Positions 1 through 64,000 of a DNA stretch of 64,000 nt are shown in pieces. The notes beneath the pieces were generated by a model. The model saw only the letters and a program-made list of their open reading frames with translations, was not told the DNA's origin and searched no databases. Position numbers and translations under genes: made by a program. The stretch spans positions 26,213 through 90,212 of the forward strand of contig JACRIK010000027.1 of the NCBI GenBank assembly GCA_016235865.1, written 5' to 3'. This DNA is from Planctomycetota bacterium. GTDB lineage: Bacteria > Planctomycetota > MHYJ01 > JACQXL01. Numbering within the stretch: position 1 is the stretch's first letter; every line of letters begins with the position of its first letter.

Positions 1-174
1 CAGGTTACAGCGGCCCTTACCGGAGATGAGCAGTTTCCGTCCGGGCGACTCATTGCGTTCGACCAGGAGCACTTGTCGGCCCCGTTCCGCGGCGCGGATA
101 GCGGACATCATCCCGGCCGGCCCGGCGCCGATAACAATCGCGTCATAATGTTGGTCGCTGGCTGGTTTTGTCAT
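1..174 (-). CDS. N-terminal fragment (58 aa, runs off the window) of an FAD-dependent flavoprotein, HI0933/aminoacetone-oxidase-like family
   Basis: Reverse-strand translation MTKPASDQHYDAIVIGAGPAGMMSAIRAAERGRQVLLVERNESPGRKLLISGKGRCNL. It carries a GxGxxG dinucleotide-binding motif and the ISGKGRCN motif typical of the HI0933 family. Confidence 0.6.
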   Translation of the reverse strand, partial: MTKPASDQHYDAIVIGAGPAGMMSAIRAAERGRQVLLVERNESPGRKLLISGKGRCNL

Positions 175-319
175 AAGGGCATATTATCAGGAAATATTGG
201 AAAACCAAGTAAATAGAACGTAGTTTGGAGAAGTTCGTGGGACACGATTTATAATTTCTGAGCTATATTTTTCTTCAACCAATTGACTTGTATAGGGTTA
301 TTCTATTTCCGGCATAAAT

Positions 320-365
320 CAGCCCACAGGGGGGGTACCCCGGGTATACCCACCCCCACCCCCCG
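320..365. repeat. G/C-homopolymer-run palindromic tract (gggggggtacccc, two gggtataccc palindromes, cccacccccacccccc)
   Basis: Read directly from the sequence. It lies immediately upstream of the 22-bp tandem array. Confidence 0.5.
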
Positions 366-398
366 GTATACCCGGTCTGGCTTTTGGGATAATATTAT

Positions 399-665
399 GT
401 TAGTTTTGGACTAACATAATCTTAGTTTTGAGCTAACATAACCTTAGTTTTGAGCTAACATAACCTTAGCTTTGAACTAACATAATCTTAGCTTTGAACT
501 AACATAACCTTAGCTTTGAACTAACATAATCTTAGCTTTGAACTAACATAACCTTAGCTTTGAGCTGACATAACCTTAGTTTTGAGCTAACATAATATCA
601 GTTTTGAACTAACATAACCTTAGTTTTGAGCTAACATAATATCAGTTTTGAACTAACATAATATT
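399..665. repeat. Tandem array of about 12 copies of a 22-bp unit (ttagttttgagctaacataacc and variants ttagctttgaactaacataatc, atcagttttgaactaacataat)
   Basis: Exact 22-nt periodicity is visible at 421-442 and 443-464. Units sit head to tail with no spacers. Confidence 0.9.
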
Positions 666-987
666 AGGCCACTCAGGCCGGGGTTTTTACACAAAATCCA
701 ATTTTTCTTGTCCGTTTTTGACTTAATTGGGGGCTAATTGCGGGGCAGTTTCTACCCTGATATTTAGGACTTTATTTTCATCCGTATATATGATATAGGG
801 GCTGATTGATATATCAATGCAGAAACCACGAATGGACACGCCCCTACGGGCGGGCGTAAGCCCGAATGAACGCTAATGGGATGCAGATGAATAAAATCTG
901 GATTCCCGCTTTCGCGGGAATGACATCTTTATAGTCCTTTGTGAACTTTGTGGTCTCCGTGGTGAATGCTTATTTGTTTTCCTTGGG

Positions 988-1016
988 TTGACACGGCTGG
1001 GAGTTTGTGCTATCCT
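988..1016 (+). promoter_or_regulatory. Candidate sigma70-like promoter for uvrB (TTGACA, 17-nt spacer, TATCCT). It ends 9 nt before the ATG, so the mRNA may be leaderless
   Basis: Hexamers read from the sequence. No Shine-Dalgarno sequence precedes ATG 1025. Confidence 0.3.
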
Positions 1017-1024
1017 AACTTACT

Positions 1025-3136
1025 ATGGACTCCTTTAAATTAGTCAGCAGATTCAAGCCCTGCGGTGACCAGCCCCAGGCCATTAAGAAGCTCGTCGCGG
1101 GCATCAATGCGAATAAGCAGAATCAGGTTTTGTTGGGCGTGACCGGCTCAGGCAAGACATTCACTGTGGCTAATGCCATAGCCAAAGTCAATCGTCCGAC
1201 ACTGGTGATTTCACATAACAAGACCCTGGCCGCCCAGTTATACGCCGAGTTCAAGGAGTTTTTCCCGCATAACGCGGTGCATTATTTCGTGAGTTATTAC
1301 GATTATTACCAGCCCGAGGCCTATATCCCCCAGCGGGATATCTATATAGAAAAGGACGCGGCGATTAATGAGAATCTGGAGCGGCTGCGACTGGCCGCCA
1401 CCTCGGCCCTGCTGTCCCGGCGCGATGTGATTATCGTGGCCAGCGTTTCCTGCATCTACAATCTCGGCTCGCCTGAGGATTATGCCGGGATGGCGCTGCC
1501 GATTAAAAAGGGTGACCGGATGCCCAGGCGGGAGTTCCTGAAACGGCTGGTGGATATGCAATACGAGCGCTCGGAGACGGATTTCAAGCCGGGCAGTTTC
1601 CGGCTGCGGGGCGGCGAGATTATAGAGATTTTCCCGCCGTACCAGGATAATGCGCTCCGGATTATATTCGGCGATAAATTAGCCCCTCACCTATCCTCTC
1701 CCCAAGGGGGAGAGGGAAGGGTACGGGGAGATACCATAGAGCAGATTCTGATGGTGCATCCGCTGACCGGACAGACCATTTCAGCCCTGGACCAATACAT
1801 GCTTTTCCCGACCAAGCATTTTATCATTCCGGAAACCAAGGTGGCCCAAGGGGTGGAGTCCATCCGGCGCGAGCTGGAGTCGCATCTCAAGGCGCTCCAG
1901 AAGCAGGGCAAGGCGCTGGAGGCCCAGCGGCTCCAGAGCCGGACCAATTATGATTTGGAGATGATTGCGGAAATCGGGTATTGCAAGGGCATCGAGAACT
2001 ACGCCCGTCATTTCAGCGGCCGGCCGGCTGGGCAGAGGCCGACCACGCTGATTGATTATTTCCCGCCGGATTTCCTGACCCTGGTGGACGAGTCGCACGT
2101 GACTATCCCGCAGATACGGGGGATGTTCAACGGCGACCAGGCGCGCAAGAAGGTGCTGATAGAATACGGGTTCCGGTTGCCCTCGGCGCTGGATAACCGG
2201 CCGATGAAGTTTCCGGAATGGGAATCCTCGGTCAGGCAGCGGGTGTTCATCTCGGCCACGCCCGGTCCGTATGAAATGGGGCTGGCAAGCCCCATTAGAA
2301 ATGACACAACCGCTACTGATAATAATAATCGGGCGACAAAGACACCTGCCAAGGCGGGCATTTCTAACGGGGCAAGTAAGCCGGATGTGGTGGAACAGAT
2401 TATTCGCCCGACCGGATTGGTTGACCCGGCAATCATCATCAGGCCGATTACCGGGCAGATTGCCGACCTGCTCCAGCGGATTCAGCAGCGGATAAAATCC
2501 AATGAGCGGGTGCTGATTACCACACTGACCAAGCGGCTGGCTGAGGAGCTGTCATCCTATCTGCAGGAGAACCGGATAAAGGGCAAATACCTGCATTCGG
2601 ATATACATACGATTGAGCGGGTCAAGATTCTCAATGAACTGCGCCAGGGTAAGTTTGATGTCCTGGTCGGCGTGAATCTGCTCAGGGAAGGGCTGGACCT
2701 GCCTGAGGTGTCGCTGGTGGCGATTCTGGATGCGGATAAGGAGGGGTTCCTGCGTTCGGCTACATCCATTATCCAGACGGTCGGGCGGACGGCCCGGAAT
2801 GTCAATGGCGAGGTGGTGCTCTATGCGGACCATATGACTGATTCCATCAACCAGGCGATGAGCGAGACCACCCGGCGCCGGAATATTCAGCTGGCTTACA
2901 ATAAGAAGAATAATATTACGCCTAAGACCATCAAGAAGGAGATTCTTAAGGGGATTGAGATGGAAGACCGGGGCAGGGAGGTCTCGGCCCGGGCTATCGG
3001 GATGAAGTTAGAGGCGTATAAAGGGGTGGAGCTGGTTCGGGAACTGGAAAGAGAGATGTACGAGGCGGCTGAGAAGCTGGATTTTGAATACGCGGCTCAG
3101 GTCAGGGATACCATAAAGAAGATAAGGAAGAAGTAG
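1025..3136 (+). CDS. uvrB: Excinuclease ABC subunit B (UvrB), 703 aa, with two lineage-specific insertions
   Basis: N-terminus FKPCGDQPQAIKKL, Walker A GVTGSGKT, helicase motifs and a C-terminal UvrB/UvrC interaction helix (EYAAQVRDTIKKI). Length exceeds typical UvrB because of the inserts at aa 220-238 and about 422-455. Confidence 0.95.
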   Translation: MDSFKLVSRFKPCGDQPQAIKKLVAGINANKQNQVLLGVTGSGKTFTVANAIAKVNRPTLVISHNKTLAAQLYAEFKEFFPHNAVHYFVSYYDYYQPEAYIPQRDIYIEKDAAINENLERLRLAATSALLSRRDVIIVASVSCIYNLGSPEDYAGMALPIKKGDRMPRREFLKRLVDMQYERSETDFKPGSFRLRGGEIIEIFPPYQDNALRIIFGDKLAPHLSSPQGGEGRVRGDTIEQILMVHPLTGQTISALDQYMLFPTKHFIIPETKVAQGVESIRRELESHLKALQKQGKALEAQRLQSRTNYDLEMIAEIGYCKGIENYARHFSGRPAGQRPTTLIDYFPPDFLTLVDESHVTIPQIRGMFNGDQARKKVLIEYGFRLPSALDNRPMKFPEWESSVRQRVFISATPGPYEMGLASPIRNDTTATDNNNRATKTPAKAGISNGASKPDVVEQIIRPTGLVDPAIIIRPITGQIADLLQRIQQRIKSNERVLITTLTKRLAEELSSYLQENRIKGKYLHSDIHTIERVKILNELRQGKFDVLVGVNLLREGLDLPEVSLVAILDADKEGFLRSATSIIQTVGRTARNVNGEVVLYADHMTDSINQAMSETTRRRNIQLAYNKKNNITPKTIKKEILKGIEMEDRGREVSARAIGMKLEAYKGVELVRELEREMYEAAEKLDFEYAAQVRDTIKKIRKK
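1683..1731. repeat. Roughly 46-bp palindromic element inserted in frame within uvrB (cccctcacctatcctctcccc aag ggggagagggaagggtacgggg)
   Basis: Inverted repeat cctctcccc/ggggagagg. It encodes the extra peptide LAPHLSSPQGGEGRVRGD between the conserved IFGD and TIEQI segments. Its 21-mer is identical to the reverse complement of 45716-45736. Confidence 0.7.
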
Positions 3137-3347
3137 TGGTCAATTTTGCCACAGAGACACAGAGAACGCAGAGCGACTGCGGAGTAGATACGAAGCGAAC
3201 ACGGAGAAATGCAACCACGAATGGACACAAATAAACACGAAAGAGAACTCCGCAGAGACCGTGAAGCGAACACGAATGGCACGAATAGGAGCGAATTACA
3301 CGAATAATTATTAACCACAGATGAACACAGATGGGCGCGGATGATTT
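3137..3347. repeat. Intergenic spacer between convergent genes, built from reiterated octamer-like units (ccacagag, cgcagag, cacgaatg, ccacagat, acacagat): a REP-like repeat family
   Basis: Read directly. The same words and their reverse complements recur in other spacers (4020-4050, 13585-13656, 33590-33680, 34355-34425, 46480-46545, 55530-55620, 56740-56850). Confidence 0.5.
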
Positions 3348-3992
3348 CTACTTCTTTTCCTTTACACCGGTGCACGGAGGCCAGGGATTAGTTTTGCGGT
3401 ATTCTTCAGTCGGAACTTCAGCTTGTTTGGCTTCTGCGTCGACTACAAAACGATATTCTTCAGATGACCAATAGAGATATTTATTATTCTCTTCCCACCA
3501 TTTAATAAACTTATTGTCAATTTTATTTTCGCATAATGGAGTGCCGTAGTGAAATAATTGTAACATATGATTTGCTATCCAACTATTAGGATTTTCAAAC
3601 TGTGCAATCCTGAGATATTCATCAAATTCGGATAAGTCCTTAAAGGCAAAGGCCAATGTATATATAAGAGACAGTTTCTTTCTTGAATCAGTTGTTTTTC
3701 TTATCTCCTCCTTAAGTGCCTTATGAGCTGGTTCGCCAATATCCGCGAGTGCCATGGGGAGATAACAATAACCTCGTACAAAAGGGCTCTCCTCTTTTAT
3801 TTTTGTTATTATCGGAGTTATAGCTCTACGGCCACAAGCAGCTAAAGGTTTTACATAATCACCCGATACCTCACCTCTTCTATTTAAGTGCATTTGGAAA
3901 ATATAATAATGCGGCAATAGCCACCAGCCAAGAAACATTAATCCAAACAGCAATAATGTCAGGATAAACAGGTAAATCTTTTTACGATTCAT
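3348..3992 (-). CDS. Hypothetical protein, 214 aa, with an N-terminal transmembrane anchor
   Basis: ORF with hydrophobic N-terminus IYLFILTLLLFGLMFLGWWLL. No recognisable catalytic motif. Confidence 0.45.
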   Translation of the reverse strand: MNRKKIYLFILTLLLFGLMFLGWWLLPHYYIFQMHLNRRGEVSGDYVKPLAACGRRAITPIITKIKEESPFVRGYCYLPMALADIGEPAHKALKEEIRKTTDSRKKLSLIYTLAFAFKDLSEFDEYLRIAQFENPNSWIANHMLQLFHYGTPLCENKIDNKFIKWWEENNKYLYWSSEEYRFVVDAEAKQAEVPTEEYRKTNPWPPCTGVKEKK

Positions 3993-4138
3993 AGTATAAT
4001 AGGTATCACCCCAATAGGGGTATTGTCAACTACAATCTGTATAATCTGTGTAAATACCCGGTGCGCTCCGGTAGGTGCTCCCGACCATCTCTTCGCTCAG
4101 GGGAGCGTGGAGCGTATAGCGTAGAGATTTGATACAGA

Positions 4139-6271
4139 TTACGCCAGATAGCCGTCGGTTTGAATCTTGCAGAGGTTGTGATAGACGCCCTTCTTTTCCA
4201 TCAGTTCCTGATGATTACCGGTTTCTTTTATCTCGCCTTTGTGGATGACATAGATGCGGTCAACATTCTGGATGGTTGATAACCGGTGCGCGATGATGAT
4301 AGAGGTCATTTTCTTGACCATCTTCTTAATGGCTTCCTGGATGTAATACTCGGTTTCCACGTCCACTGATGAGGTAGCTTCGTCCAGTATCAGGATAGAC
4401 GGTTCAAAGGCCATGGTCCGGGCGAATGCCAGCAACTGGCGCTGGCCGCCGGAAAGGGTCATGCCGCGCTCGCCGACCCGGCTGTCGTATTTGTTGGGCA
4501 TCTTCTCAATAAAGGTGGAAGCGAAGATATCCTCGCAGACGTCTTTTACTTTAGCCGGGGTGACGGCGCTATCCCAGAGCGAGATGTTGTCGTTGACCGT
4601 GCCGGCGAAGAGGAAGACATCCTGGAGCACGATGCCCAATCTGCGGCGCAGGTCCTGCTGGCTCATATCCTTGATGTTAATGCCGTCAATCAGAATCCGG
4701 CCTGAGTCGACATCATAGAATCGGCAGAGCAGATTGATAATTGTAGATTTGCCGCTGCCGGTCACGCCGACAAAGGCAATGCTTTCGTTCTTCTTTATCT
4801 TGAACGAGATGTTCTTCAGGACCGGCTTGCCCGGCTCGTATGAGAAGGTGACATTGTCAAACTCTATTTCGTGCCCCTGCGGGTCTTCTTTCAGTTCCCG
4901 GGGCAGGGCCGGGTTCCGGACATCAACCGGCGTATCCAGTATTTGGAAGATGCGCTCGGCCGAGGCCATGGCGCCCTGGAACATCAAATACTTATCAGCC
5001 AGGTCCTGAATCGGGCCGAAGAAGTTAATACTGTATTCCATAAACGTATAGATTACGCCGATTTCAATGACGTCGTTTAAAGCCAATCCGCCGCCGAAAT
5101 ATAAAATCAGGGCAATGACCGAGCCCCGGAGTATGGAGACCAGCGGTATAAAAGTTGACTGGTAAATCAGGGCCCGGCGGGACAGGTCATAGTGCTCATA
5201 ATTGATGCCGGAGAATTTATTGAGGGTCTTGGGCTCCTGATTGAATGACTGGATGACCTTTACGCCGGACAGGCTTTCAGCCAGATAGGCGTTTAATTGA
5301 GCCAGTTTCTTGCGCATGTCCCGGTAGGTGGTTCTTAATTTCGGTTTGAATATCATGGTTATGATGAGCAGGGGGATTACGGCGGACAGCGCAATCAACG
5401 CCAGTTTATAGTTCAGCCAAAACATGACAACTGCCAATACGACAATTATAAATATATCATTCACTACGGTAACCATGGCCGTGGAAAGGAAATCACCCAG
5501 AGCATTAACATCGTTAGTCACCCGGGTAATCAGCCGGCCGACCGGCTGTTTGTCATAAAAGCCCAGGGACATCTGCTGGAGATGCCCGAATGTTTTCATC
5601 CTGATATTAAAGATAATCTTTTGGCCCAGTTTTGACATGGAGTAATTCTGCCAGATGCTCAGGAGCAGGCAAATAACCAGATTGGCCAGGATAATCAGGG
5701 CGATAACGATAAACTGGCGCCGGTCAAACTTATCGGACGTAATCTTTAGTTGAGGGGTTTCGGCCGGGTATAGCAATTCCAGCGCATTTCGGTTGAGCCG
5801 TTTTATGACTTTCTCGCCTTGGGCTCCTTTTATCCGGCCGTAAAGATTGGCCAGGTCTTTAGCTGCCTTATCTGAACTTGGTTTTCTTATTGTGATTAAT
5901 TTTGCAATCGCGTCTTTTTGGTTTAGTAAATTATTGAGTTCCTCAACCGTATCATTCTGAATAACAACCCCATCTATCCTGAGCGCGTCACAGAGATTCT
6001 TGACGGAAAATTTGCCAGTATCAGTGGGGCTGATCGCGGGCTGGTCGGTAAATTCATTGTCAGAGAAGTCGGACACAGGCACAAGTTCATTTAACGCCAA
6101 ACCCTGTAATCTCGGGCCGAGGGCCACGGATAATATAGTCAGAACAAATGTCAGGAAGATAAGCACGATTATCTGTCCGGTAAAGGGCTTAGCAAAGACC
6201 AGGAGCCGTTTGGGCAGGCTCAGGTCATACTGCTTGTCAACAATGTCGTCTTCTTGGTGATACGCTTGCAT
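4139..6271 (-). CDS. ABC transporter, fused permease/ATPase (MsbA-like exporter), 710 aa, with a roughly 130-aa extracytoplasmic insert between TM1 and TM2
   Basis: Walker A GVTGSGKST, ABC signature LSGGQRQ, Walker B ILILDEATS, and six transmembrane helices in the N-terminal half. Confidence 0.85.
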   Translation of the reverse strand: MQAYHQEDDIVDKQYDLSLPKRLLVFAKPFTGQIIVLIFLTFVLTILSVALGPRLQGLALNELVPVSDFSDNEFTDQPAISPTDTGKFSVKNLCDALRIDGVVIQNDTVEELNNLLNQKDAIAKLITIRKPSSDKAAKDLANLYGRIKGAQGEKVIKRLNRNALELLYPAETPQLKITSDKFDRRQFIVIALIILANLVICLLLSIWQNYSMSKLGQKIIFNIRMKTFGHLQQMSLGFYDKQPVGRLITRVTNDVNALGDFLSTAMVTVVNDIFIIVVLAVVMFWLNYKLALIALSAVIPLLIITMIFKPKLRTTYRDMRKKLAQLNAYLAESLSGVKVIQSFNQEPKTLNKFSGINYEHYDLSRRALIYQSTFIPLVSILRGSVIALILYFGGGLALNDVIEIGVIYTFMEYSINFFGPIQDLADKYLMFQGAMASAERIFQILDTPVDVRNPALPRELKEDPQGHEIEFDNVTFSYEPGKPVLKNISFKIKKNESIAFVGVTGSGKSTIINLLCRFYDVDSGRILIDGINIKDMSQQDLRRRLGIVLQDVFLFAGTVNDNISLWDSAVTPAKVKDVCEDIFASTFIEKMPNKYDSRVGERGMTLSGGQRQLLAFARTMAFEPSILILDEATSSVDVETEYYIQEAIKKMVKKMTSIIIAHRLSTIQNVDRIYVIHKGEIKETGNHQELMEKKGVYHNLCKIQTDGYLA

Positions 6272-6289
6272 ATATTTTTAACAACAGGA

Positions 6290-6395
6290 TTTAGCCGATT
6301 AAGCGGAAATCGGGTAATTAACCTGCGCGCACTTCGTGTGCTCGGATTCACGCTCCGCTTAGTTCCGCTTAATCCCGTTGTCGTTAATTACGGCG
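6290..6395. repeat. Copy, in reverse orientation, of a roughly 80-bp dispersed intergenic element (ggaactaagcggagcgtgaatccgagcac ... gcgcgcaggttaatta)
   Basis: The reverse complement of 6300-6390 matches 46290-46365 over most of its length. Confidence 0.6.
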
Positions 6396-6399
6396 TTTA

Positions 6400-8217
6400 T
6401 TATATTTCTTCCAGTTGTTCTTTTATATTCTGGTATTCGCAGAATCGGGCATAGGCGTTATTCTTGGCCAGCAACTCCGAATGGGTTCCCTGCTCAATAA
6501 TTTCCCCCTTGTCCATAAAGACAATCAAATCAGCCATGCTCATCACGGCCAGCCGGTGCGAGACCACCAGCACGGTCTGGCTTTGTGATTTATTGGCGAT
6601 AATATTCCTGAGGATGGTTCGCTCGGTTTCGTAATCCACGGCCGAGAAACAGTCGTCCAGGATGAGCAGGGGCGGATTTTTAATCAAGGCCCGGGCCAGC
6701 GAGACCCGTTGGCGCTGGCCGCCGGAGAGATTGATACCCCGCTCGCCCAGATAGGCTTCATATTTTTGGGGTATGGAATCTATGGCTTCGCGCATGACTA
6801 CGGATCCGGCGGTGTTGGATATGGTTTCGTCCGAGGCCGGGTCATCCAGCCCGAAGGTTATGTTATTCCTGATGGTATCCGAGAACAGGAAGACATCCTG
6901 GGGCACTACGCCCATCAGAGAGCGCAGGTTTTTGACGGAGTAATTCTTGATGTTGATGCCGTTAATCATGATTTCGCCCGAATCGCCGTCGTAGAACCGG
7001 ACCAGCAGGTTGAGCAGGGTGGTTTTGCCTGAGCCGATGGGCCCGGTAATGGCCACGATGGAATTGGCCGGAATCTTAAGGTTGATATTCTTAAGCACCT
7101 GGATGACCTTACATTTATCCTGTTGGGGCAGCCCATCTTGGGATAATTCCGGTATCTTGTGAGAGAAATTTACGTCCCGGAATTCCACTCTCACATCGCT
7201 GGTTTCGGGAACCGGGCTGGCGCCCCGGTCTTCAACCTCCGGCTGGATATTGAGTATCTGCTCTAATCTTTTCATTGAAGCCGAAGCAAACTGGTAAAAC
7301 CTAACTGACATTCCCAAGCCAACCATGGGCCAGGCAATCCGGCCCAGAAGCTGCATAAATGTTACCAAATCCCCCGGCGTAATCTGCCCGTCAATTACCT
7401 GAATCCCGCCAAAGAAAAGTATGACAAAAGCAGTGACGCCTACGTTAAAGCCCAGAAATGGATGAAAATACGAAGAAAGCTTGGCCAGCGAAAGGTTCTT
7501 TTTCAGGTAGATATCATTTGCCTCGCGGAAACGGTCTAACTGGTTGGCCTCCTGGGCAAATGATTTGACCACCCGGACGCCGGAGAAGTTCTCCTCGGCT
7601 GACTGCGAAATGCCGGACATTGATTCCTGCACCTGGGTTCCTTTAGCATGCATACGTTTACCTACAGCCCATACTAAGAATGGCAATAAGGAGCAGCTGA
7701 GGACAGTATAAAGGGTCAAGCTCGGGCTTATACCTATCATAATGAACGGCACCATTATGAAATAGAAGAAGATATCCACGATGATGATGGCGCCATCACC
7801 CAGGAACATCTTGACCCATTCCACGTCATTGGTGGCCCGGGACATGATGTCGCCGGTTCGGGCGTTGTGGAAGAAGTTCATTGATAGTTTCTGGAGATGT
7901 CCGAACAGCTTGTTTCTGATATTGTTGGCGACCAAAAGCGAGGCGCTCTGATATAAGTAACGCCACCAATAACGCAGGAAACCTTGGATGAGTATTCCGC
8001 CTATATAAGCCAGCAAAAGCAGGCCCAGTCGCCTGATGGTTTCAGTCGGATTGGTTGTGCCGATGATGCCGCCCACCGTTATGTTGACTGCCAGTCCGGT
8101 AAGTATTGGCAGGTAGACATCGATGACATCCACTACAAACAGCGCCAGGCTGGCGATGATATACTTCTTGTAGTGCCCCTTCAGCAACGGCAGAAACAAC
8201 CTTAGGTTCTTGAACAT
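6400..8217 (-). CDS. ABC transporter, fused permease/ATPase, 605 aa (probable heterodimer partner of the upstream exporter)
   Basis: Walker A GPIGSGKTT, signature LSGGQRQRVSLARAL, Walker B LLILDDCFSAVD. Confidence 0.85.
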   Translation of the reverse strand: MFKNLRLFLPLLKGHYKKYIIASLALFVVDVIDVYLPILTGLAVNITVGGIIGTTNPTETIRRLGLLLLAYIGGILIQGFLRYWWRYLYQSASLLVANNIRNKLFGHLQKLSMNFFHNARTGDIMSRATNDVEWVKMFLGDGAIIIVDIFFYFIMVPFIMIGISPSLTLYTVLSCSLLPFLVWAVGKRMHAKGTQVQESMSGISQSAEENFSGVRVVKSFAQEANQLDRFREANDIYLKKNLSLAKLSSYFHPFLGFNVGVTAFVILFFGGIQVIDGQITPGDLVTFMQLLGRIAWPMVGLGMSVRFYQFASASMKRLEQILNIQPEVEDRGASPVPETSDVRVEFRDVNFSHKIPELSQDGLPQQDKCKVIQVLKNINLKIPANSIVAITGPIGSGKTTLLNLLVRFYDGDSGEIMINGINIKNYSVKNLRSLMGVVPQDVFLFSDTIRNNITFGLDDPASDETISNTAGSVVMREAIDSIPQKYEAYLGERGINLSGGQRQRVSLARALIKNPPLLILDDCFSAVDYETERTILRNIIANKSQSQTVLVVSHRLAVMSMADLIVFMDKGEIIEQGTHSELLAKNNAYARFCEYQNIKEQLEEI

Positions 8218-8289
8218 AATTAGAGTTCGGTCTTATATCATTCTGGGGAAAAATCAAGTAAAATGAGCAGATGACTTACGGCGGACCGT

Positions 8290-11200
8290 TTAATGAACCG
8301 GGGTATTCATTGATTCCTGTGCCTGCCGGACAAAGGCCTCCAGGCGCATCTCCTCGCCCGGATTCTTGATGCCGTCCACGGTCATGGTCAGTACCGGAAT
8401 GTTGTATTCGTCCTTGAAGCGCTTGAGCAGGGCGGTGACGATATTGCCGGGCATGCAGCCGAAGGGAATAATATTGAGGATGCCGTTGAATCCGGCGTGG
8501 GCGTATTCCTCGGCCCGGCCCAGGCTCAGGACCGCCTCGCCTCTCAGGGCCGGTTCAATATAGGCCGAGCCGTGTTTGACCACCACCGAGGTCGGCGATT
8601 CATAGTGGAAATGCCGGATTTTTCCCTTGAAATGCTTCTTGATTTTATTCGCCTCGCGTTCCTGGAAGACCAGGGTGACTTTCTGCTTGATGAAACTCAA
8701 ATAGTCATTCTTGAGCAGGAAATCCTCTTCCCGGAGATAATCGATGTAATCCAGCCACTCCTCAAAAGGCGGCAGGGCCACCTCGGCGCCCAGCTCTTCC
8801 ATTTTAGCCACCGCGTGGTTGTTGGTGAAGGGATTGCTGCGCACGTAGATTTCGCCGATGACGCCGATCTTCGGCTTGGGCTTGGAATAATCGGTCTTGA
8901 TTTTGTCAAACCGCTTGATGGCGTCTTTGGTAAAGCCCTCGATATCGCCGTTCTCTTTGGGCGCGGACTCAATGAATTTCTGGAGACTCTGGAATGTCTC
9001 CGCATAAACCCGGTTGGTCTCGCCCTTGGTCGTTTCATAAGGCCGGGTTTCCCGGGCTAATTTCTGGAGCAGGTCCAGCAGCACCAGCCCGCGCCAGACG
9101 TTTTTCTTGAATTTGGCCGAACCGAGCACCGCCATATCCTTATGGAAATTGGCGGTTTGGTCAAAGGTCACTATGGGCACGTCATTTAAGCCCACCTCGT
9201 CCAGCACCATCCGGTGCAGTTTGTTATACTGGCCGAACCGGCAGGGTCCTTTGGCCGAAGGCATGAAAAAGGCGCTGCGGGCCGGCTTAAAATCCGGAAG
9301 CCGGCTCTGCTTGATAATATCGCCGGTGGTGATGATGCTCGGGAAGCACTCACGACCTGAGGTGTATTTCCGGCCGATAATCAGGCTCTCGTCATCGGAC
9401 GGCGGCAAGGCCTGTGAATCTATGCCGGCCGACCTGAATGCGGCCGCTATGACAAATCCGTGGTCATCCATATAAGGGATATAGATAGTCCGGGAATCGC
9501 GCGGCAGGGCCGCCAGCGATACAGTGGCCGACGGATGGCTGCTGGTGGTGGCCAGGTTCCGGGCGTGCTTTATCGTATCGATGAACGCCTCGCACCGGGT
9601 CTGCATTCCCACGTCCGCGCTGTGCTCGTCTATTTCCAGAGACAGGTAGGGCTTGCCGTGCATCTCCTTCTCGAAGAACTTGGTGATGTAGGAATCCGGC
9701 CCGCAGTTGAAGTTAGTCAGGTAGACCGCAAACAGGTTTTTAGTCCGTCCGATATAGCGGGCCGCGGCCAGGATTTTCTGGCCGGACCGCCAGTACATAT
9801 ACGGATAATCCCGGCCGATTTCCTCGCCCATGGCTTTCATCGGCAGGAAGTCAATCGGGATGACCGTCATGCCCAGCTTGCGCAGTTTCTCAGCCAGATT
9901 GAGATTCAGGCCGGTGTCATAACTGTTGTAGGAACGGGTCAGCAGCACCAGGGCCGGCGCGTTCCCGGCCAGGACCTCCTGGCCGCGTTCAACCTGCCAG
10001 CGGTCGAACCGCTCCTGGGCATCAAAGGCCCGCTCCATGCAGCGCTCGACATTATTCGTGTGGTGCTCGATGGACTTGGCTATCTTCTTTAAGGTTTTTT
10101 CTATTTCCTTCCGGCCCCGGTCCATATAAAATACCGGCCGGATGATTTTAGTATTGTATTTCTTATAATCAATGGCGCTCCGGGTGGTATCCGGCAATGC
10201 CTGGATATAAGGGCAGTTGTACGAACGGTCAAAGTGTTTGCTCAGGGGCGGCATATTCACCTGGAACGGGATAAACAGATAGTCAATGCCCTTTTCCAGG
10301 ACGTTAATGATATGGCCGTGCGCGGTCTTTATCGGGAAGCACGGCTCAGCCACCACGTTCTCCACGCCCTTCTTGATGACCGCCCGGTTGGTGTCGTCGG
10401 ATAAGACTATCTCCAGCCCCAGCTCCGAGAAGAAGGTATGCCAGAGCGGATACAGGTCGTAGAAGACCGAGATGCGCGGAATGCCGATTCTGGGTTTGGC
10501 GGCCTGTCCCTCCTTGTGGACGGGTAAAGTGTCCGCCTGCAGCAGCATCTTCTGGCGTTCCCTGAAGAAGTTGGGCGACTTGGCCCTCAAGTGCTGGGCC
10601 GATTGCTTGTCTTCGGTATCGTCGTATTTCCCGCAGCGCGAGCCGTAGTGCAGGGTTTTGGCCTTGGACTGCTCCCCGCTGAACTTGACCCGGTGTATCT
10701 CGCAGTTGTTCGGGCAATCCGTGCACTCAAACGATGATGATTCATATTGGATATGTTTCAGGTCGAAACCCTTGAATTTGGTTTTATAATCGCTGGTCTC
10801 TCTTTCCTCTTTAGCCATGATGGCCGCGCCGACCGCGCCCAGGATATCGTGATGGGGCGGGACAATCACCTTTTTTCCGGTCACCTGCTCAAAGGCGTTC
10901 TTGACCGCCCGGTTAAAGGCCACGCCGCCTTGGAAAAATATATGCTCGCCGACCTTGCGCTTTTCCACCACCTTGTTGAGATAATTCTCCACAATGGAAT
11001 AAGCCAGGCCGGAAATCAGGTCGTCCTTGGCCACGCCCAGCTGTTTGTAATAATTCAACTGCGATTCCACAAAGACCGTGCAGCGCTCGCCCAGCGAGCA
11101 CGGGCCGCCCGAGCAGAATGCCCGCTCGGCGAATTCCTGGTTAATCTTGATAGCCAGTTTTTCGGCCTGCTCTTCCAGGAACGAGCCGGTGCCGGCCGCG

Positions 11201-12540
11201 CAGACCTTGTTCATGGTGAAATCCACCACCACGCCGTCTTTGAGCGAGATGTATTTGGAATCCTGGCCGCCGATTTCAAAGATGGTATCCACCCGCGGGT
11301 CAGCCGCCACGGCCGCCCGGGCGTGGCTGGTAATCTCGTTCTTGATGACGTCCGCGCCGAAGAATTCGCCGGTCAGATGACGGCCTGAGCCGGTCGAGCC
11401 GGCGCCTTTGATGATGACCTTATCAGCAATCTCGGTCCCGACCTCAAGCAGACCCTGGCGCACCGCCTCGATGGGCTTGCCGGCCGTCATCAGGTAGCGC
11501 CGGGACAGAACGTTGTTGTTATTATCAATCACCACTACGTTGGTGGAAATGGAACCCACGTCCACCCCGACATAGGCCTCAATCTTGGCGCCCGGCTTAG
11601 TCGGATACGGTTCGACCCGGATGGTGTAGTCGTCGTTCTTGAGCGGCGCCAGTTTCTGGATGTCTAACTTGCGCTCGGACAGGTAGCGTTCCAAATCGCT
11701 GATAATCCGGGCCGGGCCGATGGGCATGCCCTTGATGCGCCGGGGCCGGTAAGAATGGGCCAGGGATAGGACCGAGCCGATGGCGCCCATAAAGGCAAAA
11801 TGCTCCGGTACGATGATGTCCTTTTCATCTATCTGGAGGATTTCCCGGAAGGCCCGAATCATGCCCTGATTGGCGGCCACGCCGCCCTGGAAGGCGATGG
11901 GCTTTTCTATATTAATCCCCTTGGCAATGCTGCTCTTAAAATTACGGGCCATGGCAAAGCACAGGCCGGCCAGGATATCGCCGATGGATGTGCCGACCTG
12001 CTGGAGATGAATCATATCGCTCTTGGCAAAGACGCTGCACCGGGCCGCCACGGTGGACGGATGTTTGGAATTCAGGGCCTCCCGACCCACGTCTTCTATC
12101 TTGATACCCATGCGCGAGGCCTGCTGGTCCAGGAACGAGCCGGTGCCGGCCGCGCAGGCCGAATTGGTGGCGAAATCAGTCACCCGGACTGCCTTTCCGT
12201 AATAAGAATCTACCTTGATGACCTTGGCATCCTCGCCGCCGATTTCAATGATGGTCTTGACTTTGGGGTAGAGCGTGCTGGTGCCGGTGGCCTGAGCGGT
12301 AATTTCATTGACAAAGGCCGCGTTGGTGAAGGTGGCCAGGTTCTTGCCGCCCGTGCCGGTGGTGGCGATGAACTCGATGTATTCCGGATTATGCCGGGTA
12401 AAGACATCCTTGAGAACGGCCAGCGTGGTCTCAAAGGGCTGGCCGTGCGAGCGGACGTATTGGGTCTCTTTGATCTTCAGGTCGCCATCCAGCACCACCA
12501 CCTTGACGGCCACAGAACCGATGTCAATGCCTAAATACAT
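8290..12540 (-). CDS. 1416-aa fusion of two BadF/BadG/BcrA/BcrD-type ATPase (CoA-substrate-specific enzyme activase, HgdC-like) domains to a C-terminal 2-hydroxyacyl-CoA dehydratase D-component-like (HgdB/DUF2229-like) domain
   Basis: Two ASKHA-fold starts (MYLGIDIGSVAVKVVVLDG and EAYVGVDVGSISTNVVVID), conserved Cys pairs (CAAGTGSFL twice) and a C-terminal segment RIGIPRISVFYDLYPLWHTFF typical of the dehydratase family. Confidence 0.8.
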   Translation of the reverse strand: MYLGIDIGSVAVKVVVLDGDLKIKETQYVRSHGQPFETTLAVLKDVFTRHNPEYIEFIATTGTGGKNLATFTNAAFVNEITAQATGTSTLYPKVKTIIEIGGEDAKVIKVDSYYGKAVRVTDFATNSACAAGTGSFLDQQASRMGIKIEDVGREALNSKHPSTVAARCSVFAKSDMIHLQQVGTSIGDILAGLCFAMARNFKSSIAKGINIEKPIAFQGGVAANQGMIRAFREILQIDEKDIIVPEHFAFMGAIGSVLSLAHSYRPRRIKGMPIGPARIISDLERYLSERKLDIQKLAPLKNDDYTIRVEPYPTKPGAKIEAYVGVDVGSISTNVVVIDNNNNVLSRRYLMTAGKPIEAVRQGLLEVGTEIADKVIIKGAGSTGSGRHLTGEFFGADVIKNEITSHARAAVAADPRVDTIFEIGGQDSKYISLKDGVVVDFTMNKVCAAGTGSFLEEQAEKLAIKINQEFAERAFCSGGPCSLGERCTVFVESQLNYYKQLGVAKDDLISGLAYSIVENYLNKVVEKRKVGEHIFFQGGVAFNRAVKNAFEQVTGKKVIVPPHHDILGAVGAAIMAKEERETSDYKTKFKGFDLKHIQYESSSFECTDCPNNCEIHRVKFSGEQSKAKTLHYGSRCGKYDDTEDKQSAQHLRAKSPNFFRERQKMLLQADTLPVHKEGQAAKPRIGIPRISVFYDLYPLWHTFFSELGLEIVLSDDTNRAVIKKGVENVVAEPCFPIKTAHGHIINVLEKGIDYLFIPFQVNMPPLSKHFDRSYNCPYIQALPDTTRSAIDYKKYNTKIIRPVFYMDRGRKEIEKTLKKIAKSIEHHTNNVERCMERAFDAQERFDRWQVERGQEVLAGNAPALVLLTRSYNSYDTGLNLNLAEKLRKLGMTVIPIDFLPMKAMGEEIGRDYPYMYWRSGQKILAAARYIGRTKNLFAVYLTNFNCGPDSYITKFFEKEMHGKPYLSLEIDEHSADVGMQTRCEAFIDTIKHARNLATTSSHPSATVSLAALPRDSRTIYIPYMDDHGFVIAAAFRSAGIDSQALPPSDDESLIIGRKYTSGRECFPSIITTGDIIKQSRLPDFKPARSAFFMPSAKGPCRFGQYNKLHRMVLDEVGLNDVPIVTFDQTANFHKDMAVLGSAKFKKNVWRGLVLLDLLQKLARETRPYETTKGETNRVYAETFQSLQKFIESAPKENGDIEGFTKDAIKRFDKIKTDYSKPKPKIGVIGEIYVRSNPFTNNHAVAKMEELGAEVALPPFEEWLDYIDYLREEDFLLKNDYLSFIKQKVTLVFQEREANKIKKHFKGKIRHFHYESPTSVVVKHGSAYIEPALRGEAVLSLGRAEEYAHAGFNGILNIIPFGCMPGNIVTALLKRFKDEYNIPVLTMTVDGIKNPGEEMRLEAFVRQAQESMNTPVH

Positions 12541-12764
12541 AGTTCAATCAAGTAAAGAGTTCACTGTTCTCTATGATAAAGGAATGGTGATATTAGCAGG
12601 TTAGCGGAGAAATGTCAAGAAGTTTGTAAAGAAGATAACACGAATCTCAGAGCTTTTGCCTTTAATAGGGATATGGCTATACATATTGTCGACAGGGTAT
12701 TACCCCCTCCGAACTACGTTCTATATTACTTGTGGTTTCCCATATTTCTTGATAAGATGTTCGT

Positions 12765-13580
12765 ATGGTAAGAACATCCTGCGAGCGGTATTACGACCGG
12801 GTGGCCGGGAGATACGATGATTCCTACCAGACCCCATACTGGGAGTTCTATAACGCCGTGACCTGGCATAATCTCAAACGCTTCCTGCCCCGGCTGACCG
12901 GACGCCAGGTGCTGGATATCGGCGGCGGTACCGGACTCTGGGCCCTGAAACTGGCTAAGTCCGGCTATGAAGTTACCTGTGCGGACATCTCCCAGAAAAT
13001 GCTGGATAAGGCCAAAGATAAGGCCGAACAAGCCGGATTCAGCTCAAAGATTACCTTCGTCAAGGCCGACATCTGCGACTTAACTCAATTTCAACCAGAT
13101 TCCTTTGATTTAGTAATAGCCCAGGGCGACCCGCTGTCCTGTTGCGCTGATGCCCGTCAGGCCGTTAAAGAGGTCTGGCGTGTGCTTAAGCCCAAGGGAT
13201 TATTCATCGCCTCGGTGGACAACAAGTTCGGCGGCATGCGGGTCTTCGTTAACCAGGGCGCTATTGATGAGCTGGAACAGTTCGTCAAAACCGGACAGAC
13301 CAACTGGTTCACCAAGAATGAGGCCGAACAATACCCAATTACCTATTTTACGCCGGATGGGTTGCGGAAGTTATTTGCCCAGAACGGGTTTGAGATGCAG
13401 TCTTTAATCGGCAAGGTGGTTCTGCCTCTGAATTCCACCAGTGAGATTTTCAAGGACAGGAACATGTTTGACCGGTTGCTGAAACTGGAACTGAAACTCC
13501 ACGCCGAAGAGGTTCTGCTGGGCTCAGCCGGGCATCTGGAAATCACGGGAAGAAAAGCAACCGCAGATAAACACGGATAA
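12765..13580 (+). CDS. Class I SAM-dependent methyltransferase, 271 aa
   Basis: Motif I VLDIGGGTGLWALKLA, followed by an acidic residue (CADIS). Confidence 0.75.
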   Translation: MVRTSCERYYDRVAGRYDDSYQTPYWEFYNAVTWHNLKRFLPRLTGRQVLDIGGGTGLWALKLAKSGYEVTCADISQKMLDKAKDKAEQAGFSSKITFVKADICDLTQFQPDSFDLVIAQGDPLSCCADARQAVKEVWRVLKPKGLFIASVDNKFGGMRVFVNQGAIDELEQFVKTGQTNWFTKNEAEQYPITYFTPDGLRKLFAQNGFEMQSLIGKVVLPLNSTSEIFKDRNMFDRLLKLELKLHAEEVLLGSAGHLEITGRKATADKHG

Positions 13581-13584
13581 ACCA

Positions 13585-13656
13585 CTGAGAAATGTAACCA
13601 CAGATTACGCTGATTACACAGATTTTAATCAGAGGAATCTGTGGTTAAAAGTATTT
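13585..13656. terminator. Hairpin between convergent genes (aaccacagat ... atctgtggtt stem), a candidate bidirectional terminator built from the octamer repeat family
   Basis: Perfect 10-bp inverted repeat around a loop of about 45 nt that itself contains cacagatt units. Confidence 0.4.
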
Positions 13657-13658
13657 CA

Positions 13659-14174
13659 TTACCTATCAAAATAGATATTTTTCCCGGTGGCCGAGAGCGG
13701 GATGCCGATAACCACATCCGCGTCAATGAGTTTCATCTGCCGGGCCAGGACGCCGACCCGGTACATTATCCGATTATCCGCATTGAGCAGTCCGGCGGTC
13801 TTGACCGCGCTACCCAGGGCAATGCCCAAATCCATCAGCCGGTAGGCGCAGTGCGGGCCTTTGAATTCCGGACCGGCTTTTGCCTTGGGTAATTTAGCGC
13901 ATTGGTCATAACCGCAGGCGCCGCAATTCAGCCCGATGCTTTTGGAGTCCTTAATGCCAATCAGGACCAGGGCCTCGGATTTCCGGATGCCGGCGCTGTC
14001 CCGGTCGAAGTTCTTCTTGCCGGTCTTAGCGCCGTAGGCCAGCATAGCGCCAGCCAGCTTGGTCAAGGTAGCGCCTTCGACTATTTCTATCCTGATGAAA
14101 TCCTGTCCAAGACCCTTGGGCGCGGTCCGGGCCGCTACGGCCATCAGTTCGGCTATGGTTTTTAGGTAATTCAT
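13659..14174 (-). CDS. Small Cys-motif protein, 171 aa, DUF2148-like (ferredoxin-like CGACGYDQC ... C)
   Basis: CxxCxxxxC plus a distal Cys (HCAYRL). The family assignment rests on memory of the DUF2148 architecture and is uncertain. Confidence 0.45.
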   Translation of the reverse strand: MNYLKTIAELMAVAARTAPKGLGQDFIRIEIVEGATLTKLAGAMLAYGAKTGKKNFDRDSAGIRKSEALVLIGIKDSKSIGLNCGACGYDQCAKLPKAKAGPEFKGPHCAYRLMDLGIALGSAVKTAGLLNADNRIMYRVGVLARQMKLIDADVVIGIPLSATGKNIYFDR

Positions 14175-14180
14175 AATGCT

Positions 14181-15515
14181 TTATTCATCGGATATTTTAG
14201 CGAAGACGACCTCGTGTCCGGCCCGGAGCAGTTTCTTGGCGTCTTCGTCGCATCTCAAGACCTTTTTGTAGAGCACGTCGCCCAAGATCTCGGCTTTGGC
14301 TTCCCGGTCTTCCTTGCTCAGGAAATAAGAGCCGACGGTGTCGTCCGAACAGCAGGAGCCGTCGCTTTCGTATTTCAGGGTCATGTCATAGCCCTGGTCC
14401 AGGACTTTTTGGGCGTTGGGGAACCAGTCATAGTCCTTGGCGCCCAGGTCGGCGTTGATGGCGATATGCGCGGTCAGGGACAGGTTCTTAATTTTCATTG
14501 TTTTGACCATATCTTTACAGGCCATAAATTTCTCGGCGTTAATCGCATTGCCCAGATTGATTTCCCGGACCGGCGTGGAGCCGTCCCGGCGCTTGAATTC
14601 CTTGAGGATGCCCAGCAAGACCCGGAATTGGATGAGGTTGTGCAGTCCCATAAAGCAGGAGATTTTAAATGACAGGTTGGGGATGTCATATCCGTAATAA
14701 CAGCCGGCGGCAATGGTGGACCAGCTGGGATTGAGGAAGAAGTTGTTGCCGGTTTCCAGGGCGGTTCGGGTGATGCTGTCCAGATAGACCAGATGGTTGT
14801 CGTTGCCGACCTCGATGCCGCATAAGTTTCCGAAGACGGTGCCCATATTGTTCATCCGGAGTTGTTTCATGTTGCTGCCCAGGTCGAGCGTATCCAGAGC
14901 CGCGCCGGTAATCTTTTTGATGCGGTCGAACCGGTGGGCCGGCAGGGGCACGCCCAGCAGCGAGGTAGAGCAGAATTTTCCGCCCATGATGTTTTCACAC
15001 ATTATCAGGGTGGCCAGCAAATCGCCGCCATAGACGTATTCCTCGGTCAGGGGCATGACCGAAATCATCTCGTTGGGCAGGAAGACTGAGCCGTTGTCGG
15101 CCAGCCGCTTCATACAGTTATGGGTGACCTTGTAACCCTGCCAGGCCGAGACCTGGGTGGTGGCAATGCCTTTCCGGAGCACCCGGATATTATTTTTCTT
15201 GTTGAAGGTGCCCGCCTTGGGGAATGATTTGGCGAACTCCTCGGCTTCCTGGATGAATTTACCGAATCCCTTTTTATCGGCGGTCTTCCGGCGCGAGGCA
15301 TAGTCCCGTTTGACCTCAATGGTCTTGACGATTTTCTTGGCTCCGCCGTAGGATGATTTGAGTTTATCAATGGCCTTCATTTCCGGGTTGCTCAAGTACG
15401 ATGTTTTCATAAGATGCATCCTTTTCTTACGGACTGTTAAATCTTTGGTTGTTATGACCTTAGGAGTCCCGCAGGGACAGTCCGTTAAACCCCGCATAAT
15501 TGCGGGGTCATCCAT
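14181..15515 (-). CDS. Hypothetical Cys-rich protein, 444 aa, family not recognised
   Basis: Long ORF with a 7-nt gap to the previous gene. Cys motifs CPCGTP (N-terminal), CGIEVGNDNH and GSCCSDD (C-terminal). Confidence 0.5.
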   Translation of the reverse strand: MDDPAIMRGLTDCPCGTPKVITTKDLTVRKKRMHLMKTSYLSNPEMKAIDKLKSSYGGAKKIVKTIEVKRDYASRRKTADKKGFGKFIQEAEEFAKSFPKAGTFNKKNNIRVLRKGIATTQVSAWQGYKVTHNCMKRLADNGSVFLPNEMISVMPLTEEYVYGGDLLATLIMCENIMGGKFCSTSLLGVPLPAHRFDRIKKITGAALDTLDLGSNMKQLRMNNMGTVFGNLCGIEVGNDNHLVYLDSITRTALETGNNFFLNPSWSTIAAGCYYGYDIPNLSFKISCFMGLHNLIQFRVLLGILKEFKRRDGSTPVREINLGNAINAEKFMACKDMVKTMKIKNLSLTAHIAINADLGAKDYDWFPNAQKVLDQGYDMTLKYESDGSCCSDDTVGSYFLSKEDREAKAEILGDVLYKKVLRCDEDAKKLLRAGHEVVFAKISDE

Positions 15516-15524
15516 TTCTATACA

Positions 15525-16508
15525 TTAATCCGCCACTTTCCACTGGGCGCCTCCGGGACCGATTATCGAAATAGGATTAGGGCCGGGCCATTGGAGGACT
15601 GTTTTACTTTGGTTGCTGCCCGGGTCGACTTCATAAATTGTGCCGCTTTCATCTACAATAAATGTTTTTGTGCCGGTTTTTCCGTACGTTTCCGGATAGG
15701 CGACAAAGGCGAACCTGGTCTGGTTGGCGGCCGGGATACCGGCCACCATTTCCTGGTTATAGGATTCCCCGGCCTCATCCTCGGACATGGCCTCGAACAA
15801 ATAGCCATATTTGGGCTGAACCTTGGCGCTGAGCCGTTGGGCTAATTTGCTATTCTCGAATATGCTGACATCGGCCGGAGAGGCATCGGCATTGGCCAGG
15901 TCAACGGAAATAAACTCGCATTTGGTCCGCCCGTCAGCTCGGAGCATCCGATACAGGCCGGAGACGTCATAGGTCCAATAATCCCGTATGCCATTGCCGT
16001 CCGCGTCCTGCTGGCGCCATAAGGCTTCGGCCGCAACTATTGCCCTGAGCGAGGCAACCGCGGATATCTCGTTGGCGGATATCCGGCTGCCCAGCAGGTC
16101 GGGCGCTAGCGCTTCCGACGAGAAAAGATTGTCCATTTCACCGGCTGATTTATCGATGCCCAGCTTTTGGGACTCCAATTCCTTTAGCACGCCGGTATGA
16201 TATGTTTCCCTGGCGGCTTGACGGCCGGTCATCAGATTGGGAATGGCAATAGCGGCGATGAGGACGATGGGCATCAGCACAAAGGCCAATCCGCCCAGGA
16301 CAATACCGGCAATGGCCTTGCCTTTGCCGGTCAGCAATCCCTTGGCGGCGTTAATCTTTACCAGGGCAATGATGCCGAAGATGATGGCCAGTAAAGAGGG
16401 AATGACTATCACGCACAGGATCAGGCCCGTGATGCCCAGGACCAAACTCCAGGTGGCGAATCCGCAGGATTGTGGTTTCGCGGCGGTATCGGTCTTTATC
16501 TCTTCCAT
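15525..16508 (-). CDS. Membrane protein, 327 aa: DUF4190-like N-terminal anchor followed by a type IV pilin/pseudopilin-like helix (AIAIPNLM) and a globular domain
   Basis: N-terminus AAKPQSCGFATWSLVLGITG ... KGKGKAIAGI, then ...LIAAIAIPNLMTGRQAARE resembling the mature pilin N-terminus but lacking a prepilin cleavage site. Confidence 0.6.
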   Translation of the reverse strand: MEEIKTDTAAKPQSCGFATWSLVLGITGLILCVIVIPSLLAIIFGIIALVKINAAKGLLTGKGKAIAGIVLGGLAFVLMPIVLIAAIAIPNLMTGRQAARETYHTGVLKELESQKLGIDKSAGEMDNLFSSEALAPDLLGSRISANEISAVASLRAIVAAEALWRQQDADGNGIRDYWTYDVSGLYRMLRADGRTKCEFISVDLANADASPADVSIFENSKLAQRLSAKVQPKYGYLFEAMSEDEAGESYNQEMVAGIPAANQTRFAFVAYPETYGKTGTKTFIVDESGTIYEVDPGSNQSKTVLQWPGPNPISIIGPGGAQWKVAD

Positions 16509-16545
16509 AATAGAAATCTTCTCCTTTAAGCAAGAGTTCTGTTAA

Positions 16546-17406
16546 TCAGTAACTCTCCCTAACCCTCCATTGCCTACCTCCGGGACCATATTCCTCACAT
16601 GGGTTTATGCCGGGCCATTGGAGGACTGTTTTCTGGCTATCACTTCCGCAATCAGTGCAATAGATAGTGCCTTCCTGATTAACAATATAAGTGTTTACGC
16701 CGGTTGTCCCATATGTTGCCGGATAGGCGACAAAGGCGAACTTGGTCTGGTTGGCGGCGGGGATGCCGTCCACCATTTCCTGGCCATAGGGCTGCCCGTT
16801 TGACTCTAATTCCATCGCTCTGAATAAATAGCCGTTCTTAGGCATTGAGCTTAGTTCCGGTAAGTCTGTAATCCGGAAATATGTATTGCCGAAGACGTCT
16901 GACCGGGCCGGATTAATATCTGCTCTGGCCAAATCAATGGGTATGAAAGCAACCTCGGTGGCATTATCTGGGCGTAGCGCCCGGTAAAAGCAGGAGACAT
17001 CATAGGTCCAATAATCCATTGCGCCATTGCCATCCGCGTCCTGCTGGCGCCATAAGGCTTCGGCAGAAGTCATCAATTTTAACGAGGCAGCAGCAGATGC
17101 CTCGTTGGCGGATATCCGGCCGCTCAGCAGATTGGGAATGGCAATAGCGGCCACGATGGCAATAAAGGGTATCATTACTACCCAAAGCCCGCCCAGGATG
17201 ATACCGGCAATGGCCTTGCCTTTGCCGACCAGCAGACCCTTGCTGTTGCCGATTTTGACCAGGGCCACGATGCCGAAGATTACGGCTAGTATAGAGGGAA
17301 TGATTAGCACGCACAGGACCAGGCCCGTGATGCCCAGGACCAAACTCCAGGTAGCCAGCCCGCAGGATTGTGGTTTCGCGGCGGTGTCGGTTGTTATCTC
17401 TCTCAT
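16546..17406 (-). CDS. Tandem paralog (286 aa) of the preceding DUF4190/pilin-like membrane protein
   Basis: The N-terminal 100 aa are nearly identical to 15525..16508 at protein and DNA level. It shares the WRQQDADGNG ... DYWTYDVS motif. Confidence 0.6.
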   Translation of the reverse strand: MREITTDTAAKPQSCGLATWSLVLGITGLVLCVLIIPSILAVIFGIVALVKIGNSKGLLVGKGKAIAGIILGGLWVVMIPFIAIVAAIAIPNLLSGRISANEASAAASLKLMTSAEALWRQQDADGNGAMDYWTYDVSCFYRALRPDNATEVAFIPIDLARADINPARSDVFGNTYFRITDLPELSSMPKNGYLFRAMELESNGQPYGQEMVDGIPAANQTKFAFVAYPATYGTTGVNTYIVNQEGTIYCTDCGSDSQKTVLQWPGINPCEEYGPGGRQWRVRESY

Positions 17407-17420
17407 AGATACCTCCTTCT

Positions 17421-18470
17421 TTAAATGGTGATTACCGGAATCGGCTTGGTAATACAGCCGAATTCATCCCCGAATCCCTCCAGGAAGACCAGAGAATAGG
17501 TTCTGAAGAAAACGGTTACCGGCAGGTAAAACACCTGAGATAAATAGTTAAATAAGATAATCAAGACAATAATGCCGACGGCGAAGAGCGCCCAGAAGGC
17601 GGGCCATTTTATAGCCAGGGCGGCAACCCCAATCAGGATTGCGCCCGGCATGGCCACGATACAGCAGAGCCCAAACATTGGGATGCACATGAGCATAAAC
17701 GCTCCCAAGGTCAATCCTATTTTAAGAAGCAGATAAAGCAGGAACTGTATTTTATTAGCGCGGAGTATCCGGAGGAATATCTTCCAGGCCTCTATGATTC
17801 TTATCCGGCGCAGATACATTATCGGAACGACAAAATCAACAGCCAAGACGCCAATTATCGCCAGAATGATAATAAGGCTGATAAAAGCTATCCCCAGCGC
17901 TACAAACCCCAGTATAATCCACAGGGAAAAACCCTTAGCCAGTCCGGCAAATATCAGGAGAGTCACCGGGATACCGATGATTAACAGGATGCCCAGAAAC
18001 GCGGATGGAGCAAATATTATCCGCCAGAGAAATAACGACCAGCCCGGAGCCCCGTTTTCTTTGTAGGCCTGCTTTATCATAACCTCCTTTTTTATCGTCC
18101 CATCGAGAAAGACAAAGGTGAACCTGGAGCCGAAATAGAGAAAGACCAGCCAGACAATAATAATAAGCAGGGCAATTAAGGCCCCGATAATAATAACCAG
18201 CGTCAGATTAGCCAGCACCCACTGGGACGCCTGGTTAAAGACGGGGTTTGATTCGGTGATTATCGCCCTGTCTCCTCTGTCGCCGGGCATATTGAAATTG
18301 AAGTTCGAGCCTTGGCCCGTTCCCAGCGCCATCAAAAAGGCCACCAGGCCGAACTTGAGCCATTTAACCAGTTTGAATGGCCTAAAGAGGACGGCAATCA
18401 TATGCTTGAATGCCGGGGTAATCGCATCAATCACGGAGATGGTCGGCTGCCTGGTTGAGAAATCTGTCAT
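17421..18470 (-). CDS. Polytopic membrane protein, 349 aa, unknown function
   Basis: At least 7 predicted hydrophobic helices. No catalytic motif recognised. Confidence 0.5.
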   Translation of the reverse strand: MTDFSTRQPTISVIDAITPAFKHMIAVLFRPFKLVKWLKFGLVAFLMALGTGQGSNFNFNMPGDRGDRAIITESNPVFNQASQWVLANLTLVIIIGALIALLIIIVWLVFLYFGSRFTFVFLDGTIKKEVMIKQAYKENGAPGWSLFLWRIIFAPSAFLGILLIIGIPVTLLIFAGLAKGFSLWIILGFVALGIAFISLIIILAIIGVLAVDFVVPIMYLRRIRIIEAWKIFLRILRANKIQFLLYLLLKIGLTLGAFMLMCIPMFGLCCIVAMPGAILIGVAALAIKWPAFWALFAVGIIVLIILFNYLSQVFYLPVTVFFRTYSLVFLEGFGDEFGCITKPIPVITI

Positions 18471-18478
18471 ATTTTGAT

Positions 18479-19054
18479 TCAGGCGCTGAATTTCTTCCCG
18501 GCCTCAAAGGCATCCTTGAGCGCGGTCGGGTGTTCTCTTATGGCGCCCTTGATATCGACCTTATTATATACCAATTCGCCCGAATAGTCTACATTAATTG
18601 CCTTAAAGAAATATTTGATGGTCAGGATGGTGCCGGTAAAGAGATGCTCGCCCTTGGTGCCGCCGGTGGAGATGAAGAAGCCCTTTCTTGTGATTTGAGA
18701 TTTGGGATTCGTGATTTTAAGTATGTATTTGCGGGCCCAGAGGGCCTGGCAGCGGTCGATGATTATCTTTACCTGGGCCGGGACGTTGTAGAAGAATATT
18801 GGCGCGGCCAGGATTACCGCATCAGCTTTCAGTAATTGTTCGTAAAGGGTATTCATCTCATCCTGAATGGCGCAGTTACCGGTCTTGAGGCAGGTATTGT
18901 ATTCCTGGCAGGGGGTAATCTTGAGGTCGCGGATGAATATCTTTTGTATCTGAATTTTCGGGGCGGCAGACAGGGCGCCCTTGAGGAATTCGTCCAGCAG
19001 GATATCAGTGTTACCACCCTGGCGCGGACTTCCATAAAGGGCTAAGAGGAGCAT
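18479..19054 (-). CDS. Flavodoxin-like fold NAD(P)H-dependent FMN reductase/iron-sulfur flavoprotein-like protein (about 191 aa from the internal start MLLLALYGSPR; the ORF itself extends to 19111)
   Basis: YGSPRQGGNT and DAVILAAPIFFYNVP motifs of the NADPH-dependent FMN reductase family. Confidence 0.65.
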   Translation of the reverse strand: MLLLALYGSPRQGGNTDILLDEFLKGALSAAPKIQIQKIFIRDLKITPCQEYNTCLKTGNCAIQDEMNTLYEQLLKADAVILAAPIFFYNVPAQVKIIIDRCQALWARKYILKITNPKSQITRKGFFISTGGTKGEHLFTGTILTIKYFFKAINVDYSGELVYNKVDIKGAIREHPTALKDAFEAGKKFSA

Positions 19055-19127
19055 AAATGTTAGGCGTTGAGCGTTTTGCGTAGAGCGTGAAGCGCAGGAC
19101 GCATAACGCATGGCTTATAGACGCAGA

Positions 19128-21533
19128 TTATCCGCATTCGGAATAGGCGCAGGCGTGGCAGACCACGCAGCCCTCTTCGTAAGACAGTGTGCCGCCGCAG
19201 TCCGGACAGGCGCCTTTGTGCATCACCGTGGTCGAGCGGGCTTTTTTACCTGAGTTCTCAGCCGTAGCCGCGGTTTTTGGGACAGCGGTTTTGGTCTCGG
19301 CCTCCGGCATCATGGCTGGCGGCGCGATAGTTGCCGAACCCTCCAGGCAATATTCCAGGGCCTTGCTGATGGCGTCGGCACAGGAGAGAATCTTGCCGTT
19401 CTTGCCCCAGGCGACCGAATGGCAGGAAATACCTTTTAGCTGCTTGGTTATTTCTTTTACATCGGCGCCGCTGCGCAGAGAGAATGAAATCAGGCGCGAG
19501 ATGGCCTCGGATTGCGAGGCCGCGCAGCCGCCGGCCTTGCCCATGGTGCTGAATAATTCAAAGGGCTTGTTGTCCTGGCCGTAGTTGACGGTGACATATA
19601 AACTGCCGCAGCCGGTCTTTATCTTGCGGGTGAATCCGTAGGTCATTTCCGGCCGGGGACGCGGGGCGATGCTGAACGGGGTTTCCGCCTCTTCAATCGG
19701 CTTGTCTTTGGCCGGCGCCTTCTTTTCCGTGGTCAGGACCTGTTCGCTCCGGCAGCCGTCGCGGTAAACCGTGACGCCCTTGCAGTTGGTCCGGTAGGCC
19801 GTGAAATACGCCTCGGTGATATCCTCGCGGGTAGCCGTATGTGGGAAATTAACGGTTTTGGAAACGGCGTTGTCGGTATATTTCTGGAATGCGGCCTGCA
19901 TCTTAATATGCCATTCGGGCGAAACGTCGTGGGCCGTGACAAAGGCCTTACGGATATTTTCCGGGATGTCGGTCATGGACTGGATGCTGTTATGAGCCGC
20001 GATATTCTTTATCAGTTCCTCGGAATACCAGCCGTCGCGCTTGGCGATTTTCTCGAATATTGGATGGACCTCGACCAGTTTGGCGCCGTCCATGACGTTG
20101 CGGGTGAAACAAACGGCAAAAAGCGGTTCGATGCCGCTGGAGGCGCCGGCAATGATACTGATGGTGCCGGTCGGGGCAATGGTGGTGGTGGTGGCGTTTC
20201 TCAAGAGCGGCCCGCCCGGACGGTCATAGACGCTTTTCTTAAAATTGGGGAAGGCGCCGCGCTCCTCGGCAATCTTCTGCGAGGCGCGCTTTGATTCCAG
20301 CGAGATGAATTTCATTACCTCTTCGGCGGTTTCCAGGCCCGGTTCGGAATTATAGGGGATGCCCAGTTGGATGAGCAGGTCGGCGAAACCCATGATGCCC
20401 AGCCCGATTTTGCGGTTGCCCTTGGTCATCTTTTCTATTTCCGGCAACAGATAACAATTGGCTTCAATGACATTATCCAGGAAACGGACCGATAGGTGCA
20501 CGGTCCTCCTTAATTTTTCCCAGTCGATGGCCGGCTTGGTGACGCTCTGGGTCATCATTTTGCCGAGATTAATCGAGCCGAGGTTGCAGGATTCGTAGGG
20601 CAGCAACGGCTGCTCGCCGCAAGGATTGGTGCTTTCAATGGCGCCGATGTGCGGCGTGGGATTCCCTTTGTTCAGGCGGTCGATAAAGACGATGCCCGGC
20701 TCGCCCGATGCCCAGGAGGTGCTGACAATCAGGTCGAAGACCTTGCGGGCCTTGAGTCGTCCGGCCGGTTTCTTACTCCGGGGATTTATCAGGTCGTAGT
20801 CCTCGTTGCGTTCGGCCCGGCGCATGAACTCCTCGGTGATGCCGACCGAGATATTGAAATTAGTCAGCGCCTTTTCGTTGGTCTTGCAGGTGATGAATTC
20901 AATGATATCCGGGTGATCGTGGTTCAGGATGGCCATATTGGCCCCGCGCCTGAACCCGCCCTGGTTGATGGCTTCGGTGGCCTCGTTGAATACCTTCATA
21001 AACGATATCGGACCGCTAGACAGTCCGTGCGAGGTGGAGACCCGGTCGTTTCGGGGTCTGATATTGGTGAAAGAAAATCCGGTGCCACCGCCGCTCTTGT
21101 GAATCCGGGCCGCATTCTTGACGGTTTCGAAGATACTGTCGATGGAATCGCCCACCGGCATGACAAAACAGGCGGAAAGCTGCTGGAGTTCCCGTCCGGC
21201 GTTCATCAGGGTGGGTGAATTGGGCATAAATTCCAGGTGGGCCATCATTTCGTAGAAGGACTTTTCCCATTTGCGCACATCCGCCTTCTCGGAGAACGAT
21301 TTTTCTATGGAGGCGATGTTCAGCGCCACCCGTTCGAGCATCCCCTTGGGCGTTTCCACGCTCTTGCCATTGGCATCTTTCCTGAGATAGCGCTTTTCCA
21401 GGATGAGCAGGGCGTTAGACGTGAACTCCGGCTCAATCAGGTTCTCTAACGGCTTGGTTTCAGGGGTTTTGAGGTCGCTGAGATTGAATATTTCGGTTTC
21501 GTGCCCGATGCTGGATTGTTTGGTCTTTGCCAT
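19128..21533 (-). CDS. nrdJ: Class II adenosylcobalamin-dependent ribonucleotide reductase, 801 aa, with a C-terminal CxxC...CxxC zinc ribbon
   Basis: Active-site motif TNPCGEQPL, monomeric class II length, C-terminal CPDCGG...CVVCHAC, and no adjacent nrdB. Confidence 0.85.
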   Translation of the reverse strand: MAKTKQSSIGHETEIFNLSDLKTPETKPLENLIEPEFTSNALLILEKRYLRKDANGKSVETPKGMLERVALNIASIEKSFSEKADVRKWEKSFYEMMAHLEFMPNSPTLMNAGRELQQLSACFVMPVGDSIDSIFETVKNAARIHKSGGGTGFSFTNIRPRNDRVSTSHGLSSGPISFMKVFNEATEAINQGGFRRGANMAILNHDHPDIIEFITCKTNEKALTNFNISVGITEEFMRRAERNEDYDLINPRSKKPAGRLKARKVFDLIVSTSWASGEPGIVFIDRLNKGNPTPHIGAIESTNPCGEQPLLPYESCNLGSINLGKMMTQSVTKPAIDWEKLRRTVHLSVRFLDNVIEANCYLLPEIEKMTKGNRKIGLGIMGFADLLIQLGIPYNSEPGLETAEEVMKFISLESKRASQKIAEERGAFPNFKKSVYDRPGGPLLRNATTTTIAPTGTISIIAGASSGIEPLFAVCFTRNVMDGAKLVEVHPIFEKIAKRDGWYSEELIKNIAAHNSIQSMTDIPENIRKAFVTAHDVSPEWHIKMQAAFQKYTDNAVSKTVNFPHTATREDITEAYFTAYRTNCKGVTVYRDGCRSEQVLTTEKKAPAKDKPIEEAETPFSIAPRPRPEMTYGFTRKIKTGCGSLYVTVNYGQDNKPFELFSTMGKAGGCAASQSEAISRLISFSLRSGADVKEITKQLKGISCHSVAWGKNGKILSCADAISKALEYCLEGSATIAPPAMMPEAETKTAVPKTAATAENSGKKARSTTVMHKGACPDCGGTLSYEEGCVVCHACAYSECG

Positions 21534-21747
21534 AAACCCACCCGTTACCCTTCTGCAAACGGATTAACAGATTCCACTGAAGACAGCACGATGCAAAAAA
21601 CTGTTTTGACGACAGTTGAATCGGTTAAAGCCGTTTACTGAACAAATTACTAATTATTGATTAAGGTTTATATACAACTTATTGTATCGAGGCGTATTCT
21701 AATACTATAAATTGTAATGTCAAGAGAAATTTTAGATTTTATGAAAA

Positions 21748-22899
21748 TTATTTTGGCGGAATGCCGGTAGGCGAGAAATTTTCTTTCCGGACGGGTTCTT
21801 TTAAGGATTGCTCAGCGCTATTTTTAGTGCAATCGCAGGCGTTTGGCCCGGAATTTTCACCGGTTTCAGGCGGCGAGACCGTTTCTATCTTCGGAGAAAT
21901 AAATTTTACCAGATTATAGTGAAGCGCCAGATAAAGTCCGCCGCCGGTTAGTACCACATCGACAAACCGGTAGACCAGCAAGTACGACGCTGCATCTGCC
22001 GCATTAATTCCCACGATGGCAAAGATGCCCATCTGTCCGCCTTCAAACACCCCGATGCAGGCCGGGGTGATGTGGAACACCAGGAGTATCTGGGAAAAGG
22101 TGAATATCACGGCTATTTCGGTCAGCGAGAAGATATTTTGGTGATAAAGAAAGTAGAAAAATATCACCGGCCTGAGGATGGCCGCGATAATGGACGAAAA
22201 GTTGAACAGAAAAGCAATCAGGCTCGCCTTCCAGTCATGTTTGAAGGCCATGAAGATAAGTTCCTCGGTATTGATTATCTTTGGGATGATTTTTTCTATC
22301 TTTTTAGTTAGGATTCCTCTTCTGGCAATCCAGGCGGCGATGTGGGAGAAGATTGGGCTGTTCCGGATAATGCTTCTCAGCGCCATCAGGACGATGATTC
22401 CCAGAAAGATATCCACGGCCAAGAGCATGGTCCACATCCATTTGGCCAGCTGTAGTTCTTTCGCCTCCAGGATCATCACCAGCGTGCCGGCGTAGATGAA
22501 CAGAATCAAACTGGCTAATTCCTGGAACTTGGAAAATATCGCCGTAGAAAAAACCTTAGTTTTGGAGATGTCGTAAGCGGTTCCGATATAATGGGCCTTA
22601 ACCGGCTCGCCGCCCAGATACATGGAAGGCGTGATAAAGCCGATGGCATTGCCGATTAGCTGCCCGATGGTTGCATGCAGGAATTTTATTTTTATATTAT
22701 GTGAGCGCAGAATCAAATACCAGCCGATGACGGTAACCACCAAGCCGGCGATTGACACGCCCATAAACAAGGAGACCCCGACGAATCCTATTTTCCGGAA
22801 ATTATCAACCACCTTGTCAAAATCTACCAGGGAAAAGATTATGATAATGGCGGCAATCGCCAGGATAATCAGTAGCGTGTATAATAAACCATGTTTCAT
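21748..22899 (-). CDS. Flippase-like (lysylphosphatidylglycerol-synthase transmembrane region/UPF0104) membrane protein, 383 aa
   Basis: Eight or more transmembrane helices in the UPF0104-like arrangement. Moderate recall. Confidence 0.5.
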   Translation of the reverse strand: MKHGLLYTLLIILAIAAIIIIFSLVDFDKVVDNFRKIGFVGVSLFMGVSIAGLVVTVIGWYLILRSHNIKIKFLHATIGQLIGNAIGFITPSMYLGGEPVKAHYIGTAYDISKTKVFSTAIFSKFQELASLILFIYAGTLVMILEAKELQLAKWMWTMLLAVDIFLGIIVLMALRSIIRNSPIFSHIAAWIARRGILTKKIEKIIPKIINTEELIFMAFKHDWKASLIAFLFNFSSIIAAILRPVIFFYFLYHQNIFSLTEIAVIFTFSQILLVFHITPACIGVFEGGQMGIFAIVGINAADAASYLLVYRFVDVVLTGGGLYLALHYNLVKFISPKIETVSPPETGENSGPNACDCTKNSAEQSLKEPVRKENFSPTGIPPK

Positions 22900-23621
22900 T
22901 CTGTTTCTTTACTTCTGTGGAAAAGTATAGAGACAATAGAGAAAACAACAATGACAGTAACAATAATAATTTCCTGATAATCAATCAGGCCCGGAACGAT
23001 ATCAGAAGGCAACCTGATATACCCTGATTTTTTGGCCAGGAATGAAAATATGCCGTTCGGAAATCTTCGGAGCAGGAAATACAGGACCAACGGATAAATC
23101 AGGAGGCGCAGGACGCGGGTAATTTCATTGCCTGATGAGACAAGCACGGCCCAGGAAAATCTCTTGCCAACCGAAGGGTAGCGCTTGAAGATGAGCGGTA
23201 TAAACCTCGGCACCTTCTGGATATATACCGGATAATCGTTGGGGAAGAGTTCTGTTAGGTGCGTCTCCTCTTTTTTCATCCGGCGGTAATAAATGAAATA
23301 AGCGAGGACAATGTAGGCGGCAAATATTATCGGGTTGGCGCCGACCGAGCAGATACCCATGTCTATCAGGAGGTTAGCCAGATAAAACGGATGGCGGATA
23401 AAGCGGTAAGGGCCCCAGACGGTCAGCTGGCTATTGCGGACCAGGCAGCCGATTGCCCAGATGTGGAGCAGCATTCCTATAAAGATAAAACTGAAGCCGA
23501 TAAGAAGAGAAGTAAAATTAGCCGTTCCGAATAAGAGAACCAGGAGTATGGTGAACCTTCTTAACCAAGCGCGTCCTTTTAGCTTCATATAGGAAAGCAT
23601 TATATATTTCCACGGGGCCAA
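22896..23621 (-). CDS. Membrane methyltransferase of the isoprenylcysteine carboxyl methyltransferase/phospholipid methyltransferase family, 241 aa
   Basis: Motif GPYRFIRHPFYLANLL. It overlaps the preceding gene by 4 bp, which suggests an operon. Confidence 0.6.
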   Translation of the reverse strand: MAPWKYIMLSYMKLKGRAWLRRFTILLVLLFGTANFTSLLIGFSFIFIGMLLHIWAIGCLVRNSQLTVWGPYRFIRHPFYLANLLIDMGICSVGANPIIFAAYIVLAYFIYYRRMKKEETHLTELFPNDYPVYIQKVPRFIPLIFKRYPSVGKRFSWAVLVSSGNEITRVLRLLIYPLVLYFLLRRFPNGIFSFLAKKSGYIRLPSDIVPGLIDYQEIIIVTVIVVFSIVSILFHRSKETE

Positions 23622-23648
23622 GCCAAGAAAACGGCGATAAATATTTTG

Positions 23649-24263
23649 TTACCGGGCATTGAATATGTTTAGGATATCCTCGGGCTGGGTATTCTTGGTT
23701 ACGGAAACCCCGATTATTTTTGCTCCCGCGGAATGATAATATTCAAGGAGTCCCACAGTCCGCTGATTGAACAAGGCGATTTTATTTTGGACCGAGGTTG
23801 CATTGTCATCAGTTCGTCCTGTTCGGTCTCCTCCGCTGTTGCTTCTGATTCTTGCCCGGACCACTTCGGGTGTGCAGATTAGATGAATTACCGTCTTAAT
23901 ATCCAGAATTGAAGCAATGTCTCTGGCTTGGTCGAGGTGTCTGGGCAGGCCGTTAAGGATAATCAATTCGTCGGCGCCGATATGATTGCGTTCGATAAAT
24001 CGGTCAAGTATTTTCCACGCCAGGTAGAAATGCTCGTTTCCCAGAAGAGCGCCGCTGGCCAGAACTTTATTAATGAAATCAATTTCTTCCGCTGTAAATT
24101 TATTATCAGCGTTCTTAGTTTTGGAGATTGCCCGGAGATTCTTGCCGAAGTCAAAATGATAACATTTCCGACCACCGACCCCTTTCTTTTCCAAAAGAGC
24201 ACCCAGGGGTGTTTTACCTGAGCCGGTTGGGCCAAGAATGAGAATGGCTTTATTTAAAATCAT
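23649..24263 (-). CDS. P-loop nucleoside-monophosphate kinase, adenylate-kinase-like, 204 aa
   Basis: Walker A ILGPTGSGKT and LID-like segment RIRSNSGGDRTGRTDDN ... LLEYY. Confidence 0.55.
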   Translation of the reverse strand: MILNKAILILGPTGSGKTPLGALLEKKGVGGRKCYHFDFGKNLRAISKTKNADNKFTAEEIDFINKVLASGALLGNEHFYLAWKILDRFIERNHIGADELIILNGLPRHLDQARDIASILDIKTVIHLICTPEVVRARIRSNSGGDRTGRTDDNATSVQNKIALFNQRTVGLLEYYHSAGAKIIGVSVTKNTQPEDILNIFNAR

Positions 24264-25440
24264 AACTCAATCGCTTGATAATAATAGTGGCATAGGCGCC
24301 GCGGGGCAGTTGTAATTCCATAGTTACTTTTAATCGCTTGCCTTTGGCGAGTTCATCATTTTCTACGCCTTTTATGGATAGTGTTTCAGGGAAAATAATT
24401 GCCTTGCGTTCTCCCCTTCTGAAATAGGTTTTTTCCATTCCGCGGGTCCGGAAATCGTTCTGGGCGATGCCTTCTTCTTTGAGAATCTCGGAGAAAACAG
24501 CGGATATTGTTTCGTCAGGGAATATGGTTTTATGGGTCATAAACGGGATGGATAATTCCTTCAATATTTTGAGGGTATCATCGTTCAGTGATTGGTAAAA
24601 TATGAATTCGCCCAGTAGATAGGGCATTTTAACGATGTCTCTGTTCTTTTTCTGTGACGCTTCGAGATGTTTTAAAAGCAACCGGTTTAACCCCTTATTC
24701 CAGATGAAACTCTGGTAAGAATGCAGGAAAAGCAAAACCAAGTTAGGATTCATCAATTCAAATGCCTGTCTGAAATTGAATGGATGCATGACCAGGTAGT
24801 TAATAATGCTTCGTTCTGATGAGCGGTCCAGCGATTCAAAGCATTTTTTCCAATCGCCCCAGTTCTCGGCGATAGCTTGGCGGGTTTTCCGGACGAGGCT
24901 GCGGTCTTCTTTTGAGGTGGCGGTCAGCGCGGTTTTCAGGGCGCCTTCATAATCGCGCTTAATTAACTGCTTGGCCGGGAATTCATTGCCGCCCCTGACC
25001 GACCCGAATCTTTGTTCGTCAAAATAGTTTGATACGCCATATTGGTTTATTTCCTTAATGCGTTCCTGAATCTTTTCGGTGTCGCTTTTGGATAAATCTC
25101 TCAGGACAATGGTAAAATGATTAGCGGAAAGCGAATCCGGCCTGATGGGCTGATCGGATTGCCCCAGGTATTTCAGGCCGATGGAGTGATGCTGTAAGTC
25201 CTTCATCGGCCCGCGGCAGATGGATATCAGTTGTTCGGTCTGGGCGTGACGGTCCTTGAGGGCGCCGGTGGATAACAGGGGGCGTCTGATATTCCATAGC
25301 TGGAGGATCAGGTTAATTGCCTCCAGGGTGCCGACCGACGTCTTGCTCAGCCGGTAAACTGAATGCAGGCCATCTTTAACCGGTGTATAATCGCTGACCT
25401 CGCGGACGATAAAATCGTTGGGCGTCTGTTTTACTTTCAT
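24250..25440 (-). CDS. truD: tRNA pseudouridine(13) synthase TruD, 396 aa
   Basis: KQTPNDFIVREV, GALKDRHAQTEQ and YFDEQRFGS align with E. coli TruD motifs. Confidence 0.8.
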   Translation of the reverse strand: MKVKQTPNDFIVREVSDYTPVKDGLHSVYRLSKTSVGTLEAINLILQLWNIRRPLLSTGALKDRHAQTEQLISICRGPMKDLQHHSIGLKYLGQSDQPIRPDSLSANHFTIVLRDLSKSDTEKIQERIKEINQYGVSNYFDEQRFGSVRGGNEFPAKQLIKRDYEGALKTALTATSKEDRSLVRKTRQAIAENWGDWKKCFESLDRSSERSIINYLVMHPFNFRQAFELMNPNLVLLFLHSYQSFIWNKGLNRLLLKHLEASQKKNRDIVKMPYLLGEFIFYQSLNDDTLKILKELSIPFMTHKTIFPDETISAVFSEILKEEGIAQNDFRTRGMEKTYFRRGERKAIIFPETLSIKGVENDELAKGKRLKVTMELQLPRGAYATIIIKRLSYDFK

Positions 25441-25479
25441 TTTTTTAGTCAGCGTTATGAACGAATAAATAACTTGCGG

Positions 25480-25995
25480 CTACTTATCGGCAGGGATAAA
25501 TAACTCGAACCGTTCTTTTTTTACCTTGCAGATAGGGCAGGTTTCGGGCGGTTCTTCCCGGGCGCAGAGATACCCGCAGACCTTACAGCGCCAGACCGGT
25601 AAGGGCAGGCTGGAAACGGTATTATCCATAGGCTTCAGTTCCTTCTTCGCTTTTTGCTCCGGCACCGGGCGCCGCTCGGGTATGGAGGTTGCCTTCTTCT
25701 CACCCCGGGCTACCCGGCCCGAAACATAAAGGCAGCAATAACAGGCGTCATAGTCATTCAAGTCCGCATCGCGGTAATCGCAGGGGCAGATGATATCTAG
25801 GTCTTGGTCCTTCTTGCCCGAAGCCAGCCGGCAAGGACAAGCCCAGTAGCCGTAACGGTTCTCGTTTACCAGCAATCCTTTAATTAAGCTTTTGGTAAAC
25901 TCCAAATCGGGGTTGAGATTGTAACCGCTTTGTTTTGCCTCGCGATTTAACTTTTCATATACCCGCTGGATTTCCTCATCGGTGATGTTAATCAT
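25480..25995 (-). CDS. Ferredoxin-thioredoxin reductase catalytic-subunit-like domain fused to a C-terminal rubredoxin-like zinc ribbon, 171 aa
   Basis: CPCR ... CPC ... CYCC spacing like the FTR beta CPC/CPC/CHC motifs. C-terminus CKVCGY ... CPICK. Confidence 0.6.
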
Positions 25996-26273
25996 TTTCC
26001 TAATTCAGTTTTTATTTCATCCTCGGCAAACCCCACGATGCATTTCTTTTCATTGATGACCATGGTTGGAAAAGAGCAGGATGGATTCCATTTTTTTATG
26101 GTATCGACCGTCTTGGATTTCTCAGACTCTCCCAGCAGGTCAACATCCACATAGGAATACTCTACGCCGAGCTGGCCGAGCAAATCCTTGACCTTCCGGC
26201 ACCAGATACAGGTGCTTAAGGTATACAACATTACTTTGCCTTTATTTTTCCCATCAATATGTTTTATTTCCAT
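25992..26273 (-). CDS. Glutaredoxin-like/NrdH-like thioredoxin-fold protein, 93 aa
   Basis: Active-site CIWC in a [13 protein letters not shown] context. Overlaps the preceding gene by 4 bp. Confidence 0.65.
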
Positions 26274-26340
26274 AAAACCTCCAAGTTTAAATATTAGAGT
26301 ATTAATCTAACAAAGACATATCGATTAGTCAATTCTTTTA

Positions 26341-27321
26341 TCAACCAGGCGCGATTAAATCCATCCGGGTTAATTCATCCATAATATTTGTTACCTCTTC
26401 CTTGGTCTTGGCCCGGAATGTCTTTTCTCTTAACGGCCTGATGCCGGGGATTCTTTTGGTGTACCAGTAAAAGAACTTGCGGAAAACAACCACGCCAATC
26501 CGCTCGCCGTGGAAGTCGCATAATAGTTCGAAATGTTTATGCATTGTTTTAATCAAGTCATCAAGTGAATGCTGCGGCGCAGTTGCGCCATCCTTGAAAA
26601 ACTGAGCGACCTGCGGAAATATCCAGGGGTTACCCAAGGCGCCCCGGGCAATGGCCACCGCGTCACAGCCGGTTTCGTCGAACATCTTTTTGACCAGTTC
26701 CGGCGAAAATGCATCTCCGCTGCCTACTACCGGTATCTGCACCGACTCTTTAACCTTACGGATGATATTGTAATCCACCTTGCCCCGATAGCTTTGAGCC
26801 CTGGTCCGGCCGTGGATAAAAATGGTTTTTACGCCGGCGTCTTCAGCCAGCCGGGCGATATCCACGGCATTGACTGAATTCTCATCCCAGCCCGAGCGTA
26901 TCTTGACCGAGGCCGCCAATCTTGATTCCTTGACAATAATCTGGAGCAGCGCATGGAGTTTTTTGGGGTCCTTGAGCAGCGCCGCGCCTTCGCCCCGGTT
27001 GACGGCTTTTCTGACCGGACAGGCCGCATTAAAATCCAATGCCGCAAAATCAGATTGGTTTATTATTTCTATTGCCTGCCGGATAAAGACCGGGTCAGCC
27101 CCGAGCAGCTGCACGCCGAGCGGCTTATCCTCCGGGACTGAGGCAATCAGCTTGAGGGTCTTTTTGCTTTTGTAGGCCAGGGCCCGGGCGCTGACCATCT
27201 CGGCAAAAGCGAACTCGCAGCCGAACGAGCGGGTAATCAGCCGGAAGGGCAGGTCGCTTACCCCGGCCATCGGCGCCAGGAGAATCGGCGGAGAAAGGGT
27301 TACTTTTCCGAGTTTGAACAT
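26341..27321 (-). CDS. tRNA-dihydrouridine synthase, 326 aa
   Basis: LAPMAGVSDLPFR N-terminal motif and catalytic Cys ACP in a TIM-barrel FMN enzyme. Confidence 0.85.
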   Translation of the reverse strand: MFKLGKVTLSPPILLAPMAGVSDLPFRLITRSFGCEFAFAEMVSARALAYKSKKTLKLIASVPEDKPLGVQLLGADPVFIRQAIEIINQSDFAALDFNAACPVRKAVNRGEGAALLKDPKKLHALLQIIVKESRLAASVKIRSGWDENSVNAVDIARLAEDAGVKTIFIHGRTRAQSYRGKVDYNIIRKVKESVQIPVVGSGDAFSPELVKKMFDETGCDAVAIARGALGNPWIFPQVAQFFKDGATAPQHSLDDLIKTMHKHFELLCDFHGERIGVVVFRKFFYWYTKRIPGIRPLREKTFRAKTKEEVTNIMDELTRMDLIAPG

Positions 27322-28712
27322 ACGTAATTATTTCTTACCTTGCCCCGCGCCAGCGAGGCAAAGACGCCGACAAAACAGATTATCGCAAAGACCAGGAAGG
27401 CGGTTTTCATGCAGGACAGGAACATCGGATAATATTCAGGCGTGATTTCGACCCGCCCTAAATATAAGGCAAAAAGCAGGGTGACCACGCCTAAGCTGAA
27501 CATCTGGCCTAGCAGCCGCATCGTGCCTAACATAGCCGAGGCAATGCCGTAGGTTTTTCGGTCCACCGAACTCATTACCGCATTTGTATTAGGCGATGAG
27601 AACAAGGCAAAACCTGAGCCCAGGATAACCAGGCAGGCGACGATGAATATCAGGTTGCTGGCGCCATTGAGGAAAGACAGCAGGAACAGTCCGGCCACGG
27701 TAAGCGCCATGCCGATTGACGAGACCATCCGCGGTTCAATCCGGTCCGAGAGCATCCCGGCAAACGGCGAGAACGCTGTCATGATAATGGGTTGGGCTAT
27801 CAGGACCATTCCGGCCGATGCGGGACTGAAACCCCGGATGTATTGGAGATATAAACTCAGGAGAAAACCCACGCCAAAGGTGGCGCTGTAGTTTATCAGG
27901 GCGGCCAGATTGGAGAAGATAAAGACGGTATTATTTCGGAATATGGCGATGTTAAGAATCGGATGCTGGATTCTTATCTCGCGCCTGACGAATAATACGG
28001 ATAATAATACGCTGGAGGCAATAAACGCCGCTCCGGCGATTCCGGGCAGGAGCGAGAATCCGTACATCAACGATATAAGCATCAAACCATAGACGACAGA
28101 TCCGATAAAATCAAAACGCTCGCCTTTTGCGTCCGTCCATTCGCCCGATATTTTCCAGAGCGCCAAGACCAGGATTATCAGGCAGAGCGGTATGTTAATC
28201 AGGAATATGGCGCGCCAGTCGAGATGCTGGGTGATAAGCCCGCCCAGGGGCGGGCCTAACGAAAGCCCAAGATAAACCGCCGCCACGCTGATGCCCAGGA
28301 CCTTTCCTCTTTGCTCTTTGGGAAATACCGAGGTCAGGATGGCCAGGGCAGTGGCCGAAAACATGGCGCTGCCGATGCCCTGCAGGGCGCGCGAAGCAAT
28401 GAGCATCGCGGCGGATACGGAAAATCCGGCCAGGGTCGAGCCGAGCGTATAAATGATTATCCCGAGTATGAATATCCGCTTGCGGCCGTGGATGTCGGCG
28501 ATTCGGCCGAATGGAATGAGACATACGGCCACCGAGAGGATAAAGGCCGTGGCTACCCAACTGAGCAGGATAGCATCGAGATTGAATTCCTTTCCGATAG
28601 AAGGCAGGGCAATATTGATGGACGAGCCCATAAAAGGCATCAGGAATGCCGCTAAAAGGGTGATCAGCAGGATAGACCATCTGTTGGCCGAAATTTCATT
28701 TTCCATAAGCAT
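27300..28712 (-). CDS. MFS transporter (DHA2-like, 14 TM), 470 aa
   Basis: 14 hydrophobic segments and MFS signature GRIADIHGRKR. Confidence 0.8.
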   Translation of the reverse strand: MLMENEISANRWSILLITLLAAFLMPFMGSSINIALPSIGKEFNLDAILLSWVATAFILSVAVCLIPFGRIADIHGRKRIFILGIIIYTLGSTLAGFSVSAAMLIASRALQGIGSAMFSATALAILTSVFPKEQRGKVLGISVAAVYLGLSLGPPLGGLITQHLDWRAIFLINIPLCLIILVLALWKISGEWTDAKGERFDFIGSVVYGLMLISLMYGFSLLPGIAGAAFIASSVLLSVLFVRREIRIQHPILNIAIFRNNTVFIFSNLAALINYSATFGVGFLLSLYLQYIRGFSPASAGMVLIAQPIIMTAFSPFAGMLSDRIEPRMVSSIGMALTVAGLFLLSFLNGASNLIFIVACLVILGSGFALFSSPNTNAVMSSVDRKTYGIASAMLGTMRLLGQMFSLGVVTLLFALYLGRVEITPEYYPMFLSCMKTAFLVFAIICFVGVFASLARGKVRNNYVCSNSEK

Positions 28713-28762
28713 TAAATAAATAGGGTATTTGTCCTTGGGTGTGAGTAATCAGCCATTGTGTC

Positions 28763-30175
28763 TCACAGGGATTTTACAATTTTCTTAAATAGTGCGCCGC
28801 GTTCGGCGAAGTTACGAAACATATCAAAGCTGGCGCAGGCCGGTGACAGCAAAACCGTATCCCCGGTCTTGGCGATTCGTTTGGCTAAGAGCACCGTTTC
28901 CAGAAGATAGCCTGCTTTTAATATAACTGTATTATCCTGAAGACAGCCAGAGCCGTATTTTAATAAGGCACTTTCAATCTTATCCGCCGTGGCGCCTATC
29001 AGGATAACGCTTTTGACGCGCCGGTGACTGCGAATGATTGTCTTGGCTAATTCGTCAAAAGGCAGAAGCTTGTCATAACCGCCCAGGATGAGATGAAGAT
29101 TGCCGGATACCGCGTTGATGGCGCCGATGGTCGAGACCGGATTGGTGGCAATCGAATCGTTATAATATCTCACGTTGTTTACCTCAGCCACGAATTCCAG
29201 CCGGTGTTCCACGCCCGGGAACGTCCTGATGACCTGGGCCAGATGAGCCGTCGGTATATTAAAGATTCCGGCCGCAGCCAGGGCGGCTGAGATATTTTCA
29301 CGATTAAAATTGCCCAGCAATCTGGTATCGGAGGTGTCGCAGATAGCGCGCCTGGAGCCATTGGCCGAGATATAGAATTTGTTATTATGGATAAATACTC
29401 CGCCGTAAGAATGTTTGCGGCGGCTGAAATATAATATCTTGCCGTCTGATTCTTTTACCCATTGCCGGACTTCCCAGTCATCGAGATTCAGGACGGCGTA
29501 ATCGGATTTGGCCTGATGGCGCAGGATGGATTTCTTGGCATTAATATAATTGCGCATTGTTTTGTGCCGGTCAAGGTGATTAATCGATATATTGGTAACC
29601 ACGCTGATATGGGGTGACTTTCGGATGCGACTGAGGTCTTCCAGCTGGAAACTGGAGAGTTCTAGGACAACGATATTGTTTCTGCCAATCCGGTCGGTCT
29701 TTTCCAGCAGTGAATCCTTGCCGACATTGCCGCCCAGCCAGATTTTCCGCTTTGTGCCCTTGAGCATCTCGGCAATCAGATACGCCGTAGTGGTCTTGCC
29801 GTTACTGCCGGTCACGCCGATAATCGGCGCCAGGCAGAGCTGGAAAAAGAGATTGCTTTCCGTCTCCAGCCGGACGCGGTTCTTCTTGGCCAGCGCCAGA
29901 TAAGGCGAATCAGGCGGCACAGCCGGATTGACCACGACCAAATCCGCCTTGGTGAAATCCTTGGTCCGATGCCCGCCCAGATGATAGCTGATGCCTTTTA
30001 GGTCTGCCAGCGCCTGAAGCGATTCTTGTAGTTCGGATGGTTTTCTGATATCTGTAACAGTTATTTTGGCGCCGGATTTATGGAGCCAGCGGGTGACGCC
30101 CACGCCTCCGCCGAAGAGCCCCAGGCCCATTACGGTAACGCGCTTGCCTTTGAATATATTTGCAGTTAAATTCAT
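28763..30175 (-). CDS. murD: UDP-N-acetylmuramoylalanine--D-glutamate ligase, 470 aa
   Basis: VMGLGLFGGGVGV N-terminal Rossmann fold, GSNGKTTT P-loop and LELSSFQLE. Confidence 0.85.
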   Translation of the reverse strand: MNLTANIFKGKRVTVMGLGLFGGGVGVTRWLHKSGAKITVTDIRKPSELQESLQALADLKGISYHLGGHRTKDFTKADLVVVNPAVPPDSPYLALAKKNRVRLETESNLFFQLCLAPIIGVTGSNGKTTTAYLIAEMLKGTKRKIWLGGNVGKDSLLEKTDRIGRNNIVVLELSSFQLEDLSRIRKSPHISVVTNISINHLDRHKTMRNYINAKKSILRHQAKSDYAVLNLDDWEVRQWVKESDGKILYFSRRKHSYGGVFIHNNKFYISANGSRRAICDTSDTRLLGNFNRENISAALAAAGIFNIPTAHLAQVIRTFPGVEHRLEFVAEVNNVRYYNDSIATNPVSTIGAINAVSGNLHLILGGYDKLLPFDELAKTIIRSHRRVKSVILIGATADKIESALLKYGSGCLQDNTVILKAGYLLETVLLAKRIAKTGDTVLLSPACASFDMFRNFAERGALFKKIVKSL

Positions 30176-30529
30176 TTAGCCCTTCTTCAGATGATGGCCT
30201 ACGGTATCTATAATTGCCTGGCGATACTTTTCATCTATGGCCAGGAATTCAATCCTGGTGTTATAAACCGCCAGCTTGCCCATCGGCGATGATTCGATCA
30301 CTCGTCCGATAATCTCCACCGGTTCGCGCGCCGAGGGCACCCGGACCTTTAGGATAAGTCTGGCATCGGTCTGGAATTGAATACTGGTGGTTATGGCCAT
30401 TCCGCCGATACTTAAGTTCTTGGTCTGGGATATATCCAGTGCGTCCTGGCGTTCCAGCGGGCAATACGATACCACAAAGTGCGTATTGACGCGGGGGAAC
30501 TTCCTTTTTTCGGCCGATGAACTGCCCAT
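30176..30529 (-). CDS. PilZ domain protein, 117 aa
   Basis: RKFPR ... and DISQTKNLSIGG (RxxxR / DxSxxG c-di-GMP binding motifs). Confidence 0.65.
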   Translation of the reverse strand: MGSSSAEKRKFPRVNTHFVVSYCPLERQDALDISQTKNLSIGGMAITTSIQFQTDARLILKVRVPSAREPVEIIGRVIESSPMGKLAVYNTRIEFLAIDEKYRQAIIDTVGHHLKKG

Positions 30530-30949
30530 TTATTTCTTGTCCTGCTTCGCCCCGTCTTCTTTCAGCTTTTCCTCTAAGTGGTCTTTAAGGCGTTCCATTC
30601 TTTCTAATGATTTTTTGATATCGGTCTTGCCCTGTTTTTCCAGGATGAAATAGAACGAGTGGTTGTCCACAAAAGGATAAGGGATAAGGAGCATCATAAT
30701 ATCAAGCGGAAAAATCTGGAATATCGGGGCGCTGACTGGGATGATGGATTTATAGGTCTGGTAGCCGTCTTTTTCCAGCAGCACTTCGCGCTTGCCGTAG
30801 AAGGTGAAAGGCACCGAAAGCGGCGTAATGCCTTTATCCTGTCCGTCCAGCGTGACCTTTGCGCCGGCCGGTTCTGAGGTAATCAGAATCCGGTGCTCGG
30901 CGCAACTCACCAGCAGGATTGATAGAATAATTAAACCAATTAATCGCAT
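30530..30949 (-). CDS. PEGA-domain lipoprotein, 139 aa
   Basis: Lipobox LLVSC, then ILITSEPAGAKVTLDGQDKGITP (PEGA motif). Confidence 0.55.
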   Translation of the reverse strand: MRLIGLIILSILLVSCAEHRILITSEPAGAKVTLDGQDKGITPLSVPFTFYGKREVLLEKDGYQTYKSIIPVSAPIFQIFPLDIMMLLIPYPFVDNHSFYFILEKQGKTDIKKSLERMERLKDHLEEKLKEDGAKQDKK

Positions 30950-33390
30950 TTTCTCATTAACTCCCCGATTTTCTTATAGTCAGGATAAAACTCCTCCGCT
31001 TTAATAAGGAGTTCCTTGGCCCGGGATTTATTGCTCAATTCTAAATAAATCTCCGCCTGAGAGCAATAAAAATCAGCCAATACCTTGTTGCGTTCGCCGG
31101 AGGTCGTCCTCATGGTCAGCCGGATGGCCATATCGTATTCCCGCAATGCGGCGTCAGGTTGTTTCTGGGCGCGGTATCCTTTGGCTAGGTAATTATGTAG
31201 CTGGATGCTCTCCGGTTCCAGATAGACCGCGTCTTGCAGGAGCGCTACCAGTTTATCGTACTGCTTCAGCGAAACGTAGTGTTTGGCCAGCTTCATCCGG
31301 TTGGTGAAATCCAAGTGATTAATCTTGATTAACTCCTCTATCTCGGCATACATCTGGTCTGTCTGTTTTTGTTCTTCATAAATGGAAATCAGGTAGTGGT
31401 AGGGGCTGAAACCCGCTTTGGCATAATGCGGAAAGTATTGCTTGGCCTTTATGAATTCGGCAATCGCCTCATTAGTCTTGTTGCGCTTGTATAACTCCCG
31501 GGCATTGTTGAACGTCTTCTCGAACTCCTTGAAATTGATGCCCTTGAGAAACTCATTGTTAAAATAGTCGAAGAACTCCTTATCAAATCCTTCCACGTTT
31601 TTATCCAGGCATTCCTTGAAAATCGTTTCGGTATCCTTACCCGCGCCCCAGCCTTTAAGCATCTTGATAATCGTTTCCATCCCGTATTTATGGTGGAGGT
31701 ATTCTATGATGACCGAACTCAGGTAATAAGAATGGGTTACGTCGGCGTCCCGGCGGTCCACGAAATCAGTCAGGTGTTTGAGCTTGTTCTCCGAGATGGC
31801 CTTGACTAGGTCGTCCTCAATCTCCTCGCCCCAGGCCGGGTTATAGAGTTTCTCGGCATAGACCGAGCAGCCCTCGGTGAACCAGCGCGGCACGCGGAAC
31901 CGGCTCATTTGCAGGGTGATGATGTGCATAAATTCGTGCACCGTAATAGAGCCCCAGTGGAAACGCTCGGCCATCTGTTCCTGGGCCTTGGGCGATAAAA
32001 CCAGGAAGGTTTGGGCAAAGCACACCCCGCGCGCCGCGATAAATCCCGGAAAGCCCATCAGCCGGACCGAGAAATCATTGTGGTTCGGAAAGGCCTCAAC
32101 CAGCAACGGCGTTATCGGCTTGTATTGATAGAGCGTGGTGAACTTATCATAGGCGTCCTCCAGCAACTCCGGCATATACGGCTCCAACAGGAAGCGCTCG
32201 TCCTTGTGCATCTTAATCTCAAAATCCCCGGTCTTGACTATCTCAAACTCATCCCGGAGCGCATCCAGGACCTTGAGCATATTGTGGACCTTGACGTTGA
32301 ACGGGTCGCGGGCAAAGGCCTCGCCCAATAATTTTCGGCCTTGCATTTCATAGTCTGGACCGAGGTGCATATAATTGAATCCGGTGGCAGTCCGGGCGTC
32401 CCAGAGATGCCCGTCCAGGGTCAGCGCCTTTTCATAGAATCCGGTTGCCTCCATATAAAACAGTCGCCGGTCTAAATTATCTCCGATAATCAGATAGAAC
32501 AACGCCGGATTCCTGTTCACCTCCAGGATTGCCCGGCATTCCTTGTCAAACTCCGGCATCTTGTTGGTGAGATAATAAATGCTGGCCCTGGTAGCCCGGT
32601 ATGAGACCGAATTAGGGTTAATGGACAGGGATTTATTAACGGTATCAAGCGCGTTGGAAAACTGCTCGTTCATCAATTGGACCGTAGCCAGGAGATTATA
32701 GGCTTCAGCCTGGACTGAAAGAAGGGGTAATACGGTTGATACGGTAGAGGATGTGGCTCCTGTTTTGTCGTCAGGCGGGGATGATAAACTCAGAGCCATA
32801 TTGATATTATAAAGATTCTTTTCCCGGTCCCAGATGGCAAAATAGGTCTTGGCCAGGCCGAGATATGCCTCGGCCGAAGACGGATTTGTCTTCGAAGTGT
32901 CGGTGAAGCACCCGGCCGCGGCCGGCAGGTCGCCCTTCTCCAGATAGCAATTGCCCCAGAACGTATAGAGCGCCGAGCGTAATGATGGTTCTGTTGCCGA
33001 TTTCTCTATCTGAGGCAGTAAATCACGTACCACCTTCTGGAAAATATCCTTATCGCCCTGGCGCGTGGCATACAGCCAGGTGCCCTGGGCCAGCCAGAGC
33101 AGTTCCTGGGGTTTGAGTTTAGATGATGCTGATTCGGTTATGGCCGGAAAATACTCCAGCAGTGTTTCTGCCTTCTGGTATTCTCCGGTCTCCAGATAGA
33201 GATGGCTCAGGACCAGGCGGGTGAAGAGGTTGTCAGGCAATCTGGTCAGGACTTTTTGAGCATCACTGATGGCTTTTCGGTATTCGCCCTTGATGGCTGA
33301 GGCAATGAAATCGTCAGTATCTTCTGCGTGAGAAAAGAGAGGATTCACCACAAAGGCACAAAGGACACAAAGAGGAAATAAGTATTTCAT
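30940..33390 (-). CDS. Secreted TPR-repeat protein with an HExxH (HEFMH) metallopeptidase-like motif, about 816 aa from the start MKYLFPL
   Basis: Signal-peptide-like N-terminus and multiple TPR-like helical repeats. The longer ORF to 33489 would run into the tRNA-Ser gene, so the internal start was chosen. Confidence 0.6.
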   Translation of the reverse strand: MKYLFPLCVLCAFVVNPLFSHAEDTDDFIASAIKGEYRKAISDAQKVLTRLPDNLFTRLVLSHLYLETGEYQKAETLLEYFPAITESASSKLKPQELLWLAQGTWLYATRQGDKDIFQKVVRDLLPQIEKSATEPSLRSALYTFWGNCYLEKGDLPAAAGCFTDTSKTNPSSAEAYLGLAKTYFAIWDREKNLYNINMALSLSSPPDDKTGATSSTVSTVLPLLSVQAEAYNLLATVQLMNEQFSNALDTVNKSLSINPNSVSYRATRASIYYLTNKMPEFDKECRAILEVNRNPALFYLIIGDNLDRRLFYMEATGFYEKALTLDGHLWDARTATGFNYMHLGPDYEMQGRKLLGEAFARDPFNVKVHNMLKVLDALRDEFEIVKTGDFEIKMHKDERFLLEPYMPELLEDAYDKFTTLYQYKPITPLLVEAFPNHNDFSVRLMGFPGFIAARGVCFAQTFLVLSPKAQEQMAERFHWGSITVHEFMHIITLQMSRFRVPRWFTEGCSVYAEKLYNPAWGEEIEDDLVKAISENKLKHLTDFVDRRDADVTHSYYLSSVIIEYLHHKYGMETIIKMLKGWGAGKDTETIFKECLDKNVEGFDKEFFDYFNNEFLKGINFKEFEKTFNNARELYKRNKTNEAIAEFIKAKQYFPHYAKAGFSPYHYLISIYEEQKQTDQMYAEIEELIKINHLDFTNRMKLAKHYVSLKQYDKLVALLQDAVYLEPESIQLHNYLAKGYRAQKQPDAALREYDMAIRLTMRTTSGERNKVLADFYCSQAEIYLELSNKSRAKELLIKAEEFYPDYKKIGELMRKCD

Positions 33391-33406
33391 TTGTCTGAAA
33401 ATAGAA

Positions 33407-33495
33407 CGGAGGGAGTGAGATTTGAACTCACGGTCCACCATAAGGCAGACACCCGCTTTCGAGGCGGGCCCTTTCAACCACTCAGGCATCCCTCC
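33407..33495 (-). tRNA. tRNA-Ser (anticodon CGA), 89 nt with a long variable arm
   Basis: Reverse complement GGAGGGATGCCTGAGTGGTTGAAAGGGCCCGCCTCGAAAGCGGG ... GTGAGTTCAAATCTCACTCCCTCCG. Acceptor GGAGGGA/TCCCTCC and anticodon loop CUCGAAA. Close to E. coli serU in layout. Confidence 0.85.
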
Positions 33496-33680
33496 GTGTT
33501 TAAGGCCGCCGCTTTTTAGAGCCAGTTAGACCTATGGTCGTTACTGGCTCTTATCCCGATTACTCATCGGGGCAACCACTCAGCAACCTCTCCGTAAGAA
33601 AATTAGCCACAGAGTCGCAGAGTTCACAGAGAGTAATTAACTCCGTGTTCTCCGTGCCTCTGTGGCTATTTATTAGTATA

Positions 33681-33754
33681 TACGCCCGACAGGAGTCGAA
33701 CCTGTAACCTTTTGATCCGTAATCAAAAGCTCTATCCAGTTGAGCTACGGGCGC
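33681..33754 (-). tRNA. tRNA-Arg (anticodon ACG), 74 nt
   Basis: Reverse complement GCGCCCGTAGCTCAACTGGATAGAGCTTTTGATTACGGATCAAAAGGTTACAGGTTCGACTCCTGTCGGGCGT. Anticodon loop UUACGGA and T-loop GGTTCGACTCC. Confidence 0.85.
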
Positions 33755-33826
33755 TTTACTCGCTGTTACCCAGCCCGTAGGGGTGGGGTTACAGCGAGTT
33801 ATCCCGGCAGTTTTTGCCGGGAATTA

Positions 33827-34306
33827 TTAGCATTGTTTATCTGCGGCCTTCCTCTTCTTCTTAAAGAATTCCTTCATCAGCCACTGGCAGTCCCGGGCCA
33901 TCACGCCTGAGACCACCTCAATGCGGTGATTCAGCCGTTTGTCATTGACCACGTTGACAATCGAACCGCAGCCGCCGGCCTTGGAGTCATCGGCTCCATA
34001 GACCAGATGCTTGACCCGGGCATTGACCAAAGCCCCGGCGCACATGATGCACGGCTCTATGGTTACATACAGCGTCACATCGTTCAGCCGCCAGTCCTCC
34101 AGATAGGCCGCGGCCTGGGTTAGGGCAATCATCTCCGCGTGGGCCGTCGGGTCCTTCAACCGCTCGCGCTGGTTATAGGCCCGGGCGATAATCCGGTTCT
34201 TGTGCACGATAATGGCGCCGATGGGCACCTCGTCGTCATCCAGGGCCTTGACGGCCTCCTTAATCGCCTCCTTCATATAGACCGGGTGTATCTCAGATTC
34301 AAGCAT
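33827..34306 (-). CDS. tadA: tRNA-specific adenosine-34 deaminase, 159 aa
   Basis: HAEMIAL and PCIMCAGAL zinc-binding motifs of the CDA-fold TadA. Confidence 0.85.
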   Translation of the reverse strand: MLESEIHPVYMKEAIKEAVKALDDDEVPIGAIIVHKNRIIARAYNQRERLKDPTAHAEMIALTQAAAYLEDWRLNDVTLYVTIEPCIMCAGALVNARVKHLVYGADDSKAGGCGSIVNVVNDKRLNHRIEVVSGVMARDCQWLMKEFFKKKRKAADKQC

Positions 34307-34461
34307 ACGGCATATTCTCTACCAGAATCAGCCGAAGAAGGCAAGAAAAACCACAGATTACACAGATGGGCACAGATTTTCCAAAATATAATCCGTGTAA
34401 TCTGCGAAATCTGTGGTTGCTTTTCCTTGCATTTATTCCGGTTCTGTGGTATAATTATTCT

Positions 34462-36054
34462 ATGCCAACAAAGACCATCGGTGAATTCGAATTATACGAA
34501 GACCGGTTAATCGGCAAAGGCGCCTGGGGCGAGGTCTATCACGGGAGACAGAAATCCCTGGACCGGCCGGTGGCTATTAAAATCCTGAAATCCGACCTGA
34601 CCCAGGACGCGGAATTCGTCAGCCGGTTCAAGCGCGAGGCGGAAATCCTGGCCAAAATCACCGACGACCACATCATCCACGTCTATTCAGCCGGCCAGCA
34701 CGAAGGCGCGTATTATTTCATAATGGAATATGTGGAGGGCAAACCCCTGAGCAGTTTCGTTGACAGCGGCTATAAATTCTCGACCGACGAAATAATCTAC
34801 GTGGCCCAGTCCGTGGCCCAGGCGCTCAATGCGGCCTGGGAATCAGCCGCTAAAATCATCCACCGCGACATCAAACCGTCCAATATCATGGTGGCTCATT
34901 CTGCCTCCGTGGTTAAATCCGCCGGAGACGGCGCTATCAGTATCCTGGCCGGCAAAATTAAGGTTATGGACTTCGGGCTGGCCAAGTTATCAGCCGGCGG
35001 CAAAGACGCCACCATTGCCGGCACCATCATCGGTACGCCCAAATACATCTCGCCTGAACAGGGCATGGGCAAGACCGCGGACATCCGTTCGGACATATAT
35101 TCACTCGGCATCGTGCTGTATGAAATGGCCACGGGCCGGATTCCGTTCGAGGGCGAAACAGCCGTTAGCATGATTCGCCACCATATCTATGACACGGTGG
35201 CGGTTCCGTCCCAGTTTAATAAGGATATTCCCAAGGAGCTGGAAGACATCATAATGAAGTGCGTGCACAAGGACCCGGACAGCCGCTATGCCACTCCGGC
35301 CCAGATGCTGGAGGACCTGAACGGCTTCAAGCAGAAGAGCGGGCTGATTCACGCCAAGAATGCCACCCTGGATGCGACCATTGTTTCAGGCGCCGTGCGC
35401 CGGAAACAGACCGCGCGCAATCTGGCTTATGCCACGATTGCCCTGGTCCTTTTCCTGGCCGGCGGATTTATCTTCTATAAGAATCAGACGTCTGCTGGCC
35501 CAATCGCCAAAAACGACCAAACTGAGTTAACTGGCAAAATCGGCGCACCGGGAGGCACTGGCGTAATAGTAGATAGTCCAACAGACCAGACAGTCCCGGC
35601 AGTTGACGAGAAATTCGCCATCAAGGTCTGGGTGAATGACGGCAAGGCCGCGACCTACAAGCAAGGCGACGACCTGAAATTCCATTTCCGGGCCAACAAG
35701 GACTGCTCTATCTATCTCTATCATCGCGATGGTGCGGGAACCGTCAAGATGCTCTTCCCCAATCCTTACAGCAGTGACAACAAAATCAAAGGAGGTCAGG
35801 TCTACACCATACCGGACAGCAAGATGAACTTTGGGATTACGGTCACGCCGCCCTTTGGCACGGAGACGGTCTGGGCCGTGGCCAGTTTACAGCCCATGAC
35901 CGAGATGGACATCCAGGCCGGCGAAAAGGATTTCCGGGACCTGGGCAAATTAGCCAGTTTAGGCGAAAGCGAACTGGTCACCCGGTCGCTGGAACTGGTG
36001 CCCAAACAAGCCCGGGCCGAGGACACCTGCACCATCAGCACGACGGAGAAATAA
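34462..36054 (+). CDS. Hanks-type Ser/Thr protein kinase with one TM helix and an extracytoplasmic C-terminal beta-rich (DUF4384-like) domain, about 530 aa from the start MPTKTIGEF
   Basis: GKGAWGEVY, VAIK, HRDIKPSN, DFGLAK and GTPKYISPE kinase subdomains. TM helix LAYATIALVLFLAGGFIFY. The C-terminal domain assignment is from memory. Confidence 0.85.
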   Translation: MPTKTIGEFELYEDRLIGKGAWGEVYHGRQKSLDRPVAIKILKSDLTQDAEFVSRFKREAEILAKITDDHIIHVYSAGQHEGAYYFIMEYVEGKPLSSFVDSGYKFSTDEIIYVAQSVAQALNAAWESAAKIIHRDIKPSNIMVAHSASVVKSAGDGAISILAGKIKVMDFGLAKLSAGGKDATIAGTIIGTPKYISPEQGMGKTADIRSDIYSLGIVLYEMATGRIPFEGETAVSMIRHHIYDTVAVPSQFNKDIPKELEDIIMKCVHKDPDSRYATPAQMLEDLNGFKQKSGLIHAKNATLDATIVSGAVRRKQTARNLAYATIALVLFLAGGFIFYKNQTSAGPIAKNDQTELTGKIGAPGGTGVIVDSPTDQTVPAVDEKFAIKVWVNDGKAATYKQGDDLKFHFRANKDCSIYLYHRDGAGTVKMLFPNPYSSDNKIKGGQVYTIPDSKMNFGITVTPPFGTETVWAVASLQPMTEMDIQAGEKDFRDLGKLASLGESELVTRSLELVPKQARAEDTCTISTTEK

Positions 36055-36151
36055 AATTATCGCCTACACCTCAACTATCTATGGCTATCTGATGGGTAGT
36101 GATGCATTATAACATTTTTTGACGCTCCCCCGTCTTATATGAACAGGTAGC

Positions 36152-36410
36152 GCTTATCATACCAAGAAACGGCGCCTACGATACCAAGCAGTATGGTATA
36201 TAACTATCAGAACTGGGGTTTAGTTTACCAAGAAATAGGGCTTACCATACCAAGAAGAGGCGCTTTATTTACCAAAAAGATGGGCTTATCATACCAAGAA
36301 CAGGGGCTTTAGCTATCAAGCAGTATGGTATATAACTATCAGAACCGGGGCTTAAGTTACTAAGAAATATGGCTTATTATACCAAGAGTTAGGGCCTATA
36401 ATATCAATAA
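36152..36410. repeat. Tandem repeat array with 22-bp base period (units like ataccaagaaNNgggcNtta) organised as two roughly 132-bp higher-order copies. A G/C-run tract lies at 36411-36450
   Basis: gcttatcataccaagaa recurs at 36152 and 36284 (132 = 6 x 22). The array is followed by gggcggggggttagtctaatgggggtggggcacctcccccc. Confidence 0.8.
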
Positions 36411-36539
36411 GGGCGGGGGGTTAGTCTAATGGGGGTGGGGCACCTCCCCCCTGCCAAAGTAAGTGGTTGATTTATATGGGGATGGGGAAACGGAAATAGC
36501 CGAAAATAGATATTTTGAATGGTTTCTTAAGAGGAAAAG

Positions 36540-36578
36540 GGCGCCCCGATGTTGCATCGGGACGCCCCGCTAAAGGTG
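36540..36578 (-). terminator. Rho-independent terminator candidate for the aminotransferase gene (hairpin ggggcgtcccgatgcaacatcggggcgccc, then a U-rich tract on the minus strand)
   Basis: GC-rich inverted repeat immediately 3' of stop 36582, followed by ttttcctctt on the coding strand. Confidence 0.5.
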
Positions 36579-36581
36579 TTT

Positions 36582-37652
36582 CTACATGGTTTTGAGTATC
36601 TTGTCCATGGCATCGAGCAGGCCCTTGAGTTCCTCGGCGTTGCAGTCGCCCATATGGGCAATCCTGAATGTGCTGTCCTTGAGCTTGCCGTAGCCGGCTG
36701 ATATCATATAGCCGACCTTGCCTAATTCCTCATTGAGTTTCTTGATGTCTATCTTTTTGGTGTTGTCCGCCGTGGTCATGGTGATTGATTCATAGCCCGG
36801 CTCGGTGAAGAGCTTGAATCCGTTGTCGGTCACCCACTTGCGGCACATCTTGGCCAGTTCTTTCAGGCGCTCGAACCTTTTTTCCAGTCCCTCTTTGAGC
36901 ATCTGGTCCAGCTGGTAATTGAGCGCGAAGATGTGCGAGACCGAGGGCGTGGTCGGGGTCTGGTTCTTGGCGTCAAAGGCGTCGAATTCCACAAAGTCAA
37001 AGTAATAGCCGCGGTTCGGGACGGTCTTGGCGCGCTCCAAAGCCCGTCCGCTGACCGAACAGATGGCAAAGCCCGGCGGCAGGGCAAAGCCCTTTTGGGT
37101 GCTGGCCAGGCACACGTCAATGCCCCAGGCATCCACTTCTATCTTGGCGCCGGCCATTGAACTGACTGCATCCACCATAAACAGCACGTTTGGATACTTC
37201 TTGACTACGTCCGAGATTTCCTTCAAGGGGTTCATCACGCCGACCGAGGTTTCGTTGTGGGTGACAAAGACCGTGTCATACTTGCCGGTGGCTAATTCCT
37301 TATCAACCATGGCCGGTTTTATGGACTGGCCCAGCGGGACCTCAAACTTGTCGGCCGGTTTGCCGTTGGCGACCGATATGCCGAACCATCTCTCGCCGAA
37401 TTCACCGCAGACGAAGTGAGCGGCGCGTTTGCTGATGCAGTTGCGCACGCAGGCCTCCATCAGTCCGGTGCCGGACGAGGTGCTCAGGTATATCTTGTTC
37501 TTGGTGTAGAGCAGTTGCTGGAGTTTTCCCTTTACCGCGCCGTGCAGGTCGGTATAGTCCTTGGTCCGATGTCCGATCATCGGCGTGGCCATGGCGTTTA
37601 ACACGCCCGGATAGACCTCGACCGGGCCCGGGATAAACAGTTTCTTGTGCAT
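36582..37652 (-). CDS. Class V PLP-dependent aminotransferase (serine-pyruvate/alanine-glyoxylate/phosphoserine aminotransferase-like), about 356 aa from the start MHKKLFIPGP
   Basis: N-terminal IPGPVEV motif. Conserved neighbourhood with a serA-like gene and a DUF1015 gene. Confidence 0.8.
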   Translation of the reverse strand: MHKKLFIPGPVEVYPGVLNAMATPMIGHRTKDYTDLHGAVKGKLQQLLYTKNKIYLSTSSGTGLMEACVRNCISKRAAHFVCGEFGERWFGISVANGKPADKFEVPLGQSIKPAMVDKELATGKYDTVFVTHNETSVGVMNPLKEISDVVKKYPNVLFMVDAVSSMAGAKIEVDAWGIDVCLASTQKGFALPPGFAICSVSGRALERAKTVPNRGYYFDFVEFDAFDAKNQTPTTPSVSHIFALNYQLDQMLKEGLEKRFERLKELAKMCRKWVTDNGFKLFTEPGYESITMTTADNTKKIDIKKLNEELGKVGYMISAGYGKLKDSTFRIAHMGDCNAEELKGLLDAMDKILKTM

Positions 37653-37666
37653 AGCACTCTCTCTTT

Positions 37667-39175
37667 CTATCTGAATGAAGCCGAGCAAATGGCGCAACCC
37701 TTACGGGCCTTCTTGCCCTTTGCGCTGCCCTTGGTTTCGTTTTCGTGCAGGTAGTTTATCTTACTGATGACGATACCGCTCAGGAGTTTGGGATAGAAAT
37801 CAGTTGATTTCTGGGGCATCCGTTCGCCCTTGAGCGAGACGTTCTTGACCTCGGCAATCCTGGTCGGATTGAGGATGAAGGCCATCTGGTACTTGCCTTT
37901 TGTTACGCTGTCAATGGCCTCGTCTTCGGAGCGGATGTAGTTGACGTTTTCCTCGTTGGCCACCTGTTCCTTGTTGATGCCCAGCATTTTCTCAAGTATC
38001 AGGGAGTGGAGAATGGTCACGTCCAGCCGTTTCCAGGTGGACGACTGTTTTTCGGTGATGACCTTATCCATTATCTTGTCGTTCTTCAGGGTGAGCACGA
38101 AGTATTTCTTGACGCCCTTGACAATCAGTCCGAAGGCATGGGCCCGCTCCCCGGTCATCCTGAGGTCCTCGGAGAATTCCTGGCGGCTGGCCTTTTCCTC
38201 TTTGGAGGTGTGGGTTGGATACTCGTTAATCCAGAAATACTGCTTGAGCTTGGCCAGCAGGTTATTGAAGGAGAAGTCCTTCCCCGATTTGGTCGGGACT
38301 CCGCTGTCGCTGCGAAGCCCGAAGATGAGCCGGTGGGTGGGCAGGATGGTCAGGCCTTTGTCGTCCATATTGACAAAGGTCATCATCCGGTTCTCGAATG
38401 ACTCGTTGCCGATGCATTTCAGGCCCAGGGCGCGCATCTCGTTGCGGTAATTAAGCGCGGTTTCGTAGCGGTGATGGCCGTCCGCGATGAAGACGGCCTT
38501 CTTTTTCATGGTGTTCTGGACAACCTTGATTATCCTGGGATCGGTGACCTTCCAGAGCTTGTGAATCACGCCGTCGTCGTCTTTGAGCTTGATATCAGCC
38601 GGCCGGTAGTTGGTAACCCGGGCCAGGGCCTGATTGATGACCAGTTTCGGGTCCGAGTAGAGCATGAAGATTTGTCCGGTCGAGCCGCCCACCGCGCGCA
38701 TGGTGCTTAAGCGGTCCTGCTTGGGCTTGAGGAGCGTGCGTTCGTGCGGATGGACGCCGCCCTGGCCGAATTCCACCAGCCGCATCAGTCCGATAAAGCC
38801 CTTGCGGATTTCCGGCGCGTGAGCGCCATAAGGGCGCCATGGCGCTTCGGCGCCACAGGCGGACTTGTTCTTGATGGGTGAATGGAATTCTTCGTGATAG
38901 GCATAGATGGCCCGCTTGTTGTCTTGGACCAGGATATTCTTCTTCAGCCAGGCATTGAGATAATCAGCCGCCCGGGTGTATTTGTTGTTGCTGTCGTTGT
39001 CGCCCTTGAGGTCCTTGCCCTTGGTGATGCGCACCAGGTTGTAGGGGTTCCGTTTGTAATACATGGCCTGCATCTCGGGCGTGATTTTGTCATACGGCTG
39101 GGTCAGGACCAGCCCGTAATCCTTGATTTTGGACTTGTTATAGGTGATGCCGTAAAAAGGCAGGATATCGGTCAT
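37667..39175 (-). CDS. DUF1015-like conserved hypothetical protein, 502 aa, with a Lys/Cys-rich C-terminal tail
   Basis: N-terminal LPFYGITY-type start and the known serA-serC-DUF1015 gene neighbourhood. The family call is from memory. Confidence 0.55.
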   Translation of the reverse strand: MTDILPFYGITYNKSKIKDYGLVLTQPYDKITPEMQAMYYKRNPYNLVRITKGKDLKGDNDSNNKYTRAADYLNAWLKKNILVQDNKRAIYAYHEEFHSPIKNKSACGAEAPWRPYGAHAPEIRKGFIGLMRLVEFGQGGVHPHERTLLKPKQDRLSTMRAVGGSTGQIFMLYSDPKLVINQALARVTNYRPADIKLKDDDGVIHKLWKVTDPRIIKVVQNTMKKKAVFIADGHHRYETALNYRNEMRALGLKCIGNESFENRMMTFVNMDDKGLTILPTHRLIFGLRSDSGVPTKSGKDFSFNNLLAKLKQYFWINEYPTHTSKEEKASRQEFSEDLRMTGERAHAFGLIVKGVKKYFVLTLKNDKIMDKVITEKQSSTWKRLDVTILHSLILEKMLGINKEQVANEENVNYIRSEDEAIDSVTKGKYQMAFILNPTRIAEVKNVSLKGERMPQKSTDFYPKLLSGIVISKINYLHENETKGSAKGKKARKGCAICSASFR

Positions 39176-39209
39176 TTGTTTGGTCCTCTCTTTAGAGTCC
39201 GTTGGAGTA

Positions 39210-39245
39210 GGGCGGCTTATGGACTCTTATGTCCCCCGATGTTAT
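39210..39245 (-). terminator. Hairpin cccccgatataacatcggggg downstream of the STAS gene, related in sequence to the hairpin at 36540-36578
   Basis: Shared core ccccgatgtt(r)(y)atcgggg in both hairpins. There is no clear U-tract, so terminator function is uncertain. Confidence 0.35.
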
Positions 39246-39262
39246 ATCGGGGGGCTGTCATA

Positions 39263-39622
39263 TTAATGGGACAATTCACTCAGTTCTTTAATGGCATCCT
39301 GCAGGTTATTGGTAATGCTGTAGAAGGTGGACAGCTTGAATAGTTTGAATACCTCCATGACATTGGCCTGGGGGCTGATAAAGACAATCGTGCCCTTGTG
39401 CTTTTCCAGTTCATCCAGCAGAGAGATAAACAGCCCGATGCCCGGGCTGCCCATATAGCTCACTCCGGATAAGTCTACTACGAGCTTCCATATCTTACGG
39501 TTAAACAGGGACTGGATTGCCTCGAAAAGCGTTTCCGAGGTCTCGTTATTCAATACGCCGTCCAGCGTTATCAGGCAGGACTTGCCTTCCAGTATTTTAA
39601 CGTCAATAGCCAGTTCTTGCAT
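39263..39622 (-). CDS. STAS-domain anti-sigma-factor antagonist (SpoIIAA-like), 119 aa
   Basis: VVDLSGVSYMGSPGIGLFI motif of anti-anti-sigma factors. Confidence 0.7.
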   Translation of the reverse strand: MQELAIDVKILEGKSCLITLDGVLNNETSETLFEAIQSLFNRKIWKLVVDLSGVSYMGSPGIGLFISLLDELEKHKGTIVFISPQANVMEVFKLFKLSTFYSITNNLQDAIKELSELSH

Positions 39623-39625
39623 AGG

Positions 39626-40552
39626 TTATTTCTTTGCGAAAGCGATAAGTTTATCGGCCACCGCGTCGCCCACCCGGTTCTGGCCTTCGACCGAAGAGGC
39701 GCCCAGATGGGGCGTCAGGATTATTTTCTCGCCCACCGCAATCAGCGGATTGTCCGGCGTAACCGGTTCTTTTTCATAGACATCAATAGCCGCGCCGGCA
39801 ATGGTGCCGGCCTTGAGCGCTTCGGCCAGGTCCTTTTCCACGATGATGCCGCCCCGGGCGCAGTTGAGGATATAGGCGGTCTTCTTCATCTTCTGGAATG
39901 CCTCGGCGTTAATCATGCCGGCGGTTTCCTTGGTCTTGGGCATATGGAGCGAGATATAATCGCTTTGACTGTAAACCTCATCCAGGGTTTTGACCATTTT
40001 GATGCCGGCTTTGGTGATATGTTCCGGCACCGGATTGAGATAGGGGTCGTAGCCGATGACGGACATACCCAGGGCGATGGCCCGCTTGGCCGCTTCAAAT
40101 CCGATTCGGCCCACGCCGACTAAGCCGAGCGTCTTCTGGTAAAGCTCGGTGCCTTCCAGGCGCTTCTTTTCCCATTTGCTGGTCTTCATGGTGCTGTCGG
40201 CAATGGTGATTTTCCGAGCTAAGGCGAACATCAGTCCGATGGTCAGTTCGGCCACCGAGATAGACGATGCCTCGGGTGTGTTTTCCACCTTGACATTGGC
40301 TTTCTTGGCCGCCTCGGCGTCGATATTGTCCATGCCCACCCCGCCCCGGACGATGAGTTTCAGGTTCTTGCCTTTTTCGATGACCTCTTTGGTGGCCTTG
40401 GTGGCGCTGCGGACGACCATAATGTCGTAGTCACCCACCACGTTAAGCAGATCCTGGGCCGTGATGCCGCCCTTGTCGTCCACGGTCAGTCCGCCCTGGC
40501 GCATCTTTTCCACGGCGGAACTTTCCACCTTGTCGCAGATTAAGACCTTCAT
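39626..40552 (-). CDS. serA: D-3-phosphoglycerate dehydrogenase-like D-isomer-specific 2-hydroxyacid dehydrogenase (short form without an ACT domain), 308 aa
   Basis: NAD-binding GLVGVGRIG, and catalytic RGG ... E ... H triad context (LNCARGGIIVEKDL, HLGASS). Lies in a serine-pathway neighbourhood. Confidence 0.7.
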   Translation of the reverse strand: MKVLICDKVESSAVEKMRQGGLTVDDKGGITAQDLLNVVGDYDIMVVRSATKATKEVIEKGKNLKLIVRGGVGMDNIDAEAAKKANVKVENTPEASSISVAELTIGLMFALARKITIADSTMKTSKWEKKRLEGTELYQKTLGLVGVGRIGFEAAKRAIALGMSVIGYDPYLNPVPEHITKAGIKMVKTLDEVYSQSDYISLHMPKTKETAGMINAEAFQKMKKTAYILNCARGGIIVEKDLAEALKAGTIAGAAIDVYEKEPVTPDNPLIAVGEKIILTPHLGASSVEGQNRVGDAVADKLIAFAKK

Positions 40553-40623
40553 GTGTTCTCCTCTCTAATTTCCCCCGCTACTGTCCTCCTATAATACCTG
40601 TTTTACCCGATAATATCAAGAAA

Positions 40624-43600
40624 TTACGGTATCAATTCATTAAACCGCTTATCCCGGCGCAGGTTTTCCAGGTCCGGGTCTTTTTTGGCCCAGTCCAGGC
40701 CGGTCATCCCGAATTCGATGGCCTTTTTCAGGGCCATAAATGCCTCGTCAATGTTGTTATTGCGGGACAGGGCGCAGGCGTAATTATACCACAGCCCGGA
40801 GATGTTCGGGAAACAGGCCACCGCCTTCTGGTAATACTCAACCGCCTGGGCATAGTTACCGCCTTCCAGGGCTTCCAGGCCTTTCTGGATGTATTCCAGC
40901 CCGGCTAAATCAGTCTCTTGGAATTTTACCTGGCTTTGGAGCGACTCTAGGGTAGTGATATCTGACTTTCCGCCCAGCAGGGCAGTGAAACTATCCGCTA
41001 AAATACTGTTGATGGCCAGGTTATAACCCTCTTTCCAGAGAATAACCGCGCCGGCCTTGTTTATCAGGAGCACCGAGGGCATAAGCTCCTTTTTCTTGGT
41101 GGCCACATCCGGGATAAACTGTTTGGCCGCGGCCATATCCTTATCCAGCAACATCGGTAGTGACACGCCGTTTAAACGCTCGTCATTTTCGCCCTTTTCG
41201 TCAACCAGCACGGTCCAGATTTCCACGCCGGCTGATTTGGCCTGGTTAATCGTGGACTGAATCAGCGGCAGCATCCTCAGGGACGGCTCGGATTCCAGGG
41301 TGAAGAATACCAGGAGTATATTATTATTCTTGAGCGCTGATTGTAAGTTATGCGTTTGCCCGGCCTTATCCGTCAGGGTGAAATCCGGCCGGGTCTTGAG
41401 TTCCCGTACCACCCGTTCACCGCTGCTGAGCATATCCATCGGCAAATCCAGCGGTACAGTTACCTCAATGCCTTTTTCCGAGGCGATGGTAATCGGCCGG
41501 GCGTAGATAAGCACATCGCCGTTGGCGTTGCGGTTGGCGGCGGTTAGGAGATATTCGCCCGGCGCCGCGGTCAGCCAGCCGTTGCTGACGTTGAGCTCCT
41601 CTTCCAGGAAATCCCAGCCGCCGTCGCTGAACCTGGAAATGCCGCAATTCATCTCGCTGGTCTGGTATTCAAATCCGTTCTTGGTGGTGATGATTCTTAC
41701 CCCGCCTTTCTTGACGTATTGCTTTTTGGTATCCTCGTTCAATTCCGTCTTGCCCAGATTCTTGCTGTCCATGGGATAAAGCGGCAGCCAGTTGGCGCCG
41801 TCGTAAAACTCCACCCAGTCGGACTTGATATTAGCCGGGATGCCCACAGACCGCAATGCGGCGATGGTGGACATAACCGGCCCGCCCTTGAGCGCGCGCC
41901 GGCTCTTAAAGACATCGGCCGGATTGGGCGAACAGAAAAACCGGCCGCTGGCTGAGTCCGCTATCTTGATGTTCTGTTCAATCCACTGGTTGATTCTTAA
42001 GGCCGCCTCGGTAATGGTCAGAGGTTTTTTACCTTGGTAAACCACGGGCATGAGCAGGTCATAAAGATCTTTGCGCCATTGATAAATATGCATGTAGGGC
42101 ATCCGGGGCGACAGGACATAGGAATGATAAATATCGTCGGTTACCTTTACCGGCATCTGGCTCCGGGCTAATTGGGCGTACTTGACGTGCTCCAGCAGGA
42201 TGGTCTTGTTGGTTTCGATGCTGTCCACCAGGTTCATCTGGGCCACCAGCCAGAACAGGTCTTCTTTCTGTTCCTTGGAGGCTTCATTCATAGCCGCAAC
42301 GATTTCCGTCCAGTTGCCGCCCGAGCGCTTCAGCACGCTGATGATATTGCCGGACAGCGGGCTGGACATGATTAGTTCGTTGACATCTGGGTGTTCCTCT
42401 ATTTTGAACTCCGCGCAATAATAGGCCTCCGGCGGCGCTATCGGGCAATGGTCGGAATTAATTTTCTTATATTTGGCCGGGACTTCCGGGTCAGGCCCGG
42501 CATTGGCCGCGGCCGGATTAAACGCCACATACGCCGCATGGGTGTCCGGGAAGCGCAGGGTATAATAACCGGACGGGCCACTCTTGTTTGATAACGTCAT
42601 GGTGACGGGCAGGGTGCCTGAAATAGTGGAGATAATCTGCCAGTCCAGCTGTCCGGTATTCCCGGCGCTGAGCATATACTGTCCGACGCCGGTGGTAATC
42701 GAGGCCTTGCCCTGGGCATCGGTCTTCTGCAGGGCGACCTTACGGAATACCGCCCAGTTTACCACGGACAGTGTCACCGGCGTGCCGGAAGCCGGCTGGC
42801 CGTCGGCCGCCAGAACGGTGACATCCAATTTGCAGGTCAGCGAATAATTGGACAGGACGTTCAGAATGGAGTCCTTTTTACTGGCCCGGTAGATTGTGGA
42901 CTTGTCCTCGGGCTGTCCGAACCGGGCGCAGTAAATCGCCGCGCCGGTAGCTGAGAATTCCGTGAACCAGGCCCGGCCGGCTGTGGCGGCCATGGCTGAT
43001 TGGATGGATGGTTCGCAGCTGCCCATGGAAAACCATTTATCGCCGGCCCAGATCTCGGTCCAGGCGTGGTTGTTGTCGCATTTGGGCCAGTAAGGCGTAT
43101 AGACGCTCCGAGACGGGATGCCGACCGCTCGGGTAGCGGCCATAAAGATAATCATCATCTCCTCGCAGCGTCCCTGGCTGGATAGAAGCGTGGCAAAGGG
43201 CGATTTGTCCCTGGCCTCGCTCGGCTCAAAATGGACCCGTTGCTTGGCGTATCCGGCCTGGGTGTCTTTGCGCTCGCCGCCCAGCCAGAGATTGACCTGA
43301 TAAGCCGCCTCTAACATCGTCTCGCAGTCCTTAACCAGCGGGTCTAACTGGTCGTAGAAATATTTGCGATGCGCGGTAATCGGTTCTTCAGCCATCCGGT
43401 AGGGCAGGACATAGGCCAAAAAAGTGTCCTCGGGCATATCCTTCATCCAATGGTATTTGTGTTTTATCAGATATGCGTAATGGATGTGCTCCAGCAGATA
43501 ATCGGCCTTGATGGAAATCAGGTCCGGGAAGGGCATGGTGCTGATGAGGAACGCCGCGCCTTCCAACTCCTCGCCTTTGAGCGTGGTCAAAACCTTGAGC

Positions 43601-43776
43601 AGTTCCGGGGCGTTCTCGCCGGCTTCATTCAATGCCGATTGGACATTGGCAACGTATTTGGCAGGCGCATATTTGGAGATGTCCGCGTATGGTTTTGAAC
43701 CGGATGACTTGCAGGAGGATAACATGAAAACAACCAGAAGCGCGCCTAAAACCAGTTTGGTGTGTCTGATAACCAT
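40624..43776 (-). CDS. Large lipoprotein (1050 aa) with a transglutaminase-like cysteine-protease core domain, a redoxin-like fold without CxxC, and C-terminal TPR repeats
   Basis: Lipobox LSSCKS, transglutaminase-core-like GRCEEMMIIFMAATRAVGIPSR, and C-terminal TPR (AVEYYQKAVACFPN). Confidence 0.65.
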   Translation of the reverse strand: MVIRHTKLVLGALLVVFMLSSCKSSGSKPYADISKYAPAKYVANVQSALNEAGENAPELLKVLTTLKGEELEGAAFLISTMPFPDLISIKADYLLEHIHYAYLIKHKYHWMKDMPEDTFLAYVLPYRMAEEPITAHRKYFYDQLDPLVKDCETMLEAAYQVNLWLGGERKDTQAGYAKQRVHFEPSEARDKSPFATLLSSQGRCEEMMIIFMAATRAVGIPSRSVYTPYWPKCDNNHAWTEIWAGDKWFSMGSCEPSIQSAMAATAGRAWFTEFSATGAAIYCARFGQPEDKSTIYRASKKDSILNVLSNYSLTCKLDVTVLAADGQPASGTPVTLSVVNWAVFRKVALQKTDAQGKASITTGVGQYMLSAGNTGQLDWQIISTISGTLPVTMTLSNKSGPSGYYTLRFPDTHAAYVAFNPAAANAGPDPEVPAKYKKINSDHCPIAPPEAYYCAEFKIEEHPDVNELIMSSPLSGNIISVLKRSGGNWTEIVAAMNEASKEQKEDLFWLVAQMNLVDSIETNKTILLEHVKYAQLARSQMPVKVTDDIYHSYVLSPRMPYMHIYQWRKDLYDLLMPVVYQGKKPLTITEAALRINQWIEQNIKIADSASGRFFCSPNPADVFKSRRALKGGPVMSTIAALRSVGIPANIKSDWVEFYDGANWLPLYPMDSKNLGKTELNEDTKKQYVKKGGVRIITTKNGFEYQTSEMNCGISRFSDGGWDFLEEELNVSNGWLTAAPGEYLLTAANRNANGDVLIYARPITIASEKGIEVTVPLDLPMDMLSSGERVVRELKTRPDFTLTDKAGQTHNLQSALKNNNILLVFFTLESEPSLRMLPLIQSTINQAKSAGVEIWTVLVDEKGENDERLNGVSLPMLLDKDMAAAKQFIPDVATKKKELMPSVLLINKAGAVILWKEGYNLAINSILADSFTALLGGKSDITTLESLQSQVKFQETDLAGLEYIQKGLEALEGGNYAQAVEYYQKAVACFPNISGLWYNYACALSRNNNIDEAFMALKKAIEFGMTGLDWAKKDPDLENLRRDKRFNELIP

Positions 43777-43870
43777 AGTCGAATCCCTTCTTAGTTACGG
43801 TTATGATGGAAATTCGGATTATTATATAGCAAACGGTCATGATGTTCAATATTTCCAACGATAAATCCAT

Positions 43871-44026
43871 TGACCCCGCACATAAACTATGTTAACAATA
43901 CTGCAATAAAGTTCGTTAAACGGTAGCATATAAGTGTTTAATTAAATCGTTATACTTATGTGCGGGGTTGACCCCGTTAAGTGGGGGACTTACGATAGTG
44001 CTCCCCTCTATTAAGAGGGGTCGGGG
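43871..44026. promoter_or_regulatory. Highly structured divergent-promoter spacer: long inverted repeat tgaccccgcacataa / ttatgtgcggggt plus cggggttgaccccg and cccctctattaagagggg mini-hairpins, upstream of lpxK
   Basis: Inverted repeats read directly from the sequence. Function unknown. Confidence 0.3.
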
Positions 44027-45085
44027 GTGTGTCAGATAATTACCATTATGAAGTTTATCAGACAGATTTGGTTTAGGGCCGTGCACCAGAATCCCAAGGG
44101 GTTTTTCTGGTGGCAGGTTCGGGGGGTGCTCCGTCTGATGTCATTTTTCTATTATATCGGCATCAAACTGCGCCTGTTCCTTTATTGGATTGGCATCTTC
44201 AGGTCGCGTAAATTGGTTGCCCGGGTCATCAGCGTGGGCAATCTGACCGTGGGCGGGACCGGCAAAACCCCTTTTGTGCTTTATCTGGCAGAGAAACTGT
44301 CTAAAGGAAGCAAGGTCGGGATTCTGACTAGAGGATATGGAGCCGGGTCTAAGTCCACAGAAGATGACGAGAATATGGCCCTGCCGGCTAATGTGATTCG
44401 GGCTACTAATCCCGACCGGGTCAGTAGTGGCGAGAAACTGATAAAAGAACAGGGTGTTCAGACCATTATCCTTGATGACGGGTTCCAGCATCTTTCATTA
44501 AAGCGTGATGTGGATATTGTGCTTATAGACGCCACTAATCCGTTTGGTAAGGGACGGCTGATGCCGGCCGGGATTCTACGCGAGCCGCTGGCCGCCCTTA
44601 AACGGGCTGATATCTTTGTCATTACCCACGCTGATTTGGTGACACCGGAGCAACTCAATGTGCTGGAGCAGAAACTTAAAAGGTATAATAAGAAGATGGT
44701 CAAGGCGATTCATAAGCCGCAATATCTGGTGGACATGGCCCAGCCGGATAAAACCATTGACCTGGCCGAAATCAAAGGCCAGAATATCTGGGAATTCTGC
44801 GGTATCGGCAATCCATTCCAGTTCCACAAGACCCTCAATGCGCTCTGCATGGTCAAGGGCCTTTCGATATTTCCGGACCATTATTACTATTCCCAGCCGG
44901 ACCTTCAGGCCATGTTCCTGAAAGCGAAGATGGAAAAGGCCGAGGCCTTTGTGACCACGGAAAAGGACGCCCTGCGGCTGAAAGGCGTAACAATCCCACA
45001 GGATATTCCCTGCTATTATCTGAAGATAAAGATAGAAATAATCCAAGGAGAAGATGTGATAGGAAGCTTAGAGCAAAGAGCATAG
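44027..45085 (+). CDS. lpxK: Tetraacyldisaccharide 4'-kinase, 352 aa
   Basis: P-loop VISVGNLTVGGTGKTP and ILTRGYG motifs. Confidence 0.85.
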   Translation: MCQIITIMKFIRQIWFRAVHQNPKGFFWWQVRGVLRLMSFFYYIGIKLRLFLYWIGIFRSRKLVARVISVGNLTVGGTGKTPFVLYLAEKLSKGSKVGILTRGYGAGSKSTEDDENMALPANVIRATNPDRVSSGEKLIKEQGVQTIILDDGFQHLSLKRDVDIVLIDATNPFGKGRLMPAGILREPLAALKRADIFVITHADLVTPEQLNVLEQKLKRYNKKMVKAIHKPQYLVDMAQPDKTIDLAEIKGQNIWEFCGIGNPFQFHKTLNALCMVKGLSIFPDHYYYSQPDLQAMFLKAKMEKAEAFVTTEKDALRLKGVTIPQDIPCYYLKIKIEIIQGEDVIGSLEQRA

Positions 45086-45136
45086 AGACAAGATTATCTC
45101 TACGCTATACGCTATACGCTCTACGCTATACGCTCT

Positions 45137-46273
45137 ATGCTGTATTTCCGTATCATTGACGTCAATGCCAATCGGGCGCGGGAGGCAACCCGGGTTATAG
45201 AGGATTACGCCCGCTTTATCCTGGAGGATGCGGTCTTGAGCGCCAAGGCCCGGAGCATTAGGCATCAATTAGTAAATATCCTCAAGCCCTGCGCTCGGCA
45301 GATGCTGGCCAGCCGGGATATTCAGGCCGATATCGGCAAGGAAACCGCGACATCAGCCAAGACAACCGCTGAGATTGTCATCAGTAATCTCCGCCGGTTA
45401 AGCGAGTCATTACGCAGTATTTCAGAGTATTCTAAAACTATTATTAAAGATAATCTGTGTAAATCTGCTTGCACTGAGCAAAGCGAATGTGTGTCATCTG
45501 TGGTTAGGGATGTTGAACGCCTGCGCTTTGAGGCATACCAATTAGAACAGGAATTCTCATTTATCCTCTATCCTAACAAGGCATTTGATAAGGTGCGTCT
45601 TTATGTGTTGGTGCCGGGCATCCGGAACGATAAGATTATCAGGGATTTGATTAAGGGAGGAGCAGGTGCTATTCAATTAAGAGTAAATACCCCCTCACCC
45701 TTCCCTCTCCCCTGTGGGGAGAGGATAGGTGAGGGGAGCGGTACCGAATCATTAACCGACAAGAAATTATTGGAGCTGGCTGTAAAGTTTCGGAAGATTA
45801 CCAGAGCGCATCAGGCCTTGTTTATTATCAATAACCGGATTGATATTGCTTTGTTGAGCAATGCAGACGGCGTGCATCTGGGCGCCACTGATTGTTCTGT
45901 CCGTGACGCTCGCAAAATATTAGGGCCGGATAAGATTATCGGCGCCACCAGCCATTCCATTGCCGAGGCGCTGGACGCCCAGCGGAACGGGGCTGATTAC
46001 GTCTCGGTCGGTCCGATGTTCTCGTCGCCCACCAAGCCGCATCTGGCGCTGGTTGGGTTCAGTTATCTCAAGGAGGTGGCCAGGAAGATACATATTCCCT
46101 ATGTGGCTATCGGCGGCATCACCGCAAGAAATCTGCCGGTTCTGTTGAAGGCGCATAAGAGGTTATTTAAAGAACCGCTCAAGATTGCGGTTTCATCGGG
46201 GATTCTCAACAGCAAGAATGTATCAGAAGCAACAAGGCGGATAAATAAAATACTTAACCACAAGGGACATTAA
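45137..46273 (+). CDS. thiE: Thiamine-phosphate synthase (ThiE) domain with an unrecognised roughly 160-aa N-terminal domain, 378 aa. The ThiE domain is interrupted in frame by a palindromic element
   Basis: ThiE motifs AIQLR ... FIINNRIDIAL ... ADGVHLG ... IGATSHS ... GADYVSVGPMF. The insert VNTPSPFPLPCGERIGEGSGTES sits directly after QLR. Confidence 0.75.
   Translation: MLYFRIIDVNANRAREATRVIEDYARFILEDAVLSAKARSIRHQLVNILKPCARQMLASRDIQADIGKETATSAKTTAEIVISNLRRLSESLRSISEYSKTIIKDNLCKSACTEQSECVSSVVRDVERLRFEAYQLEQEFSFILYPNKAFDKVRLYVLVPGIRNDKIIRDLIKGGAGAIQLRVNTPSPFPLPCGERIGEGSGTESLTDKKLLELAVKFRKITRAHQALFIINNRIDIALLSNADGVHLGATDCSVRDARKILGPDKIIGATSHSIAEALDAQRNGADYVSVGPMFSSPTKPHLALVGFSYLKEVARKIHIPYVAIGGITARNLPVLLKAHKRLFKEPLKIAVSSGILNSKNVSEATRRINKILNHKGH
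45691..45736. repeat. 46-bp palindromic element inserted in frame within thiE (cccctcacccttccctctcccc tgt ggggagaggataggtgagggg). It is the inverse-orientation copy of the uvrB element
   Basis: The 22/21-nt arms are reverse complements of each other. Positions 45716-45736 are the exact reverse complement of uvrB 1683-1703. Confidence 0.75.
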
Positions 46274-46282
46274 TAAATTAGA

Positions 46283-46365
46283 CAACAGGATTTAACGGAA
46301 CTAAGCGGAGCGTGAATCCGAGCACCCCGACCCGTACGGGCGGGGCGCGCAGGTTAATTATCAGA
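46283..46365. repeat. Second copy of the roughly 80-bp dispersed intergenic element (matches the reverse complement of 6300-6390), with an internal ccccgacccgtacgggcgggg palindrome
   Basis: Shared ggaactaagcggagcgtgaatccgagcac and gcgcgcaggttaatta segments. Confidence 0.6.
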
Positions 46366-46579
46366 TTAGAATTACTTGTAGTGAGTGACCCACAGGGTCC
46401 CAGTGGGAAACGAATCTATCTGTTTAATCAGTGTAATCCAGTTGTTATCATTTAATTTCTGGGGCAGTATATTTATTATTCATTCGTGTTTATTTGTGTC
46501 TATTCGTGGTTGCTGTTTTCCTTGTTTATCTGTGGTTTCAAAATCTTGACTTGTGTGGCTGGAAAGGTTAATTAGTGTT

Positions 46580-47344
46580 ATGATTACGATAGGCATAAAC
46601 GGCGCGTCAGGCAAGATGGGTCTTTCGCTGGTGCGTCTGATAACTGAATCCAAGGACCTTCGGCTGGTTATGGCTATTGACCGTTCGGATAATCCCAACA
46701 TCGGCAAGGACATCGGCCTGATGGCCGGTCTGGGCAAGGCCTTGGGCGTTCGCCTGTCTGCTGGGATGACCCAGAGAGCAAGTGTAATGATTGACTTCTC
46801 CCATCCGGCGGGCACAATGAAGATTCTCAAGGAATGCCTCAAATACAAAACCGCATTATTAATCGGCACGACCGGATTAAGTACGGCCCAGAAAAACCAG
46901 ATTCGTTTAGCCGGCAAGAAGATTGCCTGTCTGATTAGTCCGAATATGAGTATCGGGGCCAATCTGCTCTTCAAGGTCGCTCCCCAGATTGCGGCGATAT
47001 TAGGCCAGGAATACGATATAGAGATAGTAGAGACACATCACCGGTTCAAGAAAGACGCGCCCAGCGGCACGGCCATCCGACTGGCTGACGCCATTACCGC
47101 TACTACCGGTAAAAAGATACCGACCCACTCATTACGCATAGGCGATGTGGTGGGCGACCACACGGCAATTTACAGCACCTTAGGCGAGCGCATAGAATTG
47201 ACCCACCGGGTCCACACCAGAGACATCTTCAGCCGTGGCGCATTAAAGGTCGCCCGTTTCCTGGCCAAAGTCCGGCCCGGATTTTATACCATGGCTACCG
47301 CCATTGGCGAGCCTCGCCCTGCGGGGCGGGATGCGATAAAGTAG
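46580..47344 (+). CDS. dapB: 4-hydroxy-tetrahydrodipicolinate reductase, about 254 aa from the start MITIGINGASGKMG
   Basis: GxxGxxG NAD(P) motif, EIVETHHRFKKDAPSGTA and GERIELTH DapB motifs. The ORF opens at GTG 46553; ATG 46580 is preferred because a ggaaagg purine-rich tract precedes it. Confidence 0.85.
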   Translation: MITIGINGASGKMGLSLVRLITESKDLRLVMAIDRSDNPNIGKDIGLMAGLGKALGVRLSAGMTQRASVMIDFSHPAGTMKILKECLKYKTALLIGTTGLSTAQKNQIRLAGKKIACLISPNMSIGANLLFKVAPQIAAILGQEYDIEIVETHHRFKKDAPSGTAIRLADAITATTGKKIPTHSLRIGDVVGDHTAIYSTLGERIELTHRVHTRDIFSRGALKVARFLAKVRPGFYTMATAIGEPRPAGRDAIK

Positions 47345-47478
47345 AGTGGCTTCTTTCCTCCCGTTAACGCAAAACCTTGCCAAGGCGAAGCTAAATGATA
47401 GGCTTGTCATAGAGGCACATTCGCTTGGCTCAGTGTAAACTTAGCGAAGGAATAGGATTAAGCATAGGAGATTAAATT

Positions 47479-47715
47479 ATGAATAAAGAAAGAGCGCTGG
47501 CGGTTTTTGAAGATTATAAAATCCGCCGGATATATGATGAGGCGTCAGCCACCTGGTTCTTTTCATTGGTGTATATCATCGGGGCGCTGATTCAGCAGAC
47601 GGATTATAAATCGGACAGAAACTATTGGAAGGTCTTAAAGAATCGACTAAATAAAGAAGGCAGTGAGTCGGTTACAAAATGTAACCAACTGAAACTAGCC
47701 GACGCGATAAAGTAA
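47479..47715 (+). CDS. Small protein (78 aa) resembling the N-terminal Bro-N/KilA-N-like domain of DNA-damage-inducible protein D (DinD), apparently truncated
   Basis: FEDYKIRRIYDEASATWFF ... DYKSDRNYWKVLKNR is similar to E. coli DinD FEEIRHYGTEGQEFWSARELAPLLDYRDWRNFQKVLARA (from memory). Good Shine-Dalgarno sequence aggag. Confidence 0.4.
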   Translation: MNKERALAVFEDYKIRRIYDEASATWFFSLVYIIGALIQQTDYKSDRNYWKVLKNRLNKEGSESVTKCNQLKLADAIK

Positions 47716-47815
47716 AGTGTCATCGGAATTAACCTATCCCCTGCAACCTATTTTGGTCTGTTTTTGACGCTACCCTTTGATTTATCTGCACTTATCCCAA
47801 TTTCCGTTAAAAAAA

Positions 47816-47842
47816 GGTGGGGGAGGGGGTATGGTGGGGGGT
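47816..47842. repeat. G-run tract ggtgggggagggggtatggtgggggg (potential G-quadruplex-forming) directly upstream of the third 22-bp array
   Basis: Four G runs of 5-6 nt, read directly. Confidence 0.5.
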
Positions 47843-47851
47843 AGTACCCTT

Positions 47852-48137
47852 GGCGCTACGGAGGTACGTTATCGGCGCTATGGAGGCACGTCACCGGCCC
47901 TACAGAGGTGCATTCCAGGCGCTACAGAGGTGCATTCCAGGCACTACAAAGGTATATTCCAAGCATTACGAAGGTATATTCCAAGCGCTACAAAGGTATT
48001 CTCCAGGCATTACGAAGGTATGCTTCCGGCGCTACGAAGGTATGCTTCTGGCGTTACAGAGGTATGCTCCAGGCGCTACAGAGGTATGCTTCCGGCGCTA
48101 CGGAGGCACGTCACCGGCGCTATCATCGGTGTATGCT
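47852..48137. repeat. Tandem array of about 13 copies of a 22-bp unit (ggcgctacagaggtatgcttcc and variants) immediately upstream of the Type III mod gene
   Basis: Exact 22-nt period across 47852-48137. The three overlapping ORF-track entries 47777..48151, 47817..48218 and 47908..48186 are reading-frame artefacts of the repeat. Confidence 0.9.
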
Positions 48138-48223
48138 CACCATACGGATAGGAGGGCAAAAAACAAAGTATTTATTGCTTTTTTAATGAAGGCGGGTATG
48201 ATTATTACAAAGGAGTAATATTT

Positions 48224-49810
48224 ATGCCATCACTAAATTTTAAGGGTAAGAATGCAGTTTGGAATCATCATTTGTCCGTTCCATACCAGATACTGGAAAA
48301 GGATAAGAAGCTGTCACTCAAAGGCAAGAATGAGGATGAGAACCTGATTATAGAGGCGGATAATCTGGTCGCGCTAAAAAGCTTGTTACCGAAATATCAG
48401 GGCCGGATAAAGTGTATTTACATAGACCCGCCATATAATACCGGCAATGAAAATTGGGTTTATAGCGATAATGTCAGCAGTCCGTTAATAAAAGAATGGC
48501 TAAAAAAAGGGCCTGTTGGTTCTGAGGATTTAACCCGTCACGACAAATGGCTTTGTATGATGACGCCTCGCCTTAAACTTCTTCGTGAATTGATGAGTGA
48601 GGATGGTGTCATATTTGTTAGTATTAACGACATTGAGAGTTCTCATGTGCGTATGCTAATGGATGATATATTTAATGGTAATTTTATTGGTATGTTAATA
48701 TGGAGGAAAAAAGAGGGTGGAGGACAGACTGACGATTACTTTGTAACGGAACATGAGTATGTTCTTGCGTATGCTAAATCGCCAGATTTTAAATGGGTTG
48801 ATGAAACAATTCCGATAGATGAGGCAAAATTCAAGAAAGAAGATAATGACGGAAGATTTACTGCGGTTAAACTTGCTAAATGGGGTTCTGGAGCACGGAA
48901 AGAAGATCGGCCAACGATGCATTTTGCAATAAAATCTCCCGACGGTAAAAATGTGTATCCAAAAGCACCAGATGGGAGTGCTGGAAGGTGGCGCGTTGGG
49001 AAATTAACAATGGATAATCTTCTGGAAAATGGATTAGTCTACTGGGAGGAAAAAAATGGCGATTGGGTGGCCTACGAGAAAATCTATTATGACGAAGAAG
49101 ACGTTAAGACAATTAAAGAACGGAGCATACTATACGAATTAGCTTCTACTGGTGATGCCACGAAGGCGCTAACTGAGTTATTTGGGAAAAAGGATATATT
49201 TGAAAATCCTAAGCCAGTTGAACTTACTAAATTCTTAATGCGATATACCACTGATAAATCTTCAATTATTCTTGATTCCTTTGCTGGTTCGGGAACAACA
49301 GCCCAGGCGGTTTTAGAGTTAAATAAAGAAGATGGTAAGGAGGGGAATAGGAAAGTCATTTTAATTCAACTGCCAGAAGAAATTAGGAAAGATAAGCCAG
49401 CATATAAGGCTGGGTATAGATATGTTCACGAGATTACAAGAGAGCGCGTTAAACGAGTGATTGAAAGAGATAAATTGGGTGTTGGCTTTTCATACATGAA
49501 TCTTGGATCACAGATTGATGCGGATTCTATCTTATCAGGCAAGTTGCCAACCTATAAAGAGTTTGCCAAGTATGTTTATTATCTGGCAACCGGAAAGACA
49601 GGCAACGAGTCAATTTACCTTATATATGAAAAGGACAAGGACAAACTAAAGAAGCTGGCAATTACGCTTGAATGGGCAGAGCAGACAAACAAGAAAGACA
49701 AGGGCAAGAAGATTATCTATGCCCCGGCCTGTTTCATAGATGAAGAATACCTGGAGAAGTTTAATATCCATTTTGTGAGTATTCCTTATAATCTCTTTGA
49801 AAAGAAATAG
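48224..49810 (+). CDS. mod: Type III restriction-modification system methyltransferase (Mod), N6-adenine, beta-class, 528 aa
   Basis: Motif IV DPPYNTGN N-terminal to motif I DSFAGSGTT. Strong Shine-Dalgarno sequence aaggag. Followed 3 nt later by the res gene. Confidence 0.85.
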   Translation: MPSLNFKGKNAVWNHHLSVPYQILEKDKKLSLKGKNEDENLIIEADNLVALKSLLPKYQGRIKCIYIDPPYNTGNENWVYSDNVSSPLIKEWLKKGPVGSEDLTRHDKWLCMMTPRLKLLRELMSEDGVIFVSINDIESSHVRMLMDDIFNGNFIGMLIWRKKEGGGQTDDYFVTEHEYVLAYAKSPDFKWVDETIPIDEAKFKKEDNDGRFTAVKLAKWGSGARKEDRPTMHFAIKSPDGKNVYPKAPDGSAGRWRVGKLTMDNLLENGLVYWEEKNGDWVAYEKIYYDEEDVKTIKERSILYELASTGDATKALTELFGKKDIFENPKPVELTKFLMRYTTDKSSIILDSFAGSGTTAQAVLELNKEDGKEGNRKVILIQLPEEIRKDKPAYKAGYRYVHEITRERVKRVIERDKLGVGFSYMNLGSQIDADSILSGKLPTYKEFAKYVYYLATGKTGNESIYLIYEKDKDKLKKLAITLEWAEQTNKKDKGKKIIYAPACFIDEEYLEKFNIHFVSIPYNLFEKK

Positions 49811-49812
49811 AT

Positions 49813-52299
49813 ATGATTCTAAAGGATTATCAGATAGAGGTCATCGATAAACTAAAAGAGTTCTATACCGAGGCGGAAAAACAAAAGAGCGAGGTAGAGA
49901 AGTCAAATGATAAGGTTTTAAGAGAATCTGTTTCTTATGTTGATACTGTTTATACTAAGCTTGACCTGCATTTTGCCGACCGGCCTAAGAACGGCTTAGG
50001 ACAATCATATACCCGTTTTTGCCTGAAGATTCCGACCGGCGGGGGCAAGACCCTATTGGCAATTGAGGCCATCCGGGAATACCAAAACCTATTCGCCAAG
50101 AAAAGAACCGGGTTAGTGGTTTGGATAGCGCACCGCGAGACCATCTACCGCCAGACCATAGAGAAACTCAGGGATAAAAATCATATCTACCGCCAGTGGC
50201 TGGACCAATGCAGCGGCAACCGGACCATTATTCTGGAAAAAGGACAGCCGTTACGGATGCAGGACACGGACAGCAATCTGGTGATTCTGATGCTGATGAT
50301 TCAGTCGGCCGGAAAGAAAACCAAGGAAAATATGAAGGTCTTTCAGGACAGCGGCAAATATATTGACTTCTTCCCGCCGGATAACCAATACGAGGAGCAT
50401 GAAAAACTATTAAGGAGGGTCCCTAATCTTGATCCTACCCCTGGTGATGTATTCGGCAAGAGAATAATAAAGACCAGTTTAGGCAACATAATCAGGATGG
50501 AGAATCCGCTTATGATTGTGGATGAATTCCATACGATGTTTTCGGATATTGCCAAAAGCACGTTGGACGGCTTAAACCCATCAATGATAATCGGACTGTC
50601 GGCTACGCCCAAAAAACGGGAGGGCATGAATATTTTTATAGAAATTACGGGCAAGGCGCTTAAGGACGAGGAGATGATTAAATTAGATATGCACCTGCAT
50701 TCGCCGACTACCAGCGGAGATTGGCATGAAATGATTAACAGCGTCAGAAAGAAAAGGGAGACGTTGGAAAAGACAGCGACTGACTTTAACCGTAATAAGG
50801 GGATATATATCAGGCCGATAGCATTGATACAGGTAGAGCGAACGGGTAAAGACCAGAGGGGAAAAGAATTTGTGCACAGCGAGGATGTGCGCGAATATCT
50901 GGTTGCGCAAGGAGTTCCGGCTCATCAAATCGCGGTAAAATCAAGCGAAATGGATGAGATTAAAGAGGAAAAACTCTTATCGCAGACAAGCGAAATCAGA
51001 TACATCATTACCAAAGAGGCGTTAAAAGAGGGCTGGGATTGTTCATTTGCCTATGTTTTAGGGGTGATACCCAATGCCAGGTCTGAATCCTCAATGACCC
51101 AGTTGGTCGGCCGGATATTACGCCAGCCGTATGCCAAGAAGACCGGGGTGGCGGAATTGGATGAAAGTTATGTCTATTTTAACCAGGGCGATACGGAAGA
51201 TGTCCTGCATAACATCCAGCGCGGATTTGTAGAGGAGGGTTTGGGCGATTTGGTCCAGAATATCAGCCGGGAATCAGGCCCGACCGGCTCGGACAAGATA
51301 AAAACAAAGATTAAGAAAGATATTCTCAATAAATATCCTGAGTCGTTATATCTGCCGGTCTGGCTGGTTAAGGAAGATAACAAATACCGGCGGTTCTCTT
51401 ATGATATTGATATCAGGCCCAGGATTAACTGGCAAAACGGGCATTACGATAAATGGCTGGAAAAAGAAATCCTGCCTTTGCTTAGCGCGAAATCATCCGC
51501 TTATGAATATATAGTTGATTTGGACAATCGGCATGAAAGGCGGGATTTGGATGAGATGGATGAGGGCGTTTTTGATATTTCATACCTAACCCGCCGGATA
51601 TCCGATGTGGTTGATAATGCCTTTATTGCCTTTGACCTGGCTCAGGAATTTATCTCGGCCGGCGATAAATACAAAGACAGGCAAAAACTGCTAATCAACA
51701 GTGGATTCATTATCAAGGAAATCGTCAAGAAGTTGTCAGATGAAAAAATCCAGCAAGAGCAATTAATATTTGATTCATTACTGAAAGGCAAGGAATTAAT
51801 GCTGGCGGTCAGCGATGACGAGCAGGTCGGGTATTCGTTGCCGAAAAATAATGAGGTCTATCCGGAATATGCCGAGACATATAAACTGAATCTTTTTGAG
51901 AAGTCGGATATAAAATCAATGAATTCGCTGGAGCGGAGAATTGCCGGTTCTATTGATAATAAGAAAAATGTAATCTGGTGGGCGCGGAATATAGCCAGCA
52001 GCAGGAAATGGTATGCCATAAGAGGTTGGAAGAGAGGCAAAATCAGGCCTGATTTTATCGTGGCCAGGAAGAATAAAAGCGATGCGTTGGAACTCGTTTA
52101 TATCATTGAGAGCAAGGGCGAACATTTAATTGGCAATCCGGATACGATTTATAAAAAGAGCGTATTTGATAAGATGAATCAGGAAACCATTGAACAGGTA
52201 ACCCTGAAACTAATCAAGTTTAAGCTGAATAAGGACTTTAGGTTTGAACTGGTTGAGCAGGGACAGGAAGATATTGAGATAAACAGATTCTTTAATTAA
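49813..52299 (+). CDS. res: Type III restriction enzyme Res subunit (SF2 helicase domain plus C-terminal PD-(D/E)xK nuclease), 828 aa
   Basis: Motif I KIPTGGGKT, motif II MIVDEFH, helicase C-domain, and C-terminal RPDF ... ELVYIIESKGEH endonuclease motif. Confidence 0.85.
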   Translation: MILKDYQIEVIDKLKEFYTEAEKQKSEVEKSNDKVLRESVSYVDTVYTKLDLHFADRPKNGLGQSYTRFCLKIPTGGGKTLLAIEAIREYQNLFAKKRTGLVVWIAHRETIYRQTIEKLRDKNHIYRQWLDQCSGNRTIILEKGQPLRMQDTDSNLVILMLMIQSAGKKTKENMKVFQDSGKYIDFFPPDNQYEEHEKLLRRVPNLDPTPGDVFGKRIIKTSLGNIIRMENPLMIVDEFHTMFSDIAKSTLDGLNPSMIIGLSATPKKREGMNIFIEITGKALKDEEMIKLDMHLHSPTTSGDWHEMINSVRKKRETLEKTATDFNRNKGIYIRPIALIQVERTGKDQRGKEFVHSEDVREYLVAQGVPAHQIAVKSSEMDEIKEEKLLSQTSEIRYIITKEALKEGWDCSFAYVLGVIPNARSESSMTQLVGRILRQPYAKKTGVAELDESYVYFNQGDTEDVLHNIQRGFVEEGLGDLVQNISRESGPTGSDKIKTKIKKDILNKYPESLYLPVWLVKEDNKYRRFSYDIDIRPRINWQNGHYDKWLEKEILPLLSAKSSAYEYIVDLDNRHERRDLDEMDEGVFDISYLTRRISDVVDNAFIAFDLAQEFISAGDKYKDRQKLLINSGFIIKEIVKKLSDEKIQQEQLIFDSLLKGKELMLAVSDDEQVGYSLPKNNEVYPEYAETYKLNLFEKSDIKSMNSLERRIAGSIDNKKNVIWWARNIASSRKWYAIRGWKRGKIRPDFIVARKNKSDALELVYIIESKGEHLIGNPDTIYKKSVFDKMNQETIEQVTLKLIKFKLNKDFRFELVEQGQEDIEINRFFN

Positions 52300-52335
52300 T
52301 AGGGGGAATACCCCTCCTTTCTCTAATGTAAAACT

Positions 52336-54183
52336 ATGTATTTCACAAAGCCCGTTTTAGCGGTAATCAAAAGAGTTATAAAAGACCTGAAAACCCGGAC
52401 AGAACTTGATAACTTATTTGAATCGTATGGCTTTGATCCTAAAAAAGATTGTGATGTTGGCAATAAATTAAATCTGGCTGGTTCATATTTAGACCATCAA
52501 GATTGGAGTGATGGAACAACGGCACATAATTTATTGGAGCTTTTGACCGAAGTTCTTCTGGGCGAGAAAGAGTCAGATACCTATCGCTGGCCCCAGGTGG
52601 AATTAATGCTTAACGCGCTAATTAAAGACAGCTATTACTGGATTAATAAGAATAAGAAATTTATCAGACAAGGTGAGCCATTTCCGCAACCCGCATTAAA
52701 TAAACCTGTTGAGCAAAAGCCTTCTGCGGAGAAGACGCCAGCTATTTTACCAGAAAATACCGGGGAGATAGCAGGAAAATACGTTAAAGAGATTCTTGAT
52801 AGGGAAAGAAATAATTTATTGTTTATAAGCAAATTCCTGGTTGATATAAAGCCCTTCTGGAATGACTGGCAATCATTTAAAGTAAAACTTCTTACAGTAC
52901 TTAACAATGAGAAAAAACGGATTATTATTAACGGGCAGGTTATCTTAGAGGTAAGTCCGATTGACTCTAAGGAAAAGCCCATTCTCCTTGAAATAGATAA
53001 TTTTTTCCAGGGCATTACTTTCCGCTATCCTTTTGCTGAATTAGAAGGATTCCTTAAAAACCTTATGACCGGCAAGGTGGTTGCTCAGGGAGAAGAATAT
53101 CATTTTGTGAACACCTCTCTTGGGCCATACGGTCCGGTTTGGGTGAACTACGCATATGATTACCCCGCACCAGTGAGCATGATAGAATCATTGAGCGGTA
53201 AAACAGCGTTTGCCATAGATTACAACGGAGATAAACTCTCAAACATTCTTGATAATACCAAAATTAAATGGCAGGACTTTTACCGGACTTGTCGGGGAAA
53301 AGGTTATAATGACCCATCTTACTTATTTAGATTATTCTTCGGATTAAGGGATGCTTATGTTACCAACGATTACCAGACCCAAATATGGATATATGCACCA
53401 ATTGATGTTTATATCAAGGAGTTTAAACCGCTTAAAAATAAATTGTCGGCCGTTATCTGGGCTGGCCCGTTAATAAAGCCGGATAATGTTGCATTGCGAT
53501 TTGTTCCCAGTAGGGAATCCCTTCCAGAACAAAGACCGGAATTTAAGCTGTCTGATTTTTCGCCACAAGGCAATTGTTTGTACCAGAAAGATATCCCAGC
53601 TGATTTTGATCAAACAGCTTTTATTGATTTAACCTATAAGGAAAAATTATTTTCAAAGGAACTTGAAATGCCGACATCTTCCGAAGATAAGCCCATTACT
53701 TTATCTATGGCAAAGAAATCAAAGATAGGCGCTAAAAATACTACAATTATTCATATGCCTAAAGGAACTAAGCCCAATGATATTACTTTTAGATTTAAAG
53801 ACCGCCGAACGATGGATGTTTTACTAAAAGATAATACCTTTAAGAGTAATGTATCATTTGATGAACTTGGATTTCAAAAGCAAAGCACCGGCAAAAAGAA
53901 GAAATCAGAACCAAGTATGCTATGGGAATTATTGGTAACGATGAGTGTAAATTATTCTAACCCGGGTTGGTCTTTTAAGGACAAGTCCACTAAAGGAAGG
54001 CAGCAGATAAGTTTACTTAGGGACAAACTTAAAACATTGCTAAATATAGAAGACGACCCCATTCCACTTAATTCTGAATTAAGAGGTTATCGCCCGGAAA
54101 TTCGTCTTGAGCCGCCACCAGATGAGCGACATCATTCCTATATAAATCCTGACGAAAAAGAGTCTGATTTGGAAGACGAGTAA
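52336..54183 (+). CDS. Hypothetical protein, 615 aa, no recognisable domain. Co-oriented immediately downstream of res within the AT-rich island
   Basis: Long ORF with AT-rich codon usage like mod and res. No Walker, nuclease or transmembrane motifs recognised by eye. Acidic, Lys-rich C-terminus. Confidence 0.6.
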   Translation: MYFTKPVLAVIKRVIKDLKTRTELDNLFESYGFDPKKDCDVGNKLNLAGSYLDHQDWSDGTTAHNLLELLTEVLLGEKESDTYRWPQVELMLNALIKDSYYWINKNKKFIRQGEPFPQPALNKPVEQKPSAEKTPAILPENTGEIAGKYVKEILDRERNNLLFISKFLVDIKPFWNDWQSFKVKLLTVLNNEKKRIIINGQVILEVSPIDSKEKPILLEIDNFFQGITFRYPFAELEGFLKNLMTGKVVAQGEEYHFVNTSLGPYGPVWVNYAYDYPAPVSMIESLSGKTAFAIDYNGDKLSNILDNTKIKWQDFYRTCRGKGYNDPSYLFRLFFGLRDAYVTNDYQTQIWIYAPIDVYIKEFKPLKNKLSAVIWAGPLIKPDNVALRFVPSRESLPEQRPEFKLSDFSPQGNCLYQKDIPADFDQTAFIDLTYKEKLFSKELEMPTSSEDKPITLSMAKKSKIGAKNTTIIHMPKGTKPNDITFRFKDRRTMDVLLKDNTFKSNVSFDELGFQKQSTGKKKKSEPSMLWELLVTMSVNYSNPGWSFKDKSTKGRQQISLLRDKLKTLLNIEDDPIPLNSELRGYRPEIRLEPPPDERHHSYINPDEKESDLEDE

Positions 54184-54487
54184 GACTGGTTGTGAAATCA
54201 ACCCTCTGGATTTCACATAATTCACAACAATTCCAATAATTCTTGAAAAATCTCGCTATCTAACATCTTTAAACTATTGAAGTTGTAGCAAGTAGTTTAA
54301 CCGCTAAAAGATTACCCCTTGTTTTTTGCCTATTTCACGGCCTAATTATAGAGGCACACGTTCGGGACGTCACCGGAAGCGGATGCGTGATGTCATCCAA
54401 TCCCGTCCGGACTTGTCTTCTATGAGTATCTGCTTGATGCCTGTTTGGCAGTTAGTCATATAAATAACAAAATAGGTGGGAACGACT

Positions 54488-54571
54488 ATGAAAAAGAGTT
54501 TTTGGAGGCGCATCATCAGGACGGTTATTGAAATCGTGCTTACGGTGATTCGTGACAAGATGAAGAAGTAA
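54488..54571 (+). CDS. Candidate small membrane-active peptide ORF (27 aa: MKKSFWRRIIRTVIEIVLTVIRDKMKK), type I toxin-like
   Basis: Shine-Dalgarno-like aggtggg 7 nt upstream of the ATG. Hydrophobic helix core flanked by basic residues. A 62-aa antisense ORF (54370..54558) overlaps it. Below the ORF-track length cutoff. Confidence 0.3.
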   Translation: MKKSFWRRIIRTVIEIVLTVIRDKMKK

Positions 54572-54677
54572 CTTCGCTTGTTTCCCGGTTTGGCGGGTTA
54601 TCCGGAAACGGATAGCCCCCGGCCGGGCTCCAAAAAGAAGGTGGCGCCAAAGGCGTCATTTAAGAAAGGATTAAATT

Positions 54678-55472
54678 ATGGGTACTATCAGTGAAGTGAA
54701 ACTGGCGGTTCTGCTGGGTATAGCAGAGGCCGGAGAGGTCCAGGTGGAGCGCTGGAAACGGGGCACCAAGAATAACGCTGACCTGACCTACCAGCAAATG
54801 CAACAGGCAATCGGCAACGAGTCCGATTATAAGTCCAAACTGGCTCTGCCGGCGGCCACGGCCTACGCGCCGGCGATGAATCCGGCTTTCGTGTCTCGCT
54901 CAGGTCTGGACCGGAACCGGATTGTCCGCAAGCAGGCGGATAACATCAACCAGGGCTACAATAATTACGCCGCTTCTCTGGCCCAGGCGTTTGAGACCGT
55001 GGATGGCGAACCGGCCAAGCGCTATAAGGAGGCGATTGACGCCTCAGCCGAGAATTACAGCCAGAAGGCGGCCCGGAACGTTCTGCCCTTTACCGGGTCG
55101 CGCGAACTGGGACTGGGCATCGCGCCCATCGCTTCAAGGTGGCTGACCGGCGATATTACGACTGAACGGCTGCTCAGGGGCGATGACCAAATCGGCCTGG
55201 GCGGGCCAATCAACGTGGCCCGGGTGACGCCGGATATGCGGACGGCCCTGAAGGCGGCCATCACCAACCGGATAGTCCAGTCAGGCAAGGTGCTGATTAG
55301 CGCGGATTGGGACCCGGCCGTAATGGTCCAGGAGAACGACCATATCAATAACCTGATTGCCTCTTTGCAGGACGCGGCTTATGTGGCTTTTGCCACGGCC
55401 GGGGTCTCGCATTGCGATTGGATTGTGATAGACGGCCGGAAATACCTGGAGATAAAGGTGGCAACAGTGTAG
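54678..55472 (+). CDS. Hypothetical protein, 264 aa, GC-rich, possibly phage-structural-like
   Basis: ORF whose GC content is visibly higher than the adjacent RM island. No motif recognised. Confidence 0.5.
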   Translation: MGTISEVKLAVLLGIAEAGEVQVERWKRGTKNNADLTYQQMQQAIGNESDYKSKLALPAATAYAPAMNPAFVSRSGLDRNRIVRKQADNINQGYNNYAASLAQAFETVDGEPAKRYKEAIDASAENYSQKAARNVLPFTGSRELGLGIAPIASRWLTGDITTERLLRGDDQIGLGGPINVARVTPDMRTALKAAITNRIVQSGKVLISADWDPAVMVQENDHINNLIASLQDAAYVAFATAGVSHCDWIVIDGRKYLEIKVATV

Positions 55473-55633
55473 GAAATGCGGAATGCGGGGTGCGGAATTA
55501 ACCGTGCCCCGCTTCCCTTTAATTAAAACAAAATACGAACACGAATGGGACGAATAGGAACGAATGGTACGAATGAATATTATTCGTGTGATTTATCTTA
55601 ATTCGTGTGATTCGTGTTAAAAGGAGTTGATTT

Positions 55634-56728
55634 ATGTCATTAAAACCAAATGAGGTAAAAACCAGTAACATCGCGACCTATGCGGTCACGACATCAAAGA
55701 TTGCCAAGAGCGCGATAACCACCGATAAGATAGCCGACGGCGCTATTACCAGCGCTAAGTTGCAGGAGGATTGCGTCACTACTAATAAGATAAGTGATAT
55801 GGCAATCACCAATGATAAGATTGCGGATAGGACGATTACCCAGGATAAACTGGTACTGCCGATAATTCCGCCATCGCCGATTACCAGGCCGATTTCGCCG
55901 CAGGTGGAGAGCGCTGAAATCAAGGACGGGGCGATTGTCCGGGCCAAGATTGCCGTCAATGCGGTGGAGAGCGATAATATCAAGGACCTGAATGTCACCA
56001 GCGGGAAACTGGCGTCCAGCGCGGTGACCAACGCCAAGATTGCGGATAACGCAATAACCGCATCTAAGATTGCATCTAATGCTGTGGGTTCGAGCGAGAT
56101 TGCGGCTAACGCAGTTGGGACGAGTGAGATTGCTAACGGCGCCGTGACGCCTGAGAAACTGTCGTTTGTGCCGGGCGGAGCGGTGAGACCGTTAACACCG
56201 CCGGTTACTACAGCAGAAATCGGTGATGGACAAGTGACCGGGCCGAAGATTGCATCTTCGGCAGTAGGCAGTAGTCAGTTGGCAGTAGACAGTGTAATAA
56301 CTGAGAAAATCCTGAATGGCGCGGTTACTGCTGAGAAGTTAGCGCCCGGCGTGGGCGGAGGCGATACCCTGACCATGTTCCCAACGCCACAGACCGCGCT
56401 GGACCAGGGCGGCATCACGGCCACGACCGTACCGGCCACGGTTGACCTTTCCGCAATTATCCCGGTCGGCACCAAGGGCGTGATTGTCTCAATCGCCTGT
56501 ATCACCCAGAGTTATACGGATGGCGGGATGATGGCGTACGTCTTCAGGCAACTGGGCGCGGAATATGCCCTGCAGGTCGGAGCTCCGCCGGTTAATGCGC
56601 CGGGGATTAGTAACGGTGGCTCAGTCCTGATGCCGGTGGCGGCTGATAGGACGTTGCTTTGGCAAGCCTATGTATCAGGAAACAACTCAACCGAGCTGGT
56701 AATCTACATTTTAGGTTATGTTGTATAG
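55634..56728 (+). CDS. Repeat protein, 364 aa: about 20 tandem 11-residue repeats (consensus x-K-I-A-x-x-A-V/I-T-x-x) followed by a Gly/Ala-rich globular C-terminal domain. Phage tail-fiber-like architecture
   Basis: Repeats read directly (KIAKSAITTD, KIADGAITSA, KIADNAITAS, KIASNAVGSS ...). No signal peptide. Confidence 0.6.
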   Translation: MSLKPNEVKTSNIATYAVTTSKIAKSAITTDKIADGAITSAKLQEDCVTTNKISDMAITNDKIADRTITQDKLVLPIIPPSPITRPISPQVESAEIKDGAIVRAKIAVNAVESDNIKDLNVTSGKLASSAVTNAKIADNAITASKIASNAVGSSEIAANAVGTSEIANGAVTPEKLSFVPGGAVRPLTPPVTTAEIGDGQVTGPKIASSAVGSSQLAVDSVITEKILNGAVTAEKLAPGVGGGDTLTMFPTPQTALDQGGITATTVPATVDLSAIIPVGTKGVIVSIACITQSYTDGGMMAYVFRQLGAEYALQVGAPPVNAPGISNGGSVLMPVAADRTLLWQAYVSGNNSTELVIYILGYVV

Positions 56729-56854
56729 GGGTTAGAGGTTAAGAATTGGGACGCAGATTTCGCTGATTTACGCAGATAAATCCTGATAATCTGTAAAATC
56801 TGCGTTTATCTGCGTTCTATTTCTCGGTCTCTGCGGAGTTTATCTGTGGTTACC
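56729..56854. terminator. Convergent-gene spacer composed of cgcagat/atctgcg and atctgtgg octamer units forming nested hairpins (acgcagataaatcctgataatctgtaaaatctgcgt). Candidate bidirectional terminator
   Basis: Inverted repeats read directly. Same unit family as 3137-3347. Confidence 0.4.
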
Positions 56855-58549
56855 TTACACCTCCATCTTCCGGATAGTTCTCAAGCCCAGCCAGACCGAG
56901 AATCCGGTAGTGACGATGGCAATGGCCGAGATGACTATGATACTGATGGTCTGCAGTTTTCTGAAGGTGTCTTCATTGATACGGCTGGTCATATAATAAA
57001 TATGCGAAGGCAGACTGCCGATGACGATAATTGACAGGACATAGAGCAGGGACAGGACCAGGGTCAGGGTGCCGCCGAATCCAGAGACAATCTTGGACGG
57101 GTTATCCTCGCGCATATTGGGATACAAGACGCCTAAGGTCACGGCGATGGATGACAGTCCCAGGCATATCAGCAGGGTCAGGTAGAGATGGTGCAGGAGC
57201 ATAAACGAAGGGACCTCCAGCTGGTATGAGGAGATAAACACCAGCGGTTCGCTGATAAGGATTGAACCGGCTAAAGCAAAGACCAGCTTGCTGTAGAAGA
57301 TATCCTCGCGCTTTAAGGGCATCATGCCAATTATCCAGAACCGTTTGCCTTCCAAACTGATTTGCGGATAGACGAATCGGGTAGTAAAGGTGGCGAGAGT
57401 CAGGGTGGTGGCAATCAAATTGAGCGATGAGACCAGGTACTGCCACATATGTTCCTGCAGGTTGATATAGGGGATATTCTTGATATTGATGAAATAAACG
57501 CCCAGCAGGCCGAAGAAGATGAGAAGTTGGGTCCATTGGGCCGGGTCGCGCAGCAGGGTCTTGATGTCCTTGATGATGACCAGACGCAAAGGCCGGGCCA
57601 GGAATCCGAATGACAGATTGGCCAGCCGGTCCAGGAGCGAGACCGGGTTATATTTCTTGTCACGCCTGGATGAACGCACCAGGGAGTATCCGGTAAAGTA
57701 AAATGCTGAGGCCAGCCAGTACACTACCAGGCTTAGGAATAATACCTGGGCCAAAAGGAGCAGGAAGAAAAACACGGTGTCCGGCAGTCCGGCCAGGTCT
57801 ACGGAGCTGAACAGACCTTGGGTAACCCAATAACTGGGCAGGAGCGGGTTCTGGGCGAATGAGAGATTGCTCATGAATTTCTGCATCCAGCCGGCTGAGA
57901 ACGCAAAACTGGTGCCCCGCAGGCCGGACATCTGGGTGATGATGAAAATCACCGCAATCGCCATTAGGCCGATAAGTCCTATCAGGAGCGCCCGGCGATG
58001 GCGCGGCAGGAACCGGCCGATGACGATGCTGAACAGGCTCCCGATCAGCGCCGGCAGGATGATGAATACGGCTGAAAACAGGAAGGTCCAAACGTAGAAT
58101 AGCCAGTTGGCCTGGCGGTCTATGCCAAAGGCAATCAGGAGCGGCGAGCCCAGGAACAAGAACGCCCAGGAGGAAAAAGCAATGGATTCGGTCAGTTTAT
58201 AGAAGAATATCCGGCCCGGCGAAACCGGCAGTGACATCAGGTAATCCGCCTCGGCGGAATGGAAGAGCGAGGAATAATTGATAATGATATTGCTGATGAC
58301 CAGCATCAGCCCCAGGGCAAAGAAGAACAGGGCCAGAAAGTAGAGCCGGACCACGTCCACAATTTCCTCGACAAACCGGTGGAGGAATCCGAATGATTCG
58401 CGGAAGAATACAAAAATGCTCACCCAGAGGACCAGGGCTGATACCGAGACGATGATGAATTTAAGTTTGTTGTCGTCCAGTTGCTGGGCGGCCTGGTTGG
58501 CCAGGGCCCGGGACCGGAATTTATAAAGCGTGGCAAGTGTTGTCATCAT
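56855..58549 (-). CDS. Polytopic ABC-2-type exporter permease-like membrane protein, 564 aa
   Basis: At least 12 hydrophobic helices. Translationally coupled (29-nt overlap) to the upstream ABC ATPase. Confidence 0.65.
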   Translation of the reverse strand: MMTTLATLYKFRSRALANQAAQQLDDNKLKFIIVSVSALVLWVSIFVFFRESFGFLHRFVEEIVDVVRLYFLALFFFALGLMLVISNIIINYSSLFHSAEADYLMSLPVSPGRIFFYKLTESIAFSSWAFLFLGSPLLIAFGIDRQANWLFYVWTFLFSAVFIILPALIGSLFSIVIGRFLPRHRRALLIGLIGLMAIAVIFIITQMSGLRGTSFAFSAGWMQKFMSNLSFAQNPLLPSYWVTQGLFSSVDLAGLPDTVFFFLLLLAQVLFLSLVVYWLASAFYFTGYSLVRSSRRDKKYNPVSLLDRLANLSFGFLARPLRLVIIKDIKTLLRDPAQWTQLLIFFGLLGVYFINIKNIPYINLQEHMWQYLVSSLNLIATTLTLATFTTRFVYPQISLEGKRFWIIGMMPLKREDIFYSKLVFALAGSILISEPLVFISSYQLEVPSFMLLHHLYLTLLICLGLSSIAVTLGVLYPNMREDNPSKIVSGFGGTLTLVLSLLYVLSIIVIGSLPSHIYYMTSRINEDTFRKLQTISIIVISAIAIVTTGFSVWLGLRTIRKMEV

Positions 58550-59300
58550 TGCATAACAGGAGGAATATATCCTCCAGATTCACCCCGCCCCTGCTCGCAG
58601 GGGCTGGGTTCATCTGTCCGTTGTTGTTTATCTGTTTGTTTTTTAGTTCCTCAAAGGTGCCTTGGGCAATGAGTTTGCCCTGGTGAATCACGCCGATAAC
58701 GTCGGCAATCTCCTGGGCAATGGCCAGAATATGGGTGGACATAAAAATGGTCGTTCCATTCCTGACCAGTTGCTTGAATAATTCCTTAACCACCTTGACA
58801 TTGGCCGGGTCCAGCCCGACCAGCGGCTCATCCACCACAATAAGCCGGGGCTTGTGGAGCACGCCGGCCGTGATGACCACTTTCTGCTTCATGCCCAGCG
58901 AGTAACTCTCGATGAGCTGGTCGATATAGTCCTTCATCTGGAACAGTTCCAGGTAGCGGTCTATTTCTGTATTTAGTTCGTCTTTGGGAATCCCATAGAT
59001 ATGCCCGATGAAATTGAGGAATTCCCGGCCGGATAGTTTTTCGTACAGGAACGGCTGGTCCGGGATATAGGCGATGATGCCTTTTAAGCCCAGCGAATCG
59101 GTGGACATATTTTTGTTGTCTATGAGAATCTCACCCGAGGTGGGCTTTAGCAGTCCGGTAATCATCTTGACCGTGGTGGTCTTGCCCGCGCCGTTCGGAC
59201 CGATAAAGGCGAATAATTTGCCTTCGGGTATCTTAAGGTTCAGTCCGTCCACCGCCTTCTTATTGCCGTAGAGTTTGGTGACACTTTTCAGCTCTATCAT
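58521..59300 (-). CDS. ABC transporter ATP-binding protein (ABC-2 subfamily), 259 aa
   Basis: Walker A GPNGAGKTT, signature YSLGMKQK, Walker B LIVVDEP. Confidence 0.85.
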   Translation of the reverse strand: MIELKSVTKLYGNKKAVDGLNLKIPEGKLFAFIGPNGAGKTTTVKMITGLLKPTSGEILIDNKNMSTDSLGLKGIIAYIPDQPFLYEKLSGREFLNFIGHIYGIPKDELNTEIDRYLELFQMKDYIDQLIESYSLGMKQKVVITAGVLHKPRLIVVDEPLVGLDPANVKVVKELFKQLVRNGTTIFMSTHILAIAQEIADVIGVIHQGKLIAQGTFEELKNKQINNNGQMNPAPASRGGVNLEDIFLLLCNDDNTCHAL

Positions 59301-59302
59301 GG

Positions 59303-60142
59303 TTACTCCCTCATCAAATACAATCCCGGTAAAAGTATTTCCTGTTTGAGTATCTGGCCGTCCGGCGTTATATAGGCCGTATAATTCAGGGGCGATTTGG
59401 CCATCCCCAGGTCGCTGATGACTACTTCGTAGACATCAACCATCCGGTTCTGCCATTCTATCTGGGTGCGGCTTTCCACCCGGGCTTTCAGGGTCTGCAT
59501 GGACGCCCCGAAAGGATTGATACAATTAATAGACCATTCCTTGCCGACCGTCAGGTGCGGCATGGAGACAAAAGGCGACAGGCCGTCCGATACGGTGGAG
59601 TCATCTTTATACGGCAGGTAGCTGGTGGAACTCTTCAGCCCGTCGTAGAGGGTGAATCCCAGCAGCCCGCCTTTTACCTCGCCTGAGATATTATAATTCA
59701 GGAAAGGCCCTTTGGCTGAGAACGAGAATGATTTCAGCTTGTATTTTTCGTCAATCAGGGAATACCCGGAGAATGTCATTTTTGATACGTTGGCTTCAGG
59801 GATGTTCCCGGGTTTGCCAGCTTCTTTCTTTTTATTGCGGCGTTTGGTGTCAAACAAGGCGCTCATCATTCCGGGCAGGTTGATGTCGGTGGAATTGGTG
59901 ATTTTGGTCTGGTTGTTTTCTATGGGCTGGATATCGGTCTGGGACGAGCCGATGCGTGCGCCTCCGAAATAGATGCCCATTTTGACGGTTTTATTCTCGC
60001 CCAGGGATTTGAGGTAGGCCTCGTAGGACGGTTGGGATAAGGCCGGCAGGGCCGGCAGTATTTCCCGACGGATGAATAGGCCGGTCATGATCAGCCAGAA
60101 GACGATGATGCCGGCGGAAATCAGATATCCTTTAGAGAGCAT
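59303..60142 (-). CDS. Membrane-anchored hypothetical protein, 279 aa (single N-terminal TM, extracytoplasmic beta-rich domain), probably an accessory component of the ABC-2 exporter
   Basis: N-terminal ISAGIIVFWLIMTGLFI. A 2-nt gap to the ATPase gene. Confidence 0.5.
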   Translation of the reverse strand: MLSKGYLISAGIIVFWLIMTGLFIRREILPALPALSQPSYEAYLKSLGENKTVKMGIYFGGARIGSSQTDIQPIENNQTKITNSTDINLPGMMSALFDTKRRNKKKEAGKPGNIPEANVSKMTFSGYSLIDEKYKLKSFSFSAKGPFLNYNISGEVKGGLLGFTLYDGLKSSTSYLPYKDDSTVSDGLSPFVSMPHLTVGKEWSINCINPFGASMQTLKARVESRTQIEWQNRMVDVYEVVISDLGMAKSPLNYTAYITPDGQILKQEILLPGLYLMRE

Positions 60143-60161
60143 ATGGTTTAAGGAAGCGCTG

Positions 60162-60521
60162 CTACTTCTTATTTAGTTTCACATAGAGGAGCTGCAGGCC
60201 GGAAATCAGGTTCTGGAAATTAGTTTCTTCTTCCTTGGACAGATTGCCCATGGTCTTTTCCTTGAGCATGATGAGGATGTCGATGATATAGCGGCCCTGG
60301 ATCAGGTCGATTTCCTTTTTCTTGGTCATCGGGTTTTCTATCTGACCGAGTGAAATCAGGGCCTGGGCCGATAACGAAGCTAGGTAGGTATTGAAATCAG
60401 GCGGCGGGAGCTCATGGGGTTCTTTGTCTGCGGCCTGGGCCAGATGCTCTTTTTCTTCAGTGGCCTTCTGTTTCCAATCCTCATCCACCTTTTTCTCGAA
60501 TTTAGTTTTGTCTTCTGTCAT
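60162..60521 (-). CDS. DUF1844-like small protein, 119 aa
   Basis: PPPDFNTYLASLSAQALISLGQ ... IDILIMLKEKT pattern recalled for DUF1844. Immediately upstream of pyrG. Confidence 0.5.
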   Translation of the reverse strand: MTEDKTKFEKKVDEDWKQKATEEKEHLAQAADKEPHELPPPDFNTYLASLSAQALISLGQIENPMTKKKEIDLIQGRYIIDILIMLKEKTMGNLSKEEETNFQNLISGLQLLYVKLNKK

Positions 60522-60522
60522 A

Positions 60523-62139
60523 TTATCTTTTTAACGCCGCCTTTATAAAATCCCTGAATAGCGGGTGGGGCTTAACCGGTTTGGATTTGAATTCCGGATG
60601 GAATTGCACGCCGACAAACCAGGGATGGTCTTTTAATTCTATGATTTCAGCCAGTTCGGTTATCGGCTGGCCCTGCGAATCGTTGATGGTGCAGGATCCG
60701 GCTATGTTAAAGCCCTGGCAGGTGAACTGGTCTTTATAGGTGTTGTTGAATTCATAACGGTGTCGATGTCGTTCCTGGACGAGTTCCGCCTGATACGCTT
60801 TTGAGGCCAGCGAATTGGGCTTAAGTTTGCAGGGATAGGCGCCCAGGCGCATGGTGCCGCCCAGATTCTTTATCTGGCGTTGTTCCCGCATCAGGTCAAT
60901 CACCGGGTGAGGGCTGTTCGGAACGAATTCTGAGCTATGTGCTTCTTTTAGTCCCAGGACATGGCGGGCGAATTCTATGGTGGCGCATTGCATCCCCAGG
61001 CAGATGCCGAAGAACGGAATCTTGTTTTCCCGGGCGTATTTGATAGCCGCGATTTTGCCTTCGATGCCCCGGTGGCCGAAACCGCCCGGCACCAGGATGC
61101 CCCGGACGCCCTGGAGCAGTTTTTCCGCACCTTGTTTTTCCACTTCCTCGCTGTTGACCCGTTTTATCTTAAGCCGGACATTATTGGCAATGCCGCCGTG
61201 CGTCAAAGCTTCGTAGATGGATTTATAGGCGTCCTGCAGTTCCAGGTATTTGCCGACCACGGCGATTTCCAGGGTTTCGTCGGCCTTCTTAAACCGCTCG
61301 ACCATGTCGCGCCATTCCTTGATATTATTATCGCCGCATTTCAGGCAGAGCAGGTTTATGATGGTCTGGTCCAGTTTCTGGTTGGCAAATGTCACCGGCA
61401 CTTCATAGATGCTGAAATCAACGTCTTTTTCCTCGACCACGTGTTCGGGTTTGACATTGCAGAACATGGCCAGCTTGTCCCTCATTTCCTCGGTGATGGG
61501 TTTCTCGGTCCGGCAGACGAGGATATCCGGCTGGATGCCGATTTCCCGGAGTTTGCCCACGCTCTGCTGGCTGGGCTTGGTCTTCAATTCCTGGCTGGCC
61601 CTTAAATACGGTATCAGGGTTAGGTGGATATAAAGCACGTTTTCACGGCCGACCTCAAATCCAATCTGGCGGATGGCCTCCAGAAACGGCAGCGATTCGA
61701 TATCGCCGACTGTGCCGCCCATTTCGGCAATGGTCACGTCCACCGGCTCCTTGGACGGATTCTTCATGGCTATCTTTATTTCGTTGGTCACGTGCGGGAT
61801 GACCTGGACGGTTTTGCCCAGGTATTCGCCGGCCCGTTCCTTGGCAATAACGCTGCCGTAGATCCGGCCGGTGGTGAAATTGGAGAGTTTACTGATTTTG
61901 GCGTTGGTGAAACGCTCGTAATGTCCCAGGTCCAGGTCGGTCTCGGCCCCGTCTTCGGTCACATAGACCTCACCGTGCTGGAACGGGCTCATGGTGCCGG
62001 CGTCAACATTGATGTAGGGATCGAATTTCTGAATGGCGACTTTTAATCCGCGGCTTTCCAGGAGCAGACCGATGGATGCGGTGGTCAGTCCTTTGCCCAA
62101 AGAGGAAACCACGCCGCCCGTTATGAAAATGTGTTTCAT
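60523..62139 (-). CDS. pyrG: CTP synthase, 538 aa
   Basis: [18 protein letters not shown]-terminus and C-terminal glutamine amidotransferase domain (GICLGMQ, HPEF). Confidence 0.95.
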
Positions 62140-62286
62140 ATACGGAGTCTAATATTAGATTGTTTTCATGTAAAAGTCAAGTATTTATTGCAATAAATAA
62201 CCCGGACCTGACGCAGGGTTTGTCAGCAAAATCAACCGAATCCGCCGGTTACTATAATATTATAATATAAATAATAATATTTGCAC

Positions 62287-62314
62287 TTGACAAAAAGATG
62301 GCACATGCTATAAT
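62287..62314 (+). promoter_or_regulatory. Sigma70-type promoter for the PHP-domain gene: TTGACA, 16-nt spacer, TATAAT, with an AT-rich UP-like tract upstream
   Basis: Consensus hexamers read directly. ATG lies at 62335. Confidence 0.5.
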
Positions 62315-62334
62315 GTGCTATTTCAAGAGCTAAG

Positions 62335-63138
62335 ATGAAGATAGACCTGCATTTGCATACGACCTGCTCGGATGGTATTTATTCGCCTGAAGCAGTGGTT
62401 AAATTGGCGCATGATAACGGGTTAGATGCGATTTCGCTGACCGACCATGACACCATCGGGGCGTATCAGGACATTGACGGAATAGAAACCAACGGTCTGA
62501 AGATAATCCGCGGGGCGGAAATCACGGCCAACCACGCGGGAAACGAGATGCACATTCTGGGCTATTTTAAGGACGGCCTGAGCGATGATTTGCGGGATTT
62601 TTTGAACAATACCCAGTTCGAGCGGATTAATCGGATAAAGGAGGGATTGAGAAACCTGCGCAAGCATAACATCAACCTGTCCTACGACGAGTTGAATGAA
62701 TTTAACAAGGGAGAAAGTGTCGGGCGCAATCACCTGGCCAACCTGCTGGTGGCCCGGGGTTATACGGCTTCGGTCAAGGAATCGTTTTTGTTATACCTCA
62801 AAGATGAATTGAATATTATACCGCAGTTACTGACGCCGGTAAAAGAGGTGATAGAGATTATCCACAAAAACAAGGGCGTAGCTGTTTGGGCGCATCCGCC
62901 CCATAAGTCCTTCGAGGGCTTTCTGCCGGCCTTTATGGAATGGGGGCTGGACGGCATTGAGGCGTTTAATTACCGCAAGACCACGGCCTTTGCCCATTAT
63001 TACGCCGATACGGCCGCGAAGCATAATCTCTTGATTAGCGCCGGCTCGGACTGGCACGGGTTTGAAGGTGAGATATTCCCGGACAAGGTGTTTTATCAGG
63101 AGGAGATAACCGACAAGTTTGTTAATCTTTTTAGCTAA
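62335..63138 (+). CDS. PHP-domain (polymerase/histidinol-phosphatase family) metal-dependent phosphoesterase, 267 aa
   Basis: MKIDLHLHTTCSDG N-terminal His motif, ISLTDHDT and WAHP. Confidence 0.8.
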   Translation: MKIDLHLHTTCSDGIYSPEAVVKLAHDNGLDAISLTDHDTIGAYQDIDGIETNGLKIIRGAEITANHAGNEMHILGYFKDGLSDDLRDFLNNTQFERINRIKEGLRNLRKHNINLSYDELNEFNKGESVGRNHLANLLVARGYTASVKESFLLYLKDELNIIPQLLTPVKEVIEIIHKNKGVAVWAHPPHKSFEGFLPAFMEWGLDGIEAFNYRKTTAFAHYYADTAAKHNLLISAGSDWHGFEGEIFPDKVFYQEEITDKFVNLFS

Positions 63139-63187
63139 AGGAGTTCATAGCCCAGAGCCGATAGTTACGTAATAGAAAGATAAAGAT

Positions 63188-64000
63188 ATGCTAGACCCTA
63201 AAATCATACTCAAATCGTCATTGGAAGGCCGGGAAATCAGCCCGATTGAAGCGGTTATCCTGATGCAGAGTTATCCGTCCTTTGCCCAGGAAATCCACGA
63301 AACAGCCAACCTGATTAACAAGCGGATTCACCGGGACGTGGTCAGCTTCACCCACAGCAAGAATATCGGCTACACTAATATCTGCCGGTACAGCTGCCGG
63401 TATTGTTCGTTCTACCGCAAGAAGAAGGAGCAGGGCAGTTTTACCCTGGGGATAGACGATATCCTGAAGAAGGTGTCGGAAACGCCCGGCATCAACGAGG
63501 TCTGTATCTACGGCGGGGTTAACACTTCTTTACCGTTTAATTATTATACGGATATGCTGGCCAAGATTGCCAAGAATTTTCCCTCGCTGAGTATCAAGGC
63601 GTTTTCGCCCCTGGAGATATTCTTCATCGGTAAGAAATCTAGGCAGACCGTGGCCGAGGTCCTGAAGAAATTCAAAGAGAACGGGTTAACCAGTCTGCAC
63701 GGCGCTGATGCCGATATCCTCAACGACAAGCTCCGCAAGAAAATCTGCCCGGATAAGATTAAGACGGCCGAATGGATTGATATCATCAAGACCACCCATA
63801 ACCTGGGTATCAAGACCTCGGCCATGATGTTATTCGGGCATCTGGAAAACGAGATTCATATCGCCGAGCATATGGAAATCCTTAGGGACATCCAGAAAAA
63901 GACCCAGGGTTTTACGGAATTTACCCCGATGCCCTTCGGCGAGCACGAGAAGAAGTTGTCTATTCTTGAGAAACTTCTGAAAAGGGGCCGGCGCGAGGAT
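63188..64000 (+). CDS. Radical SAM enzyme of the MqnC/MqnE/CofH family (futalosine-pathway-like), N-terminal 271 aa; continues beyond the window
   Basis: CRYSCRYC (CxxxCxxC) cluster motif about 65 aa from the start, then a TIM-barrel-like segment VCIYGG. No stop before the window end. Confidence 0.7.
   Translation, partial: MLDPKIILKSSLEGREISPIEAVILMQSYPSFAQEIHETANLINKRIHRDVVSFTHSKNIGYTNICRYSCRYCSFYRKKKEQGSFTLGIDDILKKVSETPGINEVCIYGGVNTSLPFNYYTDMLAKIAKNFPSLSIKAFSPLEIFFIGKKSRQTVAEVLKKFKENGLTSLHGADADILNDKLRKKICPDKIKTAEWIDIIKTTHNLGIKTSAMMLFGHLENEIHIAEHMEILRDIQKKTQGFTEFTPMPFGEHEKKLSILEKLLKRGRRED

Follow-up and report, generated by a model that had tools for sequence, protein, structure and literature searches.

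The window, that is, the whole stretch of 64,000 nucleotides analysed here (part of contig JACRIK010000027.1 of a Planctomycetota bacterium), carries two paralogous open reading frames on the minus strand, geneA and geneB, whose products were 54% identical (E 1e-114). The start of geneB was preceded by a Shine-Dalgarno sequence GGAGG 6 nt upstream of the ATG, and that of geneA by AGGAG upstream of its ATG. The geneB protein had an identical counterpart in the database, P0001 ('DUF2950 family protein [Planctomycetes bacterium]'), and entry P0007 had the same length and source as the geneA protein. A promoter and terminator scan gave counts not above those in shuffled sequences. The features at the locus were as follows:

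17421..18470, minus strand: upstream neighbour, a polytopic membrane protein of the DUF7544 family (Pfam PF24400, E 1e-48), given as context only
16546..17406, minus strand: geneB, 286 aa; DUF4190 hairpin, pilin-type alpha1 and DUF2950 pilin-fold head
17173..17358, minus strand: DUF4190 module of geneB, residues 17-78 (Pfam PF13828, E 1e-12)
17041..17223, minus strand: continuous helix of geneB, 61 residues, residues 62-122 (AF2, pLDDT 85-98)
16993..17040, minus strand: conserved loop of geneB, D123-x-D125-G-N127-G-x-x-D131-Y-W-T-Y-D-V-S138, at the end of alpha1
16549..17040, minus strand: head of geneB, residues 123-286; DUF2950, beta-sheet head of pilin type
15525..16508, minus strand: geneA, 327 aa; architecture of the geneB type, plus a linker and a partial duplication of alpha1
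16272..16457, minus strand: DUF4190 module of geneA, residues 18-79 (Pfam PF13828, E 2.9e-12)
16167..16268, minus strand: first alpha1 copy of geneA, IVLIAAIAIPNLMTGRQAARETYHTGVLKELES, residues 81-114, continuous with the membrane helix
16104..16166, minus strand: linker of geneA, residues 115-135, a low-confidence helix end and break
16020..16103, minus strand: second alpha1 copy of geneA, PDLLGSRISANEISAVASLRAIVAAEAL, residues 136-163, packed on the head
15528..16019, minus strand: head of geneA, residues 164-327; DUF2950 (PF11453), E 1.1e-15, modelled with AF2

Both proteins passed the PF13828 gathering score of 35, with 46.6 bits for geneA and 48.0 bits for geneB. The AF2 model of geneB (mean pLDDT 93.5) showed a hairpin at residues 16-54, made of helices 16-30 and 35-54, a Lys-rich loop at 51-64, and then the start of a third helix that continued as a single helix over residues 62-122; the geneA model also had helices at 16-30 and 35-54. 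By hydropathy and charge count, the geneB loop, which contained 3 Lys but no acidic residue, divided two hydrophobic blocks, and the ectodomain was net acidic. Because AF2 paired residues 13-14 of the N-terminal tail with loop residues 59-60, the tail and the loop are predicted to lie on the same side of the membrane. The hairpin helices could be re-entrant instead of fully spanning, since they were only 15 and 20 residues long. DUF4190 itself has no known function, and its mention in the literature, like that of DUF2950, does not concern function.

The third helix was found to be homologous to the mature pilin alpha1. With a profile HMM that covered residues 13-49 of pilin alpha1 and was built from N_methyl-bearing relatives only, residues 82-118 of geneB were aligned to alpha1 positions 13-49 (67.6 bits, E 2e-23). 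BLASTP aligned geneB with the prepilin P0047 at 52% identity (E 1e-62) over the stretch that begins at pilin Pro22 (Pro91 of geneB, Pro27 of P0047) and ends at the C-terminus. In the junction alignment, Pro91 corresponded to pilin Pro22, Ile70 to Phe1, Ile69 to Gly-1 and Leu74 to Glu5, and the hydrophobic alpha1-N with Pro22 ran on as an amphipathic alpha1-C. The first third of the helix lay within the DUF4190 model, and the junction is therefore inside the membrane helix.

The processing signals of a prepilin were absent. In geneB, the positions aligned to -1 and +1 came after some 68 residues that held two hydrophobic helices, and both were Ile; there was no short basic leader with Gly(-1) followed by Phe/Met(+1), and no Glu at mature position 5, the aligned residue being Leu74. 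The motif G[FMLIV][TS][LIV][IVLM]E was found in neither geneA nor geneB, nor in any other open reading frame of the window. Pfam N_methyl (PF07963) gave no match at E<=1 for either protein, and the NCBIfam pilin models scored far below their cut-offs. The failure of N_methyl is not evidence against homology, because this model mainly describes the part that was replaced, namely the cleavage motif together with the beginning of the helix. A conserved Gly (G68 of geneB) was located 23 residues before Pro, one residue off the canonical Gly-1-to-Pro22 spacing, so that, judged from the sequence alone, some cryptic processing may occur.

In geneA, residues 81-114 matched positions 1-34 of the alpha1 HMM (34.6 bits, E 5e-13) and residues 136-163 matched positions 10-37 (35.5 bits, E 3e-13); these two independent profile matches pointed to a partial duplication of alpha1. 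A self-alignment for internal duplication was not significant, its score being reached by 300 of 2000 shuffles. In the AF2 model, helix 62-122 was of low confidence from about residue 90, the linker had a pLDDT of 57-72 with a break at 123-135, and helix 136-167 had a pLDDT above 95. The segment from Pro to ANE comprised 55 residues in geneA versus 9 in geneB.

Both heads passed the gathering score of DUF2950 (PF11453; 20.2), with 58.0 bits for geneA and 53.2 bits for geneB (E 3e-14), and contained one and four Cys residues, respectively. In the structure models the head is of the alpha/beta pilin head fold. Foldseek against the PDB returned weak matches only (best E 0.011), and phmmer against PDB sequences gave only marginal matches to alpha1 (E 0.05-0.2). 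The family profile performed better than phmmer, yet it too matched alpha1 only, and no solved structure matched the DUF2950 head by sequence. DUF2950 heads shared many invariant aromatic residues and a nearly invariant DxDxNGxxD-YWTYDxS loop; among 118 sequences, D125 was kept in 115, N127 in 114, D131 in 115, W133 in 118, D136 in 117 and S138 in 118. Given its DxDxDG-type pattern, this loop at the end of alpha1 may be a metal (Ca2+) site. No member of DUF2950 has been characterised (PMC4653623).

The original prediction was partly supported. Its two paralogous open reading frames, their DUF4190-like N-terminal anchor, the quoted helix strings (present in both proteins) and the absence of a prepilin-peptidase site were all recovered, and the pilin-like ectodomain that it proposed agreed with the predicted pilin-fold head and with the homology to genuine prepilins. 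The third, pilin-like helix proved homologous to mature pilin alpha1 but was not separate from DUF4190, and the search with pilin HMMs that it called for gave a divided answer, in which N_methyl found no match and the NCBIfam models stayed below threshold, whereas the alpha1 (13-49) HMM matched both proteins.

The architecture was common to 41 relatives aligned from the database (geneB itself and 40 others, among them geneA), and it is confirmed to be shared far beyond chance. The best relatives combined DUF4190 with DUF2950; the next tier combined N_methyl (PF07963) with DUF2950 at 45-50% identity, and PF07963 was present in about 55 of 120 relatives among the matches listed. Prepilin-type DUF2950 proteins from Planctomycetota (P0047, P0050, P0059) resembled geneA and geneB from about residue 13 of alpha1 onwards, with Pro22, the head and the DxDxNGxxDYWTYDVS loop. 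They showed 45-52% identity and came from the same phylum, in some cases from MAGs that also carry the anchored type, and their genes often lay in tandem arrays. The two types differed at the N-terminus: the prepilin types had a short basic leader, Gly-1, Phe+1 and Glu+5, and the DUF4190 types had the hairpin. Identity in the membrane part of alpha1 was 0.45 in 41 DUF4190 types versus 0.97 in 48 N_methyl types, and that in alpha1-C was 0.48 versus 0.67, compared at equal head divergence (0.53 and 0.52, respectively). The constraint on the membrane helix is relaxed in the DUF4190 types, which argues against passage through the peptidase and the filament core. In addition, 13 of the 41 DUF4190 types, belonging to three lineages, had 37-56 residues from Pro to ANE versus 9 elsewhere, an insert of 28-47 residues placed exactly where alpha1 exits the membrane. 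The DUF2950 head was also found on other anchors, including a polytopic transmembrane region, a lipobox-like signal, a Cys-rich region, and T2SSE_N with a transmembrane segment (P0073).

The recent duplication that had been proposed for the pair did not hold, since the head of each gene was nearer to orthologues of its own type (0.78 identity between geneA and the A-type P0016, 0.70 between geneB and the B-type P0002) than to that of the other copy (0.59). When the copy number in relatives was inspected, as had been suggested, close relatives carried only one of the A- and B-types at the corresponding syntenic position. A neighbour-joining tree of the heads was rough and was used solely for the A-type/B-type grouping and not for counting fusions. 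Gene conversion of the N-termini was not supported, as their mutual identity (0.77) was lower than that to orthologues (0.82-0.84).

The DUF7544 gene adjoined the DUF4190-DUF2950 gene in the close relatives L006 and L007 and was absent beside the more distant DUF4190-DUF2950 genes at the loci examined. Similarly, the gene order RNR-flavoprotein-DUF7544-X-unknown-DUF2148 was kept in the closest relatives only; the more distant genes lay between dnaN and dciA/gyrB, after secA, or after an SHMT/GCV_T fusion. Because the adjacency was limited to the closest relatives, DUF7544 was rejected as a demonstrated functional partner. No pilus or secretion genes (peptidase, ATPase, platform) were found among the window genes checked or in those loci of relatives with listed genes.

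The replacement of the leader by DUF4190 was seen in well over 100 other protein clusters, with T2SSG/GspG, DUF1559/SBP_bac_10, ComP_DUS and unassigned heads and the same Gly-to-Pro spacing, and DUF4190-anchored pilin-like proteins were also present in other phyla, e.g. Candidatus Omnitrophota. Among 150 DUF4190 representatives, 60 (about 40%) had an N-terminal zinc ribbon, which geneA and geneB are without, and 122 had an alpha1 that was still strongly pilin-like; the conserved Gly was 23 residues ahead of Pro in 81 of these 122 scored representatives, compared with 22 in canonical prepilins. The good retention of a pilin-derived alpha1 in many members could mean that contact with pilins or with the assembly machinery has been retained.

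We propose, with a probability of roughly 0.65, that geneA and geneB encode prepilin-derived, anchor-swapped, fixed membrane-tethered pilin heads. They would descend from a Planctomycetota-specific prepilin-type family with DUF2950 heads, in which a DUF4190 module took the place of both the class III signal peptide and roughly the first 12 residues of the mature pilin helix. The short N-terminal tail would be cytoplasmic, the two short helices would form a hairpin in the cytoplasmic membrane, and the Lys-rich loop would return to the cytoplasmic face. The third helix would then run outward across the membrane and continue as the pilin alpha1-C shaft, unbroken in geneB, to bear the pilin-fold head in the periplasm. 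As Gly-1, Phe+1 and Glu+5 are lost and a hairpin occupies the position of the leader, the proteins are most likely neither cut by prepilin peptidase nor extracted into a filament, and would stay in the membrane without polymerising. The head might act as a metal-dependent ligand-binding surface kept at a fixed spacing from the membrane, a spacing that in geneA would be lengthened by the partly duplicated helix and the linker.

Alternatively, an uncleaved pilin-like protein might still serve machinery of the type IV pilus or type II secretion kind: docked in the membrane via alpha1 on pilins or on the assembly platform, it could be a fixed base subunit or a terminator, or could regulate or sense the pool of pilins. 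The strongly pilin-like alpha1 13-49 of geneB (67.6 bits) and of the 122 representatives would suit such docking, as would the occurrence of anchored and prepilin-type DUF2950 paralogues within single MAGs, e.g. MAG219 (L014, L021, L030), and the cytoplasmic zinc ribbon (60/150) and the T2SSE_N of P0073 would fit a coupling across the membrane. We nevertheless regard this role as rather unlikely: in the DUF2950 lineage the membrane part of alpha1 (0.45) was no better kept than the head (0.53) while that of prepilin relatives reached 0.97, a third of the members had the shaft broken by inserts and a duplicated helix, some heads sat on entirely non-pilin anchors, and no machinery genes were near the examined loci.

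It is less probable still that the proteins are prepilins with an oversized leader, cut after the conserved Gly of the third DUF4190 helix (G68 in geneB) and assembled as minor or tip pilins without Glu5. Some minor pseudopilins, e.g. GspK, do lack Glu5, the Gly-to-Pro spacing in geneB and in 81 of 122 representatives (23) is close to the canonical one (22), and basic residues precede the Gly (GKGKAIAG). But the G-x-G-x-A-x-x-G at the start of the last DUF4190 helix also occurred in DUF4190 proteins with other heads, including P0124 with a sulfatase-modifying-factor domain, and because it accompanies non-pilin heads it is a feature of DUF4190 and not of pilins. To our knowledge, no prepilin has a leader containing two membrane helices, and the missing N_methyl match and the strongly relaxed conservation of alpha1-N also speak against cleavage. 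That the likeness to pilins is fortuitous and reflects a generic hydrophobic helix before an unrelated periplasmic DUF2950 domain is very improbable: the failure of the N_methyl and NCBIfam models, the weak Foldseek matches (best E 0.011) and the ordinary signal peptides of rhizobial DUF2950 proteins would agree with it, but it is contradicted by the homology of alpha1 and head to prepilins and by the pilin-type fold results.

As putative membrane-tethered pilin heads, geneA and geneB can be compared with several known systems. Like type IV pilins and pseudopilins (Thermus PilA4 6xxd, Neisseria PilX 2opd, Pseudomonas PilE 4noa), they have a long N-terminal helix whose first half is hydrophobic and which contains Pro22, and alpha1-C packs against an antiparallel sheet in their models. 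Unlike those proteins, they have no class III signal peptide, Glu5 or N_methyl match, their head is larger (~165 residues) and has a long alpha-beta loop, and no assembly genes are nearby. What defines a pilin is the combination of a cleavable class III signal peptide with an invariant N-terminal helix through which it is extracted from the membrane and stacked into a fibre. The archaeal sugar-binding proteins of the Sulfolobus 'bindosome' have class III signal peptides and are surface-tethered without forming long fibres; they are cut by the prepilin-type peptidase PibD and require an assembly system, whereas geneA and geneB have no cleavage motif. The pilin-like module of Caulobacter CpaL is likewise cleavable, and the literature on pilin-like proteins, zinc ribbons and prepilin peptidase yielded nothing on leaderless anchored pilins. 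The DUF2950 proteins of root-nodule bacteria have signal peptides and are always encoded downstream of DUF3300 (PMC4653623). They differ from geneA and geneB, which have DUF4190 in place of the Sec signal peptide, DUF7544 upstream and, according to Pfam, no adjacent DUF3300 gene. In contrast to the Pfam DUF4190 membrane proteins in general, the last DUF4190 helix of geneA and geneB passes straight into a pilin alpha1.

It is tentatively suggested that DUF4190-anchored pilin-fold proteins form a large undescribed class, with at least ~200 clusters (50% identity) in several phyla, DUF2950, GspG, DUF1559 or ComP heads and often a cytoplasmic zinc ribbon, in which the fold was removed from the filament cycle to become a permanent membrane-tethered periplasmic receptor or transmembrane coupler; that they are fixed base subunits for pili is less likely. 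The results suggest that DUF4190 is an interchangeable anchor for extracytoplasmic domains, here joined as an apparently permanent anchor to the pilin shaft and heads of at least four families. Part of DUF2950 is placed structurally and evolutionarily for the first time, as a pilin-fold head, and the anchored forms are natural constructs with which pilin heads can be studied as ordinary membrane proteins. If these proteins are indeed retained in the membrane, filaments are not needed for pilin heads to function, which would bear on the role of the very large pilin-like families in Planctomycetota and related phyla.

The tandem paralogues of the original prediction were recovered as two minus-strand ORFs, geneA and geneB, which were separated by 37 bases and each preceded by a Shine-Dalgarno sequence.

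14181-15515, minus strand: flanking 444-aa protein, no significant Pfam or NCBIfam match
15525-16508, minus strand: geneA, 327 aa
16546-17406, minus strand: geneB, 286 aa
17421-18470, minus strand: flanking polytopic DUF7544 protein (Pfam)

The two proteins shared 54% identity (E 1e-114), and their chief difference was a ~45-residue block found in geneA only. By Pfam criteria both are members of DUF4190 and DUF2950. In both proteins, residues 17/18-78/79 matched DUF4190 (PF13828), the predicted membrane anchor, and the C-terminal part matched DUF2950 (PF11453), every match exceeding the curated cut-off. N_methyl (PF07963) gave no match at E<=1 in either, and NCBIfam pilin models matched residues 76-118 far below threshold only. 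GeneB was identical to a database entry on a 248-kb contig, labelled 'DUF2950 family protein [Planctomycetes bacterium]'.

A large protein search gave 798 relatives, of which the best ~45 had the architecture DUF4190+DUF2950. The second tier was N_methyl+DUF2950, with 45-50% identity across the C-terminal 68% of geneB, and several of these carried the source name prepilin-type cleavage/methylation protein. By side-by-side reading, the junction of the prepilin relatives was G/FTLIELMIVIAIIAIIAAIAIPNLLSGRxSANExSA..LKL.TS.EA.W.QQD.DGNG.KDYWTYDVS, and that of geneB was GKGKAIAGIILGGLWVVMIPFIAIVAAIAIPNLLSGRISANEASAAASLKLMTSAEALWRQQDADGNGAMDYWTYDVS. BLASTP aligned geneB with the prepilin-type relative P0047 (52% identity, E 1e-62) beginning exactly at Pro91/Pro27, the latter being mature position 22 of P0047. 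Counted back from Pro91, geneB has Ile, Ile and Leu at the prepilin positions Gly-1, Phe+1 and Glu+5, which, with the unmatched N_methyl model, bore out the proposed absence of a prepilin-peptidase site. An HMM of alpha1 (the long pilin N-terminal helix) covering positions 13-49, made from N_methyl-bearing relatives only, matched geneB at 82-118 with 67.6 bits and geneA at two places, 81-114 and 136-163. The whole-family profile matched solved pilins (geopilin, PilA) on the alpha1 helix with E 2e-7 to 4e-5. From these three sequence comparisons, it was therefore concluded that the third helix, noted earlier for its likeness to a mature pilin N-terminus, is a true homologue of the mature pilin alpha1, starting near residue 13, and that the cleavage motif and first dozen residues are exchanged. 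Thus, although homologous to prepilins, geneA and geneB lack the leader and all three landmark residues. They are leaderless, DUF4190-anchored pilin-fold proteins, an architecture of which no description was found in the literature.

The AlphaFold2 model of geneB, with a 118-sequence alignment as input, was confident (mean pLDDT 93.5). Helices 16-30 and 35-54 formed a hairpin, residues 13-14 paired with 59-60 in a small bridge, and residues 62-122 formed a single unbroken helix followed by a beta-rich head, so that the ectodomain was not modelled as an unrelated fold. The geneA model, of lower confidence across residues 90-140, showed helices 62-122 and 136-167 with a break between them at 123-135, followed by the head, in agreement with its two alpha1 HMM matches. 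Judged from these matches, geneA has a partial second shaft copy, and its head would therefore be placed on a longer, jointed stalk; internal duplication was below significance by direct self-alignment. Hydropathy gave hydrophobic blocks at 17-52 (35 residues, central Pro) and 67-96, joined by a loop with three Lys and no acidic residues, and the ectodomain was net acidic. Because of the positive-inside rule and the modelled contact between N-tail and loop, both are predicted to be cytoplasmic, with the first block as a hairpin and the third helix directed outward like that of prepilins.

The loop after alpha1 was nearly invariant (D125, N127, D131, Y132, W133, T134, D136 and S138, each found in 113 or more of the 118 sequences), and so were many aromatic residues of the head. 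Its DxDxNGxxD pattern resembles DxDxDG-type calcium loops, and the loop is a candidate calcium site. The ectodomain contains four cysteines in geneB and one in geneA. No characterised DUF2950 member was found in the literature; rhizobial DUF2950 proteins bear signal peptides and are partnered with DUF3300 (PMC4653623), neither of which holds for geneA and geneB.

When species-representative genomes were scanned, 52 loci were detected, every one of them in a Planctomycetota MAG (2-7 per genome), and anchored, prepilin-type and other forms coexisted within single MAGs. Tandem arrays of 2-4 genes were common for N_methyl types, and DUF4190 types were single-copy at every recovered locus other than that of the window. 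GeneA clustered with relatives of 323-327 residues having its insert, and geneB with P0002-P0004. Head identity was 0.78 between geneA and its relative P0016 and 0.70 between geneB and P0002, but 0.59 between geneA and geneB; the closest relatives had one of the two types only at the same syntenic place. The duplication, which had been thought recent, is therefore old. The synteny (RNR, flavoprotein, DUF7544, X, unknown protein, DUF2148) was confined to close relatives, and more distant DUF4190-DUF2950 genes lay in unrelated housekeeping contexts.

Both flanking genes were kept in the closest relatives (loci L006, L007), and of the two L008 kept the downstream one; they were absent in more distant ones. 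In two MAGs (L001 6001-6960, L002 6001-6927) a DUF4190-DUF2950 gene lay between dnaN and dciA/gyrB, within the dnaA-dnaN-gyrB origin-region cluster. Runs of three to four adjacent genes with DUF2950 heads, most of them prepilin-type, were observed at L038 3375-6651, L055 3722-6699, L015, L052 and L061, and very long putative ORFs (680-1130 aa) with a DUF2950 head at their end at L013, L020, L023, L051, L054 and L056. At L005 5706-6578 (minus strand), the gene for a 290-aa protein that matched DUF4190 only faintly was a few genes from a tandem prepilin-type DUF2950 pair.

Elsewhere in the window, a single 1416-aa ORF at 8290-12540 (minus strand) had two BcrAD/BadFG-type activase ATPase domains fused to DUF2229, and a weak match to the 2-hydroxyglutaryl-CoA dehydratase D-component. 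Positions 48000-54200 had a GC content of 0.38-0.45 against ~0.5 elsewhere, and are probably an acquired restriction-modification island, with three large ORFs.

48224-49810, plus strand: N6/N4 DNA methylase
49813-52299, plus strand: type III restriction ResIII/DEAD helicase
52336-54183, plus strand: 615-aa protein, no Pfam match

Residues 1-112 of geneB, searched against 1.84 billion cluster representatives, gave 3221 matches at E<=1e-3, of which 213 reached E<=1e-10. The best 150 of the 3221, ranked by likeness to the query and hence no gauge of helix conservation across the whole class, all matched Pfam DUF4190; the prepilin-derived alpha1 HMM matched 122 of them at E<=1e-3, with E<=1e-8 for 104 of these. 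Among these 150, none had a G-F-T-L-I-E type cleavage motif ahead of the alpha1 helix (the lone regex match was in a member without the pilin-helix motif), at most one matched N_methyl, and ~60 had an N-terminal zinc ribbon. Their heads were assigned by Pfam to DUF2950 (13), T2SSG (8, best E 5e-29), DUF1559/SBP_bac_10 (5) and ComP_DUS (4), the majority being without assignment. The GspG signature DPWGxPY...DDITNW and the DUF1559-type H-x9-DG signature were directly readable in some members. Source names included 'general secretion pathway protein G', 'type IV pilus assembly protein PilA' and 'DUF4190 domain-containing protein [Candidatus Omnitrophota bacterium]'. In P0124, a DUF4190 module whose N-terminal sequence had the same style was joined with an FGE-sulfatase (sulfatase-modifying factor) domain as fusion partner; the anchor therefore carries non-pilin passengers too.

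Constraint on the helix was compared between 41 DUF4190 types and 48 N_methyl types by mean pairwise identity per region. Head divergence was alike (0.53 and 0.52, respectively), whereas identity in the membrane part of alpha1 was 0.45 in DUF4190 types versus 0.97 in N_methyl types, and in alpha1-C 0.48 versus 0.67. The distance from Pro to the ANE motif was 37-56 residues in 13 of the 41 DUF4190 types (three lineages) and 9 in the rest. Other anchors on the DUF2950 head included polytopic membrane regions, a lipobox-like signal, a Cys-rich region and T2SSE_N with a membrane helix. The Cys-rich region was seen in P0042, P0044, P0045 and P0057 (413-424 aa), where ~200 CxxC-repeat-rich residues replace the pilin/DUF4190 helix and the head begins at 'SGRISANE'. 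In P0073 the head was preceded by a membrane segment and, on the cytoplasmic side, by T2SSE_N (PF05157); this domain type binds c-di-GMP in MshE, which by analogy hints that some DUF2950 heads may be coupled to cytoplasmic signalling.

It seems unlikely that geneA and geneB dock to a pilus machinery through the retained helix: homologous as that helix is, pilus or secretion genes turned up neither among those window genes that were checked nor in the loci examined of DUF4190-DUF2950 relatives, and two wider-class genes examined had no machinery neighbours. Cryptic processing at the DUF4190 Gly is less probable still; this conserved Gly lies 23 residues ahead of the Pro in most of the wider-class members scored, one more than in prepilins, and occurs also in DUF4190 proteins with non-pilin heads. 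The divergence of alpha1, the Pro-ANE inserts and the interchangeable anchors we read as release of the DUF4190 types from the constraints under which alpha1-N stays invariant in pilins that assemble. This release is the main, indirect support for a head fixed to the membrane by the DUF4190 anchor: the DUF2950 head of these proteins would require a tether, not a filament.

Follow-up and report, generated by a model that had tools for sequence, protein, structure and literature searches.

The 64-kb stretch of DNA analysed here (the window) belongs to an uncultured member of the Planctomycetota, class Brocadiia, whose nearest relative in the species collection is MAG219 (GCA_040753835.1; its DUF1015 protein has 81% amino-acid identity to that of the window). 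The genes scanned in the window are housekeeping genes (uvrB, ABC exporters, ribonucleotide reductase, murD, tadA, serA-like, lpxK, thiE/D, dapB, pyrG), the sole exception being a type III restriction-modification island. Two convergent genes, one for a Ser/Thr kinase with Pkinase and DUF4384 domains (34366-36054, plus strand) and one for a class-V aminotransferase (Aminotran_5; 36582-37697, minus strand), enclose between their stop codons a tandem array that we call A2. Read from position 36152 in a 22-bp register, it consists of 12 contiguous units without a single indel. An earlier note, made from the sequence alone, had described at this place a 22-bp period with a six-unit higher order, abutted by a G-run tract and situated between two 3' gene ends, and all of these points were borne out. 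The periodicity survives formal analysis, since Tandem Repeats Finder reports period 22 (36226-36320, score 81) as well as period 44 (36160-36387, score 146). The 132-bp order is not reported by the program. Base identity within the array is 0.53-0.61 at lags of 22, 44, 66, 88 and 110 and 0.72 at a lag of 132. The six-unit higher order is real, as 101 of 132 positions are identical between the two 132-bp halves of the array (76.5%). The G-run tract overlaps the last unit by 5 nt. The same note had held the units of A2 to be unlike those of two other arrays in the window, and comparison of their profiles in every rotation and on either strand agrees: the three unit sequences are mutually unrelated. 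The same organism has been assembled independently (Logan SRR12113407), and contig L001 of that assembly shows 100% identity over the A2 region. Protein coding was rejected, as no ORF of at least 60 aa is present and the longest one (39 aa) is not conserved. A2 is a genuine non-coding array, and its structural description is confirmed. The features are collected in Table 1.

Table 1. Coordinates of the three 22-bp arrays of the window and of the motifs next to them
Feature	Position	Strand	Description
Array A2	36152-36415	.	12 x exactly 22 bp, consensus approximately GCTTATCATACCAAGAAGNGGG, indel-free
A2 higher-order block 1	36152-36283	.	units 1-6; 101/132 positions identical to block 2
A2 higher-order block 2	36284-36415	.	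units 7-12; 132 bp
A2 left flank motif	36115-36134	+	TTTTTTGACGCTCCCCCGTC; T-run and small GC hairpin, contains TTTTTGAC
A2 G-rich anchor	36411-36451	+	GGGCGGGGGGTTAGTCTAATGGGGGTGGGGCACCTCCCCCC; four G-runs, ending in a G-run/C-run foldback
A2 right-flank block	36460-36481 (block 36467-36481 on +)	-	TTGATTTATATGGGG; conserved
Aminotransferase terminator hairpin	36538-36568	-	context, outside the A2 element
Array A1	400-663	.	12 x 22 bp, unit TTAGTTTTGAACTAACATAACC, ~89% homogeneous
A1 anchor	329-375	.	G7TAC4 foldback, then C-runs
Octamer beside A1	715-722	+	TTTTTGAC
Array A3	47852-48115	.	12 x 22 bp and a partial 13th, unit GGCGCTACAGAGGTATGCTTCC
A3 leader	47730-47815	+	TTTTTGAC at 47761-47768, then TTGATTTAT
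A3 G-rich anchor	47816-47849	+	GGTGGGGGAGGGGGTATGGTGGGGGGTAGTACCC

The G-rich tract, which we call the anchor, contains a G-quadruplex-type (G4) motif at 36411-36440 and ends in the foldback GGGGGTGGGGCACCTCCCCCC (36431-36451). A homologous tract is present at the same place in the related contigs L282 and L286. On the other side of the array, the C-run of the left flank motif is complementary to the G-run at 36411-36420, and the minimum-free-energy fold of the region as RNA pairs this motif with 36411-36421. In the ortholog L286 the left flank motif has been kept, in the form TTTTTTGATACCCCCGG. The octamer contained in it, TTTTTGAC, has five matches in the 64-kb window, and three of the five lie beside the three arrays, each less than 100 bp away. 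To the right of the anchor, the conserved block overlaps a match to the IHF core consensus WATCAANNNNTTR (36460-36472, minus strand). The block is found also in L282 (~8075-8090) and L286 (~2641-2656), where an IHF consensus match can be seen by eye. The terminator hairpin farther to the right is of the type GGGCGCCCCGAT-N-ATCGGGxCGCCCC. Hairpins of this type follow unrelated genes (39233-39254 in the window, 3100-3130 in L285 and 12733-12765 in L002), as if they were a dispersed terminator cassette.

A lag-22 scan of the window finds no 22-bp arrays besides A2, A1 and A3. A1 and A3 each consist of twelve complete units and of a thirteenth that is degenerate or partial. No copies of the units of any of the three arrays occur elsewhere in the window, i.e. 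the units are private to each array. A1 is located upstream of the conserved uvrB promoter. The minus strand of its anchor reads as two 22-bp G-type units, and this anchor is 97% identical over 35 nt to that of the ortholog L289. The leader of A3 is homologous, by eye, to the leader before the uvrB-linked array of MAG219 (L290, ~110-200). Upstream of the latter leader, L290 carries an exceptionally long G-rich stretch of ~115 bp (1-115) with runs of the GGGGTGGGG type, reaching the contig end. A3 itself lies ~0.5 kb inside the left edge of a window-specific 9.5-kb insertion (47345-56855), which MAG219 lacks and which has dapB on one side and an ABC_tran_2 gene on the other. Besides A3, the insertion contains the mod and res genes of the type III restriction-modification system, three ORFs without a family match (615, 264 and 364 aa), one of which weakly matches PD-Lambda-5_A, and a 78-aa fragment that matches the PADLOC candidates PDC-S04/S13 over their first 74 residues. 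It is this truncated gene that A3 abuts.

An array of this kind could be transcribed into a multivalent sponge, or into a precursor that is cut into 22-nt units, with the GC foldback serving as a terminator or processing handle. The unit size does resemble that of small guide RNAs, a TTGAC-containing motif precedes both A2 and A3 on the plus strand, and a GC hairpin follows A2. We nevertheless regard a repeat-RNA gene as improbable. No sigma-70-type promoter was detected by a consensus scan, and the TTGAC motif was rejected as a promoter, since every copy is without a -10 box at 16-18 nt. At A1 the motif lies downstream of the array, which is itself upstream of the uvrB promoter. A known or structured RNA was also rejected: Rfam matches tRNAs only, and the folding energy of A2 is no better than that of shuffled sequences on either strand (z = +0.86 and +1.31). 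Moreover, a protein sponge would need a short motif common to all arrays, and none is present.

Profile comparison gave no common unit motif across the arrays, per-unit dyad symmetry is not in excess (combined p = 0.44), and a shared 11-bp A+T phasing, as in intrinsic curvature, was not supported (Fisher p ~0.10). Since motif, dyad symmetry and A+T phasing common to the arrays are all lacking, the arrays cannot all be bound by one sequence-specific protein, and a protein that reads their shape is unsupported. Within the single arrays, column conservation is over-dispersed, with some columns far better kept than others, which suggests that the units may have array-private cores.

Direct tandem repeats phased at 22 bp are the classic geometry of iterons, and the arrays could in principle stem from an integrated replicon, plasmid-like or phage-like, and serve it as origin of replication or as partition centromere. 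This explanation is very unlikely and already largely refuted. The window is a housekeeping chromosome without rep, par, integrase or phage genes. More specifically, a Pfam scan that covered window ORFs of at least 150 aa gave no transposase, integrase, Rep, Par, Cas or reverse transcriptase in the 64 kb. A plasmid or phage origin was rejected on blastn, which gave no match to plasmid or phage records, and captured phage sequence on the comparison of the three unit consensuses with IMG/VR, where they have neither an exact nor an IUPAC match. Three arrays with unrelated units in 64 kb would in addition need three cognate proteins, which argues against iterons and centromeres alike. Note that the G-motif GGGGGGTGGGGGTGGG, which occurs in two of the anchors, is found in at least 120 viral contigs, with no comparable adjoining array in the part of them that was scanned; it is far too common to serve as a search handle.

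The three arrays of the window are members of a larger set. Ten 22-bp arrays are present in ~170 kb of DNA of this lineage, all of them intergenic. Three belong to the window, and the other seven come from four related genomes of the class Brocadiia (Planctomycetota). The density is about one array per 15-20 kb, several of the loci having been selected because they are orthologous to known array loci. The numbers of units in the ten arrays are 12, 12, 12, 12, 12, 10-12, 12, 12, 11-12 and 11-13, and all ten are in strict register, each beside a G-rich tract or foldback. The units fall into eight unrelated families; the only related pairs are A1 with its ortholog in L289 and the two paralogs B1 and B2 of MAG219. 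In the window, the three ~264-bp arrays make up ~1-2% of the DNA. Because a lag-22 scan of ~3.2 Mb of other bacterial and viral DNA gave only two 22-bp arrays of any kind, neither with an adjoining G-rich tract, the abundance of arrays in this lineage is far above chance. The metagenome scan made with the aminotransferase had a best match of just 64% identity and for this reason contains no lineage relatives and counts as a negative control only. A metagenome contig of an unrelated bacterium (L229, ERZ795062 NODE-4029; aminotransferase 57% identical) has ~8 units of 22 bp, TTATAATGCAGACGAATCTGCC, at 281-693 directly upstream of the aminotransferase gene. These units contain a palindrome with 5-bp arms, and there is no G-rich anchor. 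Copy-number variation appears to be nearly absent among the ten arrays, and the independent assembly of A2 is identical. For A1, A3 and L286, which are homogeneous, the unit counts depend on the assembly of short reads; assembly is unambiguous for the six decayed arrays, and these have the same unit number. A dispersed family of non-coding DNA elements, defined by geometry and anchor and not by sequence, is established.

Orthologous loci reveal which parts of the element are kept. The gene order around the kinase in L282 (kinase 83% identical) is as in the window, and its array (7743-8006, 10-12 units) is built of two 110-bp five-unit blocks and two further units, followed by a G-rich foldback and the conserved TTGATTTATA block. 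L286 (kinase 76% identical) has twelve near-identical units, AGACCGGGAGAGGATACTACAT, ~93% homogeneous, framed by the same T-run/C-run motif and the same foldback as A2. The three arrays are orthologous, with flanks and anchor in common, and similarity between their units is undetectable. At the same site no array is present in L285 (kinase 83%) and L284. At the uvrB site, L289 (UvrB 86% identical) has an almost unchanged A1 anchor and twelve units that are diverged but recognisably related to A1, and L288 (92% identical) is without an array. The uvrB locus of MAG219 carries 11-12 units of another sequence behind its A3-like leader, and in GCA_043801445.1 11-13 units of GGGGGTATCTACTAGTAGTGGA lie downstream of uvrB, with a terminal foldback built from the G-run of the unit itself. 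The paralogous arrays B1 and B2 of MAG219 have 12 units each and align without gaps, at just 55% identity. In summary of these loci, period, register, copy number and anchor are shown to persist at orthologous places, and unit sequence is shown to be replaced between relatives. Where the anchor lies relative to the array and to TTTTTGAC, and on which strand, varies from locus to locus.

The units have been turned over within the arrays. At the kinase/aminotransferase locus the block structure is 6x2 in the window, 5x2+2 in L282 and homogeneous in L286, and therefore units were duplicated or converted since these genomes split. The total number of units returned to twelve, or stayed there, despite this block turnover. 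Even decayed arrays, whose units are only ~50% alike, are indel-free over 264 bp. Transitions outnumber transversions in the homogeneous, young arrays (20:3 in A1, 44:11 in A3, 11:4 in L286), old arrays are saturated, and the differences between B1 and B2 comprise all classes (67 transitions, 52 transversions). Directed hypermutation was rejected because the substitution spectrum is ordinary and without base-specific bias, and hypermutation of the diversity-generating retroelement type because all substitution classes are seen and no reverse transcriptase gene is present.

The arrays might be a purely neutral by-product, if replication forks stall at the G-rich hairpin and slipped-strand duplication then produces minisatellites without function. 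G4-type motifs or G/C foldbacks do abut most of the arrays, the transition-biased spectrum of the young arrays is the ordinary one, and higher-order blocks are typical of unequal exchange. However, a neutral origin leaves unexplained why eight unrelated unit families have the identical 22-bp period, why all ten arrays have ~11-13 copies and why old arrays are free of indels, and viral DNA with GGGGGGTGGGGGTGGG has no comparable array beside it in the scanned part. We consider it quite improbable.

The arrays coincide with places where these genomes differ in structure. The synteny that links the window with MAG219 breaks off exactly at A2. B2 lies inside a ~1.2-kb insertion relative to the window, adjoins a 5'-truncated HTH gene, and has no counterpart at the corresponding site of the window. 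The leaders of the arrays are mosaics of other small dispersed repeats. As a separate difference in gene content, the 1050-aa transglutaminase/Big_1/redoxin/TPR gene at 40624-43776 is missing from the regions of MAG219 (L002) and L282 that are otherwise syntenic.

Several small repeats of these genomes were recorded along the way. A second short intergenic tandem-repeat family has units of 9-10 bp (CACGAATGG, its complement ATTCGTG, and CAGATAAACG). It occurs in the window at 3271-3305, 13599-13624, 46482-46508, 55541-55575, 55582-55617 and 826-840, as well as at ~1130-1160 in L288 and ~430-540 in L291, and is common to all the related genomes. These repeats are often arranged as inverted pairs that would form long intergenic hairpins, and they are also part of the B1/B2 leader. 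Between the genes for tRNA-Arg and tRNA-Ser (33518-33593, minus strand) there is a 21-nt duplicate of the tRNA-Ser 5' end, GGAGAGGTTGCTGAGTGGTTG, followed by a CCCGAT..ATCGGG hairpin and then by a hairpin with a 9-bp stem, AGAGCCAGT..ACTGGCTCT. The last hairpin recurs at 94% identity in the B1/B2 leader of MAG219 and is found in L285 and L284, too. Finally, intergenic heptamers (TACGCTA, GGCAGTA, GAGCGTA, TTGTGAT, AATGCGG) are repeated 3-5 times at 45101-45134, 56260-56293, 4103-4126, 18688-18717 and 55475-55498 of the window.

The main rival of the explanation that we prefer is that the arrays are selfish mosaic intergenic repeats, similar to elements such as MITE, BIME or BOX. A recombinase or transposase acting in trans, possibly a RAYT-like enzyme of the HUH type, would then use the anchor hairpin and the flank motifs as its sites, and the satellite would be internal cargo without host function, its constant length being a requirement of mobilisation or a by-product of turnover. 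The B1/B2 pair fits this well: a 380-bp leader and the anchor are ~97% identical between the two copies, and the homology stops exactly at the array end. The same can be said of the insertion around B2 with its truncated HTH gene, of the leader of A3 having its homolog at a different locus of another genome, of the presence/absence polymorphism among relatives, of the mosaic leaders, and of the position of arrays at a synteny break and near an island edge, where A3 abuts the truncated PDC-S04/S13-like gene. CTAC/GTAG, the hallmark of REP sequences, is present in five of the eight unit-family consensuses (binomial p ~0.003). Against a selfish nature, no transposase, integrase or HUH gene is present in the 64-kb window or among the called genes of the related loci, and specifically no RAYT (Y1 HUH transposase) was seen in the window and the few loci of related genomes. 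No target-site duplication can be defined, and the units are private to each array of the window. Moreover, orthologous copies that have been resident since speciation keep 12 units in register despite turnover, which would not be expected from selection on a resident selfish copy. We consider selfish repeats possible, if on the unlikely side.

The explanation that we prefer, with a probability of roughly 40%, is that the arrays are dispersed DNA-level elements under selection for geometry, each a phased platform that is nucleated at the anchor and whose units evolve rapidly and in concert. The element would comprise the G-run/C-run foldback anchor, ~12 head-to-tail units of 22 bp and short conserved flank motifs. 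Duplication of blocks and gene conversion within the array would drive the turnover of units, probably promoted by the anchor as a replication-stalling G4 or hairpin. Stabilising selection would maintain the geometry, i.e. ~264 bp in 12 units of about two helical turns each, beside the anchor. A protein complex may nucleate at the anchor, helped in the A2 type by the putative IHF-like bend site, and then occupy or wrap the repeat tract. It would read spacing, number and a short array-private core rather than a common sequence. If this is true, the element acts as a structural or boundary element of the chromosome and not as a gene. Tandem arrays that duplicate in blocks should drift in length, and all ten arrays, resident orthologs included, have ~11-13 units; this speaks for stabilising selection or a count-preserving mechanism. 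Long residence at the same loci across genomes whose flanking proteins share 76-86% amino-acid identity likewise argues for maintenance. The enrichment of TTTTTGAC next to the arrays and the conserved IHF consensus match next to the A2-type anchor speak for a platform as well. The lack of a motif, dyad symmetry or A+T phasing common to the arrays and the varying position and strand of the anchor speak against it, and so do the array absences (in L285, in L288 and at the B2 site of the window). Mobile or selfish DNA would account equally well for these absences and for the finding of arrays at synteny breaks and insertions.

A count-preserving mechanism may also be an active one. A dedicated enzyme of the ruler type would begin at the anchor and write, or copy anew, an arbitrary 22-nt template exactly twelve times. 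Rolling-circle or reverse-transcriptase synthesis primed at the anchor might achieve this, as might a repeat duplicator of the integrase type. Such a writer is improbable in our estimate. If it did exist, the lineage would carry a previously unknown system of sequence recording or self-marking, similar in kind to CRISPR before the function of the latter was understood.

In the common view, bacteria can afford little non-coding satellite DNA in their genomes, and repeat families have so far been defined by shared sequence. Here, the family is defined by period, register, copy number and G-rich anchor, and the repeated sequence may vary freely. Should 12 x 22 bp prove constant throughout the genome, a component of the cell measures DNA length or unit number independently of sequence; candidates for this are an enzyme that writes repeats, a boundary element and a nucleoprotein structure. 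The arrays also mark rearrangement points of these genomes and offer a handle on chromosome organisation in an uncultured lineage of Planctomycetota.

No description of such arrays was found in the literature searched, and the repeat family is apparently undescribed, as a variant of known dispersed bacterial repeats. Non-coding satellite families are on record from prokaryotes, for example the 46-nt families of Leptospira interrogans and those of Methanocella conradii (Subirana and Messeguer 2019, PMC6749651), and Beggiatoaceae have intergenic TAACTGA direct repeats (PMC4679880). Those repeats, which are rare cases, resemble ours in being abundant, lineage-restricted, intergenic and tandem, and spread over the genome, but they are defined by a shared repeat sequence and not by 22 bp x 12 and a G-rich anchor. 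The array density of the window (~47 per Mb) is above the highest species value (21.9 per Mb) among the table values considered from the first paper (PMC6749651). Compared with VNTRs, the head-to-tail tandem arrangement is the same and the variable copy number is missing: there are ~11-13 copies in all ten arrays, and the independent assembly is identical. Sites of G4-associated recombination, such as the pilE G4 of Neisseria and G-rich minisatellites of humans, among them CEB1, likewise have a G4-capable tract beside one that converts or rearranges; in our arrays, however, nothing coding is varied and the tract length is constant. CRISPR is similar in its regularly phased array, its conserved leader-like flank, the possible involvement of IHF and its recognition from sequence first. 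CRISPR repeats of 23-55 bp are separated by unique spacers of about the same length and lie near cas genes, whereas here contiguous 22-bp units have no spacers, the 64 kb contain no cas genes and the repeats differ between arrays.

BIME and REP elements of enterobacteria (including the IHF-binding RIB/RIP and the BIME-2 clusters) share more with the arrays. They are high-copy, intergenic and lineage-specific mosaics whose short modules are grouped around GC-rich hairpins, in some cases together with an IHF site, and are found between convergent genes and at rearrangement points. Dispersed, intergenic and high-copy are the arrays as well; a single palindromic consensus is what they do not have. 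REP units are imperfect palindromes of alternating orientation with one genome-wide sequence and a variable number per cluster, whereas the units described here are direct, mostly non-palindromic and array-private, and number ~12. In the BOX elements of Streptococcus pneumoniae (boxA-(boxB)n-boxC), which are dispersed and non-coding too, conserved ends enclose a tandem internal module. The 45-bp boxB has the same sequence in every copy and is present 0-8 times; our arrays have conserved end modules, but their internal sequence changes by locus and their period and count are fixed.

Iterons and centromeres, finally, are built of direct repeats phased at about two helical turns and serve as platforms for cooperative protein binding, which makes them the closest analogue for the mode of action that we propose. 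There are seven 22-bp iterons in the R6K gamma origin and twelve repeats of 43 bp in sopC, the centromere of the F plasmid; R1 parC belongs to the same class, and several iteron origins are flanked by IHF sites. The two-turn phasing is found here as well. In contrast to these systems, the arrays are chromosomal, there are many per genome, no cognate rep or par gene is adjacent, and the units are not conserved between orthologs. By analogy, then, the arrays most resemble iteron and centromere platforms in their proposed mode of action, and the BIME, REP and BOX mosaics in their genomic behaviour.

Follow-up and report, generated by a model that had tools for sequence, protein, structure and literature searches.

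TMECO repeats, which belong to the BoxC / PIT / TMECO group, are represented by 3610 copies in 262 proteobacterial genomes, and in E. coli they are always intergenic, with no tie to transposons, phages or plasmids (PMC4666352). A typical E. coli K-12 copy reads CCCTCGCCCCCTTGGGGAGAGGGTTAGGGTGAGGGG (Holder et al. 2015, PMC4666352). These repeats are without promoter or terminator activity, TMECO oligonucleotides form a stable triplex in vitro that is undetected in vivo, and TMECO loci show local genomic variability and are unusually variable among E. coli strains (PMC4666352). The presence of palindromic repeats in frame in genes, uvrA and uvrB included, is already documented, both for the Rickettsia palindromic elements (RPEs) and for intragenic repeats (Di Nocera 2013). 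Intragenic GTAG/CGTC REPs are enriched in replication and repair genes (uvrA, uvrB, dnaE) and encode ~20-30 residues, the PVC member Opitutus terrae is rich in intragenic REPs, and in R. conorii uvrB is interrupted twice (PMC3733652). A search of the open-access literature found no report of BoxC/TM-type elements in frame in coding genes, or in Planctomycetota.

The window, which here means the whole stretch of 64 kb of Planctomycetota DNA that was analysed, contains two full copies of a short GC-rich palindrome, one in thiE and one in uvrB. Both are intragenic (2/2), which is unusual for the family to which they are assigned below, in what is a tiny sample. The feature in thiE is, in our judgement, quite probably a translated and tolerated passenger copy of a dispersed BoxC/PIT/TMECO-type palindromic repeat. 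The features of the window are as follows.

1025-3136, + strand: host gene uvrB (open reading frame, domain search).
~1676-1732, + strand: net uvrB insertion of +57 bp (KLAPHLSSPQGGEGRVRGD) against the empty-site orthologue, with blurred edges.
1683-1728, no strand assigned: second 46-bp core, of opposite polarity, inside uvrB (arm pattern, palindrome, fold).
45137-46273, + strand: host gene thiE, a ThiD2 domain plus a TMP-TENI domain (thiamine-phosphate synthase, ThiE; domain search, fold match).
45683-45742, + strand: net thiE insertion of 60 bp, or 20 codons (VNTPSPFPLPCGERIGEGSG; residues 183-202), against empty-site orthologues.
45691-45699: block 1 of the thiE core, CCCCTCACC.
45704-45712: block 2 of the thiE core, CCTCTCCCC.
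45716-45724: block 3 of the thiE core, GGGGAGAGG.
45728-45736: block 4 of the thiE core, GGTGAGGGG.
47820-47841, - strand: possible degenerate half-copy CCCCCCACCATACCCCCTCCCC, with 2 mismatches to the arm pattern and without a hairpin partner.

By aligning 27 ThiE homologues, filled and empty alleles of the gene can be told apart. The empty-site orthologues P0003 and P0005-P0012 (78-85% identity) run QLR-(A/T)E(H/D)LDDKEL at the insert point, and the filled alleles, namely those of the window, P0002 and P0004, carry an extra segment at the same codon. An earlier note on this DNA had described an in-frame interruption right after QLR by 22 extra residues; the place and the frame stand, with a net gain of 60 bp over the empty QLR-(A/T)E(H/D)LDD sequence, and the DNA-level comparison with close orthologues corrects the length to a net 20 codons. 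It had also reasoned that native sequence of the same length in orthologues would speak against an insertion, and P0003 and P0005-P0012 are empty at this point. The insertion is made up of GTAAATAC on the left, the palindrome, and AGCGGT on the right, and the predicted peptide stretch that spans it reads ...IQLRVNTPSPFPLPCGER.... The invariant ThiE residues of the alignment, including Q180 and R182, are all retained. In the alignment with P. furiosus ThiE (1xi3), residues 151-185 and 209-374 of the protein pair on either side of the insert, and residues 186-208, 23 in all, stand opposite just 3 residues of the solved chain.

The filled alleles were drawn from an NCBI MAG, ENA ERZ909578 (groundwater) and JGI 3300011007 (metagenome). 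Since the insert is found at the same codon in these three independent assemblies, the misassembly that had been raised as a concern is excluded. The alleles are not identical: P0004 differs from the other filled alleles by a 6-bp deletion in one arm, P0002 has a 33-bp loop expansion with a small nested hairpin, and the frame is kept in both. In P0002 and P0004 the palindrome is decaying on its left arm. The right arm DNA is 100% conserved in 3/3 filled alleles, and this conservation could reflect constraint rather than recency or recombination.

The thiE core at 45691-45736 has the form CCCCTCACC-CTTC-CCTCTCCCC-TGT-GGGGAGAGG-ATA-GGTGAGGGG, a GC-rich 46-bp imperfect palindrome, each arm of which consists of two 9-bp stem segments with an asymmetric bulge between them. 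Folded as single-stranded DNA it reaches -19.4 kcal/mol for the + strand (z = -5.4) and -20.6 kcal/mol for the - strand (z = -4.9), and 0/200 shuffles fold as well. In the 64-kb window, the arm pattern has 3 matches against 0.09 expected and the inner hairpin pattern has 2 against 0.06. The re-read sequence, the folding and the arm counts thus agree with the 46-bp palindrome that was originally reported at this position. The half-copy at 47820-47841 may be a chance match. A permissive Rfam scan of 45500-45900 returned sub-threshold chance matches only (Pab91 at 26 bits, gathering score 71), and the palindrome is no known Rfam RNA family.

By its sequence and layout, the element is to be placed with the BoxC / PIT / TMECO GC-rich intrastrand-triplex repeats. 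The earlier note, essentially right in its reading, named neither this family nor the known precedents. Blocks 2-4 of the thiE core follow the order C-block / G-block / mirror-G-block, as in BoxC/TMECO triplex motifs, and the window copies match E. coli TMECO (TMECO-5, TMECO-17) at 30/36 positions; the E. coli K-12 copy between tauD and hemB was read directly. The succession of a C-rich stem, a complementary G-rich block and a mirror G-rich block (near CCCTCNCCC / GGGNGAGGG / GGGNGAGGG) is present on both strands of both copies, in the blocks CCTCTCCCC / GGGGAGAGG / GGTGAGGGG. The copies in the window are of the four-block, 'palindromic' kind, in which each strand bears a triplex-type motif. 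The strict published pattern, CCCTCNCCC-N3-6-GGGNGAGGG-N3-GGGNGAGGG (9-nt stems, 3-nt second loop), has 0 matches in the 64-kb window, because in these copies stem length is 8-9 nt and the second loop spans 2-3 nt; when relaxed, the pattern returns exactly the two window copies, at 45703-45735 and 1684-1716. Among the genome-scan matches listed, the strict pattern is found at 11/120 loci, which implies that the published pattern describes a proteobacterial subset of a wider family.

The uvrB copy can be compared directly with that in thiE. Its 21-nt left arm, CCCCTCACCTATCCTCTCCCC, is identical to the reverse complement of thiE 45716-45736, so the exact correspondence between the right arm of the one and the left arm of the other, as first claimed, is borne out; the other uvrB arm differs from its thiE counterpart at 2/22 positions. 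In the right outer arm of uvrB, GTG AGG is replaced by GTA CGG, two substitutions that are synonymous in the frame used (both V R), and the hairpin is weakened by them to -14.6 kcal/mol vs about -20. The empty UvrB of P0123 (96% identity) reads ...RIIMEEGISQI... and the window UvrB ...RIIFGDKLAPHLSSPQGGEGRVRGDTIEQI..., the insert being positioned inside the UvrB_inter (UvrA-interaction) domain. The junction is unclean: the empty allele further differs in ~12 nt of host sequence beside the element, and the edges of the insertion are blurred because adjoining codons differ from the empty-site orthologue as well.

In UvrB of P0122, the right half of the element is kept and the left half is replaced by further hairpin-forming sequence; P0124 and P0128 have a different palindromic element (CHSERSEES...LRSAQGDK) in the same loop, which in P0141 is occupied by a further large insert, different again. 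Because different inserts occupy it in different homologues, the UvrB_inter-domain loop is a permissive or hot site. Among 240 ThiE and UvrB homologues, such peptides at these sites occur in the window's lineage only. As a separate observation, the uvrB gene of the window is interrupted twice. The description of both host genes as essential has to be dropped, for model bacteria can dispense with uvrB, and thiE is conditional, being essential only without thiamine salvage.

A genome scan for the arm CCCCTCACC-N3-4-CCTCTCCCC gave at least 120 loci. The matches listed cover Alpha-, Beta-, Gamma- and Deltaproteobacteria, Planctomycetota, Verrucomicrobia, Acidobacteriota and Nitrospirota, and further Rokubacteria, Omnitrophota, Chloroflexi, Elusimicrobia, Spirochaetia and Bacteroidetes. 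Nearly all of these listed matches proceed from the arm through the loop into GGGGAGAGG(G), and some of them include the outer arm GGGTGAGGGG too. At least 14 unrelated loci share the 46-bp core almost without change. The metagenome scan was run with the lineage-typical arm CTCACCTATCCTCTCCCC, and its figures refer to the matches listed: Hainich groundwater contigs (samples of P0009 and P0122) hold several copies with the window's 46-bp core, the closest relatives are found in short intergenic spacers, and on contigs with GC <0.56 a long ORF fails to span 84/101 elements (~83%).

A minority of copies lie within other genes; absence of the element from every other gene was what the earlier note had named as grounds for giving up its reading. 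Apart from thiE and uvrB, five in-frame hosts were confirmed with Pfam.

Metallophosphoesterase (Omnitrophota).
Cytidylate kinase (Deltaproteobacteria).
2-Oxoacid:ferredoxin oxidoreductase alpha subunit (POR_N/PFOR_II), ...NADKLAPSPFPLPYGERIGEGGTDY....
BatA/VWA protein, ...NADKLTPFPLPYGERIGEGGTGY....
RecG (locus L209), ...TPHLSSPHRGEGKGEGVG....

The long spanning ORF of locus L141, low-complexity and antisense-like, was judged spurious and left out of this count. When the family consensus is translated in six frames, only PSPFPLPxGERIGEG and PHLSSPxxGEGRVR are stop-free, one per orientation, and these are the frames used in thiE, uvrB, L138, L189 and L209; whether a third consensus frame is open depends on the loop, and both window copies have it open. 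The proposal that either orientation yields a Pro/Gly/Ser/Glu-rich peptide accordingly holds for the one open frame of each orientation. The use of the stop-free frames, the net lengths of 57 and 60 bp and the frame-keeping indels together make up the pattern that survivorship of translated insertions predicts.

The insert was mapped on an alignment-based AlphaFold2 model of ThiE (mean pLDDT 86.7, pTM 0.81), as had been proposed at the outset, and appears there as a low-confidence loop between beta-2 and alpha-2. The only segment with pLDDT <50 comprises residues 187-204, reported as within the insert (183-202), and in the model the insert lies between the beta-2 strand 178-182 (AIQLR) and helix alpha-2 208-224 of the TIM barrel. 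Foldseek superposes the C-terminal domain on the ThiE structures of B. subtilis, P. furiosus and M. tuberculosis with a target-normalised TM of 0.8-0.89, and B. subtilis ThiE has its own longer loop at the insert point. This loop is exposed and variable in length. According to PMC3144219, loops form the active site of ThiE; together with the model and the position of the insert in a TIM-barrel beta-to-alpha loop, this suggests that the insert would lie on the catalytic face of the barrel, near the active site. Placed on that face directly after QLR, it may affect ThiE activity. No source on the ThiE A-loop residues Arg59/Lys61 was found in the open-access literature. The picture of a tolerated surface-loop insertion consequently survives in part: a low-confidence loop in a confident model agrees with it, but a loop on the catalytic face beside QLR is not an arbitrary piece of surface.

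The filled ThiE alleles are not monophyletic in a rough neighbour-joining tree (336 columns, star-like, weak). In a sliding-window comparison, identity between the window and P0004 is 96-98% in the interval that surrounds the insert (nt 511-627), where the empty alleles reach only 42-72%, and about 80-88% outside it; other thiE segments group the window with P0002 and P0003. The scatter of the filled alleles in the tree is attributed to mosaic recombination. Independent hits as the cause of this scatter were considered and rejected, since the sliding-window mosaic explains the tree. The thiE genes are mosaics to judge from these identities, and homologous recombination appears to have carried the tract with the insert from one lineage to another.

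The extent of the element was read from an alignment of 14 copies. Conservation extends in part beyond the core, on one side into the A/T-rich tail (G)GATAAATTA(G/A)C and, in one subfamily, on the other side into GGAACTG(G/A)CT(T/A)TGAAATTCC, so that the full unit measures about 70-80 bp. The tail GATAAATTAG is common to the uvrB, L138 and L189 copies, and thiE has GTAAATAC instead. Relative to the tail GATAAATTAG, the uvrB core has the opposite polarity when compared with unrelated copies that carry a thiE-polarity core. The two window copies had been called inverse to each other, and this is right for the palindromic core but not for the A/T-rich flank GATAAATTAG, whose direction in uvrB agrees with that in those unrelated copies. 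Cores may therefore flip relative to their flanks, a lead from a small sample.

With regard to movement, the comparison of filled with empty sites at thiE and uvrB gave no consistent target-site duplication. A GTAG/CGTC tag beside the stem is absent, the flanks being AATAC/AGCGG in thiE, ATTAG/AGATA in uvrB and ATTAAC/GAACTG in the family consensus. A phmmer search for Y1/RAYT (PF01797), in which the Y1 domains of P0060 and P0115 served as queries, gave no match among the six-frame ORFs of the 64-kb window and one weak match, L187/L235, among the further loci analysed for element copies. The earlier designation as a mobile element is thus in keeping with presence or absence among alleles and with dispersal, but these searches turned up neither a mobilising enzyme nor a target-site duplication to go with it. 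In IMG/VR, the arm motif occurs on 83 viral stretches with 101 arms, 68 of them with a hairpin partner and some clustered; this is weakly compatible with phage- or prophage-borne spread, as such contigs can include host flanks. A bolder view, which we regard as doubtful, is that BoxC/TM palindromes are still active and spread horizontally throughout the domain Bacteria, possibly with phages, that in some deep-branching lineages (the Planctomycetota clade, Omnitrophota and others) they are repeatedly translated as disordered loops of conserved enzymes, clustered at permissive or hot sites such as UvrB domain 2, that short-tract recombination then takes them from one related genome to another, and that the core flip would point to a transposase-free, hairpin-based movement.

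For the thiE insert, the following course of events is proposed. The repeat would have entered thiE in the ancestor of a small sub-clade of groundwater Planctomycetota and would have persisted because its net length is a multiple of three, because it is read in the only stop-free frame for its orientation, and because it entered a tolerant beta-alpha loop. Translation of the enzyme would include it, as a disordered loop of ~20 residues rich in Pro, Gly, Ser and Glu, and on present evidence it would be a tolerated passenger and not a functional module. Most insertions of the family would survive only between genes, the few intragenic ones having passed a filter of frame, length and site. Once fixed, the insert-bearing thiE segment would have been passed between related lineages via short-tract homologous recombination.

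It is unlikely that the insert is instead a module at the protein level, co-opted in ThiE as a lid or a regulatory loop above the active site and in UvrB to modify the UvrA-interaction domain, and maintained by selection. On the beta-alpha face it follows immediately upon the catalytic QLR strand, which would suit such a role, as would the longer loop of B. subtilis ThiE at the same point and the fact that the active site is loop-formed (PMC3144219); three alleles that have diverged from one another still have the insert, with indels that keep the frame, both substitutions of the uvrB copy are synonymous, and Di Nocera et al. (PMC3733652) have speculated that REP insertions in repair genes alter activity. 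However, the same peptide-coding core recurs in unrelated proteins and mostly between genes, the loop is predicted to be disordered, most orthologues, the closest ones included, are without the insert, and in two of the filled alleles, P0002 and P0004, the left arm shows decay.

The decay of the palindrome also bears on whether the nucleic acid itself is what matters, with the hairpin or triplex acting in DNA or mRNA, for example by making the site prone to recombination or instability, by pausing translation or by stabilising the mRNA, and the coding being incidental. The uvrB copy has lost stem pairs (-14.6 kcal/mol) and P0004 has lost 6 bp of one arm, which suggests that the structure is not being maintained, and PIT/TMECO repeats have neither promoter/terminator activity nor an in vivo triplex footprint. 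Such a role therefore seems improbable, in spite of the strong hairpin (-19 to -21 kcal/mol), the stability of TMECO triplexes in vitro and the variability of TMECO loci among E. coli strains (PMC4666352), the different palindromes that occupy the same UvrB loop by lineage, the nested hairpin in the P0002 loop and the island of recombination that surrounds the insert in thiE. One further reading is that the insert is an artefact of assembly or annotation, or else a native loop of this lineage whose palindromic form is due to chance, given that the DNA comes from a MAG and that assemblies can go wrong at GC-rich hairpins; with three independent assemblies showing the insert at the same codon, a 46-bp core nearly identical at at least 14 unrelated loci and 2-3 matches in the window vs 0.06-0.09 by chance, this is scarcely credible. 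The reading as a tolerated, translated passenger is accordingly preferred.

The finding also has practical consequences. Inserts of this kind break domain-model matches: in the window, the UvrB_inter match is truncated at model position 60 of 91, and in the RecG of L209 the Helicase_C match begins at model position 40 of 110. They also inflate the apparent divergence among MAG proteins. Moreover, the filled and empty alleles in groundwater metagenomes constitute a natural system for the study of repeat spread.

In comparison with known systems, the element resembles MITEs (Correia/NEMIS, ERIC, Nezha, QMITE) in being small, non-autonomous and dispersed, in having inverted repeats and in forming occasional in-frame ORF fusions. 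It differs from them in that no target-site duplication is detectable, almost no sequence lies between the arms and no parent IS was found; its arms could count as TIRs, but a consistent duplication is missing and ~12 nt are replaced at uvrB. Like the intragenic REPs (Di Nocera et al. 2013, PMC3733652), the family is mostly extragenic with a minority of copies in frame; unlike REPs, the window copies are without the GTAG/CGTC tag, no RAYT gene was found in the 64-kb window, and the stem is longer than that of a typical REP. Intragenic REPs and RPEs are its nearest counterparts in behaviour. The resemblance to RPEs (Ogata et al. 2000 via PMC10969869, PMC3733652) lies in in-frame insertion into unrelated housekeeping genes, uvrB included, in translation as an extra, fold-compatible peptide, and in the intergenic position of other copies (PMC10969869, PMC3733652). 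As in R. conorii, the uvrB gene of the window is interrupted twice. The in-frame insertion into conserved ORFs with empty orthologues, as is typical of RPEs, is a likeness of behaviour only: RPE-1 measures about 100-150 bp and Rickettsia is the source of the described RPE families, which sets them apart from the window element with its 46-bp core, about 60-80 bp when the tails are counted, and its family spread across bacteria. The present case thus adds a non-Rickettsia, non-REP example of proteins with translated palindromic DNA.

In sequence and layout, the closest agreement is with BoxC/PIT/TMECO (Bergler 1992; Hoyne & Maher 2000; PMC4666352). The layout of CCCTCTCCCC, loop, GGGGAGAGGG, short loop and GGGTGAGGGG is shared, and so is the character of a dispersed, multi-copy repeat that is highly conserved in distant bacteria, is sometimes palindromic (double) and has no known transposase. 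The window copies depart from this group in having a fourth block, CCCCTCACC, which completes a full palindrome with a 21-bp stem, in residing in a host of the Planctomycetota, whereas TMECO was reported from Proteobacteria, and in lying in frame inside genes, both of them, whereas BoxC/TMECO of E. coli is always intergenic (PMC4666352). The range of BoxC/PIT/TMECO repeats is widened by these and the other in-frame copies, from 'always intergenic' in E. coli to in-frame positions in conserved enzymes of several phyla.

In the alignment of UvrB homologues (A2, columns about 225-295), the loop that holds the 46-bp palindrome in the window's protein is occupied in other lineages by palindrome-derived inserts that differ from that of the window, and this loop is a hot or permissive spot.

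Inserts in the same UvrB loop in orthologues (A2)
P0124 and P0128: insert CHSERSEES...LRSAQGDK
P0122: compound insert
P0141: Pro/Gly-rich insert of 70 residues

Apart from this palindrome, uvrB carries a second in-frame insert, unrelated to the first, at window positions 2280-2382 (residues about 437-470, SPIRNDTTATDNNNRATKTPAKAGISNGAS), whose two ends are formed by inverted repeats of 24 nt each (2280-2303 and 2359-2382; 79% complementary, with a spacing of 55 nt). This insert is present in P0122 but absent from the 96%-identical orthologue P0123, and appears to be a MITE-like element from a different family than the main palindrome. A related peptide, LTSNGAS, was found in a different protein, the ThiE orthologue P0010.

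The ThiE alignment (A1) contains many in-frame, lineage-specific inserts at other positions, namely, in P0010, P0012, P0014, P0016, P0019, P0020, P0022, P0024 and P0026; the insert in P0019, SPLPSRERERVRGE, appears to be the product of another GC-rich palindrome. Repeat-derived in-frame inserts may be common in the clade of the window, which is related to Brocadiia. In the ThiD2 part of the window's own thiE, a window-specific segment of 9 additional residues relative to the closest orthologues (ACTEQSECV, 45467-45493) contains no obvious palindrome.

Two ThiE homologues from other Planctomycetota, P0060 and P0115, were called as fusions with a C-terminal Y1 transposase domain (PF01797), which is RAYT/IS200-like and carries the motif PDHVHIL. 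Thus, in these genomes thiE is directly followed downstream by the gene of a REP-type tyrosine transposase, into which it is read through via a low-complexity linker.

Downstream of dapB in the window, immediately past a possible G-rich degenerate half-site at 47820-47841, there is a tandem array (47852-48122) of about 12 copies of the 22-bp unit GGCGCTACAGAGGTACGTTACC, with 79% matches, which also scores with periods of 44 and 66. The region 48001-54000 has a GC content of 0.38-0.45, compared to about 0.50 elsewhere, together with a strongly positive GC skew, and may be a foreign island.

The arm motif of the main palindrome also occurs 3-4 times within 5-12 kb on three IMG/VR viral contigs (L261, L297 and L307), which may represent prophage or host-flank sequence. 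On L261 and L297, a second motif, GC-rich and of hairpin type (CCCCTCGCCCC...), comes after every copy of the arm motif, and this layout resembles that of clustered REPs (BIME-like).

Follow-up and report, generated by a model that had tools for sequence, protein, structure and literature searches.

Tandem repeats that precede a Type III mod gene invite the question of whether they act as a phase-variable switch for the restriction genes behind them. In phasevarions the repeats are perfect tracts of 1-7 bp, located in the ORF or the core promoter, which change at high frequency (PMC1976455; PMC7394358). The original prediction for the locus studied here, which lies in a 64-kb stretch of Planctomycetota DNA (the window), was that an array of 22-bp units and a G-run tract form the upstream region of such a gene, and that the gain or loss of units by slippage would alter the spacing and rotation of a promoter and could switch mod-res on or off. 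However, before a repeat of this kind is called a phasevarion it should be checked that it belongs to the RM genes at all, and in the present case it does not. The array is, with a high degree of confidence, the repetitive core of a non-coding module of ~350 bp, comprised of an invariant G-rich head, 12 units, a degenerate unit and an AT-rich tail.

Structure of the array

The identity of the two RM genes was borne out, mod (48224-49810, + strand) being matched by PADLOC MTase_III (9e-117) and Pfam N6_N4_Mtase, and res (49813-52299, +) by PADLOC REase_III (9e-141) and Pfam ResIII; as had been proposed, the array and the G tract fill the region upstream of mod and are the sole sequence there. 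In the 64-kb window an array of period 22 was called by TRF at 47852-48122 (12.3 copies, 79% matches), and an in-register listing resolved this into 12 full tandem units at 47852-48115 (+), hereafter array C. The 13 units first reported are thus 12 imperfect units and a degenerate 13th, together spanning 47852-48137. The consensus unit is GGCGCTACrrAGGTAyryTyCm, within which positions 2, 3, 6-8, 11-15 and 21 form a conserved core (GC..TAC..AGGTA.....C). When up to one mismatch was allowed, the window was found to contain 12 occurrences of the motif GCNNTACNNAGGTA, all but one of them within array C, compared with an expectation of 1.98 per window, and none of 100 shuffles reached 12. The 64 kb contain no scattered single copies of the array motifs, such as would be a sign of a regulon.

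The units are ~79% alike (paralogous units differ by 29.6%) and no exact repeat in the array exceeds 21 nt, compared with 65 nt in the sister array A described below, which makes array C a poor substrate for slippage. A coding repeat was rejected, as the 22-bp period is not a multiple of 3 and no frame of arrays A and B is free of stops; array C is open in all three forward frames, its unit being devoid of stop triplets (a chance of ~0.35). A CRISPR array was rejected as well, the units running head to tail with no spacers between them. The Logan assembly L001, which is independent, matches the last 49 nt of array C and everything downstream, its unitig assembly breaking inside the array at 48089, and two independent metagenome assemblies (L018 and L022) contain an orthologous array with the same unit order; array C is therefore not an assembly artefact.

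The G-rich head that precedes the array, GGGGGAGGGGGTATGGTGGGGGGTAGTACCCTT (47819-47851, +), is identical in L022 at 33 of 33 positions and in another relative, L031, at 31 of 31. Its G runs (GGGGG at 47819-23, GGGGG at 47825-29 and GGGGGG at 47836-41) are laid out over 47819-47841 as GGGGG-A-GGGGG-TATGGT-GGGGGG. The G tract had been credited with the potential to form a G-quadruplex; the tract is real, but with three G3+ tracts the head does not follow the canonical motif (four G3+ tracts with loops of 1-7 nt) and passes a two-tetrad pattern only.

At the other end of the array, the degenerate 13th unit GGCGCTATCATCGGTGTATGCT (48116-48137, +) is conserved in L022 as GGCAGTATCATCGGTGTATGTT, and L031 carries a related block. 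With the end of unit 12 it makes up an inverted repeat, CACCGG...CGGTG, in which the changes between the window and L022 are confined to the loop. The tail that follows (48138-48180, +) consists of CACCATAC, then GGATAGGAGGG and then an A-run/T-run block; CACCATAC is complementary to GTATGGTG at 47829-47836 in the head. Homology of the tail with L022 and L031 (CCTATA-GGGGG-...AAAAAnAGGATTTTTGTT) stops at ~48177, and no consistent terminator was found in the tails of the window, L022 and L031, which fold differently.

Chromosomal context and relatives

Iteron origins such as those of R6K, pPS10 and RK2 consist of direct repeats flanked by GC-rich and AT-rich tracts. The 22-bp direct repeats of array C, with their conserved core, variable spacer, two-turn phasing and GC-/AT-rich flanks, could on this basis be taken for the iteron origin, or the centromere, of a plasmid-like element that has integrated and also carries the RM genes, the more so as the array adjoins a low-GC island. 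The context is chromosomal, however, with lpxK, thiE/thiD2 and dapB immediately upstream; no Rep, Par, integrase or relaxase family was found in the neighbouring ORFs, searches of the plasmid and viral collections yielded nothing beyond an unrelated 81-bp match in the former, the module is present in relatives which do not have the island, and three different arrays lie within 64 kb. We consider a plasmid-derived origin to be very remote from what the locus suggests.

Two related contigs, L022 (3037 bp) and L018, were found by a pattern scan of JGI metagenomes and are identical over 1025 bp. Both contain the same head-array-tail module (module C) and no RM genes. Homology between the window and L022 starts sharply at GGGGGAGGGGGTATGGTGGGGGGTAGTACCCTT, runs unit by unit and stops ~40 nt past the last unit, whilst the flanks of the module cannot be aligned. 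In L022 the module lies downstream of the orthologue of an ABC permease gene, found in the window at 56855-58549 (HZA49_08580), and adjoins a second, convergent array of ten 21-bp units, every one of which contains ACGGAWG.

Contigs carrying homologues of the permease revealed the ancestral arrangement, in which this gene and dapB are adjacent and convergent and the content of the gap varies. In the window the gap holds a truncated ORF, module C, mod-res, ORFs of 615 aa and 264 aa and a tail-fibre-like ORF. It measures 61 bp in L030, with no module, and is filled by small unrelated genes in L038, again with no module. In L031 and L032 the 31-nt head C and a tail related to that of module C enclose a 22-bp core of another kind; beyond this module come three 21-bp arrays, ~30 units in all, and three genes, the cargo of L031 including a peptidase. 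C-run tracts, 21-bp arrays and an HNH gene are found in L033, and four tandem C-run tracts in L037. All of the long arrays identified in the clade (~10) have a period of 21 or 22. The 181-193-aa ORF that lies beside the arrays of L031 and L033, considered as a conserved partner gene, has no homologue in the window, a DapB scan of the genome collection returned only distant Planctomycetota (<=45% identity) with no comparable arrays, and exact-sequence look-ups of the DapB, UvrB and truncated 78-aa ORF of the window gave no match.

When the ABC proteins are compared, L022, L031 and L033 group together at 86-95% identity, and the window and L030 are ~80-83% identical to that group, and array C, which the window and L022 share, is therefore ancestral, with replacement or loss in other lineages; this comparison, as with the others made here, is drawn from a handful of genomes, all of which are metagenome assemblies. 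Relative to the permease gene, the module in the window is inverted compared with that in L022 and L031, and lateral exchange together with rearrangement, rather than vertical descent, could explain part of the high identity. The absence of the module from L030 and L038 and the different core in L031 would imply that its role is dispensable or lineage-specific. As the module is found in relatives free of RM genes, and sister arrays are found beside other genes, array C is not a feature of the RM system. It very probably belongs to a chromosomal module of an uncultured Planctomycetota lineage which, to judge from the sequence comparisons, is older than the RM genes and under purifying selection.

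The mod-res cassette

The GC content of mod-res is 0.38-0.45, compared with ~0.5 in the surroundings, and the genes are missing from the locus in L022, L030, L031, L033, L037 and L038. The closest Mod homologues belong to other phyla (72% in an Omnitrophota MAG and 67% in others), in which an HTH_3 gene of 60-65 aa is found directly upstream, the typical position of an RM controller; no tandem arrays were found near them. Alignment of the window with these loci showed similarity to start only at the RBS/ATG, the upstream regions being non-homologous. There is thus good reason to believe that mod-res is a low-GC cassette, inserted later, ~45 bp behind the module tail and in the same orientation, which is not part of the module; and that it arrived without the usual HTH controller gene or an upstream region of its own is a conclusion in which we place equal trust.

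Transcription of mod would, for a cassette lacking its own upstream region, either start from the weak promoter-like junction between module and gene (48175-48202) or read through across the module. This ~45-nt AT-rich junction (48181-48223, +) includes the RBS AAGGAG (48210-48215), followed by the ATG of mod at 48224; the RBS lies ~73-75 nt past the last unit of the array, and not ~85 nt as initially estimated. A sigma-70-like pair can be read from the sequence (TTGCTT at 48175-80, a 16-nt spacer and TATGAT at 48197-202), although at 8/12 it falls below the scanner threshold. The promoter scan, whose models do not cover Planctomycetota promoter types, called no + strand promoter or terminator between array C and the start codon of mod, nor any sigma-70-type promoter or intrinsic terminator bracketing module C.

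On the far side of the module, the truncated 78-aa ORF (47479-47715, +) matches PADLOC PDC-S13 (2.1e-20) and PDC-S04 (1.8e-19) at positions 1-74 of 286-292 and PHROG 15286 at positions 3-73 of 274. It is the N-terminal quarter of a candidate defence protein of ~290 aa and marks a rearrangement. The module co-locates with a hotspot of gene exchange, with a restriction cassette that lacks a controller directly behind it.

Several features of this arrangement are those expected if unit gain or loss were to switch mod-res. Array C immediately precedes mod and runs in the same direction, the cassette has neither its own upstream region nor a controller gene, the arrays of the window and L022 are exactly one unit apart in length, and the break in the Logan assembly at 48089 could mean heterogeneity in the population; an abundance of structural variants at intergenic tandem repeats has also been reported for Planctomycetota MAGs (PMC9426551). 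However, the module is older than the cassette and is found in relatives that have no RM genes, its sister arrays stand beside unrelated genes, and its units, 79% alike and with an exact repeat of 21 nt at most, have undergone a single one-unit change over a divergence of 39% at four-fold sites, the arrays of L018 and L022 being identical. Neither would promoter rotation, as was envisaged, be much affected, as by our reckoning a step of 22 bp amounts to ~2.1 helical turns and would hardly rotate any upstream site.

The likeness to phasevarions (PMC1976455; PMC7394358) is limited to a Type III mod-res with repeats nearby. Perfect repeats of 1-7 bp of that kind are absent here, no classical simple-sequence repeat was found in mod-res (just two A7 runs and one (AT)4), and in place of such a tract there is a 22-bp minisatellite, diverged and older than the genes, which ends ~60 nt before the -10-like hexamer; module C fails the defining features of a phasevarion. 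Array C is probably not a fast copy-number phase switch and is unlikely to act as an on/off control of the RM genes, so that the copy-number mechanism of the original prediction is left mostly unsupported, and we give it little credence. The comparative data point to slow change at array C, and some copy-number polymorphism may still occur.

Sequence constraint on the module

The modules of the window and L022 share 86.6% identity across 305 aligned positions and differ by one 22-bp indel (12 versus 11 full units), whereas the ABC permease genes of the same pair are 81% identical as protein, 79% as nucleotides and 61% at four-fold sites (n=219). In the orthologous register, with 11 one-to-one units, divergence is 14.9%, compared with 21-32% in shifted registers. 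Within the units the 11 core positions diverge by 4.1% and all other positions by 27%; the core of array C is thus ~10x more conserved than four-fold sites, and the non-core positions evolve at ~70% of the synonymous rate. For the head, the probability of invariance under neutrality is 0.61^33, or ~1e-7. Substitutions in the module are biased towards transitions (31:10, as against 36:49 at four-fold sites), a bias that may partly reflect saturation at the latter.

It could be argued that the array is a neutral minisatellite, a by-product of slippage or recombination within a hotspot, perhaps seeded by the G tract, and that the similarity between lineages is due to recent lateral exchange via the flanking core genes. 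The dapB/ABC-permease gap is indeed hypervariable, with truncated genes, alternative cargo and many arrays, and arrays come and go: the core is replaced in L031, no module is present in L030 or L038, and array A is absent upstream of uvrB in L039, the one relative compared. The inversion of the module in the window with respect to L022 and L031 is in keeping with this argument, as is the rate at the non-core positions. It does not, however, account for the tenfold difference between core positions and four-fold sites or for a 33-nt head that is invariant in three lineages. As the flanks cannot be aligned, a recent transfer must have carried the module alone, and an old neutral array should have lost its unit-by-unit orthology through unequal exchange. 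A neutral origin is thus judged unlikely, if less so than the phase switch.

The contrast between core and linker positions would instead be that of a row of equivalent recognition sites joined by nearly free linkers, and appears unlike that of a long base-paired structure or of a minisatellite which is neutral or turns over rapidly. Imperfect minisatellites whose units are still orthologous are unusual among bacterial tandem repeats, and the combination of a conserved core and an invariant head points to a functional non-coding element, so far unrecognised, in an uncultured group.

Sister arrays in the window

TRF identified three long arrays in the 64 kb, all of period 22 and with unrelated units. 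Element A (329-730, +) has a head at 329-364, 12 units of 22 bp at 400-663 and a tail with GGGG and T runs; the TRF call for its array is 400-667, TTAGTTTTGAACTAACATAATC, 12.2 copies, and it is situated 360 bp upstream of uvrB. The unit of array A is a 15-bp palindrome with the core TTAGYTTTGARCTAA. Its two half-sites vary independently, the central pair of the potential hairpin being a C-A mismatch in 4/12 units and T-G in another 4/12, so that neither strand yields clean hairpins. Element B (36116-36451, - strand) lies between convergent genes for a Ser/Thr kinase and an aminotransferase and has ~11 units of 22 bp at 36160-36401 with a G/C-run head at 36415-36451; TRF called it at 36160-36387 as TACCAAGAAGAGGGGCTTATCA, with a super-period of 44/132 bp. 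A motif, TTTTTGACGCT, is found upstream of arrays B and C, its position and orientation being inconsistent among the arrays.

There are four clusters of G5+/C5+ runs in the window and three of them are within ~60 bp of an array end, pairing 329-364 with array A, 36415-36451 with array B and 47819-41 with array C. The heads are not equivalent with respect to strand; on the array strand that of C is G-rich and those of A and B are C-rich. With three such arrays beside unrelated genes, a G/C-run head followed by ~12 units of 22 bp is a property of the genome and not of the RM locus. In all likelihood 21/22-bp arrays headed by G/C runs form a class found across the lineage, of which module C is one member, in this instance residing in a hypervariable gap.

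Intrinsic curvature was discarded as a general cause of the 21/22-bp period. In a wedge model, with the parameters of Bolshoy 1991, the end-to-end/contour ratio was 0.655 for array A (strongly curved) and 0.773 for array B (moderately curved), but array C (0.961) and the 21-bp arrays of the relatives (0.92-0.98) are straight.

Possible function

We lean towards a reading, held with modest confidence, in which the module is a stable multivalent platform of 12 equivalent candidate sites, and the combination of this platform with the non-coding module is put at the same level, that is, somewhat above an even chance. Each unit would offer an 11-position core (GCnnTACnnAGGTA and a conserved C seven bases on) separated from the next by near-free linkers, such that 12 equivalents of one sequence-specific partner could be bound side by side. 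Occupancy of the platform might in turn modulate the transcription of mod-res. The fallback offered in the original prediction, that the array binds a regulator, would fit the same pattern of conserved core and relaxed linker. A drawback is that each type of array would need a partner of its own.

Whether such a platform would be read as DNA or RNA is less clear, with a slight lean towards DNA. As double-stranded DNA it would present one site per two helical turns, all on one face, in a manner akin to iterons, centromeres or BvgA sites, and we put this forward tentatively. On the side of DNA is the period of 21 or 22 bp, equal to two helical turns, across the long arrays identified in the clade despite their unrelated units. 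The shared period could also be explained if the modules formed a family of head-array-tail build that descends from a common ancestor and whose cores evolved in concert.

The alternative is a stand-alone repeat RNA of ~350 nt, non-coding, which titrates an RNA-binding protein or another RNA as CsrB/RsmZ do, mod-res then being expressed by read-through. The ends of the module are sharp and conserved and its length is 338-372 nt in three lineages despite their different cores; the + strand folds better than shuffles (z -2.2) and the - strand does not (z +1.0); and the terminal hairpin CACCGG...CGGTG is kept, with changes in its loop only. In addition, GUAUGGUG, an 8-nt stretch near the 5' end, has its complement, CACCAUAC, close to the 3' end, the 31:10 transition bias would suit a transcript, an RRAGG resembling an SD or CsrA site falls in a potential loop of every unit, and ACGGAWG recurs in each unit of the 21-bp array next to the module in L022. 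The resemblance to CsrB/RsmZ thus extends to size (~350 nt) and to a dozen purine-rich motifs ~20 nt apart in potential loops. However, GGA is present in only 3/12 units here, the constant part being AGG, and there was no recognisable promoter or terminator, none having been called in the scan, and no Rfam match at the gathering threshold or at E<=10, bar a chance CRISPR-DR outside the array. The potential unit hairpin GC-UAC-RRAG-GUA-U-GC was rejected as no better than shuffles: it is without covariation, 86% of cells pairing compared with 85% in shuffles, and RNAalifold on two sequences cannot discriminate in its case. Nor would one RNA architecture suit all of the arrays, as the head is G-rich in C and C-rich in A and B, and the central mismatches in array A preclude clean hairpins. 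A repeat RNA is thus viewed as doubtful, a little more so than the DNA reading.

More speculatively still, and at what we would regard as long odds, the lineage may carry undescribed modular elements, each made of a G/C-run head, ~10-13 tandem units of 21/22 nt and an AT-rich tail, in which each type of array serves as a decoy or landing pad for a different partner; these would sit at, and perhaps organise, defence hotspots and bring about the expression of incoming promoter-less cassettes. Whether repeat modules bear on the expression of defence genes acquired recently is a matter that can be tested.

Comparison with known repeat elements

By analogy with described systems, module C may best be classed as a composite, interspersed tandem-repeat element of putative function, and in its build it most resembles the BOX elements (boxA-[boxB]n-boxC; PMC3049150), in which a conserved head and tail likewise surround tandem internal modules. 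BOX elements and module C are both intergenic, occur beside unrelated genes, cluster with small repeats and can influence their neighbours, in the case of module C only putatively so. BOX elements, however, have the same sequence genome-wide, and their 45-bp boxB modules vary readily between strains (PMC3049150), whereas here the 21/22-bp units are specific to each array, the heads are only loosely alike and the order of units is kept over deep divergence. No evidence was found for mobility of module C, head C and unit C being present as a single copy in the window.

The direct repeats of iterons, type II parC and the BvgA sites at the ptx promoter (R6K, pPS10, PMC7250471) are, as here, of ~22 bp with a core and a spacer. 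Array C differs from these in being chromosomal, in having 12 contiguous sites and in lacking an adjacent gene for a cognate binding protein; moreover, several unrelated arrays are found per genome, and the ancestral site lies between convergent genes and not at a promoter. Multiple intergenic arrays with unrelated units in one genome are also known from the tandem repeats of Borgs (PMC9879509) and from MIRU/VNTR loci. Borg repeats are perfect, young and fast-evolving (PMC9879509), unlike array C, which is imperfect, old and constrained. Planctomycetota have been reported to be rich in such repeats (PMC9426551).

Further repeat arrays in the window

Two period-22 arrays accompany array C, the 22-bp repeat array that precedes the Type III mod-res pair. 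The first, array A (329-730), comprises 12 22-bp units with the palindromic core TTAGYTTTGARCTAA, and is bounded by a G7/C-run head at 329-364 on its upstream side and by a GGGG/T-run block on its downstream side; uvrB begins 360 bp beyond it. Strong curvature is predicted for the element (end-to-end/contour ratio 0.655), all 400 random windows being less compact. As perfect repeats within array A reach 65 nt, it is a better candidate than array C for variation in copy number. In the Hainich relative L039, the place directly upstream of uvrB, which array A occupies in the window, is taken by a repeat protein (116-943) which, judged by eye from its sequence, resembles a 364-aa protein of the window (55634-56728) with tail-fibre-like repeats (phrog_892, 1.5e-43). 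Array B (36116-36451), with approximately 11 22-bp units and a 44/132-bp super-period, is flanked by a kinase gene and an aminotransferase gene that converge on it, and its G/C-run cluster (36415-36451) contains GGGGGTGGGGCACCTCCCCCC.

In a further relative, L037, a C-run tract (ATACCCTATCCCCCTCCCCCCTATACCC...) is present as four tandem copies downstream of the ABC permease gene (4590-4800), with no 22-bp array accompanying these four tracts. The G/C-run head found beside the arrays is thus a repeated element in its own right.

Related repeats and hairpins

Arrays of 21-bp units were also found in relatives. The metagenome contig L022 carries 10 such units at 163-374 (equivalent to 199-410 of L018), every one containing ACGGAWG, which is similar to a CsrA-type GGA site; this array has a separate G-run of its own, GGTGGGGGGAAGG, on the upstream side, and is convergent with the orthologue of array C, with a GC-rich hairpin lying between the two. 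In L031 there are three consecutive 21-bp arrays (12332-12956) amounting to approximately 30 units, over which the gene caller placed a 121-aa ORF that is probably spurious. The orthologous counterpart in L033 (12035-12152) is much shorter, and the units of the two differ by compensating 1-nt indels such that the period stays at 21.

A REP-like hairpin, GGATTCCCGC-TTTC-GCGGGAATGAC, adjoins arrays in the window (898-925) as well as in the relatives L031 (about 12220-12244) and L033 (about 11900-11927). Short heptamers, direct or inverted (ACGAATG/ATTCGTG and GCAGAT/ATCTGC, CACAGAT), are clustered at gene ends in the window (3272-3305, 46482-46507, 55541-55615 and 56753-56812) and recur at equivalent places in relatives (L033, 11695-11728; L039, 1109-1180). 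The short lpxK/thiE gap of the window contains five copies of TACGCTA (21-bp x 2; 45098-45141).

Genes surrounding mod-res

A 78-aa ORF at 47479-47715 matches approximately the first 74 residues of the PADLOC PDC-S13/S04 candidate defence proteins (~290 aa) and PHROG 15286; it is a truncated gene and signals a rearrangement on the margin of the hypervariable gap between dapB and the ABC permease gene. The closest homologues of mod-res are preceded by a small, controller-like HTH_3 gene (L034, 307-504; L035, 3795-3989), which is absent ahead of the copy in the window (48224-52299). Two ORFs of the low-GC island, one of 615 aa directly 3' of res (52336-54183) and one of 264 aa (54678-55472), had no matches in Pfam, NCBIfam, PADLOC or PHROGs.
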